From Pontiella sp. (GTDB lineage Bacteria > Verrucomicrobiota > Kiritimatiellia > Kiritimatiellales > Pontiellaceae), in the NCBI GenBank assembly GCA_050290185.1, contig JBNKHE010000009.1:1-64000 (forward strand): DNA of 64,000 bases, read 5' to 3'. Below the pieces are notes generated by a model. That model saw only the letters and a program-made list of their open reading frames with translations, was not told where the DNA came from and made no database searches. The translations under genes were made by a program, and so were the position numbers. How positions within the stretch are numbered: position 1 is the first letter of the stretch; each line of letters starts with the position of its first letter. Positions 1-64,000 of this stretch are shown here, piece after piece.

Positions 1-903
1 TCCCTGTGGGCAGCCACAGCTATTGCAGCACCCAGAATCGAATGCGAGGAGCCGAAGTATGATTTTGGGACGGTGATCGGGCGGAATCAGATCTCGCACG
101 AATTCATCATCTGGAACCGGGGCGACGAGCCGCTGGTGATCTCGAAGATCAAGAACTGCTGCGGCACGAAAAGTAAGATCGATCCCATGACTATTCCGCC
201 CGGCTCCAACGCCGTCTGCACAACGGTATTCACCACCAAGAACCGCTATGGCGAGCAGGACAAGCAGATCCTGCTGATCACCAACGACAAGAAACACCTT
301 TACTATGATCTGCGGATGACCGGCACGTTGCTCAAGCCCATCGAGTTCAGTCCCCGCCTGGTTCGGTTGGGTGACCTCATGCCCGACGGTACCATTTCGG
401 AAACCATCACCGCCACCAACCTGCTGGACAAGGCCGTGACGCTGGATTCGGTATCTACGACCGTAAAAGGGCTGGAAGCCGTGATTCTGGAGTCCACGGC
501 CCGAAGTTGGAAGGTTCAGCTTAGGAGGGAATCAATAGTCGCCATCGGCCAGTTGAACGGCCAGATGCATCTCAATTTCTCAACCGGTACGGTGGATGTT
601 CCAGTAATCGGTACCGTCAAGCCCATCATCCAGGCGACGCCCGACAAGATTCAGCTTTCCGCAGGTTCATCTAAGGAAGTGGAGCGTCTGGTCATGCTTC
701 GCAGTGGCGATGGACGGCCTTTCGAAATCCTCTCTTCCAGGCTGGAAAATGCCGACGGATCGGTTGAAACCAAAAAACTGACTGATGGCAAATGGCAGGT
801 GAAGCTATTGATCCAGCCAGCATCCATCAAGCCGGACGCCTCGATCGTTATCAAAACATCTGTCGCGTTCCAGGATTTTATAGTCATTGCACTTTCTAGA
901 TAA
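1..903 (+). CDS. DUF1573 / Ig-like domain secreted protein, 5'-truncated by the window edge
   Basis: Frame is open from base 1 (SLWAATAIAAPRIECEEPKYDFG...). Contains the DUF1573-like motif IWNRGDEPLVISKIKNCCG...IPPG followed by further beta-rich repeats. Confidence 0.75.
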   Translation, partial: SLWAATAIAAPRIECEEPKYDFGTVIGRNQISHEFIIWNRGDEPLVISKIKNCCGTKSKIDPMTIPPGSNAVCTTVFTTKNRYGEQDKQILLITNDKKHLYYDLRMTGTLLKPIEFSPRLVRLGDLMPDGTISETITATNLLDKAVTLDSVSTTVKGLEAVILESTARSWKVQLRRESIVAIGQLNGQMHLNFSTGTVDVPVIGTVKPIIQATPDKIQLSAGSSKEVERLVMLRSGDGRPFEILSSRLENADGSVETKKLTDGKWQVKLLIQPASIKPDASIVIKTSVAFQDFIVIALSR

Positions 904-949
904 CTAGCCGATCAAAACATTCACAATCCATCAAGCCGAAGGTGGAAAA

Positions 950-1141
950 TTGGCAACAAATCCAATCGTAAAAGCCACCAAGACGATCGGCATCAACATG
1001 TCGGTTAAAATGGCTAATGAGCTAGAGAAGCGGGCCACTTCCATGCACCTGTCCTCCAGCACTCCGCAAAGATTATACTTCAACAGTGTAGTGATTCCGG
1101 AAACAACTGAAAGTTTCAGGAAGGCTAGCGGCTACGACTAA
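950..1141 (+). pseudogene. Small ribbon-helix-helix-like DNA-binding protein, probably frameshifted
   Basis: N-terminus KTIGINMSVKMANELEKRATSMHLSSS fits the RHH strand-helix pattern. A plausible second helix (KIILQQ) appears in another frame from ~1069, followed by TGA at 1108. Confidence 0.35.
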
Positions 1142-1408
1142 GGTGCTTTGTAATGGGGTGCGGGTCGAGATGAGATACGAAGGTAGGGATCCTTGTGTCG
1201 CTGCATGGTGGAGTTGCCTACGCGGTGACGGATGTACATCATGGTCAGCATGTACAACAAAGACTTTTGCGGAAATGTTTTTGTTCTTAGGCGTTCTAGT
1301 CTTTGAGGAGTGATCCCGACCCCTTTTGGGTCCCATCCGCGATGAGGTGGGGTGAGTGGATAGTTCCTCTCAGGAGTCTCTCGTACATATACTGTCCTAA
1401 TCCCCTAA

Positions 1409-1428
1409 TGCGGCGTATCGAGACGTAA
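1409..1428. promoter_or_regulatory. Operator-like site matching the two sites upstream of the XRE gene
   Basis: TGCGGC-GTATCGA-GACGTAA has the same TRCGGC-N7-GNCGTAA pattern as 16861-16880 (reverse) and 16897-16916. Confidence 0.5.
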
Positions 1429-1588
1429 GTTAGTAAGAAATACTATTAAGCTAGCTTGGTATCTTACCAAGGGTTGTTCTTGCTGGATGAAGGGAACCCG
1501 CATATCGTCTAAAGCTGGTAATGCGCATATTGTGCGCACTATGGCAGTTGGTTGTGCGGAGTGAGGTTTCTCTGGAGTGGTGGTATTG

Positions 1589-4477
1589 ATGGGGATCACG
1601 GATTATCACGCAAAATACTATGCTCATGAGCTGACGAAACGGTGTCCATCGGACAGCGTGGAAAAGTTTACGGCAGCATTGATGGATTCGCAGGTTGATC
1701 TCAAGCCCCACCAGGTGGATGCCGCTCTATTCGCCTTCCGCTCGCCGCTTTCCAAGGGAGCCATTCTGGCCGACGAGGTTGGACTCGGCAAAACCATCGA
1801 GGCGGGCATTGTGCTTTCCCAGAAATGGGCGGAGCGGAAGCGGAAGATATTGGTCATTGCCCCTTCCAGTCTTCGGATGCAGTGGGGCCAGGAGCTGGCT
1901 GATAAATTTTACCTTCCCTCCACCGTTCTGGATTCAAAGCTATTCAAGCAGTCCATAAAGGAAGGGTCGCTCAATCCTTTCGACACCGACGATATCGTCA
2001 TCTGTTCCTACTGTTTTGCCCGTAACAAGGCCGTTGAAGTGGCCAGCGTAAACTGGGACTTGGTGGTGATCGATGAGGCCCACCGCCTCCGTAATGTCTA
2101 CAAACCCGGCAACGTGATCGCCAACGAGCTTAAGAAATGTCTGGCTCATGCCCCGAAGATGTTGCTAACAGCCACTCCGCTGCAAAACTCGTTGATGGAA
2201 CTGTATGGGCTGGTCAGCTTTATTGACGAATATTCGTTCGGCGACCAGAAGAGCTTTCGTTCCCAGTTTGCCCGTATCACCTCTGGAAGCGTCTATGCCG
2301 ACCTGCGGGAACGGCTGAAACCTATCTGCAAACGTACCCTGCGCCGTCAGGTGCTGGAATACATCAACTACACCGCTCGTATCGCCCATACGCAGCACTT
2401 TGAGCCGACACCTGATGAACATGTTCTCTACGAGCTGGTATCGGAATATCTTCGTCGAGAGGATCTACAGGCATTGCCGAAAGGTCAGCGCAACCTGATG
2501 GTATTGGTCATGCGCAAGCTGCTGGCCTCTTCCACATTCGCCATTGCAGGCGCATTGCTTTCCTTGGCGAACCGGCTCAAAGCTCGGTTGAAAGCGGATG
2601 TGAAGTTTATTCCTCCCGTTGATCCAGACCTGGCTTATGAATTTGAATCCCTGCCAGAAGTGGCCGATGAATGGGGCATTGATCCCGATCAATTAGAAGA
2701 GCGACTTAGCGAAGAAGACCGGGAAGCCATCAGCATGGAGATCGCGGAGCTGGAGTCGTTCTATGAACTGGCTGTCAGTATCAGGGAGAATGCGAAGGGA
2801 ACGGCCCTGCTGGATGGATTGCGAGTCGGGTTTGAAATGACCTCCGCCAACGGGGGCGAACCCAAAGCATTGGTCTTCACCGAGTCCAGGCGGACCCAAA
2901 ACTATTTAGCCGAATTGCTGGCCGATAATGGCTATGCCGGGCAAGTCGTATTGTTCAACGGCTCCAATAACGATGAGAAGTCCCAATCCATTTACCGTGA
3001 TTGGAAAATCCGGCACGAAGGTAGCGACCGGGCATCCGGCGTACGTGCTGCCGACACCCGTGCCGCCATCGTCGATTATTTTCGTGATGAAGCCCAGATC
3101 ATGATTGCTACCGAAGCGGCGGCCGAGGGCATCAATCTTCAGTTTTGTTCCCAGGTCGTGAACTACGACCTTCCGTGGAATCCCCAACGAATCGAACAGC
3201 GCATTGGCCGTTGTCACCGCTATGGACAGAAACACGACGTGGTCGTGGTCAACTTCTTGAATACCAAGAATGCGGCTGATCAGCGAGTGTATGAGTTGCT
3301 TGACCAAAAGTTCCGGCTTTTTAGCGGGGTGTTTGGAGCGAGTGACGAGGTGCTTGGCAGCATCGAGTCCGGTGTGGACTTTGAAAAACGGATTGTTGAA
3401 ATCTATCAGACCTGCCGACACCCCGATGAGATCAAAGCTTCGTTCGACGCCTTGCAGGCCGAGATGGGCGACTCCATAGACGGCACCATGCGGGAAACCC
3501 GGCAAAAGCTGCTGGAGAATTTCGATACCGAGGTTGCCGAGAAGCTTAACGTCTATGAAAAAGAGAGCCTGGCCTTCCTCAGCAAGTATGAATCGCTGCT
3601 CTGGAACCTCACCCGTCACGAACTGGATGGCCTGGCTGAATTTGATGAAGAACGCCTTGGGTTCAGGCACGAGACGGGGAATTACTTTTTAAAACCACAG
3701 AATTGCCGCTTCGCTGCTGGCCATAAGCCAGCCTCACCTGAGGTGTCACTGAATGCACGGAACGAGGAGCATTGGCATCACTACCGATTGCAGCACCCGC
3801 TCGCACTGGAGATTATCCAAACCGCCAAAGATCGGGATCTGCCGGAAGCTGTCATTCGGTTCGACTACAGCGGATCGGGAAAGAATATTTCCATCCTCGA
3901 ACCTTTGGTGGGAAAACAAGGCGTCCTGACTGTTCAGAAGCTCTCTGTCCAGGCTTTGGAAACCGAGGACTATCTCTTGTTTGCTGGAATAACCGATAGC
4001 GGAGTGGTGCTGGATCAGGATCAGTGCCGACGCTTGTTCGATCTGCCGGGCGAAGTGCAGGATTTAACCACCGAGGGCACAAAGGGCACGAAGGCTATCC
4101 TTGAGCAAAGGAAGAAGCAGGTATTGGTTGAGATCTCGGAGCGGAACGCTGTGTTCTTTGACGAAGAGATGGAGAAGCTGGAAAAGTGGGCGGATGACAT
4201 CAAAAAGAGTCTGGAAATCAGGCTCAAGCAACTGGATGTAGACATCAAGACGCTCAAGACGGAATCCCGGAAGATGGCTGACCTACAGCGCAAGGTTGCC
4301 GCCCAGCGGAAAGTCAAGGAGTTGGAGAAAAAGCGGGCCGAACTGCGCCGCAATCTATTCGAAGAACAGGATCAGATTGATCAGCGGAAAGATGATCTGC
4401 TGGAAACCATTGAGGCTAGAATGTCGCAGCTGGTTGTTGACGAGGATGTGATGCGGATCGGGTGGGAAATAGTGTGA
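1589..4477 (+). CDS. SNF2/RapA-like SF2 helicase associated with type III restriction-modification
   Basis: LADEVGLGKT (Walker A), IDEAH, LTATP, EGINLQ, YDLPWNPQRIEQRIGRCHRYGQ; C-terminal coiled coil. ATG 1589 preferred over GTG 1577. Confidence 0.92.
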   Translation: MGITDYHAKYYAHELTKRCPSDSVEKFTAALMDSQVDLKPHQVDAALFAFRSPLSKGAILADEVGLGKTIEAGIVLSQKWAERKRKILVIAPSSLRMQWGQELADKFYLPSTVLDSKLFKQSIKEGSLNPFDTDDIVICSYCFARNKAVEVASVNWDLVVIDEAHRLRNVYKPGNVIANELKKCLAHAPKMLLTATPLQNSLMELYGLVSFIDEYSFGDQKSFRSQFARITSGSVYADLRERLKPICKRTLRRQVLEYINYTARIAHTQHFEPTPDEHVLYELVSEYLRREDLQALPKGQRNLMVLVMRKLLASSTFAIAGALLSLANRLKARLKADVKFIPPVDPDLAYEFESLPEVADEWGIDPDQLEERLSEEDREAISMEIAELESFYELAVSIRENAKGTALLDGLRVGFEMTSANGGEPKALVFTESRRTQNYLAELLADNGYAGQVVLFNGSNNDEKSQSIYRDWKIRHEGSDRASGVRAADTRAAIVDYFRDEAQIMIATEAAAEGINLQFCSQVVNYDLPWNPQRIEQRIGRCHRYGQKHDVVVVNFLNTKNAADQRVYELLDQKFRLFSGVFGASDEVLGSIESGVDFEKRIVEIYQTCRHPDEIKASFDALQAEMGDSIDGTMRETRQKLLENFDTEVAEKLNVYEKESLAFLSKYESLLWNLTRHELDGLAEFDEERLGFRHETGNYFLKPQNCRFAAGHKPASPEVSLNARNEEHWHHYRLQHPLALEIIQTAKDRDLPEAVIRFDYSGSGKNISILEPLVGKQGVLTVQKLSVQALETEDYLLFAGITDSGVVLDQDQCRRLFDLPGEVQDLTTEGTKGTKAILEQRKKQVLVEISERNAVFFDEEMEKLEKWADDIKKSLEIRLKQLDVDIKTLKTESRKMADLQRKVAAQRKVKELEKKRAELRRNLFEEQDQIDQRKDDLLETIEARMSQLVVDEDVMRIGWEIV

Positions 4478-4514
4478 GGATGTTTGGGAATCAGATGGAA
4501 TATGGAGGCAAACT

Positions 4515-6440
4515 ATGAAGCTGAAAGATGTGAAGATCTACAAATACAAGTGCATCGAAAATGAACAGGCTTTTCAAGTCGAAGACGATGTCACCGTTCT
4601 TGTTGGTATGAATGAATCGGGAAAGACATCGGTACTTGAAGTAATTGCCAAAACGAACTACTTCCAGCCCGAAGACGGGAAATTCAAATTCAGCAGAACA
4701 CACGACTATCCTCGGATGGAAAAGAAACAGTTAGACAAATCTGGAAAGATTCCCAACGCAGTCGCTTGCACATATGCTTTGGACGATTCCGACAAGGAAA
4801 CTCTAGCCGCCGAGCTGGGGGAGGGAGTGTTTGCTGGAGAGTCGGTGACAGTAACAACCAATTATGACAACAAGATCAGCTGGGGTCCTGTGAATGTGGA
4901 TAGAAAGCTGTTCATCGAAAACAAAACTGACGCAGCAGGCATAAAAAGCAATACACTCACGGACAAATTGTTGGGGGTTAAAACCGTCGAGCAATTAGAT
5001 AGCGTAGTTGCAGAGTACACAGATGGGGTTAAGCGTGCGGGATTGGAATCTTTGCGTCCTTACTATGAAAACGAGTGGTCATGGGAATGCCCTATTCATG
5101 AATATGTTGCTCGACGAATTCTAAAGCCTGCTTTACCAAAATTCCTTTACTACGATGAGTACTACGCCCTTCCTTCAAGAATCAGTATTAACGATCTCGA
5201 AAAGGACGAACTGGATGCGGATGAGCTTAAAACAGCGAAAGCATTGTTTGAATTGGCAGACATCAATGTGGAAGAAATAATCAACTCCGATGACTTTGAA
5301 GATTTTGTTGCAGAGCTAGAAGCTACCGAGGCGATTATCACGAAGGAACTGTTCGAATATTGGACCACAAATAGAAATTTGGATATTGTTTTCAAAATTG
5401 ACAAGCGCATTGAAACTGATGCGAGAAACAACCAACGCATTGCCGAACATGTGCTCGATATTCGTGTCAAAAACAGAAGAACCAATGTGTCCCTTCCGCT
5501 TAGGAACCGTAGCAAAGGATTTAACTGGTTTTTCTCATTCCTCGTATGGTTTTTAAAAGTACAGGAAGACCGGGACTCCAACTATGTTCTTTTATTGGAC
5601 GAGCCGGGACTGAATCTCCATGCCTCAGCCCAAGCTGATCTGCTCCGATTTATCAATGACCTTTCCAGTCAGTATCAAATCATCTACACGACCCATTCTC
5701 CGTTTATGGTTAAACCAGACCAATTGGAAAAGGTCAGAACTGTGCTTGAATCAGAAACGGGAACGCAAATATCGGACAGCCTCCATGAGAAAGATCCGAA
5801 GACGCTTTTCCCTCTTCAGGCCGCCTTAGGTTACAACATTGCCCAGAACCTCTTTATTTCGACTAATAACCTGCTAGTGGAAGGAATCTCCGATCTTGTT
5901 TACTTACAGGTCATGTCATCGGTTTTGGAGTCTGTTGGCCGAACTGGATTAGTTGATAATGTTACGATTGTCCCAACGGGAGGCTTGGAGAAGGTTGCCA
6001 CATTCATCTCTCTGTTACGGGGTAACGAGCTCAACATAGCATGCTTGCTAGATAGCTTCTCCGATCAAAAAGGGAAGCAAAAGCTCGACAACATGATTAG
6101 GAGTAAGTTGATCAAGGAGCAACAGATTAGGTTTGCTCATGAATTCGTTGATGGACTGAACCGTGCGGATATTGAAGATTTCTTCAATCCAGATGAATAC
6201 ATCAAAATGTTCAAAGCAACGTTCCCTGAACATGCAAATGTAACCGTCGCCGAGCAGGGTGAGGAGCAACAACCCATTATTAGCAGGATCAACAACGCAA
6301 TCGGTCAGACTAGGTTTAATCATTATCGACCTGCAAACTGGCTCGCCAAAGAAGGGGTGACGGCAGACTTTTTCGCACCAGAAACGCTAGAAGTATTCGA
6401 AAATGTATTCAAAGAGATCAATGTCCTCTTTGCTGAATAA
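4515..6440 (+). CDS. OLD-family ATP-dependent endonuclease (ABC ATPase + TOPRIM)
   Basis: GMNESGKT (Walker A), RSKG signature, LLLDEPG (Walker B), TTHSP (H-loop), TOPRIM LLVEGISD; SD GGAGG upstream. Confidence 0.85.
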   Translation: MKLKDVKIYKYKCIENEQAFQVEDDVTVLVGMNESGKTSVLEVIAKTNYFQPEDGKFKFSRTHDYPRMEKKQLDKSGKIPNAVACTYALDDSDKETLAAELGEGVFAGESVTVTTNYDNKISWGPVNVDRKLFIENKTDAAGIKSNTLTDKLLGVKTVEQLDSVVAEYTDGVKRAGLESLRPYYENEWSWECPIHEYVARRILKPALPKFLYYDEYYALPSRISINDLEKDELDADELKTAKALFELADINVEEIINSDDFEDFVAELEATEAIITKELFEYWTTNRNLDIVFKIDKRIETDARNNQRIAEHVLDIRVKNRRTNVSLPLRNRSKGFNWFFSFLVWFLKVQEDRDSNYVLLLDEPGLNLHASAQADLLRFINDLSSQYQIIYTTHSPFMVKPDQLEKVRTVLESETGTQISDSLHEKDPKTLFPLQAALGYNIAQNLFISTNNLLVEGISDLVYLQVMSSVLESVGRTGLVDNVTIVPTGGLEKVATFISLLRGNELNIACLLDSFSDQKGKQKLDNMIRSKLIKEQQIRFAHEFVDGLNRADIEDFFNPDEYIKMFKATFPEHANVTVAEQGEEQQPIISRINNAIGQTRFNHYRPANWLAKEGVTADFFAPETLEVFENVFKEINVLFAE

Positions 6441-6462
6441 AAGCGAAGGAACCTGTGAAATA

Positions 6463-8427
6463 ATGAGCACTAAACAAAACCAGCACATTGAAGACTATCT
6501 CGATGCCTATCGCAAAATGGATGACGTTGATTTTGCGGTCATGATTACGGGGTCATGGGGGTGTGGCAAGACTCATTTCATCGAGGATTATCTGAAACGG
6601 AAGTGCACGCCTAAGAGCGAAAAAAAATACATCTACATTAGTCTAAATGGGATATCCAATGCTGCCGATATAGACATGGCCTTGTTTCAAGCTGCGCACC
6701 CGATCTTGGGATCAAAAGTAGCTGTGATGGCAGGCAAGATTGTCAAAGCTTCAGTACGCACTGGGTTCAAGATAAATCTCGATGTTGATGGCAATGGAAA
6801 AAACGACGCAACAGGAAATGTAGGAATCCCTCTCGATGACTTTAAGCTGAAGACAAAAGGCAAGTTCCTTGTGTTTGATGACCTGGAAAGATGCCTACTC
6901 AAGCCTGAGGAGGTCCTCGGCTACATCAATTCCTTTGTCGAAAACAAGGAGGCTAAAGTTATTGTAGTTGGCGATGAAACCCAAATCGGAACACCTAAAG
7001 GCGATCAGAAGAAAGTGGGTTCTGCTTCTGTAGAGCAGAAGGCAAAAAAGAAAAAAGAGCCTTCAGAAAAGTACTGGGTGATTAAGGAAAAAGTAGTTGG
7101 TAAGACATTTAAGCTGACGGAAAACATCGAAGAGGTCCTTCCTGCTTTGATCACTAAAAAAGCCTATCCTCTGACACATGTGTTGATTCTTAATAATCGG
7201 ACCGCTGTAATCAGTGTGTTTAAGCGGGTGAATGATGAGCTGCAAGACCGCCATAACTATCGTGCACTTAAGCATGCATTCCGAGACTTTGAGTATTTCT
7301 ATTCGCATTTAGACGAAAAGCACCAGGAGCATAGAGGCTTCATTAATGATCTGTTGGGCATTTTCATTGCATTTGCATATGAACTACAACTCAAGACCAT
7401 TACCACGGACGATATCCAGACGTTGAATATACCGACACACCTGTTTTCAAGGAAAGAGGTTAAGGATGATACACCTTTGGACCTGTTTGTTGGAAGGCAT
7501 GGAATCAGCAGGCTTAACCAGATTCTTCCTGTAGACATCTGGTGTACGATTTTGAAAAATGAACCGCTAGATAAAGAAGCTCTGTTTGAGATTATTTCAT
7601 CCACTGAATACTTCCGTAAAGAAGCAGAACTGCCTGCTTGGAAAAAGTTGCAAGGCTGGTGGTTGTTGCAAGATGATGTTTGCGCCGAAGCCATTAAAAG
7701 CGTTCGCAAAGAGCTAGAGGAGTACACATATAAAACTCCTCTGATGATCCTCCATGTATTTGGGGTCATGATGGAGTTGGCAGCCTCAAACATGATTGAA
7801 GAATCCAAGGACGATATTCTACAGACAGGCATCAACTATTTGGGTGCACTGCTCAAAGAGGGAAGCCTTGAGCTTCCGGACCGTAAATTTGATTATGATC
7901 TGATGGATGGATTCATGGCGAATAGATTCGCAGGCCATCAAAATGCAGAATTCAAGGAGTTACATGAAAAGGTGGCTAGTAGCCTGAGGCTCGCCAGAGT
8001 TGAAGATCAAAAGTCTAAGGTTCCTGAGATACTTGAAACTCTCAAAAGAGATCCGGATGAATTTCGACAAAATATTGGCTTCGAGGGGGAATGGTTCAAT
8101 GAGCCAGTCCTATCTCTGATATCTCCCAATGAGTTCTATTCGGCCTTGAGACAAACTTCTAACCATGGAGTTCTGTTTGTCGAGGATGGCTTAAAGCGGA
8201 GGTACGAGTTCATCAATACTTTCCCAGGGCTGGTCGTTGAATTGGATTTCCTAAAAAAGCTTCGTGAGTTGGTTGATGAGGATCTTGGGAAACGGGAAGG
8301 ACTAAAGACGCCTTCATCAAATGCATTTGAACGATTGCGAGCTATGCTAACTAGACTGATTAAGCTTATAGAGCAGAATGAAATTAATACAGCGGCCTCG
8401 GATGATGCAGATGAAATTGCGGAGTAA
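6463..8427 (+). CDS. KAP-family P-loop NTPase
   Basis: AVMITGSWGCGKT (Walker A), YIYISLNG, LVFDDLERC (Walker B), KEKVVGKT; long helical C-terminus. ATG 6463 follows the OLD stop. Confidence 0.85.
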   Translation: MSTKQNQHIEDYLDAYRKMDDVDFAVMITGSWGCGKTHFIEDYLKRKCTPKSEKKYIYISLNGISNAADIDMALFQAAHPILGSKVAVMAGKIVKASVRTGFKINLDVDGNGKNDATGNVGIPLDDFKLKTKGKFLVFDDLERCLLKPEEVLGYINSFVENKEAKVIVVGDETQIGTPKGDQKKVGSASVEQKAKKKKEPSEKYWVIKEKVVGKTFKLTENIEEVLPALITKKAYPLTHVLILNNRTAVISVFKRVNDELQDRHNYRALKHAFRDFEYFYSHLDEKHQEHRGFINDLLGIFIAFAYELQLKTITTDDIQTLNIPTHLFSRKEVKDDTPLDLFVGRHGISRLNQILPVDIWCTILKNEPLDKEALFEIISSTEYFRKEAELPAWKKLQGWWLLQDDVCAEAIKSVRKELEEYTYKTPLMILHVFGVMMELAASNMIEESKDDILQTGINYLGALLKEGSLELPDRKFDYDLMDGFMANRFAGHQNAEFKELHEKVASSLRLARVEDQKSKVPEILETLKRDPDEFRQNIGFEGEWFNEPVLSLISPNEFYSALRQTSNHGVLFVEDGLKRRYEFINTFPGLVVELDFLKKLRELVDEDLGKREGLKTPSSNAFERLRAMLTRLIKLIEQNEINTAASDDADEIAE

Positions 8428-8436
8428 GGCAGGAAT

Positions 8437-10218
8437 ATGAGCAAGAAACAAAAGCTGGAGCTGACGTGGATTGGGAAGGATGAGCAGGCGGTGCTGGAGC
8501 CCCGCATTCTGATCGAGGACCCGGAAAAGAGCTATGGCGACCCCCATTCCGAAAACATGCTGATCCACGGCGACAACCTGCTTGCCCTGAAAGCCCTCGA
8601 ACAAAAGTTTGCAGGTAAGGTGAAGTGCATCTATATCGACCCGCCATTTAATACAGGGCAGGCATTCGATAATTACGATGATGGCCTCGAACATTCATTG
8701 TGGTTGAGCCTAATGAGAAATCGTGCAATTCACTTAAAGAATCTATTGAGTGAGGATGGATCTCTATTTGTTCATATCGATGATAATGAAATCGGGTACC
8801 TCATCGTCTTATTGGATGAAATCTTTGGTCGTGGGAACCGAATCTCAATAGTCACCTTCAAGCAAGGCTCTGCTACAGGTCATAAAGCAATCAATCCTGG
8901 GGTGGTTACTACAACGAATTATATTCTTCTGTATGCGAAGAACAAATCACTTTGGTCGCCACACAGGGTGTTTACAGCAAGAGGACGTGATGAGCGATAC
9001 TCCCAGTTCATAGATAATTACGATGATAAATATGAGAACTGGAGTTTGATTCCCTTAAGTCAGGCCGTTGCAAAATCTCTAGGGATTGAGCCACGGGCGT
9101 TAAAAAGAACACTAGGGACAACATATGATAGCGTTTTTGATGAGTTCGTTTTGCAAAATGCACATCGCGTGATTCAGTTAGCCCGTCCAGATTATAATTC
9201 TGTTGGACAAAATGTACGGGACACGATTGATGTCTCAAACCAGGAACCTGATAGAGTTTTTCTACTCAAGAGAGAAAATCATTCAGATATGTTTTTCATA
9301 GGAGGTCGGAGGCTTCTTTTTTACAAGAATAAGCTGAAGAAGATCGATGGCCAGCTAGTTGCCGGAGAACCTTTGACAAATCTGTGGCACGACTTGCTTT
9401 CTAATAACCTACATAAAGAGGGTGGCGTTAAATTCCCAAAGAGTAAGAAGCCAGAGGCTTTAATTAAGCGTGTGCTTGAGTTGGCGACAAACAAAGGAGA
9501 TCTGGTACTGGATTCATTTTTAGGCTCTGGGACAACCGTCGCGGTTGCTCACAAGATGGGACGTAAATGGATTGGCGTGGAACTGGGCGAACACTGTGAT
9601 TCCCATTGCCTTCCTAGATTACGTGTGGTGTGCGATGGCTCAGATCAAGATGGGGCATCTAAAGCAGTGAGTTGGAAAGGCGGCGGCGGCTTCAAATATT
9701 ATGATCTTGCGCCGAGCCTGTTGAAACAGGACAAGCACGGAAACTATGTGATTTCGGAGGAGTACAACGCCGACATGCTGGCGGCGGCGATGGCGCGGCA
9801 GGAGGGCTTTACCTACCAACCGCATCAGGAGCTGTATTGGAAGCAGGGCTATTCCACTGAGCAGGATTTCATCTTTACCACCACCGGCCATGTAACGGCC
9901 ACGATGCTCGACACCATTGCCGAGGAGATGGCCGAGGGCGAACACCTGCTGATCTGCTGCAAGAAATTCGACACGGCGTGTACGAACCGTCACCCGAACA
10001 TCCAGGTCAAAAAGATTCCGGCGATGCTGATGGGCCGCTGCGAATTCGCCAAAGAGGACTACAGCCTCAACATCGTCAACCTGACCGATGCCGAAAACGC
10101 CCCCGAATTTGTGCCGGAAGGCCCTGGAGATGTGGGGAAGAAGTCGGATGGCGGAGGGCAGAAGTCGGCATCCCGTAAGCGCGGGAATAAGAATCCTCAG
10201 CAAGGGGAACTGTTTTAG
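8437..10218 (+). CDS. mod: Type III restriction-modification methyltransferase (Mod, beta-class amino-methyltransferase)
   Basis: KLELTWIGK N-terminus, IHGDNL, YIDPPFNTG (motif IV), KPEALI, LDSFLGSGTT (motif I), WKGGGGFKYY. Confidence 0.93.
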   Translation: MSKKQKLELTWIGKDEQAVLEPRILIEDPEKSYGDPHSENMLIHGDNLLALKALEQKFAGKVKCIYIDPPFNTGQAFDNYDDGLEHSLWLSLMRNRAIHLKNLLSEDGSLFVHIDDNEIGYLIVLLDEIFGRGNRISIVTFKQGSATGHKAINPGVVTTTNYILLYAKNKSLWSPHRVFTARGRDERYSQFIDNYDDKYENWSLIPLSQAVAKSLGIEPRALKRTLGTTYDSVFDEFVLQNAHRVIQLARPDYNSVGQNVRDTIDVSNQEPDRVFLLKRENHSDMFFIGGRRLLFYKNKLKKIDGQLVAGEPLTNLWHDLLSNNLHKEGGVKFPKSKKPEALIKRVLELATNKGDLVLDSFLGSGTTVAVAHKMGRKWIGVELGEHCDSHCLPRLRVVCDGSDQDGASKAVSWKGGGGFKYYDLAPSLLKQDKHGNYVISEEYNADMLAAAMARQEGFTYQPHQELYWKQGYSTEQDFIFTTTGHVTATMLDTIAEEMAEGEHLLICCKKFDTACTNRHPNIQVKKIPAMLMGRCEFAKEDYSLNIVNLTDAENAPEFVPEGPGDVGKKSDGGGQKSASRKRGNKNPQQGELF

Positions 10219-10251
10219 CCACAAGATGCATAAGAGTTGGAGAAGAATACC

Positions 10252-11817
10252 GTGAGCGATAAACCATTTGAAGTTACCAGCGATTGGGTTCAACGGCTAC
10301 TGAAAGCCCCCGAGTTTGAGCAGCAGGATTTTAAACGGGCTGGCGCAGTAAAAAGCGTTTTGAAAACAGCGTGCGCCATGGCGAACGGTGATGGTGGACT
10401 CATTATTTTCGGAGTGGATGATCCGAAGAACGGTGCGAGCGAGGATCGATTACTTGGCATTGAGGAAAATCCTGAAGCATTGGGCGAGGTTAAGCGTGGG
10501 TTTTACGATGAGATCGAACCCCCATTGGATGCCCCGGAGACCAAATACCCGGAGTTTATGGAGGTTCCGATCAAGAAGTCATCGGGTGAGATCATAACGG
10601 TTTTCCTGATCAGAATAAGCAAAAGCAATAGTGTCCATTCGTACAACAATGCGACCTATGTCCGTTCCGGGAGCCAGAGCAGGCAGATTAATGCACAGCA
10701 AATTCATAAGCTTTGTCTGCGCCGAGGTGTGGATTCTGTTGTGAATCAACCGGTCGATATTCCCGTCGAATTGCTGGAGACGGAATGGTGGCGGCAATAT
10801 GCCCGACAGCGGGAGCTGACCCGGGATGCGGCGGATGCCATGAAGCACTTGGGGCTGCTTGTTAACGATGGTGCTGAATGGAAGCCGACGATGGCTGCAG
10901 TTCTACTATTTGCAGAGGAGCCTAATGGTTTGTTGGGCAGGAAGTGCTCCATTCGCATCTTCCACTATCACGGACATGAAATTGAATATGATTCCGATAC
11001 CAACTTGGTTCGTCCGCCAGTCACCGTCAGTGGACCGCTTTTAAAACAAATCCGTTTGGCAGTTGAGGTCGTTTCCAGAGAACTGAATTCCGGTGTGCAG
11101 AGAACAAAGGATGGCTTCGATTTAAAGCAGCAGTATCCTGAGAAAGTGATCCAGGAGGCCATTACCAACGCTGTGCTTCATCGTGACTACAGTACTCCAG
11201 GAGACATACATGTGCGCATCTTTACCAATCGTGTGGAGGTCGAAAGCCCAGGATCTTTCCCGGGGGCAGTGACATCAGGGAACATCGGAGAAGTCGGCAG
11301 TCATCCGCGGAATCCAAAACTTACTGACCATATCCGGGAATTTCCTGTTCCTCCAAACCTGGATGCCGGCGAAGGGGTGCGGATGATGCGTTCGACCATG
11401 GATCGTCTGGGATTGTATCCTCCAGTTTTTCAGGAGGAGTCTAAGCAGCGTAAAGAGGTCGTGCTGGTCCGCATTTCCAACGAGGCTAAACTTTCCGAGT
11501 GGGAGTTGGTTAAGGATTATCTAAATGAACATGATTCGATAGGAAACAAGGAACTGCGCACCATCCTTAATCTGGCAACCTCGGAAAGCCATAAGGGCTC
11601 CCGGCTTTTTAAAGAGTGGGTTGATTCCGGACTTTTAAAGATTGCAAACCCGAAAGAGGGAACTCGAAATCGACGATATGTTTTAGCGACCAAACCTGAG
11701 TTGTTTGCAGGATCCCTTGCAATCAATGAAGGAGATAGTCTTATGTCTATCATTGGCAAAGGGTTATTCAGCACGTTGCTTGCACTGGATACTGCGAGGA
11801 GAAATGAAGGGCAGTAG
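10252..11817 (+). CDS. AlbA_2 (Schlafen-like) + HATPase_c_4 + C-terminal wHTH protein
   Basis: EFEQQDFK...CAMANGDGGLIIFGVDD (AlbA_2); EAITNAVLHRDY, ESPG, RNPKL, GEGV (HATPase_c_4); C-terminal HTH-like segment. GTG 10252 has an upstream GGAG. Confidence 0.85.
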   Translation: MSDKPFEVTSDWVQRLLKAPEFEQQDFKRAGAVKSVLKTACAMANGDGGLIIFGVDDPKNGASEDRLLGIEENPEALGEVKRGFYDEIEPPLDAPETKYPEFMEVPIKKSSGEIITVFLIRISKSNSVHSYNNATYVRSGSQSRQINAQQIHKLCLRRGVDSVVNQPVDIPVELLETEWWRQYARQRELTRDAADAMKHLGLLVNDGAEWKPTMAAVLLFAEEPNGLLGRKCSIRIFHYHGHEIEYDSDTNLVRPPVTVSGPLLKQIRLAVEVVSRELNSGVQRTKDGFDLKQQYPEKVIQEAITNAVLHRDYSTPGDIHVRIFTNRVEVESPGSFPGAVTSGNIGEVGSHPRNPKLTDHIREFPVPPNLDAGEGVRMMRSTMDRLGLYPPVFQEESKQRKEVVLVRISNEAKLSEWELVKDYLNEHDSIGNKELRTILNLATSESHKGSRLFKEWVDSGLLKIANPKEGTRNRRYVLATKPELFAGSLAINEGDSLMSIIGKGLFSTLLALDTARRNEGQ

Positions 11818-11874
11818 AAAATATAGCGATTTAGAGGTTCTTGGATTGCTTGCAAACTTGCCTGCAAGCAATCC
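11701..11874. repeat. Three palindromes TTGnTTGCA-N8-TGCAAnCAA
   Basis: 11701-11726; 11776-11801 (right arm degenerate); 11843-11874 (perfect 12-bp arms GGATTGCTTGCA/TGCAAGCAATCC). Confidence 0.7.
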
Positions 11875-12038
11875 TGTTAAATTTTATAAACCCTACAATG
11901 CGAAGTAGATGAGTTGTTGGTTTCTTGCGGGAGTGGGTTTTTTGGTTAATCAGCCGACAGGTGGAATACAAGAACAAGAACCCAGATAAAAAGACAGGCG
12001 ATATATGGACATTTTCAGGGATCATAAGGTGCAAATGC

Positions 12039-12164
12039 AGGATCCGGAATCAGGTGGGTAAAATGAGACATAGAAACCCAGATCTCATTTTTTGAATGTA
12101 AACTTTAGATATAAATAGCTGTAGCTCATTTTTAGGATCCGAAACTGAGGTATGAAAAATGAGC
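12039..12164. repeat. Cluster of AAAATGAG inverted and direct repeats upstream of res
   Basis: AAAATGAGA(12060)..TCTCATTTT(12083); GCTCATTTTT(12124)..AAAAATGAGC(12155). Confidence 0.6.
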
Positions 12165-12193
12165 GTTAATTTTGGGAATGGGGAAGAAGATTT

Positions 12194-14869
12194 ATGAATA
12201 CCAAAGCAAACTATGTCCGTAGCCGGTTGAGTCTCCGGAAACCCCAGGCCGAGAGTCTGGAGATCCTTCAGGAATTGACCGATGTACTGGAGTTGAAGAA
12301 GAATCCAGACTTGGCTGCCGAGCTGGCCAAGGTTCAGGCGCGTTACCCCATCTGCGCCGACTTCGAGCGCGATTTCATATCGATCTGCTTTGCGCTGGCA
12401 ACCGGTGTGGGGAAAACCCGTCTGATGGGCGCGTTTATTTCCTATCTTTACCTTGAAAAGGGAATCAGGAATTTCTTCGTAATGGCCCCGAACCTGACGG
12501 TCTACGACAAACTGATCACCGATTTTTCGCAGCCAACGCATCCAAAGTATGTTTTCAGGGGGATCGCGGAATTTGTGACCAAACCACCGTTGGTCATTAC
12601 CGGGGATTCATACACCAAGCATGAAAGTACCCGGCAGGATGACATGTACACATCCATCCGAATCAACGTATTCAATATCTCCAAGCTGAACTCGGAAACC
12701 CGTGGCGGCAAGGAACCCCGGATTAAACGATTGCAGGAGTGTCTGGGTGATTCCTACTTCAACCATCTGGCCAGTCTGGACGACTTGGTGCTGCTGATGG
12801 ATGAAAGCCATCATTACCGGGCCGACCGGGGCATGGCGGTGATCAATGAACTGAATCCGATTCTGGGGCTGGAGTTGACCGCTACTCCCCAGGTAGAGCG
12901 GGGGCAAAACAGCATCAAGTTCAAGAACGTGGTCTATGAATACTCGCTGGCCAGGGCGATCCGGGATGGGTATGTCAAAGAACCCGCAGTGGCAACCCGT
13001 AAGGAATTCAACCCTGATGGCTACACTCCTGAGGAGTTGGATCGAATCAAGCTGGAGGATGGGGTACGTATCCACGAGCATACCCGCAATCAGTTGGACA
13101 TCTTTGCCAGGGACAATAAAGCCGATTTGGTGAAGCCATTCGTTCTCGTGGTGGCCAAGGATACGGAGCATGCTTCCCAATTGATGTCCTTGATCCAGTC
13201 TACGCGATTCTTTGAGGGACGCTATGCTGACAAGGTAATGGAGATCCATTCCAACCAGACCGGTTCGGAAAAGGAAGAAAACGTGCAGCATTTGCTGTCG
13301 TTGGAAGATCCCAAGAGCCGCATCGAGATCGTGATTCACGTCAACATGCTGAAGGAAGGCTGGGACGTGACGAATCTCTACACCATCATTCCGTTGCGTA
13401 CTGCGGCTTCCATGACGCTTCGGGAGCAGACGATTGGCCGTGGTCTTCGGTTGCCCTACGGAAAACGTACCGGTGTCAAACAGGTGGATCTACTGACCAT
13501 CATTGCCCATGACAAGTTCCAACAGATTGTGGATGCAGCAAATGACCCGAACTCTCTGATCCGGAAGGAGAATATCATCGAGATCGATCCCGATGCCCTG
13601 CTCCATAAGAAGGAGGTCGTTACAGCGGTTTCGATTTTGGAGGAGGAGATTCAGGAAGAACGTAAAAAGGTCGAACAGATTGAGTCTAAGGAGGAGCGGC
13701 AACAGGCCACCTTCAAACTCGATGCCAAGGCGGCCATTTTGGAGGTTCTTCCGGAAATCGGAAAGACGGCGTCGAGTACGTCCGATCTGCTGACCGATGA
13801 GGTTAAGAAACGTGTTGTGGCTAAAGTACGGGAGAGGGTGCAATCCGACCCTCAACAGAACCTGTTTGCTGCCGAAATTGTAAAGGAGGCCGAAGCCCGA
13901 TATCTGGATGATGCCAGGGATTTCATTGCCCGCATCATTGAGATTCCGAGAATCATGATTGTCCAGAAAGGTGAGGTGGTTTCAGGCTTCAACGATTTCG
14001 AGCTGGATACCTCCGCCCTGAATTTTCAGCCGGTTTCGGAGGAAATATACCGGCGGTCATTACAGAGTAACGAAGTGGACCACATTACCGGGAGCGGAGG
14101 AATAGAGCAGGATCGTTTGGACAATGTGCTGGTTAATGAGTTGCTCAACCAGCCAGAGGTTGATTACGACGATCAGGCCGATCTTCTCTTCAAGCTTACC
14201 GGTCAGGTGATCAGTCACTTAGGGTCATATCTCGATGAAAAAGAAATGCAGAACGTTATCGTGTATCACAAAAGAGCCATTGCAGATCAGATCTACTCCC
14301 AGATGATGCAGCACTTCTTTATCGAGGAACCGGAGTACGAGGATACAAAGGTCTATCCCTTCGTTCAGATTGAGTCTCATAACTTTGAAAAGCTGACGGA
14401 TGACCGCATTCACGATTTCAAGGAGACTATCAATCCTACCTCGTCCATCCCGTCCAAGGTGTTCGTCGGTTTCCAGAAAGCCTGTCACCTGAAGTACAAG
14501 TTCGACTCCAAGACGGAAAAGGATTTTTCCATGCTCCTGGAAGAAGACGGACAAGTGTTGAAATGGATGCGCCCCGCAAGAAACCAGTTCACAATTCTCT
14601 ATGCGCGAAATACGAAGCGGTATGAACCGGACTTCGTGGTGGAAACAGAGTCGGTCATCTTCATGGTGGAAACCAAAAGCCAGCGGGACATGGGAACAGA
14701 GGATGTGGCGAAGAAGACCGAGGCGGCTTTGACCTACTGCTCCAACGCAACCACATTCACGACATCCAATGGCGGGAAGCCATGGAAATATCTGCTGATT
14801 CCGCATGACGCAGTTATGCACAACATGAGTTTTGATGGCCTGGCATCCAAGTACGAGGTGCGTGGCTAA
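12194..14869 (+). CDS. res: Type III restriction endonuclease Res subunit (SF2 helicase + PD-(D/E)xK nuclease)
   Basis: LATGVGKT, LMDESHHY, LTATP, LKEGWDV, EQTIGRGLRLP; C-terminal YEPDFVVE...VETK. Confidence 0.93.
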   Translation: MNTKANYVRSRLSLRKPQAESLEILQELTDVLELKKNPDLAAELAKVQARYPICADFERDFISICFALATGVGKTRLMGAFISYLYLEKGIRNFFVMAPNLTVYDKLITDFSQPTHPKYVFRGIAEFVTKPPLVITGDSYTKHESTRQDDMYTSIRINVFNISKLNSETRGGKEPRIKRLQECLGDSYFNHLASLDDLVLLMDESHHYRADRGMAVINELNPILGLELTATPQVERGQNSIKFKNVVYEYSLARAIRDGYVKEPAVATRKEFNPDGYTPEELDRIKLEDGVRIHEHTRNQLDIFARDNKADLVKPFVLVVAKDTEHASQLMSLIQSTRFFEGRYADKVMEIHSNQTGSEKEENVQHLLSLEDPKSRIEIVIHVNMLKEGWDVTNLYTIIPLRTAASMTLREQTIGRGLRLPYGKRTGVKQVDLLTIIAHDKFQQIVDAANDPNSLIRKENIIEIDPDALLHKKEVVTAVSILEEEIQEERKKVEQIESKEERQQATFKLDAKAAILEVLPEIGKTASSTSDLLTDEVKKRVVAKVRERVQSDPQQNLFAAEIVKEAEARYLDDARDFIARIIEIPRIMIVQKGEVVSGFNDFELDTSALNFQPVSEEIYRRSLQSNEVDHITGSGGIEQDRLDNVLVNELLNQPEVDYDDQADLLFKLTGQVISHLGSYLDEKEMQNVIVYHKRAIADQIYSQMMQHFFIEEPEYEDTKVYPFVQIESHNFEKLTDDRIHDFKETINPTSSIPSKVFVGFQKACHLKYKFDSKTEKDFSMLLEEDGQVLKWMRPARNQFTILYARNTKRYEPDFVVETESVIFMVETKSQRDMGTEDVAKKTEAALTYCSNATTFTTSNGGKPWKYLLIPHDAVMHNMSFDGLASKYEVRG

Positions 14870-14944
14870 TGCCTACTGTTTTTGAAGCTGATGTTAAAAT
14901 CAAAACTCTTGTGAGTAGCCATAACGGTTAATAAGGAGCACCGC

Positions 14945-15979
14945 ATGAGCGCATTGGATGGGGCGGTAGTAGTTTTAGAACAGGCCGGAAAGCCTTTGCA
15001 TTATAGGGAGATTACCGAGCGCATGGTTAAGTTCGGTATTTGGAGCACCAAGGGAAAAACACCCGAAGCGACCGTCAACGCGCAACTGGCCGTGGACATC
15101 AAAAAGAGCGGCAAGGCCTCCCGATTCATGCGCTTCGGGCGTGGGATCTTCGGTCTCAATACTGATCGCGCAGAAGTCTCGCCGGCCAAAGAATGCCGCT
15201 CTGAGAACCAAGTCTTGTACATTGCCAAGGCCGGTACCTGCTCGTTTACAGATGCCGCCGAGCGCATCCTCAACGGTGCCGGCGGCCAGCCCATGCATTA
15301 CCGCGACATTACCCGGCACGCCCTTGACCACAAGCTGCTCAATACCCAGGGTAAGACCCCCGAGGCCACGATGTATGCCCAGGTGCTGACGGAAACCCGC
15401 CGTCGCAAGCTACGGGGCGAGCAACCTCGCTTCATGATGCTCGGCAAAGGCATGGTGGCACTCAGCCGCTGGGAGGCGCAAGGTGTGGCCTATCAGGTGG
15501 AGCAATCCAACCGTAAGGCGCGCGCCGAACTGCTGAAACGGATCAAGACCATGCCGCCCGCGGATTTCGAGGAACTGGTAGGCGAACTGCTAGCCGCCAT
15601 CGGCTTCGATGAAGTGGAGGTTACCTCCCGTTCCAAGGATGGAGGCATCGATGTCCGCGGTAGACTGGTTGTCGGCGATGTGATCCGCACCCGCTTGGCG
15701 GTTCAGGTTAAACGCTGGAAGAACAACGTACAGGCTCCCGTCATCCAGCAGGTACGTGGTAGCTTGGGGGCCCACGAACAGGGGCTGATCATCACTACCA
15801 GCGATTTTAGTAAAGGTGCCCGCAATGAGGCTGAGCGATCCGATGCTACTCCCGTCGGTCTAATGGCAGGTGAGCAGCTGGTCGGCCTATTGGTCGAGAA
15901 TGAGATCGGCGTTAAACGAACTCCTCTTAACCTCATAGAGATTGCTGACGGCTCCTCGATGGAGAATAAGCAGCTGTAG
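14945..15979 (+). CDS. Mrr-family restriction endonuclease with two N-terminal HARE-HTH domains
   Basis: Two copies of P(L/M)HYR(E/D)IT...GKTPEAT; FEELV, DGGIDV, AVQVKRW, IITTSDFS (Mrr_cat). Confidence 0.88.
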   Translation: MSALDGAVVVLEQAGKPLHYREITERMVKFGIWSTKGKTPEATVNAQLAVDIKKSGKASRFMRFGRGIFGLNTDRAEVSPAKECRSENQVLYIAKAGTCSFTDAAERILNGAGGQPMHYRDITRHALDHKLLNTQGKTPEATMYAQVLTETRRRKLRGEQPRFMMLGKGMVALSRWEAQGVAYQVEQSNRKARAELLKRIKTMPPADFEELVGELLAAIGFDEVEVTSRSKDGGIDVRGRLVVGDVIRTRLAVQVKRWKNNVQAPVIQQVRGSLGAHEQGLIITTSDFSKGARNEAERSDATPVGLMAGEQLVGLLVENEIGVKRTPLNLIEIADGSSMENKQL

Positions 15980-15989
15980 GGCTGATTAA

Positions 15990-16628
15990 ATGAAAGAAAT
16001 TGACCTCCAGATTGGTTTTTCTACAGGAATGCAGCTCGATGTGTCGAAGCTGTATGCGCCCCCTCCTGCTGGTCAGAATCAGGTATTACTCGGCGCTATG
16101 AATGTACAGGAGCTTCGTGAAGAAATTGAGATAGCTCGGCGGAACGGAGCTCAAGTTGTTTGGGCAGCGCTTGAGGTCGAACAGGCCATGGAGCACATCA
16201 TTTCGGATCACATGTTTTTCCCCATGGGAATTATGCCACCGCGTGATTTCTTCAATAGGCACATCCTGACCAGCAGTTTCTTTGGTTTTGCGCCCAAAAA
16301 GGAACTCGTCCGGGAGATAGTTAATAAACGTGGCCTTTTGGACGCTAAGGAAAAGAATACTTTGCCCGGCCATTTAAAGAAGGTAATGGACAGGCGCAAC
16401 GCTTTCGCTCATGGGAAGATCACTGGCATGCAGGATCAAGGGTGCTTTTTAGAGTACTTTTCAGGGGGCCAGAAAGAGGTCTTGCTCACAGATAAATTCT
16501 GGGAGGAGCTGACCACTGCCTTCCTAGGAGCCAAAGCGCTCCTTAAAAAGGCTCGCTCAGAGTTACTCAAGCAATATGTTGCGTCTGTATCAGTTCCGGC
16601 GGCTTTTGATTCGGGGGCGGGCATCTGA
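15990..16628 (+). CDS. Hypothetical protein with a HEPN-like RxxxxH motif
   Basis: All-alpha-looking sequence; ALEVEQAMEHII upstream and RNAFAH motif; 10 nt after the Mrr stop. Confidence 0.6.
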   Translation: MKEIDLQIGFSTGMQLDVSKLYAPPPAGQNQVLLGAMNVQELREEIEIARRNGAQVVWAALEVEQAMEHIISDHMFFPMGIMPPRDFFNRHILTSSFFGFAPKKELVREIVNKRGLLDAKEKNTLPGHLKKVMDRRNAFAHGKITGMQDQGCFLEYFSGGQKEVLLTDKFWEELTTAFLGAKALLKKARSELLKQYVASVSVPAAFDSGAGI

Positions 16629-16639
16629 ACGCCGTCTGC

Positions 16640-16861
16640 TTAGAAATCCATCAATTGATCCCACTCGCTACCCAATGCTTGTTGGATGCGGGAGGCCGTT
16701 GTAATTAGAATGTTCGTCTGACCTGCCTCGATCTTTTGAATGGTGCGGATATTCAAATCCGCCAGCTCGGCCAGCTTTTCCTGAGTGATTCCCTTCTCAT
16801 TGCGCAGTCGGCGGATATTGCCGCCAAAGGTTTTGAGCTGATTTTTAACCGCTAGTTTCAT
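16640..16861 (-). CDS. XRE/Cro-C1 HTH transcriptional regulator (C-protein-like)
   Basis: FGGNIRRLRNEKGITQEKLAELADLNIRTIQKIEAGQTN, 73 aa. Confidence 0.9.
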   Translation of the reverse strand: MKLAVKNQLKTFGGNIRRLRNEKGITQEKLAELADLNIRTIQKIEAGQTNILITTASRIQQALGSEWDQLMDF

Positions 16862-16919
16862 TACGGCGCACTATGCCGCAATGAATCCTTTGACAGTACG
16901 GCACAACAGGGCGTAAGAT
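16861..16919. promoter_or_regulatory. Divergent control region: two operators and a sigma70 promoter for the 16955 gene
   Basis: TACGGC-N7-GCCGCA (16862-16880) and TACGGC-N7-GGCGTA (16897-16915). TTGACA(16890)-18 nt-TAAGAT(16914) brackets the second operator. Confidence 0.7.
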
Positions 16920-16954
16920 TTCTCCGTTTCAACAAAGCGATCTCTGGGAAGGCC

Positions 16955-17539
16955 ATGTTAACGCGAAAGCAGTATCATCACCTGTTTATAAGCAAGCCTG
17001 CTACGGCATTGTATTTGTCGCGGGGGCGGCGAAAACCAATTCGTCAGCGTCCTCCCGGGAAACTCGGTCCACCATCATATGAGCCGTGGGATATAGTTAT
17101 GACTTATGGGCGCCCGTACTATCCCCTTGGGAAAATATTAATTCCTCTTTGCCGGGATCATCGTACGATGATTTATGAGCGCCAAGCCCGTTTGCTTGTA
17201 GAGCTAGGCATTCCAGAGAGGGTTGTTCTGGCTTATCAGGAAGTCTTGCTCCTTTATCTAGAAAATATAGCCATTACTCGCGTCGTGAAATTATTTGGGA
17301 TTTCAGCGCTTCGCAAAGCTCTTCCAGAAATCCAGACACGCAATGAAGCTGTTACTTTAATGACTCGTGCGCACAGCCTGACGGCAAATGAAGGCCAGCT
17401 TCTACAAACAATCCTTCCCAACAGAATCCCGATACTGCCGGTAGATGAAGTGCAAGAGACATGGAAAGAAGCTTTAGCCTCCATGGAGAACGAAGCTTAT
17501 CAGCAGTTTGTGAGAAACCAGGAGCCCCGGCATGGCTGA
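16955..17539 (+). CDS. Hypothetical protein
   Basis: 194-aa ORF downstream of a good promoter; overlaps the next gene; no family recognised. Confidence 0.55.
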   Translation: MLTRKQYHHLFISKPATALYLSRGRRKPIRQRPPGKLGPPSYEPWDIVMTYGRPYYPLGKILIPLCRDHRTMIYERQARLLVELGIPERVVLAYQEVLLLYLENIAITRVVKLFGISALRKALPEIQTRNEAVTLMTRAHSLTANEGQLLQTILPNRIPILPVDEVQETWKEALASMENEAYQQFVRNQEPRHG

Positions 17540-17876
17540 TTTCTTAAATCCTCTGGTTCTCGTATCCGTGGTCGCCTTGGTCATAGGGATCGGATTCCTC
17601 GCGGAATGGTTAGAGAGGAAAAAAGAGCTCTATCAGATTTCGCGACAACTCCAAAATGGCGAGCCTACCTGTGGAACTTGCGCGAAACGGTGCACCAAGC
17701 TATGTCTCCATGGGGTAGGGTTGACTGCAAAAATGAGACCCGCCTGCGAACAATTCGATTTATCGCCCCAGTATATTCACATCGGAGAAGCCAAAGGGTT
17801 CTTCTACACATACAGCCTTCGTGTTTTGGCCATCATCGCAACGATAGGGGCATTGGCATGGGGATGTTTTTTCTGA
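17532..17876 (+). CDS. Hypothetical two-TM membrane protein with a Cys-rich loop
   Basis: Hydrophobic N- and C-terminal segments; CGTCAKRCTKLC...PACEQF; SD AGGAG. Confidence 0.65.
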   Translation: MADFLNPLVLVSVVALVIGIGFLAEWLERKKELYQISRQLQNGEPTCGTCAKRCTKLCLHGVGLTAKMRPACEQFDLSPQYIHIGEAKGFFYTYSLRVLAIIATIGALAWGCFF

Positions 17877-18040
17877 ATACAAACCTGATCGACTCTGCGA
17901 TAAAATCTTTACTATTACCCATAGCTTAGAATCATTGGATAATGGTTGGTGGATTGGTTGGTTTTTGGTCGCTGAATTTCTCAAAGTTCGTGATGTTTCA
18001 GGCGATGCTTGAAAAATGGGTGGAAACTCGCGATAAGTGC

Positions 18041-18072
18041 AAAAATAAAGGCCGGAACGTGTGTTCCGGCCT
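18041..18072 (-). terminator. Intrinsic terminator of tRNA-Met
   Basis: AGGCCGGAAC-loop-GTTCCGGCCT 10-bp stem, followed by TTATTTTT on the minus strand. Confidence 0.85.
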
Positions 18073-18079
18073 CTAAAAT

Positions 18080-18156
<77 letters not shown>

Positions 18157-18258
18157 GTCATTTCTCGTTAAGAGGTGGGCGAAGATATAGGATTCGCTTT
18201 GGGTTGCAAGGGGGAAATTGCAATTTTTTTTGTTTGAGGTTTGGGGGGGTGGGGTTTC

Positions 18259-18287
18259 TTGACGGGACCGGGTTGGTTGGGTAGCTT
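18259..18287 (+). promoter_or_regulatory. Putative sigma70 promoter of rpe
   Basis: TTGACG-17 nt-TAGCTT. Confidence 0.55.
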
Positions 18288-18316
18288 TTCTTTCGATTTT
18301 GCTTAGGGGACGAATT

Positions 18317-18991
18317 ATGCAGGGTATTCAAATCATGCCTTCGATTCTGGCGGCGGACTTTGGTCATTTGGCCGAGGGGTGCCGTCGCGCGGAAGCGGCT
18401 GGAGCGGACCAGATCCATGTGGATGTGATGGATGGCGTATTCGTGCCAAATATCAGCTTCGGGCCTGGTGTGGTGAAGATGGCCGCCGCGAATGTCGAGG
18501 TTCCGCGGAATGTGCATTTGATGGTGACGCATCCGCAGGATCACATCCTGGCGTTTGCGGATGCGGGGTCGGATACGATTTTGATCCATATCGAGGCGAA
18601 ATGCGATGTGCCTGAAACATTGGCGGCGATACGCGCCTTGGGCAAACGTGCAGGCATTACCCTGAATCCCGAAACGCCGGTTGAGAGCATTTTCGAATGT
18701 TTGGAAAACCGCTGGGTGGACGAAGTGCTGGTGATGTCGGTCCATCCGGGCTTCGGCGGCCAGAAATATCTTTCCCATGTGGAGGAGAAGGTCTCAGCCA
18801 TCCGGCGCAAGGCCGACTGGGTCGATATTTCGATCGACGGCGGCATTGATGATAAAACGGTTGGTCCGGCTGCGGCGCACGGCGTAAACCTTTTCGTGGC
18901 CGGTTCCTATCTGTTTAGGCAGGATGACATGACGGCGGCCATTGCGGGCTTGCGGGAAACCGCGAAAGCTGAATATTGCAAACAGCTGTAG
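18317..18991 (+). CDS. rpe: Ribulose-phosphate 3-epimerase
   Basis: PSILAADF, IHVDVMDGVFVPNISFG, VHLMV, VMSVHPGFGGQ, IDGGI. Confidence 0.96.
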   Translation: MQGIQIMPSILAADFGHLAEGCRRAEAAGADQIHVDVMDGVFVPNISFGPGVVKMAAANVEVPRNVHLMVTHPQDHILAFADAGSDTILIHIEAKCDVPETLAAIRALGKRAGITLNPETPVESIFECLENRWVDEVLVMSVHPGFGGQKYLSHVEEKVSAIRRKADWVDISIDGGIDDKTVGPAAAHGVNLFVAGSYLFRQDDMTAAIAGLRETAKAEYCKQL

Positions 18992-19115
18992 CCCCCGGAC
19001 ATGCCGTTCCTCCGTGCTCCCTGTCCCTCTGTGTGAGAACAATAGATCGCGCCCGCTTCGCTTGAGGCCGCTGAGCTGGCAGAGGATCCCATTCGGTGTT
19101 TGGCCTGGGTTGAAA

Positions 19116-20576
19116 TTATTTTTTCCAGACGGTCAGGTCGCTCGGGGCGGGTTCGGTTTTGAAGGCGCGGCTGGCGAGCCAGGCGATACCGAAGCATAGG
19201 GCGAACGAGAAGGGGATGTAGTAGATCTCATGGACGTTTGTCGCCTTCTGCAACCACACGCTGAACAGGATCGATGCTGTTGCGCCGATCAGCCATCCCT
19301 TGAAGTTTCCCCGGCGCGTCAAGGTGCCCAGCAGGAAAAGGGCGAGTACCGGCGCGCTGAAGGTGCCCATGAAGGTGAGGAAGGCCTTCAGGATGCTGTC
19401 GAGCGATGAGACATAGAAGGCGATGGCTGTTGCCGCTACGCCGAGGGCAACGGTCAAGATGCGGGCCATGGAAACGTCCGTGAAGCGCGATCCGTGAGGC
19501 GTGATGTTAAAATCCTTGATCAATACCGTCGCGATGGAGTTGATGCCGGAGTCCATGCTGGACATGGCGGCGGCAAAGACGGCGGTGATGACCAGACCCG
19601 AGATGCCCTGGGGCAGGTAGTGGATGATGTAGTAGGGCATGACTTTTTCGCCGGCGATCCCGCTGGGTAGTTCCGTATGTTGGAAGAAGGCGAAGAGCCC
19701 GAGGCCGATGAACAGCAAAAGCCCGATCACGAGGAAGTCGGTGCAGGCGTTGAAGGCGACCGATTTGACTGTCTTGCGCAGCGATCCGGTCGCCATGAGC
19801 CGCTGGACGGATACCTGGTCGGTGCCGTAGTCCTGCATCAGCTGCAGGAAATAGGAGATGGCGACGGCTGGGCCGGTAAGGGCAAACAGGTTCGGTCTCC
19901 ACTCGGCAATGTGCAACCGTCCGGTTTCCTTGGCTACGGCCATGATGTGGCCGGCCCCACCATCGACTCCGTGGATCAGGCTGGCGGCCATCCAGACCGC
20001 GCCGCCAATCAGGATGATGAATTGGATGACGTCGGTCCAGACGACGGCCGCGAGCCCTCCCATCGCGGTGTAGGCGGTGGCGAGGATGCCCATCGTGCAG
20101 ATGCAGCCCCAAAGCGGTATGTCCGTGGCAATGGACATGGCGAGCGCCGGGGCGTAGATCACCGTGCCGAGCCAGCCGAGACGCGCCAGTACAAACAGGC
20201 CGGCCACACTCCGGTGCGCGCCCTGCCCAAAGCGTTGGTTGATGTATTCGTAGGAGGTGGTTACGCCGAGCCGGTGGTAGATGGGGTAGAAGATCAGCAA
20301 AATGAACGGGGCGACGACGGGGCTGATGATGCAGACCAGGATCATGGCGATGTTGCTGGCGTAGGCCGTGCCGGGAATGACGAGATAGGTCACGGCGCTG
20401 GTGAGCGAGGCATACATGCTCATGGCGACGGCCAGCCAGGGGAGTTTACGGCCGGCGAGAAAGAACATTTCGGCATTGTTCTGCTTGCGGGAAAAGAATG
20501 CGCCAATGCCGAGCATGGCTGCCAGATAGAGGACGAGAATGATATAATTCAGGAGGCCGAAGGTGCTCATCGCCAT
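19116..20576 (-). CDS. Sodium:solute symporter (SSS family, sugar/sialic-acid-like)
   Basis: FFLAGRKLPW, YTAMGGLAAVVWTDVIQ, GTDQVSVQR, AAAMSSMDSGINS; multiple TM segments. Confidence 0.92.
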   Translation of the reverse strand: MAMSTFGLLNYIILVLYLAAMLGIGAFFSRKQNNAEMFFLAGRKLPWLAVAMSMYASLTSAVTYLVIPGTAYASNIAMILVCIISPVVAPFILLIFYPIYHRLGVTTSYEYINQRFGQGAHRSVAGLFVLARLGWLGTVIYAPALAMSIATDIPLWGCICTMGILATAYTAMGGLAAVVWTDVIQFIILIGGAVWMAASLIHGVDGGAGHIMAVAKETGRLHIAEWRPNLFALTGPAVAISYFLQLMQDYGTDQVSVQRLMATGSLRKTVKSVAFNACTDFLVIGLLLFIGLGLFAFFQHTELPSGIAGEKVMPYYIIHYLPQGISGLVITAVFAAAMSSMDSGINSIATVLIKDFNITPHGSRFTDVSMARILTVALGVAATAIAFYVSSLDSILKAFLTFMGTFSAPVLALFLLGTLTRRGNFKGWLIGATASILFSVWLQKATNVHEIYYIPFSFALCFGIAWLASRAFKTEPAPSDLTVWKK

Positions 20577-20580
20577 GCGG

Positions 20581-21771
20581 TCAGAGGTAGAGGGTTTCGT
20601 TCTCGCTGACAATGTCGTTCAGAGCGATGTAGAGAATGTGTTCCAGCTCTTTGTCGGTGAGGGATATGGGATTGCCCTTCATGCTGCTGGCCTTCCTGCT
20701 CTTTTCAATGATGGCCGGGAAGTCGTCCTCGGTAACCCCGAATGCTTCCAGTCCGGGAACTTTGAGGTGCACGCAGGTTTCTTCCAGCCAGTCAACGCCG
20801 GCTTTGAGGGTCGCATTGGAACTGTTGGTGATAATCCGAACCACCTCCAGGTATTTTCCTAATGCGGGGCCACTGGCATCGCGTTCCTGAAGGGCCTGAA
20901 TGTTGGCCACGCATGCTCCCGGGAGCAGTGCGGCGCACACCATGCCGTGCGGGGCCTTGAACATGCCGCCGATCGGTCCGGCAAAACCGTGTACGGCACC
21001 CAGACCGGCGTTAGCCAGGGCCAACCCGCCGAGCAGGCTGCCCAGGGCCATGTCGGTGCGGGCGCCAAGGTCATCTCCATGGGTATAGGCGCGATGGAGG
21101 GAGCGGGAAACATATTTCAGTCCTTCGCGGCAGATACCATCGGTTAGCGGATTGGCTTTAGCGGAAACAAAGGCTTCGAGTAGTTGGGTGAAGGCATCGA
21201 GCCCCGTACTGGCCGTGACCGCCGGCGGCATGGAGCAGGTGAGCTCGGGGTCAACCAGGGCCACGGTGGGCAGCATGTTCGGATGTCGCATGCTGACCTT
21301 AACCTTGTATTCGGGGGCGAGCAGCACCGCGTTGCGCGTGACTTCGGCACCGGTGCCGGCCGTGGTGGGAATCGCGATGCACGGGGCCGGATCATTCGTC
21401 AGCGGTTCTCCTTTTCCAATGACTTCAAGATAGTCCATCAAGTTGCGCGTGTTGGTCAGCAGCGCCGCAATGGCTTTCCCGGCATCGATGACACTCCCGC
21501 CGCCGAAGGCGACCACAAAGTCGCATTTCTGATCGCGGGCCTGTGCTGCGATAGTGGCGATGCGGTCGGTGGTCGGTTCTTCGGTAATGCTGAATGCAGC
21601 GGGATTTGTACCGCTGTTTTTGAGGGCTTGAAAAACCGGGGTAATCCGTTCGGCGTTGGAGCCGGTTACCAGGGCGGCGCGGCTTCCCATGGTTTTTGCG
21701 AGAGCCGGAAGCTCCCGCAGCTGTCCGGGGCCGAAGATAATGCGCTGGGCTGTGGCAAATTCAAAATTCAT
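20581..21771 (-). CDS. Iron-containing alcohol dehydrogenase
   Basis: GGGSVIDAGK, IPTTAGTGAEVT, GLDAFTQLLE, GAVHGFA, PHG. Confidence 0.93.
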   Translation of the reverse strand: MNFEFATAQRIIFGPGQLRELPALAKTMGSRAALVTGSNAERITPVFQALKNSGTNPAAFSITEEPTTDRIATIAAQARDQKCDFVVAFGGGSVIDAGKAIAALLTNTRNLMDYLEVIGKGEPLTNDPAPCIAIPTTAGTGAEVTRNAVLLAPEYKVKVSMRHPNMLPTVALVDPELTCSMPPAVTASTGLDAFTQLLEAFVSAKANPLTDGICREGLKYVSRSLHRAYTHGDDLGARTDMALGSLLGGLALANAGLGAVHGFAGPIGGMFKAPHGMVCAALLPGACVANIQALQERDASGPALGKYLEVVRIITNSSNATLKAGVDWLEETCVHLKVPGLEAFGVTEDDFPAIIEKSRKASSMKGNPISLTDKELEHILYIALNDIVSENETLYL

Positions 21772-21978
21772 CGGGACGACTCCGCAGGTTGGATCGAAAG
21801 CTTAGCGGGGAGAGGGGACATGTCCAGAATGATTTTAGCAATATGCCCGTCGGTCAGGTTCCTTCAAAAAGGATGAAAAGACCGCTTTCAAAAATAATGC
21901 GAAACAGGCAGAGTATTCGTCTAATTGCGATTTTGGCTTGGAATGGTTTGTATAAAGTAAAACGAGGACGACTGTACT

Positions 21979-23718
21979 ATGAAGGATAAGAAGGAATTCT
22001 ACACGCTGTTGGCCGAACTGGATGGGCAGCCCTACAACGAGTACCGGCAGATGGTTGGCGATTTCGATTTCGCCCGCTATGTGATCAAATGCAACAAGAT
22101 TGATTTTGGTGCGGAAGAAGGCCTCGGTCCGGTATTCACGATCCGCGTGCCGCAGACGATTGCGGAAATCCCTGACTATCTGTTCGACAGCCCCGTGCGC
22201 CGCACGGCCATGGAGGATCTTCTACTTCGCCGCCTGTCGTCCAACATCTCGCGCATTGCCAATTTCGATCACAACGGAATTGCCCGCCGCAATGTTCTCG
22301 TATCTTCGCCGGGCCAGGTCATCCTGCCGCGCAACGCGCTGCTGCTGACCAAGGAATATATCGAAGTACGGGTGAAAATTATTCTGCCGGTTCAGAATGT
22401 CGTGGTTGATGGCGGAACCGAACTTGCGATTGACGGCGAAATGGCCCAGCAGATTTTCTTCGAAGACCTTCCGGAAGTGGTCAGCAACAGCATGTTGTAC
22501 TGCAACATTGACACGGACGAAGCGGATGAATATGTGAACAACATGGAAGATGCCGACCGCCTTCGCCAGTATCTCGGTGCCAGTGGTCAGGTCGCCTTTG
22601 CGGCCGAAGGTTCGATGGTTGCGCGTGTCGGCGGGGAGGATGAGCCCGATTATGAACGGCTTGAGCCGCTCGAGATCGATGATTCCTTGATTGAGGAAGT
22701 CGAAGTGCCGCACGCCGGAAGCATCCGCGGTGTAGGTATCCCCAACGGGTTGACGCTGATTCTCGGCGAGTCCAATGGAGGGCGAGTTGATCTGATGGAT
22801 GCCTTTGCGCAGGGTATCTACAACCATATTCCCGGCGATGGCCGCGAGAAGGTGGTAACCGTTGCCGACGCCGTTAACATCCGCGCCGAAGTCGGCCGTT
22901 CCATCCAGCAGGTCGATATTTCCGCTTTTGCCAAGGAGCTGGGCGATGGAGGGAATCCTTCTTCCTATTCATCCAAGTCCGCCGGCTCCTTTACCTCCCA
23001 GGCCGCATCGACCGTCGAAGCACTGGAAGCCGGAGCCCGCGTGCTGCTGTATGATGAACACTCCTCTTCCTCCACGTTCCTTTCTTCCGATACGCGTGTA
23101 ACTTCGCTGCTTGGCAAGTCTGCGCGCAATACGCTGGCTGCCCGCGCGCGCCAGATGGTGGACGAGCTGGGGATCTCCATGATCGTGGCCGGCAGCAGCC
23201 TGGTGGCCGAGTTCATTCCGATTGCTGACAAGATCCTCAAGGTGGAAAACTTCAAGGTGTCGGATATCACCGAAGAAGCCAAGGCGCTGGACATCGTTCC
23301 GTCTTCCGTGGTGGATGACACGGTCAACCTGTCCTCCATGCTGAGCCGTTCACGTTGGGTCATGCCTAGTTCGATCGATCCGAGCATCGGCCGCGAAGAC
23401 ATTGTTATCGATGCCGACGGGGCGGACTTCCTGCAGTTTGGCCGTTCCATTGTCGATCTTGGTGCCGTCAAGCAGATCAACGACGGCGATCAGGCGCTGG
23501 CGATCGGCTACGTGCTCTACTATTCGAAGCTTCGTTACATGGATGAAGGGTATCCGCTGCGCGAAATCCTCGATCTGGTCGACCGCGACCTGTCGAACGA
23601 AGGACTTAATGCTCTGTCGCGCGATGTCCGCGGCGACCTGGCCCGTCCGCGCCGCTACGAAGTGGCTGCCGCGCTCAACCGTCTGCCGGCCTTCCGCGTC
23701 TCGCATGTAACGGAATAG
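21979..23718 (+). CDS. COG3044-type predicted ABC-class ATPase with degenerate catalytic motifs
   Basis: GIYNHIPGDGRE, IRAEVGR, TSQAA..VEALEAGA, ARPRRYEVAAALNRL are family motifs; the Walker A position reads GESNGGRV. Confidence 0.85.
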   Translation: MKDKKEFYTLLAELDGQPYNEYRQMVGDFDFARYVIKCNKIDFGAEEGLGPVFTIRVPQTIAEIPDYLFDSPVRRTAMEDLLLRRLSSNISRIANFDHNGIARRNVLVSSPGQVILPRNALLLTKEYIEVRVKIILPVQNVVVDGGTELAIDGEMAQQIFFEDLPEVVSNSMLYCNIDTDEADEYVNNMEDADRLRQYLGASGQVAFAAEGSMVARVGGEDEPDYERLEPLEIDDSLIEEVEVPHAGSIRGVGIPNGLTLILGESNGGRVDLMDAFAQGIYNHIPGDGREKVVTVADAVNIRAEVGRSIQQVDISAFAKELGDGGNPSSYSSKSAGSFTSQAASTVEALEAGARVLLYDEHSSSSTFLSSDTRVTSLLGKSARNTLAARARQMVDELGISMIVAGSSLVAEFIPIADKILKVENFKVSDITEEAKALDIVPSSVVDDTVNLSSMLSRSRWVMPSSIDPSIGREDIVIDADGADFLQFGRSIVDLGAVKQINDGDQALAIGYVLYYSKLRYMDEGYPLREILDLVDRDLSNEGLNALSRDVRGDLARPRRYEVAAALNRLPAFRVSHVTE

Positions 23719-23720
23719 GT

Positions 23721-24176
23721 ATGAGGCTGGTTATCCAGCGCGTAAAGCAGGCCTCGGTGACCGTTGATGGGGAGTGCATCTCCGCGATTGGTCCGGGCCT
23801 GCTGGTTCTAGCCGGGGTGTCGCACAGCGACACCCCTTTTGATGCCCGCTATCTGGCCAAAAAAACCGTCCAGTTGCGCATTTTTGAAGATGATGCCGGG
23901 AAAATGAACCGGTCGGTGCAGGATGTGTGCGGTGAAGTGCTGGCGGTCAGCCAGTTCACCCTGTATGGCGACTGTAGCAAGGGGAACCGTCCAGGTTTCA
24001 TTGACGCCGCCCGGCCTGGACTGGGAGAAACCCTGTTCAACGAATATGTGGCTGCGTTGGAGTCGCTGGGCTTTTCGCCTGGGACGGGAAGGTTTGGCGC
24101 AGACATGAAGGTGGAGCTGCTCAATGACGGCCCTGTCACCATCCTGATCGAAAGCACCGGGCGGACCGGGGTGTAG
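23721..24176 (+). CDS. dtd: D-aminoacyl-tRNA deacylase
   Basis: MRLVIQRV, VSQFTL, FGADMKVELLNDGPVT. Confidence 0.96.
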   Translation: MRLVIQRVKQASVTVDGECISAIGPGLLVLAGVSHSDTPFDARYLAKKTVQLRIFEDDAGKMNRSVQDVCGEVLAVSQFTLYGDCSKGNRPGFIDAARPGLGETLFNEYVAALESLGFSPGTGRFGADMKVELLNDGPVTILIESTGRTGV

Positions 24177-24268
24177 CGCCTTCGGAATCGGCTCAGATTG
24201 CTACGGATAAATCTTCTGCATTCGCGGGAATTCGTGTTTATTTCCAGTTGGACTTTACGAGGTAATTT

Positions 24269-25645
24269 ATGGCTAAGCAGAAAACCACCGTGGGAACCAT
24301 TGATAACGAAGTGCTGGCCTTTACGGCCGGGCGTGACGTGGAACTTGATCACGCGCTGATCACGGTCGATTGTATCGGTACCGCGGCCCATGTCACCATG
24401 CTTTCGAAAATGCCGGTCGAGCCGAAACTCATTACCGCAGAGGAGTGCAGGCAGGTCATCGACGGCCTGGTCGAGATTATCGGACTGGCCCAAAAAGGGA
24501 AGTTCAAGATCGAATTGGCCGATCAGGATGTTCACCTTGCGGTGGAGCGTACACTGACCGGAAAACTGGGCGATCTGGGCAAGAAAATCCACACCTGCCG
24601 GAGTCGTAACGATCAGGTGGCGGTCGATTTGCGCCTTTATGCAAAAGAGCAGCTGCTGGCGACGCTGGAAGAAGCCGCTGCACTGGCGGCAGCGCTGATC
24701 GAATTTGGCCGGCAGCATGAAGGCGTTCCCATGGTTGGGCGCACCCATATGCAGCCCGGCATGCCTTCGAGTGTGGGTCTCTGGGCAACCGCCCACGCTG
24801 AGAGTCTGCTGGATGATTGTGTTATCCTGTTTGATGCCTATGATCTGAATGATCAATGCCCGTTGGGTTCGGCTGCAAGTTATGGTGTGCCGTTGCCGAT
24901 TGATCGCTACCTGACCTCAGATCTGCTCGGTTTCAGCCGCCCGACGCATAATGTGCTCTATGCCAATAACGGCCGCGGCAAGATGGAATCGGTTGTGCTG
25001 GGGGCTATGTGCCAGGTCATGCTGACGCTCTCTCGCCTTGCACAGGACTTCATGTTGTTCACCATGCCGGAGTTCGACTATTTCAAGTTGCCCGCCGAAT
25101 TCTGCACTGGCAGTTCGATCATGCCGCAGAAGCAGAATCCAGATGTCTGCGAGCTGGTGCGGGCCAAGGCGTCGCGGGTGAAGGCGGCCGAACTGGGCGT
25201 GTACGACCTGATCAAAGGTTCGCCGACCGGCTATAACCGGGACCTGCAGGAGGCCAAGGAACTTTTCATGGAAGGAGTTTCCACCACGCGTTCCTGCCTG
25301 CGCATCATGGCCCCGATGGTTCAATCGACGACCGTTAATGAACAAAAGCTGATCGATGGATTTTCGCCGGACGTATTCGCTACCGACCGTGCACTGGAAC
25401 TGGTGGGCGAGGGGATGCCATTCCGCGATGCCTATCATTACGTGAAGGAAAATCTGCAGGAACTGGAAAGCATTGATCCGCGGGAAGCGATCCGGCTCAA
25501 GACACACCTCGGCGCGCCACTCGGTCTCGACTGGGACTATTTCACGGGACGTACGGACGCCGTTGTTGAAGCGGTCGGCGATGAAAAGGCAGGGTTCAAT
25601 GAAGCCGTTGCAAAGTTGCTGGAAGTAGAATATCCGCTGGCGTGA
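24269..25645 (+). CDS. argH: Argininosuccinate lyase
   Basis: RSRNDQ, GRTHMQ, GSSIMPQKQNPD, GYNRDLQE, GMPFRDAY. Confidence 0.95.
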   Translation: MAKQKTTVGTIDNEVLAFTAGRDVELDHALITVDCIGTAAHVTMLSKMPVEPKLITAEECRQVIDGLVEIIGLAQKGKFKIELADQDVHLAVERTLTGKLGDLGKKIHTCRSRNDQVAVDLRLYAKEQLLATLEEAAALAAALIEFGRQHEGVPMVGRTHMQPGMPSSVGLWATAHAESLLDDCVILFDAYDLNDQCPLGSAASYGVPLPIDRYLTSDLLGFSRPTHNVLYANNGRGKMESVVLGAMCQVMLTLSRLAQDFMLFTMPEFDYFKLPAEFCTGSSIMPQKQNPDVCELVRAKASRVKAAELGVYDLIKGSPTGYNRDLQEAKELFMEGVSTTRSCLRIMAPMVQSTTVNEQKLIDGFSPDVFATDRALELVGEGMPFRDAYHYVKENLQELESIDPREAIRLKTHLGAPLGLDWDYFTGRTDAVVEAVGDEKAGFNEAVAKLLEVEYPLA

Positions 25646-25705
25646 GTCGTGACGGTTAATGCGAGATTGTAACGCATAACGTCATGCTCGGAAGGGAGGT
25701 TGCTC

Positions 25706-26122
25706 GTGGTTTATCGAGAGGACATACAAATCGAGACCTCCGGTCATCGTGATATGCATGAGATCACCAAGCGGGTGGAGGCCATTGCGGTCCGTTCCGG
25801 AATGAAAAACGGGATTGTGCATGTGTTCAATGAGGGTAGCACCGGGATCATCGGCACCATCGAATATGAGCCGGGGTTGGAGCGCGATCTTCCCGAAATG
25901 CTGGACCGTTTAATTCCTCCGAGTCTCGAGTATGGCCATGAACGCCAGTGGAACGATGGCAACGGCCATTCACACCTTCAGGCCAGTGTGATGGCTCCGG
26001 GGATCACTGTGCCGTTTTCCGGGGGGGAGCTTGTACTCGGTGCCTGGCAGCAGATTTTTCATTTAGAGGCCGACATCAAACCGAGAGATCGCAGGATTGT
26101 GGTTACGGTCATAGGGGAGTAG
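25706..26122 (+). CDS. YjbQ / UPF0047 family protein
   Basis: EYEPGL, DGNGHSHLQA, LGAWQQIF; SD GGGAGG upstream (alternative TTG start at 25700). Confidence 0.9.
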   Translation: MVYREDIQIETSGHRDMHEITKRVEAIAVRSGMKNGIVHVFNEGSTGIIGTIEYEPGLERDLPEMLDRLIPPSLEYGHERQWNDGNGHSHLQASVMAPGITVPFSGGELVLGAWQQIFHLEADIKPRDRRIVVTVIGE

Positions 26123-26208
26123 TGCATACTGCGCATTTCATATTGTTCAAGGGTGCGCGCTTCTAGCCATCACAAGCAATAAGTAATAGGCACTACGCAA
26201 TAAACCTG

Positions 26209-26391
26209 ATGAAAATCTTCATTTCCATTCTTTTTTGGGCAGGCGTCATTTTTCTGGTGGATGGATCGCTGGGACTTGTATTTGAGGAAAAGTGGCAAAA
26301 GTTGGCCCGTGGGGTGGATATCCGCCGGTTGGCTCTCATTGAAATCGGGCTGGCGATGGGGCTTCTGGTTGTTCATTATTTATCTCTCTAA
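26209..26391 (+). CDS. Small two-TM membrane protein
   Basis: 60 aa with two hydrophobic helices; fills the gap on the operon strand. Confidence 0.55.
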   Translation: MKIFISILFWAGVIFLVDGSLGLVFEEKWQKLARGVDIRRLALIEIGLAMGLLVVHYLSL

Positions 26392-26465
26392 GAAGCGGTT
26401 GGGGGATAATTATTGCCAAGGGCCGGAAGACGATGAAATCCGCCATGAATCTCCGATTTGCCTGC

Positions 26466-26494
26466 TTGACTTCTAACCCCCTGCTTTCTATGGT
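26466..26494 (+). promoter_or_regulatory. Sigma70 promoter for tRNA-Gln / prs operon
   Basis: TTGACT-17 nt-TATGGT. Confidence 0.7.
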
Positions 26495-26562
26495 CTTCCG
26501 CTCTTTTGGACTTGGGATAGAAACGGAGGCGGTTGTTTTTGCCTCTTTTTTACTTTTTTCGT

Positions 26563-26636
26563 TGCCCGATAGTGTAATGGAAGCACATGTGACTTTGACT
26601 CATAGGGTCCTGGTTCGAACCCAGGTCGGGCAACCA
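26563..26636 (+). tRNA. tRNA-Gln(TTG)
   Basis: Acceptor TGCCCGA/TCGGGCA, anticodon loop CTTTGAC, T-arm CCTGGTTCGAACCCAGG, encoded CCA. Confidence 0.96.
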
Positions 26637-26648
26637 TCGGTTTAGTAT

Positions 26649-27575
26649 ATGAAGATTATATCAGGAACAGGACATCGGGCTTTGGCGGAGCAGATTGCTG
26701 CAATCGCGAAGGTGGAGCTGTGTGATGTGAACATCACGCGGTTCCCGGATGGTGAAATATTCGTTAAGATTGTCGAGAATGTCCGCGGCGATGATCTCTT
26801 TATTGTGCAGTCGGTTTCGGTCAATCCGAACGAATACCTGATGGAACTCCTGATCATGATCGACGCCGCCAAGCGCGCGTCGGCCGACCGCATCACGGCC
26901 GTACTGCCGTACTATGGGTATGCACGCCAGGACCGCAAAGACCAGCCACGTGTGCCAATTACCGCCAAGCTGGTGGCAAACCTGCTTGTGGCTGCGGGGG
27001 CCGACCGTATTCTTTGCGTCGATCTTCATGCCCAGCAGATCCAGGGATTTTTCGACATCCCGGTGGATCATCTTTATGCCGCACCCGTGATCGTAAAATA
27101 TCTGCGCGACCTTGAGCTGGATAATCTGGTGGTGGTTTCGCCGGATGCCGGCGGCCTGAAGATGGCGGATGCCTATTCCAAGTTACTCGACGCCGGCATT
27201 GCCGTGGTGGGCAAGCAGCGTAAAAGTGCCGAGGATGTGGTCGCCAATCATCTCGTGGGCGATGTCGAAGGCTGCAATACCTTGCTGGTGGATGACATGA
27301 CCTCAACCGCCGGCACCTTGACCGCTGCGGCCAAGCTTCTGCAAAAAGCCGGTGCCAAGTCGATTCGCGCTGCGGTGAGCCACTCGCTGCTGACCCAGAA
27401 GGGGATTGATCGGCTGATCGACTCGCCGATCGATGAACTGGTTACCACCAATACCGTCCCTCAGCGGGAGTGGGATGATTTCAACGTTACGGAATTGTCG
27501 GTGGCCGATATTCTGGCCGAGGCGATTTGCCGCATTCACAACGACCAATCCGTCAGCTCGCTGTTCAGGATTTGA
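26649..27575 (+). CDS. prs: Ribose-phosphate pyrophosphokinase
   Basis: FPDGE, PYYGYARQDRK, DLHAQQIQGFFD, VSPDAGG, VDDMTSTAGT. Confidence 0.97.
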   Translation: MKIISGTGHRALAEQIAAIAKVELCDVNITRFPDGEIFVKIVENVRGDDLFIVQSVSVNPNEYLMELLIMIDAAKRASADRITAVLPYYGYARQDRKDQPRVPITAKLVANLLVAAGADRILCVDLHAQQIQGFFDIPVDHLYAAPVIVKYLRDLELDNLVVVSPDAGGLKMADAYSKLLDAGIAVVGKQRKSAEDVVANHLVGDVEGCNTLLVDDMTSTAGTLTAAAKLLQKAGAKSIRAAVSHSLLTQKGIDRLIDSPIDELVTTNTVPQREWDDFNVTELSVADILAEAICRIHNDQSVSSLFRI

Positions 27576-27592
27576 TAATTAGGAGAGAATCA

Positions 27593-28231
27593 ATGGAAGA
27601 TATAAAACTGATTGCTAAGAAGCGGGAGCTGGAAGGTTCCAGCAACTCTCGCCGCATGCGCGCGACCGGCAACCTGCCGGGTGTGGTTTACGGTTCCGAA
27701 AAGGCACCGGTTTCGATCGAAGTCAATCTTCATGATTTCGAGCAGATCCTGCATCACCACTCCAGTGAAAGCATGCTGATTGATATCGATCTGGAAGGCG
27801 AAGGATCGATTTCTGTTCTTGTAAAGGATGTTCAGCACCATCCGGTGTCCAGCGAACTGCTGCATGTTGATCTGATGCGTGTTGAAGCCAACAAGCCGAT
27901 TCAGGTGGATGTTGCGCTCGAACTGGTTGGCGATGCGGCAGGCGTTAAAGCCGGCGGCATTCTGGATCACACCATGCACTCGATCACGGTTGAATGTTTG
28001 CCCGCAGATCTGGTTGAAGAATTTGATATCGACGTCTCCAATTTGGAGATCGGCCAGTCGCTGCATGTTTCCGATTTGAACCTCGGCAGCAAGTACAAGA
28101 TTCTGGTCGACGGAGAGGCCATCGTTGCCGGTGTATCCGGACCGCAGGCCGAAGAGGAAGAGGCTGAGGAAGGCGCAGCTTCTACCGAGCCGGAAGTAAT
28201 CGGCGAAAAGACGGACGAAGCGTCCGAGTAG
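27593..28231 (+). CDS. rplY: 50S ribosomal protein L25 (Ctc form)
   Basis: PGVVYG, KDVQHHPV...LLHVDL, GVKAGG; acidic tail; SD AGGAG. Confidence 0.95.
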   Translation: MEDIKLIAKKRELEGSSNSRRMRATGNLPGVVYGSEKAPVSIEVNLHDFEQILHHHSSESMLIDIDLEGEGSISVLVKDVQHHPVSSELLHVDLMRVEANKPIQVDVALELVGDAAGVKAGGILDHTMHSITVECLPADLVEEFDIDVSNLEIGQSLHVSDLNLGSKYKILVDGEAIVAGVSGPQAEEEEAEEGAASTEPEVIGEKTDEASE

Positions 28232-28261
28232 TTTTTACCCATCCTTTCCGGGAGGCATGTC

Positions 28262-28837
28262 GTGAAGCTGGTCGTTGGACTGGGAAACCCCGGAAAGGAA
28301 TATGAGTTCACCCGCCACAATATTGGATTCCTGGTGGTGGATGAAGTCGCCCGTCGCCAAGGGGTTGAATTCCGGAAAATGTTCTGGTTTCCCGCGCGGC
28401 AGGCTTTATGCCGGGTTGGCGGGGAGGAGGTTCGGCTGATCAAGCCGACCACCTATATGAACCGCAGCGGTAAGGCGGTGTGGGGCGCCATGAAGAAATG
28501 GCGCGTTGCCTCCGCGGATACCGTGGTGGTCTACGACGATGTCGATTTGGAGTTAGGCGGCATCCGGGTGCGGGCCAAAGGATCGGGCGGCAGCCACAAC
28601 GGCATGAAGTCGGTGCTGGAATGGTTGCAGACCAAAGCCTTCCCCCGCGTGCGGGTCGGAATCGGGCCGAAGCCGGAAGGCGAGGACATGATTGGCTTTG
28701 TGCTCGGCGAATTTGCCGAGGAAGAGCATTTGAAGTTGGAAAAGGTTGTAGAGCGGGCCGCCGATGCGGTAGAAAGCATCTTTTCCATCGGTACTGAGCG
28801 AACCATGAACGCGTTCAATCAGTCGATGACAGGATAA
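28262..28837 (+). CDS. pth: Peptidyl-tRNA hydrolase
   Basis: GLGNPG..Y..TRHNIGF, KPTTYMNRSG, GGSHNGMKS. Confidence 0.97.
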   Translation: MKLVVGLGNPGKEYEFTRHNIGFLVVDEVARRQGVEFRKMFWFPARQALCRVGGEEVRLIKPTTYMNRSGKAVWGAMKKWRVASADTVVVYDDVDLELGGIRVRAKGSGGSHNGMKSVLEWLQTKAFPRVRVGIGPKPEGEDMIGFVLGEFAEEEHLKLEKVVERAADAVESIFSIGTERTMNAFNQSMTG

Positions 28838-28851
28838 GAAGGAGAAAACCA

Positions 28852-29163
28852 TTGAATACGTTGTACGAAGGACTGTTCATTTTTCCGGAGTCGCTGGACG
28901 AGGAAGGTCTCGATCAGGCGATTGCGCGTGTGAAAGAAGAACTGGAAAAGCTGGGGGGCGCCATTGAAAGCACCACCCGCATGGGTAAGAAGATGTTTGC
29001 CCGTCCGCTGAAGAAACAAAAAGCCGGACTGTATGTGGTGATGATGTTCAATCTGGAAGGCAGCAAGGTCGATGCCTTCAAGGCGCGGTTGAAGTTGTCT
29101 ACCAACGTTTTCCGTCACCAGTTTGTTGAAGCCAGTGGCGTGGAGGCCGCGCAGGAGGCATAA
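28852..29163 (+). CDS. rpsF: 30S ribosomal protein S6
   Basis: YEGLFIF N-terminus; rpsF-ssb-rpsR-rplI synteny; TTG start after AAGGAG. Confidence 0.92.
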   Translation: MNTLYEGLFIFPESLDEEGLDQAIARVKEELEKLGGAIESTTRMGKKMFARPLKKQKAGLYVVMMFNLEGSKVDAFKARLKLSTNVFRHQFVEASGVEAAQEA

Positions 29164-29164
29164 C

Positions 29165-29581
29165 ATGGCTAGCTATAACCGGGTCCTGTTGATGGGCAAT
29201 CTGACTCGCAATCCGGAAATCCGGTATACGCCGTCAGGAACGGCTGTTGCCGATTTGGGATTGGCCATCAACGAAAACTTCAAAAACAAGGCGGGCGAGA
29301 CAGTTGAGCAGACCTGCTTTGTGGATGTGGTGGTGTGGGGACGCCAGGCGGAAACGTCGGCGGAATACCTGCACAAGGGATCTCCGGTTTTTGTGGAAGG
29401 CCGCCTTCAACTGGATCAATGGGAAAATCAGCAGGGGGAAAAGCGAAGCAAGTTGCGCGTGCGCGCCGATCGGGTTCAATTTCTCGGCAGTCCCGGCAAG
29501 GGAACCGAGTTTGCCGATGGCCCGGGCAATTCCGCCCCTCAGCAGCCTCCCGTTGAAGATGATGACGATGTACCGTTTTAG
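29165..29581 (+). CDS. ssb: Single-stranded DNA-binding protein
   Basis: NRVLLMGNLTRNPE, VEGRL, C-terminal DDDDVPF. Confidence 0.97.
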   Translation: MASYNRVLLMGNLTRNPEIRYTPSGTAVADLGLAINENFKNKAGETVEQTCFVDVVVWGRQAETSAEYLHKGSPVFVEGRLQLDQWENQQGEKRSKLRVRADRVQFLGSPGKGTEFADGPGNSAPQQPPVEDDDDVPF

Positions 29582-29596
29582 AGAAAGGATATAATT

Positions 29597-29809
29597 ATGG
29601 CTCGTAGAGAAAGAGACGACTATAAGCGCGACCCCGAACTCCTGCGTGGATTGACGGATGTCGATTACAAGGATGCGGAACTTCTGAAGAAATTCATGAC
29701 TGACCGCGGCAAGATTCTGCCGCGCCGCCTGACGGGTGCAAATGCCCAGCAGCAACGCAAGATCAAGAGCGCCATCCGCCGTGCGCGGGTGATGGGGCTG
29801 GTCCGTTAA
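29597..29809 (+). CDS. rpsR: 30S ribosomal protein S18 (no Zn-binding cysteines)
   Basis: [22 protein letters not shown]...QR....AIRRAR. Confidence 0.96.
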
Positions 29810-29827
29810 GGGATAAAGGAGATCGCA

Positions 29828-30280
29828 ATGGCTATTGAAGTTTTATTGATGGATCAGGTTGAAGGTCTAGGCATTGAAGGGGACATCGTTAAAGTGGCCT
29901 CTGGATATGCCCGTAACTACCTCTTCCCGAAGGGATATGCAACCGAAGTGACCGAGGGCAAGAAGCGCCAGATCGAGAAGAAGCGTCTCGAGCGTCTGAC
30001 CCAGCTCGAAAAAGAAAAGAGTGCGGCCGAGGAGCTTTCCAAAAAGATTGAAGGCATCGAATGTACGATTGCCGCAAAGATTGGCGAAAACGGTAACATG
30101 TTTGGTTCCGTTGGCCTGCCGCAGATTCTTGAAAAGCTGCAGGAACAGGGTCTCGAGATCGAACGCTCGAAGATCGTGCTCGCGGCTCCTCTTCATGAGC
30201 TGGGCGTTTTCGATGTGGCCATCAAACTACATCCCGAAGTCACCAGCACACTCAAGGTTTGGATCGTAGAAGATAAATGA
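29828..30280 (+). CDS. rplI: 50S ribosomal protein L9
   Basis: GDIVKVASGYARNYLFP, FGSV, KLHPEV. Confidence 0.96.
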   Translation: MAIEVLLMDQVEGLGIEGDIVKVASGYARNYLFPKGYATEVTEGKKRQIEKKRLERLTQLEKEKSAAEELSKKIEGIECTIAAKIGENGNMFGSVGLPQILEKLQEQGLEIERSKIVLAAPLHELGVFDVAIKLHPEVTSTLKVWIVEDK

Positions 30281-31674
30281 TCCCCGGGGATTCAGGATCG
30301 GGACTACGGATACCCCCGCACAGCGAGGAAGCCGAGCGGGGGGTTCTGGGGTCTATTCTTCTGGATCCCGCCAGTGCTATTGACAAATGCCTAGCCAAGC
30401 GTCTGGGTAGCGATTCGTTTTACGATCGCCGCCACCAGGCGCTTTTCGAGCATATGGTGGATATGAGCCAGGCCAATGTGCCCATGGACGCCATCACTAT
30501 TGCCGAATGGCTCAAGAACAAGAATGCGCTCGAAAAGGTTGGCGGATACGACTACCTCGTCCAACTGCAGGATAGCACCTTGGTGCCGGCACATGTTGAG
30601 TTCTACTGCGACATCGTGCAGGAAAAGAAGCTCTATCGGCTTCTGATTGAAAAATCATCCGAAACCATCGATTCCGCCTATAAAGGCGAAGATGAAGCGG
30701 CCCTGTTGCTGAGCGAAGCCGAATCAACATTTTTCGAGCTCAGTACCCGCGGTGCTGAAAAAATTCCCGATTGGAAGGATTCCGTAAAGGAAGCCTTCAC
30801 CGATATCGAAAACATCAATCCCAACGAGATCGTGACCGGTGTCACAACCGGATATATCGGGCTCAACGAACGGTTGTCCGGTTTGCAGAAAACCGACATG
30901 GTTGTTCTCGCGGCGCGTCCGGCCATGGGGAAAACCTCGCTGGCGATGAATATTGCCGAAAACGCGGCTCTGGGACTCCATGCTCCGGATGGAAAAGGGG
31001 TCCCGGTAGGGATTTTCAGTCTGGAAATGTCGCGCGAACAGCTGGTTAAACGTATGTTATTCAGCAATGCGCGTCTGGGAGCCCACAAGCTCAGGGGGCG
31101 GAGGCTGACGCAGAGTGAACACGGTCAGCTCATGGCCGCCGCTGACCGCTTGCAGAAAGCCAACATCTATATCGACGATACACCCGGTCTCGAGGCCGTC
31201 GAACTGCGCTCCCGCGCCCGGCGCATGAAGAGCCGCTACGGCATTGAGCTCATCGTCATCGACTACCTGCAATTGATGAACTACACCAAATTTGCCAAGG
31301 ATGGCCGCCAACGGGAAACCATGGCCATTTCCGGCGCGGTAAAGGCCATGGCCAAAGAGCTGGACGTGCCGGTCATTGTGCTCAGCCAGTTGAGCCGTGC
31401 AACGGAAGGCCGTGGTGACAATGTCCCCAAGCTTTCCGACCTGCGCGACTCGGGAGCGATCGAGCAGGATGCGGACGTCGTCCTACTGCTGTATCGCCCA
31501 AGTTATTATGCCAAAGGCGACGACCGTAATACGGATAATCTGGCGGTGGTCGATGTCGCCAAATACCGCCATGGCTCAACGGGCGAGGTGCGGATGAACT
31601 TTATTCGGGACTATACCCGGTTTGAAGACCGCGTTGAACGCGATGACGACTTTTCACCTACAGATGATTCCTGA
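30277..31674 (+). CDS. dnaB: Replicative DNA helicase
   Basis: PPHSEEAE, AARPAMGKT, FSLEM, IDYLQL, LSQLSR, DLRDSGAIEQDAD. Confidence 0.97.
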   Translation: MIPGDSGSGLRIPPHSEEAERGVLGSILLDPASAIDKCLAKRLGSDSFYDRRHQALFEHMVDMSQANVPMDAITIAEWLKNKNALEKVGGYDYLVQLQDSTLVPAHVEFYCDIVQEKKLYRLLIEKSSETIDSAYKGEDEAALLLSEAESTFFELSTRGAEKIPDWKDSVKEAFTDIENINPNEIVTGVTTGYIGLNERLSGLQKTDMVVLAARPAMGKTSLAMNIAENAALGLHAPDGKGVPVGIFSLEMSREQLVKRMLFSNARLGAHKLRGRRLTQSEHGQLMAAADRLQKANIYIDDTPGLEAVELRSRARRMKSRYGIELIVIDYLQLMNYTKFAKDGRQRETMAISGAVKAMAKELDVPVIVLSQLSRATEGRGDNVPKLSDLRDSGAIEQDADVVLLLYRPSYYAKGDDRNTDNLAVVDVAKYRHGSTGEVRMNFIRDYTRFEDRVERDDDFSPTDDS

Positions 31675-31695
31675 TATACCTTTGAAACCTTCCCT

Positions 31696-34002
31696 ATGAA
31701 AAAAGTTACCATCATTTTATTAATTGCCATGAGCGCCGTTGCGGCATTTTCCGAAACCATTAAGGATATCCGCATTGTCAATCAGGCAGGCGAGTCCTAT
31801 GACATCAGTTCGGTGCTCGCGTTTACCTCGTTCCAGGTGGGACAGCAGGTGCCGGACCGGGAAACGATTTTGGATTCCATTGCCAATGATGTGAACCGGA
31901 TGCGCGATTCCGGACGCTATTCCTACGTCAAGGCGCACATGGAAGTGGAAGCGGATGGCGTGGTGCTGATCTACACCGTATCCGCCAAGCAGCGCCTGCA
32001 GCGTATCAAGATTCTCGGTGCGGACCGCATGAGCAACCGCAGGGTGCTGCAGAAGTCCGAACTCGTGATTGGACAGTTTGCCGACGACTCTACTTTTGAG
32101 CAGGCCGCAGCCAAGATCAAGGAAGCCTATGCAGATTTCTGGCATCCCGATGCCAAGGTGGAATGGACTGCCGATGTGGATGAAGATCTCGGAACGGTCG
32201 ATGTCTCCTATACGATCCACGAGGGGCGAAAACTGGGCGTCAAGCATATTGTGTTCGAAGGGAACAACTTTATCGATGACGGCAAGCTGCAGCGCTTGAT
32301 GGAGCAGAAGGAAAAACACTGGTACTCCTTTGTTACCCGTTCGGGGCAATACAAGGAAGAGGCTACCGATCTGGACGTGTTCAGCATCAAGTCGTTCTAC
32401 ATGAATAATGGTTTTCTCGATGTGCAGGTATCGGACCCGGTACTGGATGATTCGGATTCCAGGAACGCCCGATTGCTCTACACCATTGACGAAGGGCAAC
32501 GCTACCGGATTGGAACGGTGAGTCTGTCCGGCATGGAATCCTTTTCCGAGGAAGTGCTGCTCCGAACCATCCGTCTGCGGTCTGGCAACATTGCCTCGTA
32601 CGAAAACATTAATGCGGCAAGCGAAGGTCTTCGTGCCTACTACGGAAACCGCGGCTATGTCCGTGTGGGAATCCGCCCTGAATTCAACGCCCATGCCGAT
32701 CAGGGCATAGTCGATATCGAATATGTCATCTCCGAAGGAACCGTCGGGTATATCAATAAGATCAACATCACGGGGAACGAGCGGACTGCGGATGAGGTTA
32801 TCCGCCGGGAACTGGTCGTCTATCCCGGTGAAAAATACAATCGCAGCCGAGTCAAGGCTTCGGAAAACAAACTGCGGAACCTCCGCTACTTTGACATCGT
32901 CACCATTAATCCGGAACCGACCGAAGAAAGCGGAAAATACGATCTCAATGTGCAGGTCAACGAGCAGCCGACCGGCCGGTTTGCTGCAGGGGTGGGTTTT
33001 TCCAGTGTCGACTCGCTGGTTGGCTATGCCGAGCTGTCCCAGGGGAATTTCAGCTACAGGACCTGGCCGCCCGTCGGCGATGGGCAGAAGTTCAAGATCC
33101 GCGCCCAGCTGGGCACCAAGCGCAATGACCTCGACATCTCGTTCATTGAACCGTGGTTCATGGACCGCAAGCTTTCGTTCGGCGTGGATCTGTACCATCG
33201 CGAAGCGCGCTACTATTCAAGCGTGTATGATCAGCGGACGGATGGTTTCCGGCTGTCGCTGGGCAAGCCACTGTCGCGTTTCTCGCGGGGAAGCCTGGCC
33301 TATTCGCTGGAGCGTTTCGATGTGTACAATGTGGACACCGGTTCGCCGATTATTCAGGAAGAAGCGGGCAGGCGCACCAAGAGCGCGCTTGAATATACCT
33401 GGCTGTTTGACAGTCGCGACAATTACTTTAATCCAACGCGCGGCAACAAGACCTCGATTTCTCCCTATGCGTCCGGCGGTGCGCTGGGTGCGCAGACCGA
33501 TATCTACGGCCTTCGCGTACGCTCCGCCCAGTATTGGCCTTTGATCGGCGGCATGGTGCTCAATCTCCGCGGGGAAGCCGAGTCGGTTGAAGCCTATGGC
33601 GACAGCAAGGATTCCGGTGCGAGCTATGGGGATGGGGTGCCGCTGTTTGATCGGCTTTTCCTCGGGGGGTCCTACACGTTGCGTGGATTCGAGTACCGCG
33701 ATGTGGGTCCGCACCCGGGGAACGATCCCATCGGAGGCAACAGTTCGGCATTTGCAACGGCGGAGCTGACCCATCCCATCTGGCAAAAAATTCGCGGTGC
33801 GGTTTTTTATGACTGGGGCTTTGTGAACGTCGACTCCTGGGATTTCGATCCCTCAAAATATTCCGACGACTGGGGTATCGGACTCCGCTTCGATTTGCCG
33901 GGATTTCCGCTTCACCTCGACTATGCGTGGCCGATTTCCTACGACGCTACCTACCAGACGGGCGACGGACGCTTTAATTTCCTGATCGGCCACACGTTCT
34001 AG
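31696..34002 (+). CDS. bamA: Outer membrane protein assembly factor BamA
   Basis: Signal peptide, POTRA repeats (GNERTADEVIRRE), LRGFEYRDVGP, terminal Phe. Confidence 0.93.
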   Translation: MKKVTIILLIAMSAVAAFSETIKDIRIVNQAGESYDISSVLAFTSFQVGQQVPDRETILDSIANDVNRMRDSGRYSYVKAHMEVEADGVVLIYTVSAKQRLQRIKILGADRMSNRRVLQKSELVIGQFADDSTFEQAAAKIKEAYADFWHPDAKVEWTADVDEDLGTVDVSYTIHEGRKLGVKHIVFEGNNFIDDGKLQRLMEQKEKHWYSFVTRSGQYKEEATDLDVFSIKSFYMNNGFLDVQVSDPVLDDSDSRNARLLYTIDEGQRYRIGTVSLSGMESFSEEVLLRTIRLRSGNIASYENINAASEGLRAYYGNRGYVRVGIRPEFNAHADQGIVDIEYVISEGTVGYINKINITGNERTADEVIRRELVVYPGEKYNRSRVKASENKLRNLRYFDIVTINPEPTEESGKYDLNVQVNEQPTGRFAAGVGFSSVDSLVGYAELSQGNFSYRTWPPVGDGQKFKIRAQLGTKRNDLDISFIEPWFMDRKLSFGVDLYHREARYYSSVYDQRTDGFRLSLGKPLSRFSRGSLAYSLERFDVYNVDTGSPIIQEEAGRRTKSALEYTWLFDSRDNYFNPTRGNKTSISPYASGGALGAQTDIYGLRVRSAQYWPLIGGMVLNLRGEAESVEAYGDSKDSGASYGDGVPLFDRLFLGGSYTLRGFEYRDVGPHPGNDPIGGNSSAFATAELTHPIWQKIRGAVFYDWGFVNVDSWDFDPSKYSDDWGIGLRFDLPGFPLHLDYAWPISYDATYQTGDGRFNFLIGHTF

Positions 34003-34064
34003 ATTGAGGATTGATCCGTGACGTGATTGACGGATGCCGTGCCAGGAAAGACCATTCTCACGTC

Positions 34065-34517
34065 TCAGTTCTCCCCAATCGCCACCTTTACGACCACTTT
34101 GTGGATGGGACCGTCGCCAATGAGCGGAAGATGGGCGTCGGTTGGAAGGAAGACCGCAAAGGATCCAGGAGGCACGCGTACAATGCTTTCCGGTTCGCCC
34201 TCGAAGAACTCCAGGTCTTTGGTTGCGTCATAGGGAACCGCATTCACCAAACCTGCCGACGGTCTCCATCCCATCAACTCTTCGCCGCTGATTACGTACT
34301 GGATATCGAGATACTTGCGGTGGCCTTCCAGTTGACCGTCGGAAACCTTGCGCCCTTGGGCCCGGTCGACGATGGCATAAACCCGGTCTCCCGATATTTC
34401 ATATTTCCCGTCCGGAAGCTCCGCCAGCCCCGGCTGATCCAGAAAGCCGAAGGCTTCCGAACATCCCACTTTCAGTCCCGCATACCGTGCCGCATTCGCT
34501 AATGTATCCAATATCAT
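34065..34517 (-). CDS. YhcH/YjgK/YiaL family protein
   Basis: EGHRKYLDIQY..SGEE, FAVFLPTDAH.P, KVVVKV. Confidence 0.92.
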   Translation of the reverse strand: MILDTLANAARYAGLKVGCSEAFGFLDQPGLAELPDGKYEISGDRVYAIVDRAQGRKVSDGQLEGHRKYLDIQYVISGEELMGWRPSAGLVNAVPYDATKDLEFFEGEPESIVRVPPGSFAVFLPTDAHLPLIGDGPIHKVVVKVAIGEN

Positions 34518-34533
34518 CTTTTCCCTCCCTGGA

Positions 34534-36681
<2,148 letters not shown>

Positions 36682-37065
36682 TTAACGGGTCTCTGCCGAG
36701 GTGTTGGACATCGTAAAGACGGCTTGCTCTTTAGAGAATTCACGGCCCTCGGATCTGCGTCCTTGCAGGCAGACCAAAAACGTGATGCTAAGGGTCGCCA
36801 GGGCATGCGTGATGGTTGGCTAATATCGGAAAGGATTTTACTACCTGAACGGCACACACAGGAACAAGTACTTCAAGAAAAATATTATTGATAAATAACA
36901 GTATACACAAATACACCTATTATATATAACGATAACAAGTATTAATGTATTTCATTAGGGTTAAGGGGTTTGTGGTTACATTGTTCTTCGTTTTGGAGAT
37001 TGGTGTAAGTTGGGAATATTCTTGTGAGAAGAGCTTCGGCTCCTAATAGGATAAGGGGAGTGCAT

Positions 37066-39090
37066 ATGCATGGCCTTTGCATGCCGGAATTTACAATCTT
37101 GGCGGATCACAGTTTGTCTGGCGATCTGGTTGGAAATGAGGAAGTGGACTATTTTGACTTCGGGAATCGACTTGGACCTATTCTTGATGTGTTGAGGCAT
37201 AAAGAAACCAGGATGCCGCTTTCCATGGCCGTTTACGGGGGTGTAGGTACGGGAAAAAGTACGGCATTGAATTGGCTGGCCGGACAGATCGAGTTGTGGA
37301 ATGAAATCCCGGTAGCCGAGCGAGGGGGGCATCCCCTGGTTGTTCCGATTCGCTTCTCGGCCCGCAAATGCCCGACCCCGGCCTTCGTTCCGAAAATGAT
37401 CCTATCAGAGCTGCTCATCCAAAGCCTGCTCTATATGGATGACCAGGTTACTCAGCATCGCATCGATCGTATGAAAGGAATGGCAATTAATTGCTCAAGT
37501 TCGCTTGGAAAAGATTTCCTGAAGAGGCTGGAGTGTCTGGCCCGGCGCTGGGGCGTGTTTGAGACCCTTCGGGCAATCATCACGGATCACTCCTCTTCCG
37601 TCGCGAACGAAGTTGCCTGTTTCGATAGCTGCCATGCGCTGTTGAACGATTCGATATCGCAATATGCCAACGCTGTCCGAATGATCGTGTTCATCGATGA
37701 TCTGGATCATGTTGCGCCCGATGTGATGATGGCCGTGTTTGAGGCTATCGACGTGCATTTGGGCAGTGAGCACGTCGGATTCGTTGCCGCGCTCGACCCG
37801 AATATTGCCAGGATCATGATTAAGAATCATTTTTCCCAGCACGAATTCAGCGAGATGCAATGCCGACATTACCTGAGTAAGATCTTCCATGTTGAATGTG
37901 ATATCGAGCCTACCAATCAACAGATTCATGACTATTACGACGCACAGTATAAACTGCTGGACGGTCGATGCGGTGAGCGCCTGTCCCAATATGTAGGCCC
38001 CGAGCATAAAGCGCATATTGATGCGGCGCTTCTTCATTTGTCGTCGGGCAACCCTAGGAAAATCAAAGTCTTGCTAAACAGTGCATTGATGAAAGGGTCT
38101 GCCGGGGTGCGGTCTGCAAGATCAGATGAAGGTTTGGATGGTGCTGAATCCTTATTGTTTGTTCAGAATATACAGGCATATCTGCTCCAGCGCTGGCTCT
38201 CCTTTTTTTCGGTAGGGGGAGGTGCTATCCATCGCGAGGATGTGATGAATTGGTTTGAGTTCCTGTCGTCCGAGGCGCAATCCCCCTCGGCAGACTTTAA
38301 TTGGGTGCAGAAGCAGGAAAGCGTGGATGAAAAATTCCGGAATGTGCCATCGGGGATGGGATTTCATATGATTCATGAATGGGTCTGGAATTTGTTGAAA
38401 ATCCCCTTTTCAAAAACCATCGCGAGCCTCTGCTCCGACGACGGTTTGATTGTGGAGCCTGTTCCGGAGGATTCGCCTATGCCCATGAGCGAAGGACTGA
38501 AAACGCTCTCAAGCGGATTCGTGGATTGCCTTGCCGCCGCCTTGGAAAAGGCAGCACCCGAACTGTCGGATGAAGATGCCTTGAAGGTGACGGATCTCGT
38601 CCTGACCGGACACCGGTTTACGGAACAGGATACGGCATTTTTGAGCAAACTGGAAAATCTTCGCCGCCTTGATTTACACAACAGCTCAATAGGGCATCTT
38701 GATCCGTTGGCCGGACTGGGCCAGCTGAAGAGTCTGAATCTGACTTGCACGCCCATTGAGGATATCGATCCGCTTGCCTCGCTTACAGGACTGGAAGTGC
38801 TGGATCTCTCCTTCACTAACATCAAGAACTTATCTCCATTGAAGCAATGCGAGGAACTCTGCGGCCTGGTGTTGTTCGGTTCTGCGGTGGAGGACATTGA
38901 GCCGTTAAGAGGACTGGAAAAACTTGCTCGTCTCAATCTTTCGCGCACCCAAATAACCGATGACCAGATGGATGTGCTTGGATCCCTACCCGCACTAAGT
39001 ACATTGTTCATTCGCGAAACCAAGGTTTCCAGACAACGGGTTGCCGCGCTCAACAAGATCTTCGATTTCAACCTCAAGATTGAACAATAG
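37066..39090 (+). CDS. KAP-family P-loop NTPase fused to C-terminal leucine-rich repeats
   Basis: AVYGGVGTGKST (Walker A), IVFIDDLD (Walker B), YLSKIF, GNPRKIK; about 7 LRRs of ~22 aa (LxxLxLxxTxIxDIxPL). SD AAGGGGAG before ATG 37066. Confidence 0.85.
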   Translation: MHGLCMPEFTILADHSLSGDLVGNEEVDYFDFGNRLGPILDVLRHKETRMPLSMAVYGGVGTGKSTALNWLAGQIELWNEIPVAERGGHPLVVPIRFSARKCPTPAFVPKMILSELLIQSLLYMDDQVTQHRIDRMKGMAINCSSSLGKDFLKRLECLARRWGVFETLRAIITDHSSSVANEVACFDSCHALLNDSISQYANAVRMIVFIDDLDHVAPDVMMAVFEAIDVHLGSEHVGFVAALDPNIARIMIKNHFSQHEFSEMQCRHYLSKIFHVECDIEPTNQQIHDYYDAQYKLLDGRCGERLSQYVGPEHKAHIDAALLHLSSGNPRKIKVLLNSALMKGSAGVRSARSDEGLDGAESLLFVQNIQAYLLQRWLSFFSVGGGAIHREDVMNWFEFLSSEAQSPSADFNWVQKQESVDEKFRNVPSGMGFHMIHEWVWNLLKIPFSKTIASLCSDDGLIVEPVPEDSPMPMSEGLKTLSSGFVDCLAAALEKAAPELSDEDALKVTDLVLTGHRFTEQDTAFLSKLENLRRLDLHNSSIGHLDPLAGLGQLKSLNLTCTPIEDIDPLASLTGLEVLDLSFTNIKNLSPLKQCEELCGLVLFGSAVEDIEPLRGLEKLARLNLSRTQITDDQMDVLGSLPALSTLFIRETKVSRQRVAALNKIFDFNLKIEQ

Positions 39091-39272
39091 GCACACCTTT
39101 TCGCCGGATCCAGCGTGCTGGTATACGATTTTTTCTCCCGCGGCCTGCCAGAGTCTGAAGAGTGATTTATTCATGAAATCCACCCATTTTTTATGGTGTT
39201 AATCGCAAGCGATCATCTATGGTCCGTAGCTCACTTTTAGATGTATGTAGTTGATCGTTGCGGGAGAATAAA

Positions 39273-41102
39273 ATGGCATATAAGTTTTTGGAAGAAGTCG
39301 AATTAGTGGGATTGTCGAACGATTGGAGCCGCCTGACGGAAGAGCAGCAGGAATTGATCAACAGGCTGGTTGAAAACGGCCAGCAACACCTGTTTGACGG
39401 GTGGGACGGGCCGGGATCGGCTGATGCTGAAAAGGACGCTTTTCTGGATTCTCTCGCGAAGATCGACAGCAATTATCCCGGCGGTCTGGTCGGCTACATT
39501 ACGAATAGCCGCAAACTGCTGGCGGAGGCCAAGGCCGGATCAAACCCGTTCGAGGGCCTGACTCCGGAAAAGCCGGACACCGTGGATCTGACTGAATTCA
39601 CTGCCGAATTTGAAAAATATGAAGCCATCGGCGTATCGCATTTCGACAAGGTGGGTATTGTGCTGGTGGCTGGCGGGCTGGGTGAACGTTTGGGCTACAA
39701 TGGGATCAAACTCGACATCGCCGTCGAAGTTCTGGAATCAACGTCCTACCTCAAACATTATGCCGACAATCTACTGGCGATGCAGGCGCGTTCGGAAAGC
39801 AAGCGTCCGGTGCCGTTTGTCATCATGGTATCCCAGGACACCGGCCCGAAAACCATCCAATCTCTGGAGGCCAACAACTATTTCGGTTTGGATCGGTCCC
39901 AGGTGCATATTCTCCAGCAGGAACTGGTTCCGGCCATTGCCGACAACGACGGCAAGCTGGCGCTGGACGAAAAATACAAACTGATCCTCAAGCCGCACGG
40001 CCATGGCGATATCCACATGCTGCTGCATACCAGCGGCCTCGCGGCCAGGCTGCAGGCAGACGGCATCGAGTACCTGATGTTTATTCAGGATACCAATGGC
40101 CCGAGCTTTAACACGCTTCCTTCTGCGATTGGGGTATCGGTTGAAAAGGGATACGACTTCAACTCGCTCGCGATCAACCGGGTGCCAGGCGAAGCCGTCG
40201 GGGGGCTGGCGAAGCTCGTTGGCCAAGGCAAGGAGTTCACGCTGAACGTGGAATATAATCAGCTCGACCCGCTGTTGCGCGCCACGATCAGTCCCGAGGG
40301 CGATGTGGCCGACGAGCACGGATTCTCCATGTTCCCCGGAAACTGCAACACCCTGGTGATCCGGATCGCCTCGTACGTCCGTATTCTCGAGGAGTCGCAG
40401 GGCATCATTGCCGAGTTTGTTAATCCCAAGTATACCGACGAAACGAAGTCGGGCTTCAAAAAGCCGACCCGACTCGAAACCATGATGCAGGATCTACCAA
40501 AACTTTTCGGGGAGTCCGAAAAAGTGGGCGTAACGATCTTTAGCCGCATGTGGAGTTTCTCGCCCAACAAAAATAATATTGCCGATGCGGCGGCGAAGAT
40601 CGCTTCCGGGGGGCCGGCCGATGCCAGCGCCACCGCCGAGAACGATTTCTATGCGGCCGGTCGCGCAAGGCTTGAGGTGGCGGGAATGAACGTGGATGAA
40701 GCTCGTCAGGAAATGATTCTCGGAGTGCCGTTCACGCTGGGTCCGAAAGTGATCCTGCGCCCGTCCTTTGCCATGACCCTTGATGAAGGGTGCGACAAGG
40801 TGAATGGCGGCTCGATTTCCGGCGAAGCCACTCTGATTGTCGACGGCGAGGATATCGAACTGGATGGCGTCGAACTGTCCGGATCATCCGCGCTGGTGGT
40901 GAAGGCCTGCGAGGGCGCGAAGGTCACGGTTCGGGGCAAATTCAGAAATGCCGGCTTCGAGCTGGTCAGGCTGACGGATGCCGAACGTTCCGCCGAAAGC
41001 GATGTGCCGGAATACCTCAAGATTCGGGGCTATAAATTCGAAAACCGCGGCGCGGCCATTTACGAATTCAACGAGCCGGGTGAATACGTCGTCGAAGAGT
41101 AG
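39273..41102 (+). CDS. UDP-sugar pyrophosphorylase (plant/protist USP type)
   Basis: VLVAGGLGERLGYNGIK, KPHGHGDIH, FIQDTN, NVEYNQLDPLLR, FPGN, EFVNPKY, KPTRLETMMQD. Confidence 0.88.
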   Translation: MAYKFLEEVELVGLSNDWSRLTEEQQELINRLVENGQQHLFDGWDGPGSADAEKDAFLDSLAKIDSNYPGGLVGYITNSRKLLAEAKAGSNPFEGLTPEKPDTVDLTEFTAEFEKYEAIGVSHFDKVGIVLVAGGLGERLGYNGIKLDIAVEVLESTSYLKHYADNLLAMQARSESKRPVPFVIMVSQDTGPKTIQSLEANNYFGLDRSQVHILQQELVPAIADNDGKLALDEKYKLILKPHGHGDIHMLLHTSGLAARLQADGIEYLMFIQDTNGPSFNTLPSAIGVSVEKGYDFNSLAINRVPGEAVGGLAKLVGQGKEFTLNVEYNQLDPLLRATISPEGDVADEHGFSMFPGNCNTLVIRIASYVRILEESQGIIAEFVNPKYTDETKSGFKKPTRLETMMQDLPKLFGESEKVGVTIFSRMWSFSPNKNNIADAAAKIASGGPADASATAENDFYAAGRARLEVAGMNVDEARQEMILGVPFTLGPKVILRPSFAMTLDEGCDKVNGGSISGEATLIVDGEDIELDGVELSGSSALVVKACEGAKVTVRGKFRNAGFELVRLTDAERSAESDVPEYLKIRGYKFENRGAAIYEFNEPGEYVVEE

Positions 41103-41106
41103 GTTT

Positions 41107-41179
41107 TGGAGTGAGGAGGCAAGCGAAGTGCGACATCGCTTAAAAAGCGGCGTGGCCTTCTAGTTTCCTCCGCACTCCA
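41107..41179. repeat. Long imperfect palindrome (REP-like) between convergent genes
   Basis: TGGAGTGAGGAGG...TTCCTCCGCACTCCA outer arms; GCGACATCGCTT/AAGCGGCGTGGC inner arms. Confidence 0.7.
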
Positions 41180-41186
41180 GGATGAA

Positions 41187-42938
41187 CTACCCGTAGCCGT
41201 CGGATTGGAGCTTGTCGAGATAGTCGTCGGGGTTGATTTCTTCCGGTATGGCGTATCCGGGTGCTTCCCCGGACATTTCCCGGTTCAGCTTTTCGCGTTT
41301 GATCCAGAACTGGGGCTGCTGCTCGGCGAGGGCGATGCTCTTGACGTGCTTGGAGATGCGCCAGAAGTTGGAGAGATAGTCGTTGAAGATCATACCGGCA
41401 ATCGGGGTGACGGCCTTTTCTTCGAGCCGCTGCAGGTGTGCCTGCTGGACGGTCATGGCGGTTGCGCAGAACTCTTCGCGCAACTGCAGGATTTCCTTGG
41501 CCATCTCCTGGAAATGTGCGGTTTCGGGATCGAGCGACGCGATCACCTTGGCCAGTAGTTTGCCCACAGCCTGATGGACGGCCAGCCAATCCTCGACGGC
41601 TTCGGGGACAAACCTTGCGGCGGGCAAGGCACGCTGACGTTGCGCGATGGTTCCAAGGTTGGCGACATGGTCACCGACGCGTTCAATATCCGACATACAC
41701 CGGTCAATGTGCTCGATCAGGATCGCCTGCCGCTTGGACAGATAATGGCGTGTGAGCTTCGCGATATAGACACGCATGGATGCCTTGATGGCATTCACAC
41801 TTTGCTCGTTGATTCTTATTAGCCGTTCGCGGCGGGCCTCGTGCCGGATGAACTCCTCGGCGGCCAGGTAGAGGCTGTGGGCGCAGATACGTGCGGTGCG
41901 CTGCAGCTCGCGCAGGCAGGCGAAGATCGCTTGTTCGGGGCGGGCGAGCAGTTGGTCGTCGAGGAAGGTGGGTTCCGGCTGTGCGGTGCGCGAGGGAACG
42001 AGCTTCGTGGCGATTTTGGCCAGGAGCGGAGCGAGTGGGAGCAACAGGAAGGCGAAGACGATCATTTTGATGGTGTCGGCGTTGGCGGCCTGTCGGATCA
42101 GGTCGCCGGAGGTATAGTGGATGTATTTGAAGAACAGTGGTGCCGCAATGATGCCCAGCGTGGAGCTGACCAGGTTGAACAGCAGATGAACGATGGCGGC
42201 CCGGCGGGCATCGATGGTCGTGCCGATGCTGCCAAGCAAACCGGTAACGCAGGTGCCGATGTTGGCGCCGAGAATGATGGGGTACATCCCTTCGAATTCG
42301 GTGATGGCTCCGGCGGAGATCATGGCGAATCCCATGCCGATGACCGCGCCGCTGCTTTGCACGACCCCCGTTATGAGTGCCGCCGCGAGTGTGCCGGTGA
42401 TGAGTCCGCTGACCGTACTTCCGTTGATGTGGGCAAGCCACGGTTCGAAGTCTTCGCGGAAGGGCCGGATGGCATCGCTCATGATGGACATGCCCAGGAA
42501 GAGCAGTCCGAAGCCCAGGAGCGCCAGCCCGCCGTTCTTGATCTTGCTGTTCCTGACAGCCAGATGGAGGATAAGACCGAGGAAGATGGCGTGGAGACTG
42601 TAGTCGCTCAGTTTCAGCGAAATCAGCTGCATGGAAAGCGTGGTGCCGATGTTGGCGCCGAGGATCGGGCCGACCGATTGGAGCAGGGTCATGAGGCCGG
42701 CATTGATGAAGCCGATATAGAGCACGACGGAGGCGCTGCTTTGGATCAGGGTGCCGACCATCGTTCCCATGCCGAGACCGACGAGACGATTGTGGGTGGC
42801 CTTGCCTAGCAGGCTGCGCATCCCGCTGCCCACGGCGGCGGACAGGCCGTCCCCCATGACCCGCATGCCATAGATGAAGAGCGCCAGACCGCCCAACAGC
42901 CAGAAGATCAATTCAGTAAGTGTATCCGGTGCGTTCAT
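41187..42938 (-). CDS. Na+/phosphate cotransporter family protein with PhoU-like domains
   Basis: Two QSS motifs, GANIGTT/GANIGTC repeats, DIERVGDH. Confidence 0.92.
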   Translation of the reverse strand: MNAPDTLTELIFWLLGGLALFIYGMRVMGDGLSAAVGSGMRSLLGKATHNRLVGLGMGTMVGTLIQSSASVVLYIGFINAGLMTLLQSVGPILGANIGTTLSMQLISLKLSDYSLHAIFLGLILHLAVRNSKIKNGGLALLGFGLLFLGMSIMSDAIRPFREDFEPWLAHINGSTVSGLITGTLAAALITGVVQSSGAVIGMGFAMISAGAITEFEGMYPIILGANIGTCVTGLLGSIGTTIDARRAAIVHLLFNLVSSTLGIIAAPLFFKYIHYTSGDLIRQAANADTIKMIVFAFLLLPLAPLLAKIATKLVPSRTAQPEPTFLDDQLLARPEQAIFACLRELQRTARICAHSLYLAAEEFIRHEARRERLIRINEQSVNAIKASMRVYIAKLTRHYLSKRQAILIEHIDRCMSDIERVGDHVANLGTIAQRQRALPAARFVPEAVEDWLAVHQAVGKLLAKVIASLDPETAHFQEMAKEILQLREEFCATAMTVQQAHLQRLEEKAVTPIAGMIFNDYLSNFWRISKHVKSIALAEQQPQFWIKREKLNREMSGEAPGYAIPEEINPDDYLDKLQSDGYG

Positions 42939-43059
42939 ACCTGTCTCTTGCTTCAGGTTACGTTACATGTCCGGGCCGCATCATGTCAAAGCGATGGGCT
43001 CCCTTGGGAAGAGGCAATCGGCACTGGCTTGTGGGGGCAGGACATTCCGTTGGGGCCGG

Positions 43060-44031
43060 TCAGGGTTGTTCGAAATAGACAACCCCTTGGCGGGGGCAGA
43101 CAGTTACAATATATTTTTCGAGCATTCGGCGTCCGGCGCGGGGGAATAGGTCCTGTGCGGCCAGCACTTCAGTGGGTACTTTGATAAATACCACTTCCCC
43201 CAGTTCAACCTGCTCTGTGACCGGTTCGCGAGTATCGCCGCGCGCAAAGGCATAGTCGCCGGCAAAGTCGAGTACGATGGGCACAGGCTTTCCGAAAACA
43301 GAGCCCTGTACGGCGAGGCAGTCCCGGCATACGGTGGAGACTCCGACCTGACCCATCAACCGCTTCTCGTCGGGGGTATAGGGTGTGCTGGAGGAAAAAC
43401 GGACGATCCCGTCGCGCAGGTTGAACTGGATGTATTGGAACTGCCGCAGATTGTCGTACCCGAGTACCGCATCCACTCGCGGGACCGTACTGCTGTACAC
43501 CACCGGTTTCATTGTTCCTTTGGCCATGCGAATATAGAAGGGGGTATTGTTCAGGGTTAGATCATCAATCTGGAGGAGGGGAATGATTCCCGCAAAGGCA
43601 TTGGCGCCTTCGGTACTGGCGGTGCCGAGATAGGTAACGACCTGGCCTTTATATTTGAGGAACGTGAGGGCATTCTTTGCCGCACAGGAATACTGCATCC
43701 ATGACGCATTGGAGGCGGTATCCAACAGCACGGTCATGCGTTTGCGGCGCGATTCTCCTTGCAGTTCTATGATCGGCAAGCCACCGGGCTTGAAGGTCCG
43801 GGAGGCCGACTGGTTGGCTTCGAGCAATGTGGCTCCGAAATAGGGCATGCCGTTGCCATAGGGAAACGAAAGCGAGTATCCGAGTTCCTCCAGCGGACGG
43901 GCTTTGGCCACCAATGCGTGTTGTTCCCGGTTGCCCAGAAACGATTCGTATTCCGTGCGGTCGCCGGTGGAGGTGCACCCTGCGGCCAATGCCGTTAACA
44001 GTAGGATTGTAGACGTTGGAATCAACTTCAT
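43060..44031 (-). CDS. Lipoprotein with a possible two-lobed retropepsin/aspartyl-protease-like fold
   Basis: Lipobox LAAGC; VLLDTAS, DAVLGYDNL and IVLDFAG segments. Confidence 0.6.
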   Translation of the reverse strand: MKLIPTSTILLLTALAAGCTSTGDRTEYESFLGNREQHALVAKARPLEELGYSLSFPYGNGMPYFGATLLEANQSASRTFKPGGLPIIELQGESRRKRMTVLLDTASNASWMQYSCAAKNALTFLKYKGQVVTYLGTASTEGANAFAGIIPLLQIDDLTLNNTPFYIRMAKGTMKPVVYSSTVPRVDAVLGYDNLRQFQYIQFNLRDGIVRFSSSTPYTPDEKRLMGQVGVSTVCRDCLAVQGSVFGKPVPIVLDFAGDYAFARGDTREPVTEQVELGEVVFIKVPTEVLAAQDLFPRAGRRMLEKYIVTVCPRQGVVYFEQP

Positions 44032-44280
44032 GGTGTTTTCCCCTATTTTATATGATAAGCGATCATCATGGGTTTTCTGGGTTGCTTGGTCAAATCTTGA
44101 ATAAGCTCCATGGCTCATCAAATATTTCTGTAGGGTCGGTTTAATTAAAAGAAAAGCCGACGGAATGCCGTTTTCTTTCTTTTTTTGGATGGATGTCTGC
44201 GCATATATGATAATTTCCGGCGTTTCCAAATGAATTTATGCATATGAAATAATGCCCGATAGGGATGGAGAGATCGTGTT

Positions 44281-47200
44281 ATGAAGATCCGGACTGTTGT
44301 TTTTGGTATGGTGTATGTGCTGTCGGTTGTCGCTGGACGGGCTGACTACCTGATCGACTTTGGTAATTATGTTGAAAACATAGTCACCGATACGAGTTAC
44401 GGGGCGAACGATGTGTTCATCGGAATCAATACCTCCACGAACGGGTTAAGGGTCTATAGTGGAAAAAGCGCGTTGGCCAACGCCTTGGTTGTGGGATATG
44501 CTTCAGGTTCCACAGGAAATTTTGTGGATCTTCGAGACGATTCCAGTCTGTTTTTGTCGGACCGGCTGTGTGTGGGGTACGATTCTTCCGGCAATACGCT
44601 GACCACTTCCGATGGAGCCTCGGTGCGTTCGAGTGGTTCGGGATTCGTCGGGTTCTTTGAACAGGCCGAAAACAACACCGTGGAGATCCGGGGGGCTGAG
44701 TCATCCTGGTTTCTGGGGGGGGATCTGTATGTTGGTTTGAACGGCAATGATAATAATCTCCGGATCGCCGACGGCGCTTTGCTTGTTACGGGCGGCTCGC
44801 TCATTATTGGGGACGGAAAAACAGCGGACAACAACACGATGACGGTTTCGAACGCCGGTTCATATGTCGAATACGACGTGTTTGTCGGCAGCGTAGGCGA
44901 AGGAAACCAGTTGCGTCTCGTGGATGGATCCACGCTCGATTCATTAAACGGTTTCGTGGGAGTAACCAACCTTGCAGACGACAACCTGATCTATGTTTCG
45001 GGGGGATCCACATGGACAAACTATGGCGGTCTTTACATCGGCAACGTGGATAATACGGGGAACGGTATTACAGTCACCAATGGGGGGGGCATTGTCACAT
45101 ATGATGGGCTGCAGATCGATGGAACCGGCAACACATTCAATCTGGAGCGCGGGGGATCGTTGACGGTGCAGACTAATTTTGATGCATCCATTACCGGATT
45201 CAATTTTAACGAAGGCGGCGCGCTGTATGTCGGAGGGATGCTTACTGGGGCCACGAGCGAAATTGAGGGTGAACGCACTTTGGGCTTGGTTGGTTTCAAT
45301 GGATGGTGGAATCAGGCTGGCAGCAACGTCGTTGTAGGCGGAGCGTCTTCCGGTAATACACTTGATGTCTCGGATGGGGGATGGGTCGATGCGGGTGCGG
45401 TGTCCGTGGGATCAGGCAATGCCGTAACCGGTAATACCGTATCCGTAACGGGCGACGGCGCCGTACTGAACATCGAAGGATCGCTGGCCGTGGGAACGGT
45501 CTCCAATGCGGACAATCTGGTTGAGGTCTCATCCGGTGGAACGATTCTGCTGGGCGGCAATCTGATTATGGGCGGATCAAACAATACCTTCAATCTCGGC
45601 GACGGCGGATGGTTGGTGGCCAGCAACGGCTTAGATGCTTCGGCTCAGGGATTCAATTTCCTTGCCGGCGGTACGCTGGAATCGATGGGAACACTCTCCG
45701 GTCTGGATGGCTCCATCGAAGATCGCCGGGCGGTTCTGCTGTCCGGCAGCAATGCCGTGTGGAATCTGGGAACAAACCTGCTCCAGGTGGGTTCTGCTTC
45801 ATCTTCTAATGTATTGTATGTGACCGATGGGGCCTATCTGGCCAGCGGAGACGCAATAATTGGGAGCACGGGCGCAACCGGAAGCTGGGTCTATGTGGCC
45901 GGTCCGGGATCGGTCTGGACCAACGCCGGCGACCTGTCCATGGAGGGATACTACAATGACCTGCTCATTGAAAATGGCGGGTATGTGGCGGTGGGCCAAT
46001 CGCTCTCCGTTAAGAATGAGTCCGCTATTTCATTTGCTTCCGGCGGGCATGCGACAGCATCCAACTACTTTCAGGATGCTACTTCTATTTTTGCATTCGA
46101 AAACATTACCAACTCGACCGCCGTTCCGGCGTTGCTTGTGGTGGACGATGCGGCCGAATTCGAGGGAGGAGCGACGCTGGAATATACCGGAACTATCAGT
46201 GGTCTGGAGCGGGGAATCACATTCACCAACCATCTGGTTAATGCGGGAACACTGGTTGTGGATGGAGTAACGAACGCTACGGGAACCGATCTGGATGCCT
46301 TGAACATTGCCGGCCTTGGATCGTTGCTCTCCATAGATCTGGTTTCGGAAAACGACGATTTGATTGCCCTCATCACCCGGCTGCGGTTGGCTGATAGCGC
46401 CGGCTTTTCCGCCGGCACCGACATGGCTGGTGTGAGCGAGGAAATTGACCAGATGGCTGATGGCGGCGACCCGCGCTCAGAAAACATGCTGAACACGCTT
46501 TCGCAACTTAATGCAGCCAAGCAGAACTCCGAGTTGTCCCAGCTCTACGATCGTCATGCACCTTCCTATGCCCATGCAAAGGGTATGATTGATGGCTTCA
46601 AGCAGGTTCGCCAGCGCGGAGTCGTTCCCGGTGCCATGCTTCCCCGTGGCGCGTTTGGACCTCATTTCTACAGTACGCAAGTTCAGGGATGGATCAAGGG
46701 ATACGGTAGCTGGGGGCAGCGCGACGGTGCTTCCGCTTTCCCGGGCTATGATCAATCCACCTATGGCGTTGCTTTGGGTGTGGACAAGAGCTATGGCGAC
46801 CTGCTGGCCGGTGTGGCGGGCGGCATGGCCACCACGGACATCAGCCAGGATGACGGTGATAGTAGCGATGCTCAGACGGGATACGGTCTCGTCTATGCCT
46901 CCTGGGGCACACTATCCTGGTTTGGCGACCTGAACTTTGGATATGGCCGCAGCTTGATCAATGACCGTTCGGGTACTTCCTTTAAGACCACCGCCGAATA
47001 CAATGCCGACCAGCTCGGTTTCTATGCAGGCGGCGGCAAGGAGATGGTGTTCATGGAAGACCGGCTCTTCATTACGCCTTCGGCGGCCCTGTCGGGTTCA
47101 TACTATATGCAGGAAAGCTATGTTGAAAGTTCAACAATGGCCCTGCCTCGGCGGGTTGATGAATTCGACTACCTCAGCCTTCAATCTGAAGTGGGGCTCA

Positions 47201-47499
47201 AGGCCAGCTATACGCATGCGCTGAAGCGGTCGGTTCTCGAGCCGGAGGGACATGTCAACTGGATGCACGAGTTCAATGCCGACGAGGAACGCATTGGCTA
47301 TTCGCTTGTCGGAGGCACGGGAAGCTACAGCTTTGGCGTGGCGGCCCCGGTTGAGGATATCTACGAAGTCGGATTGGGACTGGGCTGGTGGCTGCACGGT
47401 CAGCAGAACGTCTATCAGTGGTCGGTTGGGTTGGATGGCCGCTTTGGTGATGGCTATACGGAAACCACCGCCAGCCTGCGCTTACTCAGCCAGTTCTAA
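44281..47499 (+). CDS. Autotransporter (type Va) with a Gly/Asn-rich beta-helical passenger
   Basis: Signal peptide, repeated VG..GN.L.V..GG motifs, C-terminal beta-barrel (GWIKGYG...) ending in Phe. Confidence 0.9.
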   Translation: MKIRTVVFGMVYVLSVVAGRADYLIDFGNYVENIVTDTSYGANDVFIGINTSTNGLRVYSGKSALANALVVGYASGSTGNFVDLRDDSSLFLSDRLCVGYDSSGNTLTTSDGASVRSSGSGFVGFFEQAENNTVEIRGAESSWFLGGDLYVGLNGNDNNLRIADGALLVTGGSLIIGDGKTADNNTMTVSNAGSYVEYDVFVGSVGEGNQLRLVDGSTLDSLNGFVGVTNLADDNLIYVSGGSTWTNYGGLYIGNVDNTGNGITVTNGGGIVTYDGLQIDGTGNTFNLERGGSLTVQTNFDASITGFNFNEGGALYVGGMLTGATSEIEGERTLGLVGFNGWWNQAGSNVVVGGASSGNTLDVSDGGWVDAGAVSVGSGNAVTGNTVSVTGDGAVLNIEGSLAVGTVSNADNLVEVSSGGTILLGGNLIMGGSNNTFNLGDGGWLVASNGLDASAQGFNFLAGGTLESMGTLSGLDGSIEDRRAVLLSGSNAVWNLGTNLLQVGSASSSNVLYVTDGAYLASGDAIIGSTGATGSWVYVAGPGSVWTNAGDLSMEGYYNDLLIENGGYVAVGQSLSVKNESAISFASGGHATASNYFQDATSIFAFENITNSTAVPALLVVDDAAEFEGGATLEYTGTISGLERGITFTNHLVNAGTLVVDGVTNATGTDLDALNIAGLGSLLSIDLVSENDDLIALITRLRLADSAGFSAGTDMAGVSEEIDQMADGGDPRSENMLNTLSQLNAAKQNSELSQLYDRHAPSYAHAKGMIDGFKQVRQRGVVPGAMLPRGAFGPHFYSTQVQGWIKGYGSWGQRDGASAFPGYDQSTYGVALGVDKSYGDLLAGVAGGMATTDISQDDGDSSDAQTGYGLVYASWGTLSWFGDLNFGYGRSLINDRSGTSFKTTAEYNADQLGFYAGGGKEMVFMEDRLFITPSAALSGSYYMQESYVESSTMALPRRVDEFDYLSLQSEVGLKASYTHALKRSVLEPEGHVNWMHEFNADEERIGYSLVGGTGSYSFGVAAPVEDIYEVGLGLGWWLHGQQNVYQWSVGLDGRFGDGYTETTASLRLLSQF

Positions 47500-47594
47500 A
47501 CCTTGTTGTCTAGCGGTACCGTTCGTAATCGCAGGGCATTGGTGATTACGGAGACGGAGCTGCTGCTCATGGCCGCGTTCGCCGGTGTGGCCAT
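47496..47594 (-). pseudogene. 3' remnant of a heavy-metal P1B-type ATPase (CopA-like)
   Basis: AAMSSSSVSVITNALRLR matches the last-TM motif AAAMxxSSVSVxxNALRL of P1B ATPases; the rest of the gene is absent. Confidence 0.7.
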
Positions 47595-47598
47595 GGTG

Positions 47599-47826
47599 TT
47601 AAATGACGTCCACGAACGCACCCGTCTCCTCGTCGCGACAGACGCTTTCAAGCTTGGCGATCTTGGAGCAGGTTTACTGGTAGCGGCGGAGGATGTGCCA
47701 GCGGTCCATCTCGAAATCGGAGAGGTTGCCGACCATGGTGCCCTGGCCGAGGCCGACCATGCGGTTGCGGGTGTCCTTGCCGAACAGCCAGACGACCATC
47801 TCAACAATCGTATCGGGAACACCCAT
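47599..47826 (-). pseudogene. Unidentified gene fragment with an in-frame stop
   Basis: Coding-like GC3-rich frame (MVVWLFGKDTRNRMVGLGQGTMVGNLSDFEMDRWHILRRYQ*TCSKIAKLESV...) interrupted by TAA. Confidence 0.35.
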
Positions 47827-47994
47827 ATTATCCCTGTTATCACCTGTAGAAGCTATAGAGGTGCATTGCATTAAGTCAAAGCGGGGAACGTTACAACTGC
47901 ACGTATGTTCCATTGGTTTTTGTTGTCTTTTGTCCGATGGCCGATATGCTCCGAAAGATCTAGCCGGGCGGGCAAACTGAAACTGAGGTGGAGC

Positions 47995-50900
47995 ATGAAG
48001 AAAAGTTGTCTATTCATAATCGTTTGTGCCGTGGCAACGGCGCTGTATGCGGATCAACAGGTAGTCGACACGAAGGTTTACCGGCAGGAGGGGTCCTCGC
48101 TGCGGATCCTGGGCGGTTCGGTGGATTTGCCGTCTACCGGCATCTGGGTGACGGAACAGGACTCTAGCGAAGTCTATTTTGTACCTCCCGACGAGGCGGG
48201 GGATCAGCTTACCGGAAGACGCATGGGCGAAGTCCAGCTGCAGGAGCAGATCAATAGGGCTCAACGCGTGTTGTCCCAACTAAGCTGGCAATGCGGCAAC
48301 TATGCCCATGAACACGGCAATACCGGACCGGCTTCGATTGACGACATGGATGCCAATACATGCAGTTATTTGATAACGAGGTTCAACATGATGCCATGGG
48401 ACGAGGTTGACGGGCTCGTTGATCTATCCGGCCCTTATTATTATCTGGTTCCCCGTGTGCCGTTTGAATTCAAGAATCAGGACCAGTATTCGCGAGCGAC
48501 CAATCATGTTGTCTTGGCATTTGAGCTAAGGCCGTACATTGGCGATGGGAAGCATTGGGTCTGCTATGCCGACGGAACGTGTCGACGGGAGGAAATCAAT
48601 CTGGAACTGGTGGCGGAACAAGGACAGGAGATCCGGCCCGTATTCACGGAAAGACCGCAGTTTGGCAACCAACCGGCAACGTTTACCTATTCCATTCTCG
48701 CAACAAAACCCGAAGGAGCCGAGCTGGGAACGGAAACCGTTTCGCTCAAGAACATCTATACGGGGGAGCGGATGGCTGTTGCCTGGGATCTGCAAACGGC
48801 GAACCTCGATGACAAAAAACTTCTGGAACAACTACGGGAATACCAACTGGACGAATGGTGGTGCTATCTGCAGGTGTCGGATTCTCCGGCTCTGCAGACT
48901 TGGACCGCGTTGGTCGACAACGACGACTCCGGGATGCAAGGCAATCAGCGCCGCGGGGAAAGTACATCGATGTTCGGAGTAATGGGGGGGTATGCAGCGG
49001 TTCGGGAAACCTTGCAGATGCAGTTGATCGGTTCCATTAACAAAGTCGAGGAACGAACCGTGCCGATCGGTTCGGTGACCGGGGTGGAGGTAAAGTCGCA
49101 TCCGTACGGCGAGATGCTGGGAGACCGGCAGGGCGGATCGCTCGCCTTGGCCAATCTAGCCCCAAAAGACCACTTGTTCGTCTATCTGGCCAAGCCGGAA
49201 TCCATGCTGGCCATGCTGGGCTCCGGTGCCGACTTTGCGTCGGAATTGGGAAGCGCGATTACCGGCAACAGCATCAAGTATTATCTCAAGGCACGCTATC
49301 TAAAACGGTTGGGCATGGACGAGGAATGGCTGGAACGCCTTCTTGAATGCGGTGGCGTAAAGGAGTGCGCGTTGTTTGCGCCCGACATGTTCTTCATCGA
49401 TGGCACCGACATCACCGTAGTTTCGCGCATGTCCAATGCACGGTTGATCATACCCCTGTTGAAAGTCCTCGGCATACCCTCTCTGTCGGACCAAAAAATT
49501 GCCGAATTTGAAAACAAGGAAGGATACAAAACCTACTGGACCATACGCGACGACCTGCTGTTGCTAGGCACCAGCGAAAAGGAACTTCAGCTCGTACTGG
49601 ATCTGCACGCCAATGGCGGCGAAGGCAGCCTTGGGAAGAGCTCCGAATTCCGCTACATGTTGACCCGGTTGCCGGCCAGTGATATGACGCGTTGCTATGC
49701 CTATTGTTCGGATCCCTTCATCCGCCGCCTGGTCGGTCCGGCAACGAAAATCGGACAGTTGCGCCGGGTTGATGTCATCAACAAGCTGACATTGCTGACT
49801 TCAGGTGCATTGCTGGCCATGCAAGATGGTTTCGGCAAGGTGCAGTCGGTGGAAACCCTAAAACAACATGGATACCTTCCGGCGACGTTCGAGGCGGGGA
49901 ATGAGTATTCTCTTGATGCCAATCTGGTCGCCCATTCGAAGACCTATGGAACACTGGCCAATCTGGCACCCATTGGAAGCGTGCCGGTTGAAATGGTGAC
50001 CAAACACGAAGCGGAAACCTACGGAAATTATGTCCGGAACTATTCCCGCTTCTGGCGCCAGTTTTTCGATCCCATCGCATTCCGGCTGGACGATACGTCC
50101 GACGGTTCGCTGGAGGCTGGCGTGTATATCCTTCCGCTGATCGACAGTTCGATCTACGGCGGATTGCGGCAATTTGTCATGACGCAGGAAGATGGCTTTC
50201 CGATGAAGACGCCGGTTTTTTCTCCCGATCCGGTTCTGCGGTTTTCAATCAACTTGAAGGAAGAAGCATGGCAGGGTATTGCCGAAAGTATGTCGGAAAT
50301 GCTGACCCATTATGTGATGGTTGATCCGGCCATTCTCGATGATCTTGGATCCAGCATTCACTTGAACATCAACGATGGCGATCCCGTGGTGGCTTTGGGA
50401 AGCGGTGATATCCTGGGTGCATTCGGCGGCATGGCGAGTGGCATGAATGAAGATATGGTTATGATTCCGCTAGTTCTTTCGGTACTGACCCGACCCAGCA
50501 CCATTGCCATTGAAACCAGCGATCCGGAGAAGACCACCATGTACCTGCGCAATGCTGCGGATTCGGTTTCCGACAGGCGTTGGTGGGGAGAAGACATCCG
50601 GTCTGAAATCTACCAGATCGACGGGCGCGATTCCTGGGTTTGCCTGTTCGACATCATGGGCATGGTGCAGCTGCGCTATGGGCTCGAAGTCAAGGATGGG
50701 TTTCTCTTGATCCGTAATATCCCATGGTCCAGCAAGGACCGGATTGCAAAGGTTGAAACCGCCGAACTAAACGGCATGGGGCTGAAGGTTTGGCCGAGCA
50801 CATGCAACCTTCAATTGCCGGGACTGTTCTCTACTGCAGCGGAAAAGGAGCGTATGGCCACGTTGCAAGGCATGGGCTTCCTCTATCCGCTGGTCGCCAG

Positions 50901-51168
50901 TGGCTATACCTCCCTCGACACGGCCTTCGACCAGTACATGAACCTGTTTGGCTTTACACCCGCCCGGGCTTCCGGTGATCAGTGGACGTGGACCAATGCA
51001 ACCATCGAAAGCTCGCGCTATGGCTCCGTTTTCCAGAAACGGCAACCCGCCTACACGGGCGATAACAATTTCGGATTGATGGATGCTATTCAGGATCTGG
51101 CGTTGCAGATGCAGTTTGAGGAAACCGGCCTGCGTGCCACGATCAAGTGGAAAACCCGCCCAGAGTAG
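47995..51168 (+). CDS. Large secreted hypothetical protein
   Basis: Signal peptide MKKSCLFIIVCAVATALYA; ~1057 aa; KHWVCYADG resembles the ADG motif of prepilin-associated PVC proteins. Confidence 0.8.
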   Translation: MKKSCLFIIVCAVATALYADQQVVDTKVYRQEGSSLRILGGSVDLPSTGIWVTEQDSSEVYFVPPDEAGDQLTGRRMGEVQLQEQINRAQRVLSQLSWQCGNYAHEHGNTGPASIDDMDANTCSYLITRFNMMPWDEVDGLVDLSGPYYYLVPRVPFEFKNQDQYSRATNHVVLAFELRPYIGDGKHWVCYADGTCRREEINLELVAEQGQEIRPVFTERPQFGNQPATFTYSILATKPEGAELGTETVSLKNIYTGERMAVAWDLQTANLDDKKLLEQLREYQLDEWWCYLQVSDSPALQTWTALVDNDDSGMQGNQRRGESTSMFGVMGGYAAVRETLQMQLIGSINKVEERTVPIGSVTGVEVKSHPYGEMLGDRQGGSLALANLAPKDHLFVYLAKPESMLAMLGSGADFASELGSAITGNSIKYYLKARYLKRLGMDEEWLERLLECGGVKECALFAPDMFFIDGTDITVVSRMSNARLIIPLLKVLGIPSLSDQKIAEFENKEGYKTYWTIRDDLLLLGTSEKELQLVLDLHANGGEGSLGKSSEFRYMLTRLPASDMTRCYAYCSDPFIRRLVGPATKIGQLRRVDVINKLTLLTSGALLAMQDGFGKVQSVETLKQHGYLPATFEAGNEYSLDANLVAHSKTYGTLANLAPIGSVPVEMVTKHEAETYGNYVRNYSRFWRQFFDPIAFRLDDTSDGSLEAGVYILPLIDSSIYGGLRQFVMTQEDGFPMKTPVFSPDPVLRFSINLKEEAWQGIAESMSEMLTHYVMVDPAILDDLGSSIHLNINDGDPVVALGSGDILGAFGGMASGMNEDMVMIPLVLSVLTRPSTIAIETSDPEKTTMYLRNAADSVSDRRWWGEDIRSEIYQIDGRDSWVCLFDIMGMVQLRYGLEVKDGFLLIRNIPWSSKDRIAKVETAELNGMGLKVWPSTCNLQLPGLFSTAAEKERMATLQGMGFLYPLVASGYTSLDTAFDQYMNLFGFTPARASGDQWTWTNATIESSRYGSVFQKRQPAYTGDNNFGLMDAIQDLALQMQFEETGLRATIKWKTRPE

Positions 51169-54100
51169 TTATCTAACCTTCCATTCCTTCAGGGCGCAGT
51201 AGAGCACCGGCACGACGAAGATGCTGATGAGGACAACGAGCATACCGCCGAAGGAGGGGATGGCCATCGGTACCATGACGTCGCTGCCACGACCGGTGGA
51301 GGTGAGCACCGGAATCAATGCGAGGATGGTGGTGGCCGACGTCATTAGGCACGGGCGTACGCGGCGTTCGGCGGCCACCAGCGTGGCCTCCCGGATTTCG
51401 TCGCGGGTTTTGGGGTCGCTTTCGCGGAAGACCTGGTCGAGGTAGGTCGACTGGATCACGCCGTTGTCGGAGGCAATGCCGAAGAGGGCGAGGAATCCGA
51501 CCCAGACGGCAACGCTCAGGTTGATGGGATGCACCTGGAACAGGTCGCGCATCTCCATGCCGAACACACTGAAGTTCAGGAACCACGGTTGGCCGTAGAG
51601 CCAGATCAAAATAAACCCGCCGCTCCAAGCCACGAAGATGCCGGAGAAAACCAGTAGGGTGGTCGGTACCGACTTGAACTGGAAGTAGATGATCATGAAG
51701 ATCACAAACAGAGCCAGTGGCAGGATCAGCCGCAGGGTTGCGGCGGCACGCTGCTGGTTTTCATAGCTGCCGGCAAACTTGTAGCTGACACCGCGCGGAA
51801 GGTTGAACTCGTCGCTGTCGATCTTGGACTGAAGGTAGGCTTGGCACTGTTCAGCAACGTCCACTTCGGCATAGCCGTCCTTCTTGTCGAAGACGACATA
51901 GCCGACCAGGAAAGTATCCTCGCTTTTGATCACCTGCGGGCCGCGCACATATTTGATTTCGGCGAGCTGCGTGATTGGGATCTGCTGTCCGTTCATGCCT
52001 GGAACGAGAATCTTATCGAGCGCCTCGATGTTGTCGCGCAGCTCGCGGCTGTAGCGCACGCGCACGGGGAAACGTTCGCGGCCTTCGACGGTGGTGGTCA
52101 CCTGGCGGCCGCCGATGGCGATTTCGATGGTGTCCTGAAACTTGCGGATCGGAATTCCGTAGCGGGCGATGGCTTCGCGATTGGGCACGATTTCCAGGTA
52201 GGGTTTGCCGACGATGCGGTCGGCCACCACGGCGGCGGCTTGGACGGACGGCACCTGCTTGAGATATTTTTCGATCTGCAGTCCAACCTGCTCGATGGTT
52301 TCCAGATCCGGGCCTGTAACCTTCACGCCCATGGGGGCGCGCATGCCGCTCTGGAGCATCACGATGCGCGCGGCGATGGGCTGGAGTTTCGGTGCGGAGG
52401 TGGTGCCCGGCATTTTTCCCGCCTTGACGATCTCGTTCCAGATGTCGTCGGGTGTATGAATGTCCTCGCGCCATTGCCGGAAGGGCCTTCCGCGCCGGTC
52501 GGGAATCAGTTCGCCGTTTTCATCGCGGACAAATTCGCCGTTTTCATATTTGAAGTTGATGCGCCGTCCATTCTTGTCGGTCTTGTATTCCGGTTTGTAG
52601 TTGATGACCGTTTCGAACATCGAGATGGGCGCGGGATCGAGCGGGGTATCGGCCCGGCCGAGCTTGCCGACAACCGACTTGATTTCGGGAATGGTCTGGA
52701 AGGCCATGTCCTGCTTTTCGAGAATGTCGAGCGATTCGCCGATGGAGGCGTGCGTCATGGTGGTCGGCATCCAGAGGAACGAACCCTCGTCGAGTGGTGG
52801 CATGAATTCCTTGCCGAGCCGGTTCCAGGCTAGTCCGCCCCCAACGATCAAGACCACTGGAAGCATGAGGAACAACAGCTTGTGGGCTAGGCACCAGCGC
52901 AGCATGCGTACATAGAAGCGCTGGAACAGCGCAAAGAATCCGAGCAGTCCGCCAATGATGGTGGCCACAAAGATAAAGTTGAGTATGAAACCACGTTCCG
53001 GTCCGAGCGGTTCCCAGTAGTGGGTCAGCAGGATACCCACCAGCAGGACGGTGAGACCGATTGGCCAATGTTTCAAGAGGGTAGGGGCGACTGTCCCCAG
53101 CCGTCCGCGGCGTTCTGGGACAGAACGCCCTACCTTTTGCGGCGGCGCGCTCGGCGATCGCGCCCTACCACGAAAGAAGGTGTAGGCCATGATGGGCAGG
53201 ATGGTGAGCGCAATCACGATGGAGGCGATCAGGGCGAAGGTCTTGGTGTAGGCCAGTGGCTTGAAAAGCTTGCCTTCGGCTCCGATCATGGTGAAGACGG
53301 GCAGGAAGCTGACGACGGTGGTCAGCACGGCGGTCAAAACCGCGCTGCCGACTTCGGATGCGGCACGGTGCACGGTTTCGAGCTTGGATTCATCCGCAGA
53401 GGATTTACCCAGATGCCTGAGCACGTTTTCACAGACGACGATGCCCATGTCGACGATGGTGCCGATGGCGATGACGATGCCGGAGAGCGCTACGATGTTG
53501 GCCTGGACCTTGAACAACTTCATGCCGATGAAACAGAGCAGCACGGCCAGCGGGAGCATGGAGCTGATGACCAGTCCGCTACGCAGATGCATCACCATAA
53601 CCAGCACGACGATAATCGTGACGAGGATTTCCAGTGCGATGGATTTATTGAGGGTGCCTAGGGTTTCGTAGATCAGGCCGGTGCGGTCGTAGAAGGGAAC
53701 CACCGTGATCTGGCTGACGGTGCCGTCGGCAAGCGTCTTCTTCGGCAGGGCTTCCTTGGTTTCGGCGATCTTCTTTTTGACATTGTTGATGACCTCGAGC
53801 GGGTTGGCGCCGTAGCGGGCCACTACCACGCCGCCTACCGCTGGAGCGCCGCCCTTGTCGAGCGCACCGCGCCGGGTTGCGGGGCCAATCGTGACGTTGG
53901 CCACATGCTTTACGAGCACCGGCACATTGTCGGCATTAACCTTGATGACGCTGTTCTCGATATCCTCGATCTTCTTGATGAAGCCGATGCCGCGAATGAA
54001 ATATTCAACATGGTTGACCTCGATGCTCTTGGCGCCGACATCGATGTTGGCCGCCTGGACCGCCTGGTAGACCTGCTCGATGTTTACGCCGTAGGCGCGC

Positions 54101-54762
54101 ATGGCGTCGGGATCGACATCGATCTGGTATTCGCGGACGTAGCCGCCGATGGAACCGACTTCGGCCACACCGTCGGCGGAGAGCAGCCAGTAGCGCGCAT
54201 ACCAATCCTGGATGGTGCGCAGCTCTTCGGGATCCCAGCCGCCGGCGGGGCTGCCGTCGGGATCGCGCCCTTCCAGCGTGTACCAGAAAACCTGCCCGAG
54301 TGCGGTGGCATCGGGCCCGAGGGTGGGCTTGACGCCTGGGGGAAGGGTGCCGGGAGGCAGGCTGTTGAGCTTTTCGAGCACGCGGGTGCGCGAGTCGTAG
54401 AAGTCGGCCTTTTCCTTGAAGATGATGTAGATGGATGAAAAGCCGAACATGGAATAGCTACGGATGGTTTTCACGTCCGGAATGCCGAGTAGCTGGACGG
54501 TGAGCGGGTAGCCGATCTGGTCTTCCACATCCTGCGGGGAACGGCCCATCCATTGGGTAAAGACAATCTGCTGGTTTTCGCCGATGTCCGGGATGGCATC
54601 CACCGGGACCGGATGGCGCTCGATGCTGCCGAGCTTCCAGTCAAACGGCGCAACCAGCAAGCCCGTAAGGATGATCGCCACCGTGATCAACACCACAACC
54701 AGCCGGTTGTGCAGGCAGAAACCGATCAGTCGGCCAACAAGCGATTGTTGTTCGGGGGTCAT
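51169..54762 (-). CDS. cusA: CusA/CzcA-family heavy-metal RND efflux permease (Cu/Ag type)
   Basis: VDAIPDIGENQQIVFT, LGPDAT, EFMPPLDEG, RVRPCLMT, MAIPSFGGM. Confidence 0.93.
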   Translation of the reverse strand: MTPEQQSLVGRLIGFCLHNRLVVVLITVAIILTGLLVAPFDWKLGSIERHPVPVDAIPDIGENQQIVFTQWMGRSPQDVEDQIGYPLTVQLLGIPDVKTIRSYSMFGFSSIYIIFKEKADFYDSRTRVLEKLNSLPPGTLPPGVKPTLGPDATALGQVFWYTLEGRDPDGSPAGGWDPEELRTIQDWYARYWLLSADGVAEVGSIGGYVREYQIDVDPDAMRAYGVNIEQVYQAVQAANIDVGAKSIEVNHVEYFIRGIGFIKKIEDIENSVIKVNADNVPVLVKHVANVTIGPATRRGALDKGGAPAVGGVVVARYGANPLEVINNVKKKIAETKEALPKKTLADGTVSQITVVPFYDRTGLIYETLGTLNKSIALEILVTIIVVLVMVMHLRSGLVISSMLPLAVLLCFIGMKLFKVQANIVALSGIVIAIGTIVDMGIVVCENVLRHLGKSSADESKLETVHRAASEVGSAVLTAVLTTVVSFLPVFTMIGAEGKLFKPLAYTKTFALIASIVIALTILPIMAYTFFRGRARSPSAPPQKVGRSVPERRGRLGTVAPTLLKHWPIGLTVLLVGILLTHYWEPLGPERGFILNFIFVATIIGGLLGFFALFQRFYVRMLRWCLAHKLLFLMLPVVLIVGGGLAWNRLGKEFMPPLDEGSFLWMPTTMTHASIGESLDILEKQDMAFQTIPEIKSVVGKLGRADTPLDPAPISMFETVINYKPEYKTDKNGRRINFKYENGEFVRDENGELIPDRRGRPFRQWREDIHTPDDIWNEIVKAGKMPGTTSAPKLQPIAARIVMLQSGMRAPMGVKVTGPDLETIEQVGLQIEKYLKQVPSVQAAAVVADRIVGKPYLEIVPNREAIARYGIPIRKFQDTIEIAIGGRQVTTTVEGRERFPVRVRYSRELRDNIEALDKILVPGMNGQQIPITQLAEIKYVRGPQVIKSEDTFLVGYVVFDKKDGYAEVDVAEQCQAYLQSKIDSDEFNLPRGVSYKFAGSYENQQRAAATLRLILPLALFVIFMIIYFQFKSVPTTLLVFSGIFVAWSGGFILIWLYGQPWFLNFSVFGMEMRDLFQVHPINLSVAVWVGFLALFGIASDNGVIQSTYLDQVFRESDPKTRDEIREATLVAAERRVRPCLMTSATTILALIPVLTSTGRGSDVMVPMAIPSFGGMLVVLISIFVVPVLYCALKEWKVR
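53081..53168. repeat. Cluster of three GTAG-type REP palindromes, in frame inside cusA
   Basis: GTAG-GGGCGACTG-TCCC-CAGCCGTCC (+, 53081-53106); GTAG-GGCGTTCT-GTCCC-AGAACGCC (-, 53109-53133); GTAG-GGCGCGAT-CGCCG-AGCGCGCC (-, 53144-53168). Confidence 0.85.
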
Positions 54763-56369
54763 GGTTCAACCTTTTCCGGTTCGATTCCCTCGGCACGCAT
54801 TTGGTTGAGATATTCTTCGGGATCGGCAAGAAAGGTTTCTTCGCAACCGCCACAGCAAAAATAGATGCGCATGCCGTTGTAGTCGGTGAACTCGTTCTTG
54901 TCGATTGCACCGCCCATGACCGGGCAATGGGTTTGGGGTTTCATGGCCATTGGCGCGTTTTCACTCGGCATGGACATCATGCTCGGCTTGGCTTGGATCT
55001 GCAGCTCGGCATCGAGCTTGAAGTTGCCGCGCGTGACGACACGCTCGCCTTCGGTCAATCCCTCTCCCACGACATAGAAGTCGCCCATGCGTGCGCCGAG
55101 ACGAACTTCCCTTCCTTCGAAGGTTGGCTTTTCCGCATCGGGTTTTTCGACGTAGACGACCGCGCGTTTGCCGGTTTTAAGCGCGGCGGTGACCGGGATC
55201 AGCAACGGTGCGTTTTCTGGGGTTTCATTGACGTAGCCAAGCGACTCGGCGGTGACCAGCGGCATGCCGCAAATGTCGCAGGTTCCGGGGCCGTCCTTGA
55301 CGATTTCCGGGTGCATCGGGCTGATCCACTTTCCTGCGAGATCGGGGTTCATTACGCGTCCACCGGCGGCGATCCTGGGGCGTGCCACGGCGCGGACAAA
55401 CATGCCGGGTTTCAATTTGCCGTTGGCGTTGTCGACAATCACGCGCACCTTGGCGGTACGGGTGGCGGAATTGATGATCGGGTCGATGAAGGTAATGGTG
55501 CCTTTGAAGGTTTCACCGGAATAGGTCTCGGTCGTGAACTCGACGGCACTGCCATAGCGCAGTCCGTTTAGATCGCTCTCATAGGCATCGAGCTGGACCC
55601 ATACCTTGGAGAGGTCGGCGATGGTGTAGATCTTCGTTCCGGTCTGGACATACATGCCTTCCTGCGCGTTCTTGTGGATGACGATTCCGGAAGCGGGGGA
55701 GTAGATGGTCATGTGGTCGCTGGGCGTTCTGCGTTTTTCGATGTCCGCGACCTGCTCCTGCGTGAAACCCCAGAGGCGGAGTTTTTCGCGGGCGGCCTCG
55801 ATGGTTTGTTGCGCGGTTTCTGTCAAGGTGGTGCTTTGGCTGTTCTTGAGGTTGGTTTGAGTCTGGACGGCCTGCAGCAGTTCCTCCTGGGCGGTGAGCA
55901 GCTCGGGACTGTACAGCTCGGCCAGATGTTCGCCCTTCTTGACGGGGATGCCGGTGTAGTCGACAAACAACCGGTCGATACGGCCGGGCACCCAGGCGGA
56001 AATGTAGGAGACGCGGGTTTCGTCATAGTCCACCTTGCCGACCATGCGGACTTCGGAGGCGGCGAACTGGCGACGCACCTTGGTGGTTTCGATTTCCATC
56101 AGCTTGGCGGCGTAGGGGCTGATGCGGATTTCACGTTCGCCGAGGTCATCGCCCCCGGGCTCGAGCGGGATTAGGGGCATGTTGCAGATCGGGCAGAGGC
56201 CGGGCTCGGGCAGTTTGATCTGCGGATGCATCGAGCAGGTCCAGAGGGTGGTTTGCGGTTTGGAGTTTTTGGATTGAGGTTGTGGGGAAGAGGACGTGAA
56301 GCAGCCGCGCAGAATGAAACCGATGGCTAGGGCGACGACAATAGGCAGGACGATTTTAACACGTTTCAT
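54759..56369 (-). CDS. cusB: CusB-family periplasmic adaptor with two heavy-metal-binding domains and a C-terminal YHS-like domain
   Basis: WTCSMHPQI...CPICNMPL, WISPMHPEI...CDICGMPL, YSPELLTAQEE, LKPGMF, CPVMG...YFCCGGC. Confidence 0.9.
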   Translation of the reverse strand: MKRVKIVLPIVVALAIGFILRGCFTSSSPQPQSKNSKPQTTLWTCSMHPQIKLPEPGLCPICNMPLIPLEPGGDDLGEREIRISPYAAKLMEIETTKVRRQFAASEVRMVGKVDYDETRVSYISAWVPGRIDRLFVDYTGIPVKKGEHLAELYSPELLTAQEELLQAVQTQTNLKNSQSTTLTETAQQTIEAAREKLRLWGFTQEQVADIEKRRTPSDHMTIYSPASGIVIHKNAQEGMYVQTGTKIYTIADLSKVWVQLDAYESDLNGLRYGSAVEFTTETYSGETFKGTITFIDPIINSATRTAKVRVIVDNANGKLKPGMFVRAVARPRIAAGGRVMNPDLAGKWISPMHPEIVKDGPGTCDICGMPLVTAESLGYVNETPENAPLLIPVTAALKTGKRAVVYVEKPDAEKPTFEGREVRLGARMGDFYVVGEGLTEGERVVTRGNFKLDAELQIQAKPSMMSMPSENAPMAMKPQTHCPVMGGAIDKNEFTDYNGMRIYFCCGGCEETFLADPEEYLNQMRAEGIEPEKVEP

Positions 56370-57718
56370 GGCTGTTCCTTTTCGTTCGGGACGAGGTTGG
56401 AAAGATTGCTGTCTGCTGGCGCAATCACGTCTACCTTCAAGAAATCGATTCCAGTGAGTTTGCCGAGTTCCGCTCGGGCAATCAGGTGGTCGGCGAGGGC
56501 GCGCTCATGGGCCAGCTCGAATTCGAGCAGCATGCGTTCGGCGTCGATGAGGTTGATGAACTCCATTTTGCCGGCTTCGTAGCCCTGGCGATTGACCTCT
56601 AGCGACTGGTTAGCCTTGGGAATCAGACTCTCCTTGTAGAGGTTGATCTTGCGGTCGGCGTTCCGCAGCTTGAAAAGGGCTTGCTGCAATTCTGCTTCAA
56701 GGGTCTGTGCCCGGTTTTCCAGCATCAAGCGGGCTGCGTTTTTCAGGTTGGCGGCGGATGCGATGCGGGCATGGTTTTTGCCGAACCAGACCGGCAGGCT
56801 GATGCCAAAGGTGCCGATGACTGGATTTTTGCCGCTGTCAGCGACCGGGCCGGAAGTCTCGCCGGTGTCTATGTACATCACACCTAGGGTGAAGTCGGGG
56901 AGTCGCTGTCGTTTGGCGAGCAACAGCTGGTGGTTGCCTTGCTCAACCTTGAAGGCCAATTCCAGTAGCTCCGGGCTGGTGTGGGCGACGTTTTTCTCCA
57001 GGCGGGAGGGATCGACCGCCCGATAGGGCAGGGTCGATGAAATGGGAAGCGGGGCATTTGCTGGACGGTTGAGCAGGGCGTTCAGTTTTGCATCACGAGG
57101 ATGCTGCATATCCTTCAAGGAATTGAGTTTATCTTCGAGCCGTCCGAGTTCGACCTGGGCCTGCAGGACGGATGCCATCGATGCGCCGGCCGAATAGCGC
57201 GTGCGGGCAACCTGTTCCAGATCCTGGATCAGCTGGATGCGGTCCTGGGTAATTTCTATGCCGCGATGAAGGTAGTGCAGCTCGGCGTAGGCTTGTGCAA
57301 TGGAGAACTGCAGGTTGAGTTTTTCGCGCTGATAGCGTTGTTGGGCGCCGTCGGCCATGTCGGAAGCGATGGACTTCATGGCGGAGAGCTTACCAAAGCC
57401 GGGGAATTTCTGTTGCAGCCCGAAGCTTTGTTCCTGGGGCCCCACCTTGGTTTCGACCGACTCGAAATAATAGCCGTAGGTCAGCATGGGATCGGGCAGG
57501 GCTTTCTGCACGGTGATGTTGTATACGGCTCCCTGCCACTGGTGGTAGGCGGCCTGCAGCTGCGGGTTGTTTTCCAAGCCGTAATCCAGTGCGGCCTGCA
57601 AGGTCAGGTTGGTGCCGAAAGGATCGGCGGCCGCTTGCCGGGCAAGGAAGACACCAAGGCACAAAGCCAGTGCCGATGCTCTGGTGTTCTTCGTGAACTT
57701 CGTGCCTTGGTGTTTCAT
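56366..57718 (-). CDS. TolC/CusC-family outer membrane efflux protein
   Basis: NPQLQA, LPDP, PDFTLG, GYEAGKMEFINLIDAER; operon position. Confidence 0.9.
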   Translation of the reverse strand: MKHQGTKFTKNTRASALALCLGVFLARQAAADPFGTNLTLQAALDYGLENNPQLQAAYHQWQGAVYNITVQKALPDPMLTYGYYFESVETKVGPQEQSFGLQQKFPGFGKLSAMKSIASDMADGAQQRYQREKLNLQFSIAQAYAELHYLHRGIEITQDRIQLIQDLEQVARTRYSAGASMASVLQAQVELGRLEDKLNSLKDMQHPRDAKLNALLNRPANAPLPISSTLPYRAVDPSRLEKNVAHTSPELLELAFKVEQGNHQLLLAKRQRLPDFTLGVMYIDTGETSGPVADSGKNPVIGTFGISLPVWFGKNHARIASAANLKNAARLMLENRAQTLEAELQQALFKLRNADRKINLYKESLIPKANQSLEVNRQGYEAGKMEFINLIDAERMLLEFELAHERALADHLIARAELGKLTGIDFLKVDVIAPADSNLSNLVPNEKEQP

Positions 57719-58036
57719 TTAGCTGTCCTGCTTTGGTGTTTCTTTAGGAGCGGGAGCCTTTTCAAGCGCAATGCCTTGGGCTTTCATTTTCTTGATGTAC
57801 TTGTCCGGATCGGCCTTGATCTTGCCGATGCAGCCGGCGCAGCAGACATAGATGCGGTATCCTTTCACATCCACGTACATGTTCTTGTTGATCTTGTTGC
57901 CCGTCATGACGGGGCAGTTGGTCTGCTTCTTCCCCTGCGCCTGTTCAGGCGCAGCCTGCTTGTCTTCGGCGTATGATGCCATGCCGATCGTCACCGCGGC
58001 GATCAGCATCAGGGTTGCTATGCTTTTTTTCTTCAT
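57719..58036 (-). CDS. Small exported YHS-like metal-binding protein
   Basis: Signal peptide; QTNCPVMTG...YVCCAGC...DPDKY. Confidence 0.85.
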   Translation of the reverse strand: MKKKSIATLMLIAAVTIGMASYAEDKQAAPEQAQGKKQTNCPVMTGNKINKNMYVDVKGYRIYVCCAGCIGKIKADPDKYIKKMKAQGIALEKAPAPKETPKQDS

Positions 58037-58047
58037 GGTGTCTCCTT

Positions 58048-58329
58048 TTATTTCTCCATCCGTTTAACGACGGTCATGATTTCATCGAGCTTTTCCGCAA
58101 CATCGGCTTCGTTTTTGGATTCCAGCGCGGCAGCGACGCAATGCTTGAGGTGCTTTTCGAGAATGGTCTTGTTGACGGATTGCAGGGCGGCGCGGGCGGC
58201 CTGGATCTGGGTGATGATGTCGATGCAGTATTCGCCGTCGTCGATCATCCGTTTCACCGCCCTGATTTGGCCTTCGATACGTGAAAGCCGCGTAATGTTC
58301 TCCGAATGCGTGGTGGTATGACCCTTCAT
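58048..58329 (-). CDS. csoR: CsoR/RcnR-family metal-sensing repressor (CsoR type)
   Basis: RLSRIEGQ, EYCIDI, HLKHCV (Cys-His-Cys ligands with the preceding Tyr). Confidence 0.9.
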   Translation of the reverse strand: MKGHTTTHSENITRLSRIEGQIRAVKRMIDDGEYCIDIITQIQAARAALQSVNKTILEKHLKHCVAAALESKNEADVAEKLDEIMTVVKRMEK

Positions 58330-58356
58330 GGTTTTCTCCCTCGTTCAAAGGCATGG

Positions 58357-58373
58357 ATACCCCTGCAGGGTAT
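58357..58373. promoter_or_regulatory. CsoR operator
   Basis: ATACCC-CTGCA-GGGTAT palindrome upstream of csoR, just inside a minus-strand TTGAAC -35-like hexamer (58377-58382). Confidence 0.85.
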
Positions 58374-58423
58374 AATGTTCAAATAAAAATGACAAATACG
58401 ATCACAATACTTGGTGCTGGAGT

Positions 58424-58463
58424 AAAAAAAGGCCCCGGACACTCTGAGGAGCGTCCGGGGCCT
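58424..58463 (-). terminator. Intrinsic terminator of the GH2 gene
   Basis: AGGCCCCGGAC/GTCCGGGGCCT stem followed by a T-tract on the minus strand. Confidence 0.88.
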
Positions 58464-58484
58464 GCGGATTGGGCAGGGAAACAT

Positions 58485-61130
58485 CTACATCCCGTTGATC
58501 ACCACGTTGGCTGGTTTCAGCCCTTCCGCCGTTGCGCGGAGGGTGATCGGTCCGGCGGCGTTCGCGCGAACGATGCAGAGCGCAAGACCGTTGAAGGCCT
58601 TGCGTTCGGACGATTGGAATACGGTGAGGTCGGTTGCATCACCGTTGTCGGTGGCGACGATTTCGCCGGGGCCTTCGATCGTGAACTTAATGTTGTACAT
58701 GGCAACTGGCATCATGCGTCCTTTTTCATCCTGAACCGTCAGGGTGATGAAGGAGAGATCCTTTCCATCGGTCATGATGCTTGAGCGATCGGCCTTCAGC
58801 GCGAGCCTTGCCGCCGGTCCGGCGGTTTGCACGGAGTCTTCCGCCCATTTCCTGCCGTCCTTGTAGGCGACGACCTTGAGTTCGCCGGGTTCATAGATGA
58901 CGTCGTCCCAGCGCAGGCGGTATTCAAATTTGCCCTTTTTCTTTCGTCCGAGCGATTTCCTGTTGAGGAACAGCTCGGCTTCATCGCCGGAAGTGTAGAC
59001 GTGAACGGGCGTAACCTGTCCAACGCGATCCGGCCAGTTCCAGTGGGGCAGGATATGCGCCATGGGCAGATCCGGCCGCCAGCGGGCCTGGTAGATGTAG
59101 AAGCGGTCCTTCCTGAAGCCGGCGAGGTCGACGATGCCGAAATAGGAGCTGCGGGACGGCACCTTGATTTTGCCGATGGCTTCGAGTTCGGAGCGCGCTT
59201 TTTCCTTTTCCTCTTCCGTGTGGAAGTTGCTGAGGACGGTCATGTCGGCGTTAAACGGGGTGGGTTCGCCGAGATAGTCGAAGCCGGTCCAGACAAATTC
59301 GCCTGCGACGTAGAGGAACTCGTCCTGAGCCTTGAACTCCCAGTCCGGCGGCTGGGCCCAGCGCGGGGCATAGAGGTCGTAGGAACTCATCTGAAAGCCG
59401 ATCTTGCCGCCGTCCTTGTTGTCGTCGACCGGGAAGAGGTATTCTCCGCGGGAACTGATGCACGAGGAGGTTTCGCTGCCGAAGAGCGGCTGGTCGGGAT
59501 TGTTCTTGTGGAACTTTTCATAGAGCATCGGTTTGTAGTTGTAGCCGAAGATATCGATGGTTTTGTTATAGCCGTTTTCTCCGGATTGCGGTCGGTCGTT
59601 TCCGGTAGTGACGGGTCGGGTCGGATCTTCATTGTGGGCGATGGCGCTGAGGTGCTCGGATATATGGAAGCGCTTGGGATCGCCCTGTTCACCGATTTCG
59701 TTTCCGGTGCTCCAGGCAAAGATGCAGGGATGGTTGCGGTCGCGCCGGATCATGGCGCGCAGATCAGCCTCGGACCAATCCTTGAACAGCAGGCCATAGC
59801 CGTTCTTTTTCTTTGGATAGGTCCAGGTGTCGGTTAGCTCGTCCAGCACGAGCAGGCCCATGCGGTCGCACAGGTCGAGGAATTCCGGCGCGGGCGGGTT
59901 GTGGCTGGTACGGATGGCGTTGACGCCCATTTCCTTCATGATTTCAAGTTGCCGCTCCGAGGCCCGGACATTGTAGGCCGCTCCCAGCGCGCCGAGGTCA
60001 TGGTGCAGGCAGACGCCCTTGAGCTCGACGACTTGACCGTTCAGCAGAAAACCCTTATCGGCATCAAATTCCATGGTCCGGATACCAAAAGGTGTTTCGT
60101 GTCGTTCGACAATTTTACCGTCCTGCTGAATGGAAGTGACAGCCACGTACCTGTTGGGGGATTCCGTATCCCAAAGCGCCGGACGATCAATGCGAAATTC
60201 CGTGACATAGTTTTCTGCGCCGTTCGGTGAAAGCTTCATGCTAATCGGCTCGGAGGTTGCAACCGGTTTATCCATATCCGATTCGATGAAGATCTGTGTA
60301 GCGATACGAGCACTGGCTACGGTTTCGGTTTGGTTAAGTATGGTTGATTGAAGGTGGATGTCGGCGCTGGTCGAAGAAACCTTCGGCGTGATGATATACG
60401 TGCTCCACTGCGCGACGTGGACCGGTGCGGTCTTGATGAGCCAGACGTTGCGGTAGATGCCGCCGCCGGGGTACCAGCGCGACGACTCTTCAGGGTTGTC
60501 GAGGCGGATGGCGAGGGTGTTTTTCTTTCCGGTTTCAAGGTAGGGGGTGAGGTCGAGCTGCCATGTGGTATATCCGTAGGGCCAGCCACCGACGAGTTTC
60601 CCATTGCACCATACGGTTGCGTAGGACATGGCCCCGTCCACTTGAAGGAAGATGCGTTTTGCATCGTCGGTTTCCGGCAGGTCGAAGGATTTGCGATACC
60701 ACGCCACGCCGAACCAGGGCAGCTTGGCGGTTTCTCCCGGCAGATTGATGTCGAAGGGGCCTTCGATGCCCCAATCGTGCGGCAGGTCGAGCTGGCGCCA
60801 TCCAGAGTCGTCAAAGTCCACTTGAGTTACGGTGGCGGCTTCTCCCGGTGCGGCTCCCTCGGGCCGGTTGGCCGAAGTCGATGTGACAAAGCCGTTGGCG
60901 GAGGGAAGCAGCCAAGGTTTCAGCTGTTTGTAGGTGAGATCCCCGTCCGTTCCTGCTGGATCGTTTTTCTGGAAACGCCAGTTTTTGGTGAAAAGAATTT
61001 TTTCACGGGGCGGTGGCGTTGCGGCAGAGCATGTTTCGTTTTCCATTGTTTCCTCCGCTATGCTGGATTGGGTTGCAAGGCCGACAGTCAGCAGCATTGT
61101 TATCCGAAGTGCAAAATAAATGTGTTTCAT
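58485..61130 (-). CDS. Glycoside hydrolase family 2 (beta-galactosidase-like), exported
   Basis: LPHDW, RWYPGGGIYR, GVCLHHD, IRTSHNP, RDRNHP...WSTGNE, FGSE, WTGFDYLGEP. Confidence 0.94.
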   Translation of the reverse strand: MKHIYFALRITMLLTVGLATQSSIAEETMENETCSAATPPPREKILFTKNWRFQKNDPAGTDGDLTYKQLKPWLLPSANGFVTSTSANRPEGAAPGEAATVTQVDFDDSGWRQLDLPHDWGIEGPFDINLPGETAKLPWFGVAWYRKSFDLPETDDAKRIFLQVDGAMSYATVWCNGKLVGGWPYGYTTWQLDLTPYLETGKKNTLAIRLDNPEESSRWYPGGGIYRNVWLIKTAPVHVAQWSTYIITPKVSSTSADIHLQSTILNQTETVASARIATQIFIESDMDKPVATSEPISMKLSPNGAENYVTEFRIDRPALWDTESPNRYVAVTSIQQDGKIVERHETPFGIRTMEFDADKGFLLNGQVVELKGVCLHHDLGALGAAYNVRASERQLEIMKEMGVNAIRTSHNPPAPEFLDLCDRMGLLVLDELTDTWTYPKKKNGYGLLFKDWSEADLRAMIRRDRNHPCIFAWSTGNEIGEQGDPKRFHISEHLSAIAHNEDPTRPVTTGNDRPQSGENGYNKTIDIFGYNYKPMLYEKFHKNNPDQPLFGSETSSCISSRGEYLFPVDDNKDGGKIGFQMSSYDLYAPRWAQPPDWEFKAQDEFLYVAGEFVWTGFDYLGEPTPFNADMTVLSNFHTEEEKEKARSELEAIGKIKVPSRSSYFGIVDLAGFRKDRFYIYQARWRPDLPMAHILPHWNWPDRVGQVTPVHVYTSGDEAELFLNRKSLGRKKKGKFEYRLRWDDVIYEPGELKVVAYKDGRKWAEDSVQTAGPAARLALKADRSSIMTDGKDLSFITLTVQDEKGRMMPVAMYNIKFTIEGPGEIVATDNGDATDLTVFQSSERKAFNGLALCIVRANAAGPITLRATAEGLKPANVVINGM

Positions 61131-61392
61131 CAGTATCTCCTGATTCTGAAGTGTGATCCTAACTTCCCGGAGGTGAATGAGACCATTACTCTATAACAAC
61201 GCTCCAATCAAATGCATTGATAAACAGGAACGCTGCGAAGCATAGTGTCCGGAAGGCGGTAATAGTGCCGGAGGCACGGTCCAAGCGGTAAGAAATTGGA
61301 CGCGAGGGAAGCAAAGAAGTTTTTTCCATGATTTCAATGCATGACTGCGATGCGCATGTACGTTATGGATAGAGGTCTTAAGGGGAAAGCAT

Positions 61393-62184
61393 ATGAATAG
61401 AATGGGTCAGTGCCGGATTGGGAGATCTTTGATCACAGGGGTTGTTGTGTGTGCCTTCCTTGCCATCACGACATGGTCCGCCGAACAGTACCGCACGTTT
61501 ACCAATACGCAGGCCCGTTCGTTTGAGGGGGAACTCAAGGCTTTTAATGCCATCGAGGAAACGGTGAGCATCCAGCGCGCCGATGGTAGAACAGGGAAGA
61601 TGCCGCTGGCTGTATTTTCAGAGCAGGACCGGAAATATATCCGTAATTGGGGATGTACCAATGACTTTATGACCGGGATCAAGGTTGCGGCATTCCTCGA
61701 GGCCTATTCCGTGTCAGCCGAGGAAACGGACTTCGACGATGTCACCAAACAGGTCAAGGATTTCCGCTTTAACGTGCAATTGAAAAATCAATCGACCACG
61801 GCGTTTGGAAAAATCAACGTGGAATACTGCCTCTTCTACCGGCAGGGGGAACGGGATGGTTCGACCATCCAATACGACGAAGGAATCTGCCATAGCGAAA
61901 TCAACGTCGAATCCCTGGCATCGGCTGACTTGGCGGATCTCGAAACGAAGTATGTCCGTCTTTATTCCGCCGCCGGCCAACAAACCCTGTTTGGTTCACT
62001 GGAGCTGTCCGATGCCGAGGTACGGGGGCTCTGGCTGCGCATGAAAATGAAGCTTCCGTCGGGCGAGGAGCTGATTCGGGAATACCGGACGGCTGAAGAC
62101 GATTTCTGGAAGTGGAGTGACTATTCGATCGGTGCGGGTCTGAACAAGGGCGACTCCGGGACGGGATACTACTTTGTCCCGTAG
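61393..62184 (+). CDS. Secreted hypothetical protein with an N-terminal SHD1-like domain
   Basis: Signal peptide, then YRTFTNTQARSFEGEL...RADG...PLAVFSEQDRKYI. Confidence 0.75.
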   Translation: MNRMGQCRIGRSLITGVVVCAFLAITTWSAEQYRTFTNTQARSFEGELKAFNAIEETVSIQRADGRTGKMPLAVFSEQDRKYIRNWGCTNDFMTGIKVAAFLEAYSVSAEETDFDDVTKQVKDFRFNVQLKNQSTTAFGKINVEYCLFYRQGERDGSTIQYDEGICHSEINVESLASADLADLETKYVRLYSAAGQQTLFGSLELSDAEVRGLWLRMKMKLPSGEELIREYRTAEDDFWKWSDYSIGAGLNKGDSGTGYYFVP

Positions 62185-62379
62185 GAGCGGTCGGGCCGTC
62201 ATGGCCTCATATTGCAGGGTTTATGGATTTGTATCGGCTTGGGAGAACAGGTAAAAACGGGCTCTTGTTTTTGGCGGGGAGCCGCCTGCTATCAGTTAAT
62301 GGTTAATGGGTAAATGTGTTCCGTGAACCTCTAATTAACGAATAACTAATCGCGATAACTACAAAACGGAGTTTTGTTG

Positions 62380-63342
62380 ATGAGGATTCTTTCGGGCATT
62401 CAGCCTTCGGGCAAACTGCATATTGGAAACTATTTCGGGATGATGAAGCCGGCGATCGAACTGCAGGAGCAGGGCGATGCCTACCTCTTCATCGCCAACT
62501 ACCATGCCATGACCACGGTGCAGGATGCGGCTGCGCTTAGGCAGATGACGACCGACGTAGCGCTGGACTTTCTGGCGTGTGGAATCGATCCGGAAAAAAC
62601 GGCGTTTTATCGTCAGAGCGACGTGCCCGAAGTGCACGAACTGGCCTGGATGCTGTCGACCCTCTGCCCAATGGGGTTGCTGGAACGATGCCATTCCTAC
62701 AAGGACAAGATTGCCAAGGGAATTGCGGCCTCGCACGGCCTGTTTGCTTATCCGGTGCTGATGGCGGCCGATATTCTTGCCGTCAACTCCAATGTCGTGC
62801 CCGTTGGCCGCGACCAGAAGCAGCACGTCGAGGTGACGCGCGATCTGGCGATACGCTTCAACAATGCGTATGGCGAAGTTTTCACCATTCCTGAACCATC
62901 GATCCGCGAGCAAGTGGCTGTGGTGCCGGGTATCGACGGGCAGAAAATGTCGAAGTCGTACAACAATACCATCGAGATTTTCAGCGAGGGTAAGCCACTG
63001 AAAAAGCAGGTGATGAAGATCATGACCGACAGCAAGGAACTGGAAGATCCGAAAGATCCGGACACCTGCAACGTCTTTGCGCTCTACAAGCTTTTCGGAA
63101 CGGAAGAAGAGGTGGTCGATCTGGCGGATCGCTACCGCGCCGGCGGCATGGGTTATGGTCATGCCAAGACCGAGTTGCTCGGTAAGATCAACGAGCATTT
63201 CGGCCCCATGCGCGAACGCCGCGCCGAATTGGCCAACGATATGGATTATGTGGAAGATGTGCTGCACCAGGGTGCGGAAAAGGCGCGGATACTTGCGCGG
63301 GAAATCCTTCAAAGGGCCCGTCAGGCAGTCGGCTTGGAGTAG
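62380..63342 (+). CDS. trpS: Tryptophan--tRNA ligase
   Basis: SGIQPSGKLHIGNY (HIGH), YPVLMAADI, VPVGRDQ, KMSKS. Confidence 0.98.
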   Translation: MRILSGIQPSGKLHIGNYFGMMKPAIELQEQGDAYLFIANYHAMTTVQDAAALRQMTTDVALDFLACGIDPEKTAFYRQSDVPEVHELAWMLSTLCPMGLLERCHSYKDKIAKGIAASHGLFAYPVLMAADILAVNSNVVPVGRDQKQHVEVTRDLAIRFNNAYGEVFTIPEPSIREQVAVVPGIDGQKMSKSYNNTIEIFSEGKPLKKQVMKIMTDSKELEDPKDPDTCNVFALYKLFGTEEEVVDLADRYRAGGMGYGHAKTELLGKINEHFGPMRERRAELANDMDYVEDVLHQGAEKARILAREILQRARQAVGLE

Positions 63343-63459
63343 GGATGCCTGCGACCGGGTGTCGGGCAAAATGATTATCCATGCTGGAGCGGCAATTCTT
63401 TTATGCCTGATCATCTTGTCATCCCAATCAACTGAATGTGAATGGATGTGAATAGCCAA

Positions 63460-64000
63460 ATGGATTTGATTAAAGACGACTACAAGGTCTCGCTCGAAGT
63501 GTTCGAGGGGCCGCTGGATCTGCTTTTGTACCTGATCAAGAAGGACGAAGTGGATATCTACGACATTCCGATCGGGCGCATTACCGACCAGTACATGGAA
63601 TATCTACAGCTAATGAAGGTCCTCGACCTGAACATTGCCGGCGATTTTATCGTGATGTCTGCGACGCTGATGCTGATCAAGAGCCGCATGCTGCTTCCGG
63701 TGGAGGAGCGCAAGGAGATGGACGAGGAGGACGAGGAGGATCCCCGCTGGGATCTGGTCCGGCAGTTGGTGGAATACAAGAAGTTCAAGGATGCCGCCGA
63801 CCACCTCGAAGAGCTTGAAATGCATATGGAAAATGTGTTCGGTCGCGAGAGCGAGCACGTCGAATTGGGAGCGCCGCCGGATGTTGACCTTCGGGACGCG
63901 AGCATCTTCGACCTGATTTCATCGTTAAACGAGGCGTTGGGCCGGGTCAAGGAAGAGGACCTTCAGGAAATCTTTGCCGAGGAATACACCGTCTCGCAAA
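63460..64000 (+). CDS. scpA: Segregation and condensation protein A (3'-truncated by the window edge; not in the ORF track)
   Basis: MDLIKDDYKVSLEVFEGPLDLLLYLIKKDEVDIYDIP...KSRMLLP...DPRWDLVRQLVEYKKFK. Confidence 0.95.
   Translation, partial: MDLIKDDYKVSLEVFEGPLDLLLYLIKKDEVDIYDIPIGRITDQYMEYLQLMKVLDLNIAGDFIVMSATLMLIKSRMLLPVEERKEMDEEDEEDPRWDLVRQLVEYKKFKDAADHLEELEMHMENVFGRESEHVELGAPPDVDLRDASIFDLISSLNEALGRVKEEDLQEIFAEEYTVSQ

Follow-up and report, generated by a model that had tools for sequence, protein, structure and literature searches.

Eight genes stand one behind the other near the start of a 64,000-nt stretch of Pontiella sp. DNA (the window), and the locus raises the question whether they form one defence system or a known restriction operon into which other genes have moved. 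An eight-gene co-oriented array had been described in the earlier note, and this is borne out by the ORF coordinates (Table 1). The eight ORFs on the + strand are all unbroken and are separated, in order, by 37, 22, 9, 18, 376, 75, and 10 nt. In Logan, a single contig 17,342 nt long spans positions 631-17972 with zero letter differences. It derives from 4 runs of 1 study, possibly the window's own source, and its agreement is a check of the assembly rather than independent support. We consider the locus likely to be a restriction-modification (R-M) operon of type III with an optional SNF2 gene in front and with five separately mobile genes, likely independent back-up defences, lodged between and behind the core genes. 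This reading is based on the intact core, the position of the same SNF2 family 5' of mod and res in E. coli NCTC86, the turnover of the inserts, a scar of a Fic gene, and the dispensability of SNF2 in two published systems.

Table 1. Features of the locus, with positions in the window.
Feature	Position	Strand	Basis or remark
SNF2 ATPase, 962 aa, DrmD/RapA-like	1589..4477	+	Optional leader of type III operon; Pfam SNF2 + Helicase_C
Cargo 1: OLD-like ABC ATPase-TOPRIM, 641 aa	4515..6440	+	AAA_15 + OLD-like TOPRIM
Cargo 2: KAP P-loop NTPase, 654 aa	6463..8427	+	KAP_NTPase; PADLOC candidate PDC-S49, 466 bits, whole length
Type III Mod, beta-class amino-methyltransferase, 593 aa	8437..10218	+	N6_N4_Mtase; MTase_III 585 bits (PADLOC)
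Cargo 3: Schlafen (AlbA_2)-HATPase_c_4, at most 526 aa	10237..11817	+	Pfam SLFN_AlbA_2 + HATPase_c_4
Perfect 12-bp inverted repeat, then T-rich tract	11843..11874	+	Candidate intrinsic terminator or operator
Fic-gene scar (last codons), then conserved res leader	11996..12193	+	Comparison with loci L012 and L130
Type III Res, SF2 helicase + C-terminal PD-(D/E)XK nuclease, 891 aa	12194..14869	+	ResIII; REase_III 628 bits (PADLOC)
Cargo 4: two HARE-HTH + Mrr nuclease (Mrr_cat), 344 aa	14945..15979	+	Pfam; PDC-S02 145 bits (PADLOC)
Cargo 5: stand-alone HEPN, 212 aa	15990..16628	+	Unmodelled family; RNxxH motif + predicted fold
XRE gene (16640-16861, HTH_3) + conserved 60-nt upstream element	16640..16921	-	Neighbour outside array
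tRNA-Met, 3' end toward island	18080..18156	-	Variable site

The restriction core and its SNF2 leader

In Mod, DPPF at residue 68 precedes FLGSG at residue 361, and this order of motif IV before motif I is that of the beta class. DPPY/F is found in m6A Mods and m4C Mods alike, according to PMC8259958. The middle of Mod is AT-rich, where the target-recognition domain is expected. The Res motifs ATGVGKT, DESH, QTIGRGLR, and PDF...ETK are all intact. Judged from the intact motifs and the established biochemistry of type III enzymes, Mod would mark an asymmetric site on one strand, and its complex with Res would slide along DNA by the use of ATP and cut what is unmarked. The two proteins would form the front line of defence. 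As in the canonical type III systems EcoP15I and EcoP1I, a beta-class Mod is encoded upstream of a Res composed of an SF2 helicase and a PD-(D/E)XK nuclease. However, mod and res of the window are non-adjacent, and an SNF2 gene leads them.

The motifs of the SNF2 protein are intact, and its best profile match is DrmD of DISARM class I (707 bits with the PADLOC DrmD model). DISARM class I itself, which calls for drmABC and drmMI as well, was rejected, with 710 bits obtained for NCBIfam DrmD_b against an equivalog cut-off of 950, and no other of the 12 scanned proteins was best matched by a DISARM model. The best PDB match by sequence is RapA (E 2.5e-39). The C-terminus resembles RapA weakly (fold match E 4e-3 to 2e-2), which is a counterweight to our reading, and a wide fold search with this part returned coiled coils only. 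Pfam places no nuclease family in the protein, and the C-terminal model gave no clear nuclease match in a search swamped by coiled coil. An SNF2-nuclease fusion in one locus (L115; L numbers denote fetched loci) was considered as a family and dropped: of the 120 best among 5,281 matches, L115 alone has an SNF2 domain, and the fusion is treated as a one-off deletion.

The SNF2 protein shares 45-46% identity over its full length (about 960 aa) with the extra helicase of E. coli NCTC86, whose locus appears to be Eco86II from the description in PMC8259958. In Eco86II, BspHIV, and EcoR22I, as in the window, an SNF2 ATPase, probably nuclease-free in the window too, lies 5' of mod and res in the same orientation. 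The NCTC86 operon differs in its Mod (1040 aa against 593 here; 35% identity over 135 aa) and Res (1126 aa against 891; E 0.009), which belong to another lineage, and it has no inner genes, whereas the window has three inside and two behind. It is a further counterweight that Eco86II and EcoR22I represent a Mod/Res lineage different from that of the window. The arrangement with an extra SNF2-type helicase is published for more than 500 genomes, and SNF2 was not required for Eco86II methylation or cutting (PMC8259958), nor for EcoR22I restriction (bioRxiv 10.1101/2023.04.06.535777).

Of 19 SNF2 loci that extend 5 kb or more downstream, 18 have Mod and Res. In the other direction, SNF2 accompanies Res in 6 of 15 loci and in 9 of 23 genomes. 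By this comparison the link from SNF2 to Mod/Res is one-sided and SNF2 is not obligatory. The notion of a conserved SNF2-Mod-Res core with cargo slots has to be amended: the scaffold recurs and the genes between its members vary, but SNF2 is optional. The one-sided linkage and the several Mod/Res partner lineages narrow the SNF2 protein to a dispensable helper, which probably needs no specific binding partner. It would be a RapA-like, nuclease-free motor that strips RNA polymerase or stuck restriction complexes off DNA. Its exact clearing role is proposed tentatively and is somewhat less probable than not. The job of the SNF2 gene is a question already posed in print.

The gap before res

The 376-nt gap holds the traces of an earlier gene. 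The scar matches 7 of 13 residues at the C-terminus of the intact Fic protein encoded in the same slot of L012, and it shares 78% DNA identity over 165 nt with a Fic remnant in L130. The leader behind it and the one that precedes res in L012 share 85% identity over 74 nt. These matches indicate that the gap once held a Fic gene, since lost. When the gap was shuffled 500 times by mononucleotides, 0 of the shuffles reached a 12-bp arm such as that of the inverted repeat. The whole gap folds no better than shuffles (z -0.49), so a structured RNA was rejected. Over the region, 12 promoter-like and 16 terminator-like signals were counted against 17.6 and 17.9 by chance, so there is no excess. No RNA holder is listed for 8437-14869. 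The array had been taken to be co-transcribed as one; the hairpin after the Schlafen gene speaks against this. The hairpin may split the array into two transcripts, which would probably run from SNF2 to Schlafen and from res to HEPN.

Turnover of the inserted genes

Inserted genes are present in 16 of 18 related SNF2-Mod-Res loci, and the set of the window is in none. The slots elsewhere contain Abi_2, GmrSD, AIPR, Fic, AAA_21 with DUF4276, and RloC-like AAA_13 genes. Two loci (L025 and L026) have five inner genes each against three here. In L012, the nearest full locus (Res 82%), the cargo is another set altogether. Two cargo genes of the window at 40% identity or more were found together in 0 of 209 fetched loci, duplicates included. 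The comparison of loci points clearly to turnover in the slots, of which the likely cause would be recombination between conserved core genes together with free expression by read-through.

A single integrated system of eight proteins, as yet unnamed, would agree with genes that are co-oriented, intact, and mostly tightly spaced, and no PADLOC system covers the set. Yet no second locus among those fetched carries two of the cargo genes, GC content spreads from 0.43 to 0.58, the Fic scar and the hairpin lie in the gap, and SNF2 is missing from 14 of 23 Res genomes. This possibility is largely refuted by the comparison and is highly improbable. The suggestion that the combination is an unnamed system holds insofar as the array fits no single PADLOC model set, but the scaffold has been published (PMC8259958 and bioRxiv 10.1101/2023.04.06.535777). 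A search of the accessible literature for a name or a test of the eight-gene set found none; the supplements of that paper and that preprint may list such loci.

GC contents were ranked as percentiles among 1,318 long ORFs of the same genome. The OLD-like (0.437) and KAP (0.432) genes are both at or under the 1st percentile, and the remaining values are 0.494 for AlbA, 0.493 for HEPN, 0.484 for Mod, and 0.508 for Res. The Mrr gene (0.577, 72nd percentile) is GC-rich. The proposal of AT-richer cargo clearly suits the OLD-like and KAP genes, but not the AlbA and HEPN genes, which are no AT-richer than Mod and are near Res, nor the Mrr gene.

BREX with GmrSD or BrxU inserts and type I R-M with PrrC likewise host back-up nucleases in a methylation-based front line. 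The window differs in that its scaffold is type III and the cargo changes at nearly every locus. PrrC also guards its type I system, and one or more of the cargo proteins here, likeliest the Schlafen-HATPase or the OLD-like protein, might in the same manner watch Mod-Res and bring about cell death once the complex is blocked by a phage inhibitor. Schlafen- or DUF4062-HATPase genes do turn up repeatedly within restriction loci of types III and I (L013, L086, L118, L122, L130, and L161), the first slot is taken more than once by ABC ATPase-nucleases (L016, L082, and L090), and RloC-like AAA_13 genes are present in slots. This recurrence within restriction operons agrees with a guard coupled to the restriction complex. 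In addition, EcoR22I couples restriction with cell death on Ocr (bioRxiv 10.1101/2023.04.06.535777). However, the cargo families stand in varied slots, beside varied Mod/Res lineages and type I systems, which disfavours a specific interface, and Mrr and HEPN orthologues are found apart from the core. Guarding is considered unlikely, although it deserves more weight than an integrated system. The recurrence of Schlafen-HATPases and ABC ATPase-nucleases also means that cargo identity is non-random, a counterweight to independent back-up defences.

The cargo could also consist mostly of selfish or neutral passengers of little defence value, settled at a site where insertions are tolerated. Some slots do contain YhcG, RhuM, and toxin-antitoxin genes along with Fic, and many related loci are decaying, with Mod or SNF2 split. 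Nevertheless, catalytic motifs are kept in five of five cargo genes of the window, two of them match PADLOC candidate models, and HEPN relatives adjoin type I R-M, ZorD, and TIR-macro genes; there is very little probability left for passengers. Under the preferred reading of independent defences, the role of back-up or abortive-infection effectors is plausible from the sequences, and the cargo together would catch phages that escape methylation-based restriction. Since the scaffold is known, the array itself is no discovery. Candidate defence genes are plentiful in the slots that separate SNF2, mod, and res, and five intact ones are supplied here, including a HEPN family modelled by no library.

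The five cargo genes and the flanks

The domain labels given earlier agree with Pfam for most genes; the wHTH of the AlbA protein is without a Pfam match. OLD nucleases are ABC ATPases fused to a TOPRIM domain with a conserved E and DxD. In the OLD-like protein, which has at least 6,917 relatives, the Pfam TOPRIM match (21.5 bits) is under the cut-off of 23.2, and TOPRIM is listed for most homologues. The ATPase motifs and E456, D460, D513, D552, E554, and D555 are conserved in 120 of 120 close homologues, and D517 in 118; the family has DxxxD in place of DxD. The motifs suggest an ATP-regulated DNA nuclease. Gabija was rejected: the neighbours are SNF2 and KAP instead of a UvrD helicase (GajB), and GajA models score at most 69 bits. 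Walker A and B are intact in the KAP NTPase, which could be a sensor or a toxin. Its PADLOC matches are three PDC-S49 models only, and PifA was rejected. The OLD-like protein was found in 0 of 400 phylum genomes at E 1e-60 and the KAP protein in 3 of 400; therefore, the two genes do not travel together in these genomes.

The true start of the Schlafen gene is probably a few codons downstream. Its Ex4DxK at residue 26 (EFEQQDFK) corresponds to the published catalytic motif of the AlbA_2 domain, Ex4(E/D)xK, and the protein may be a gated tRNA nuclease. In L013 an orthologue (66-67%) is placed between the SNF2 and Mod genes; scanning of metagenomes with the AlbA protein gave no matches. Prokaryotic Schlafen tRNases share Ex4DxK and the ATPase-like fusion, the commonest architecture in PMC13056530. 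The two protective Schlafens among seven tested there were Ig-like and DUF262 fusions and not of the HisKinase type, which is another counterweight. The HARE-HTH-Mrr protein has a D...QxK motif and would be a nuclease for modified DNA. Its orthologues (84-88%) in L111 and L112 are distant from any core gene.

The HEPN gene is the freshest part of the array. Pfam, PADLOC, and NCBIfam all gave no match to the protein, while its family comprises 559 clusters at E up to 0.001. R136, N137, and H141 are invariant in 150 of 150 aligned sequences, in agreement with the Rx4H motif. HEPN_RiboL-PSP was matched by 5 of 37 relatives, 1 of them above the cut-off. The fold search was led by HEPN chains with Z 6-7.4, none reaching 8 (2hsb: Z 7.4, rmsd 3.1, 106 aligned). 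Foldseek with the model gave no match, and neither did a search of PDB profiles (below E 0.1) or a viral scan with the alignment. The HEPN label is nonetheless backed by the invariant RNxxH motif and the predicted fold, and the protein would be an RNase. HepS (PMC13043305) is likewise a stand-alone HEPN protein of similar length (about 210-220 aa) that has RxxxxH and shows poor order in an N-terminal segment; it appeared in the fold search at Z 6.2 with rmsd 11 A and has no sequence match. A bolder proposal, which we regard as speculative and rather doubtful, is that type III operons led by SNF2 are quite generally a hotspot, so far unrecognised, where new anti-phage genes gather, that the HEPN family is a new single-gene, HepS-like RNase switched on by a phage protein at a conserved N-terminal strand, and that SNF2 is a RapA-derived motor that clears away RNA polymerase roadblocks and thereby lets the sliding Mod-Res reach a second site.

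The convergent XRE gene had been thought to close the array. It is instead a separate module: its orthologues (69-79%) occur with the upstream element in five relatives, with no core gene in the fetched stretches. A controller (C) protein gene of R-M systems lies upstream of the restriction gene and points the same way. This role was rejected for the XRE gene, which is downstream and convergent and whose orthologues have no R-M genes nearby. For the 194-aa ORF at 16955-17539, Atlas scores are all below 0.9. The contig was found to contain neither an integrase nor, left of the island, a second copy of the tRNA 3' end; the window begins at its first base, and the left border is possibly missing. 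The tRNA-Met site holds unrelated content in all four of the congeners examined.

Array layout and published architecture

Eight unbroken ORFs in one orientation fill 1589-16628, with intervals of 37, 22, 9, 18, 376, 75 and 10 nt, and a convergent XRE gene then closes the run. This agrees with the earlier note, which had described eight co-oriented genes with one 376-nt gap before res. Its domain labels were also supported by family scans, apart from wHTH, for which no Pfam match was obtained. The composition of the array is uneven from gene to gene (GC 0.43 to 0.58). The stretch 631-17972 is matched without difference by one public contig (four runs, one study), which may be the window's own source.

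Positions of the array genes, flanking features and comparison loci
Feature	Position	Strand	Remark
DUF1573 Ig-like protein	1-903		
Remnant of small ORF	951-1110		frameshifted
Short element	1320-1386		59-67 nt
SNF2	1589-4477	+	core
OLD-like	4515-6440	+	cargo
KAP	6463-8427	+	cargo
Mod	8437-10218	+	core
Schlafen-HATPase	10237-11817	+	cargo
Fic scar	11996-12034		in 376-nt gap
Res	12194-14869	+	core
HARE-HTH-Mrr	14945-15979	+	cargo
HEPN	15990-16628	+	cargo, 212 aa
XRE	16640-16861	-	
Sigma-70-like site	16890-16919		10 of 12
ORF	16955-17539	+	194 aa
ORF	17532-17876	+	114 aa
tRNA-Met 3' part and downstream DNA	17943-18130		
Locus L115 (genome G459), fusion	14897-17881	-	
Locus L130 (genome G007), type I operon	7000-9633		
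Locus L162, 212-aa relative and neighbours	1142-10332		

In Mod, DPPF precedes FLGSG, and Res carries Walker A, DESH, motif VI and a C-terminal PD...ExK. The helicase motifs of SNF2 are intact (best match 86%, Pontiella sp.). Murray et al. 2021 (PMC8259958) reported an extra helicase-like ATPase, encoded 5' of mod, for type III systems in more than 500 genomes; methylation by Eco86II was independent of its extra ATPase, which was undetected in the cutting fraction (PMC8259958). The E. coli NCTC86 gene upstream of mod and res is 45-46% identical to the window SNF2 over its full length. According to Silas et al. (bioRxiv 10.1101/2023.04.06.535777), EcoR22I has a drmD-like SNF2, its suppressor insertions are confined to mod and res, and mod and res alone restrict lambda. 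NCTC86 Mod and Res are of a different lineage from those of the window. Therefore, the published SNF2 results apply here by analogy only. By DNA match, the SNF2 family was found in 283 of 5,426 E. coli genomes (some matches being short and weak) and in 46 plasmid records. The array is real and intact; rather than a new eight-part system, it is a cargo-rich case of a type III architecture with SNF2 that has already been published. Literature searches returned neither a name for the eight-gene set nor a test of it.

SNF2 linkage and proposed role

The SNF2 search gave 31 loci, 12 of which were excluded (11 with less than 5 kb downstream, one distant), and Mod and Res are present in 18 of the 19 retained. 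A close Res was found in 23 of 400 phylum genomes, nine of which have SNF2 anywhere; SNF2 is in place at 6 of the 15 Res loci for which 8 kb or more of upstream DNA was available. The linkage of SNF2 to the core is one-sided. Some SNF2-less Res loci are decaying. At the SNF2-less loci L080, L085, L090, L092, L095 and L098, however, Mod is one long ORF and Res is full; L098 also retains an SNF2 fragment. On a tree of 34 Res proteins, built by quick search from draft genomes and a mixture of SNF2- and Res-anchored loci, the SNF2-less state needs eight changes, at least seven being forced by well-supported branches. At least three Mod/Res size classes are led by SNF2. Taken with the one-sided linkage and the SNF2-less loci and tree, this indicates that SNF2 is an optional and promiscuous leader.

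The nearest solved relative of SNF2 is RapA by sequence (E 2.5e-39), with a weak match of the C-terminal fold. RapA removes RNA polymerase from DNA. SNF2 would clear proteins from DNA in a similar manner, a role that we propose tentatively while leaning somewhat against it. At L115, one frame fuses SNF2 residues 1-746 to the Res C-terminal nuclease domain, and mod is gone. This is an in-frame operon collapse into a motor-nuclease protein; among the best 120 hits, the SNF2 domain occurred only in the L115 protein itself.

Cargo slots, turnover and predicted functions

An SNF2-Mod-Res scaffold with variable slots, as suggested before, was borne out when homologous loci were tabulated. Inserts are carried by 16 of the 18 complete loci; L023 is without insert, and L019, with mod broken, is unreadable. 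Five inner genes are present at two loci. From 91 of 168 listed flanking ORFs scanned, the inserts at SNF2 loci include Abi_2, GmrSD, AIPR, Fic, AAA_21 with DUF4276, AAA_13 and others, and Res-anchored loci further supply YhcG, PDDEXK_3 and SIR2-HerA. No second locus among the 209 fetched combines two of the window cargo genes at an identity of 40% or above. A 66-67% orthologue of the Schlafen gene lies in a different slot, adjoining a different Mod/Res class. Orthologues of the Mrr gene (84-88%, two congeners) adjoin WYL and PD-(D/E)XK genes, and the fetched stretch is free of core genes. Although the OLD-like family is large, the gene itself was found in none of 400 phylum genomes at E 1e-60; the KAP gene was found in three of the 400. 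The five non-core genes are cargo. At L081 and L117, an AAA ATPase and subtilase pair lies directly upstream of mod; the L081 genome is without SNF2.

In the gap, the last Fic residues are encoded, 7 of 13 matching the C-terminal end of the Fic at L012, where an intact Fic occupies the same slot beside a Res 82% identical to that of the window. The gap also matches the L130 Fic remnant (165 nt at 78%), and the 74 nt preceding res match L012 at 85%. By itself the protein match is weak (E 0.013); the scar is read from the DNA matches and the position. The gap preserves a record of turnover. A perfect 12-bp hairpin, T-rich in its tail, precedes the scar and was equalled in 0 of 500 shuffles. It may be the end of a first transcript, or it could instead be an operator. 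At L130, the slot anatomy is repeated with a different restriction type: the type I R-M operon there has a Schlafen-HATPase gene, what remains of a deleted Fic and, ahead of hsdR, the same leader.

Both the ATPase motifs and the acidic TOPRIM residues are kept in the OLD-like protein, where DxxxD replaces DxD, and the KAP protein matches PADLOC candidate PDC-S49 over its length. The Schlafen protein carries Ex4DxK, a motif whose catalytic role was demonstrated in a phage-triggered tRNase (PMC13056530); the window architecture is absent from the protective ones described there. Reading of modified bases by HARE-HTH domains is suggested, not shown, in PMC11037411. Less probably, one or more cargo proteins may guard the restriction system. 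In favour of such a role, Schlafen- or DUF4062-HATPase genes and ABC ATPase-nucleases turn up repeatedly within restriction operons, seemingly more often than in a free draw.

The 212-aa family comprises 559 clusters, and RNxxH is present in 150 of 150 aligned members. Among 37 sampled members, none was matched by PADLOC and five weakly matched a Pfam HEPN model; HEPN chains rank first against the predicted structure, with middling Z. HepS (PMC13043305) is alike in size and layout but has no detectable shared sequence. At several of the 26 loci inspected, relatives adjoin R-M genes of type I and type II, ZorD or TIR-macro genes; at others they adjoin housekeeping genes, and no constant partner was found (62 of 127 neighbours scanned). 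At L162, a relative of the 212-aa protein has a ZorD-like SNF2-Mrr gene on one side and, on the other, the type I run hsdM-hsdS-AAA_13.

Flanking DNA

XRE had been described as closing the array. Together with the 60 nt upstream of it, the gene is found again in five relatives, where the divergent genes vary and the fetched stretches contain no core gene; therefore, it is a neighbour. The 194- and 114-aa ORFs, for which no family or clear relatives were found, are divergent from XRE and are faced by the sigma-70-like site. The tRNA-Met 3' end lies 1.2 kb from the block, and this site holds unrelated other genes in all four congeners examined. Its 3' part and downstream DNA occur again at three places on contig C10 of the same genome (54-87 nt, 90-98%), possibly as attachment-site scars. 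The DUF1573 gene has a paralogue on contig C2 (86% DNA), and at L071 a DUF1573 gene is also near the same tRNA-Met. The frameshifted remnant, which we take to be ribbon-helix-helix-like from its pattern, has similar DNA in many relatives, often in multiple copies. The short element has two copies on contig C11, one of them beside a Fic-like gene.
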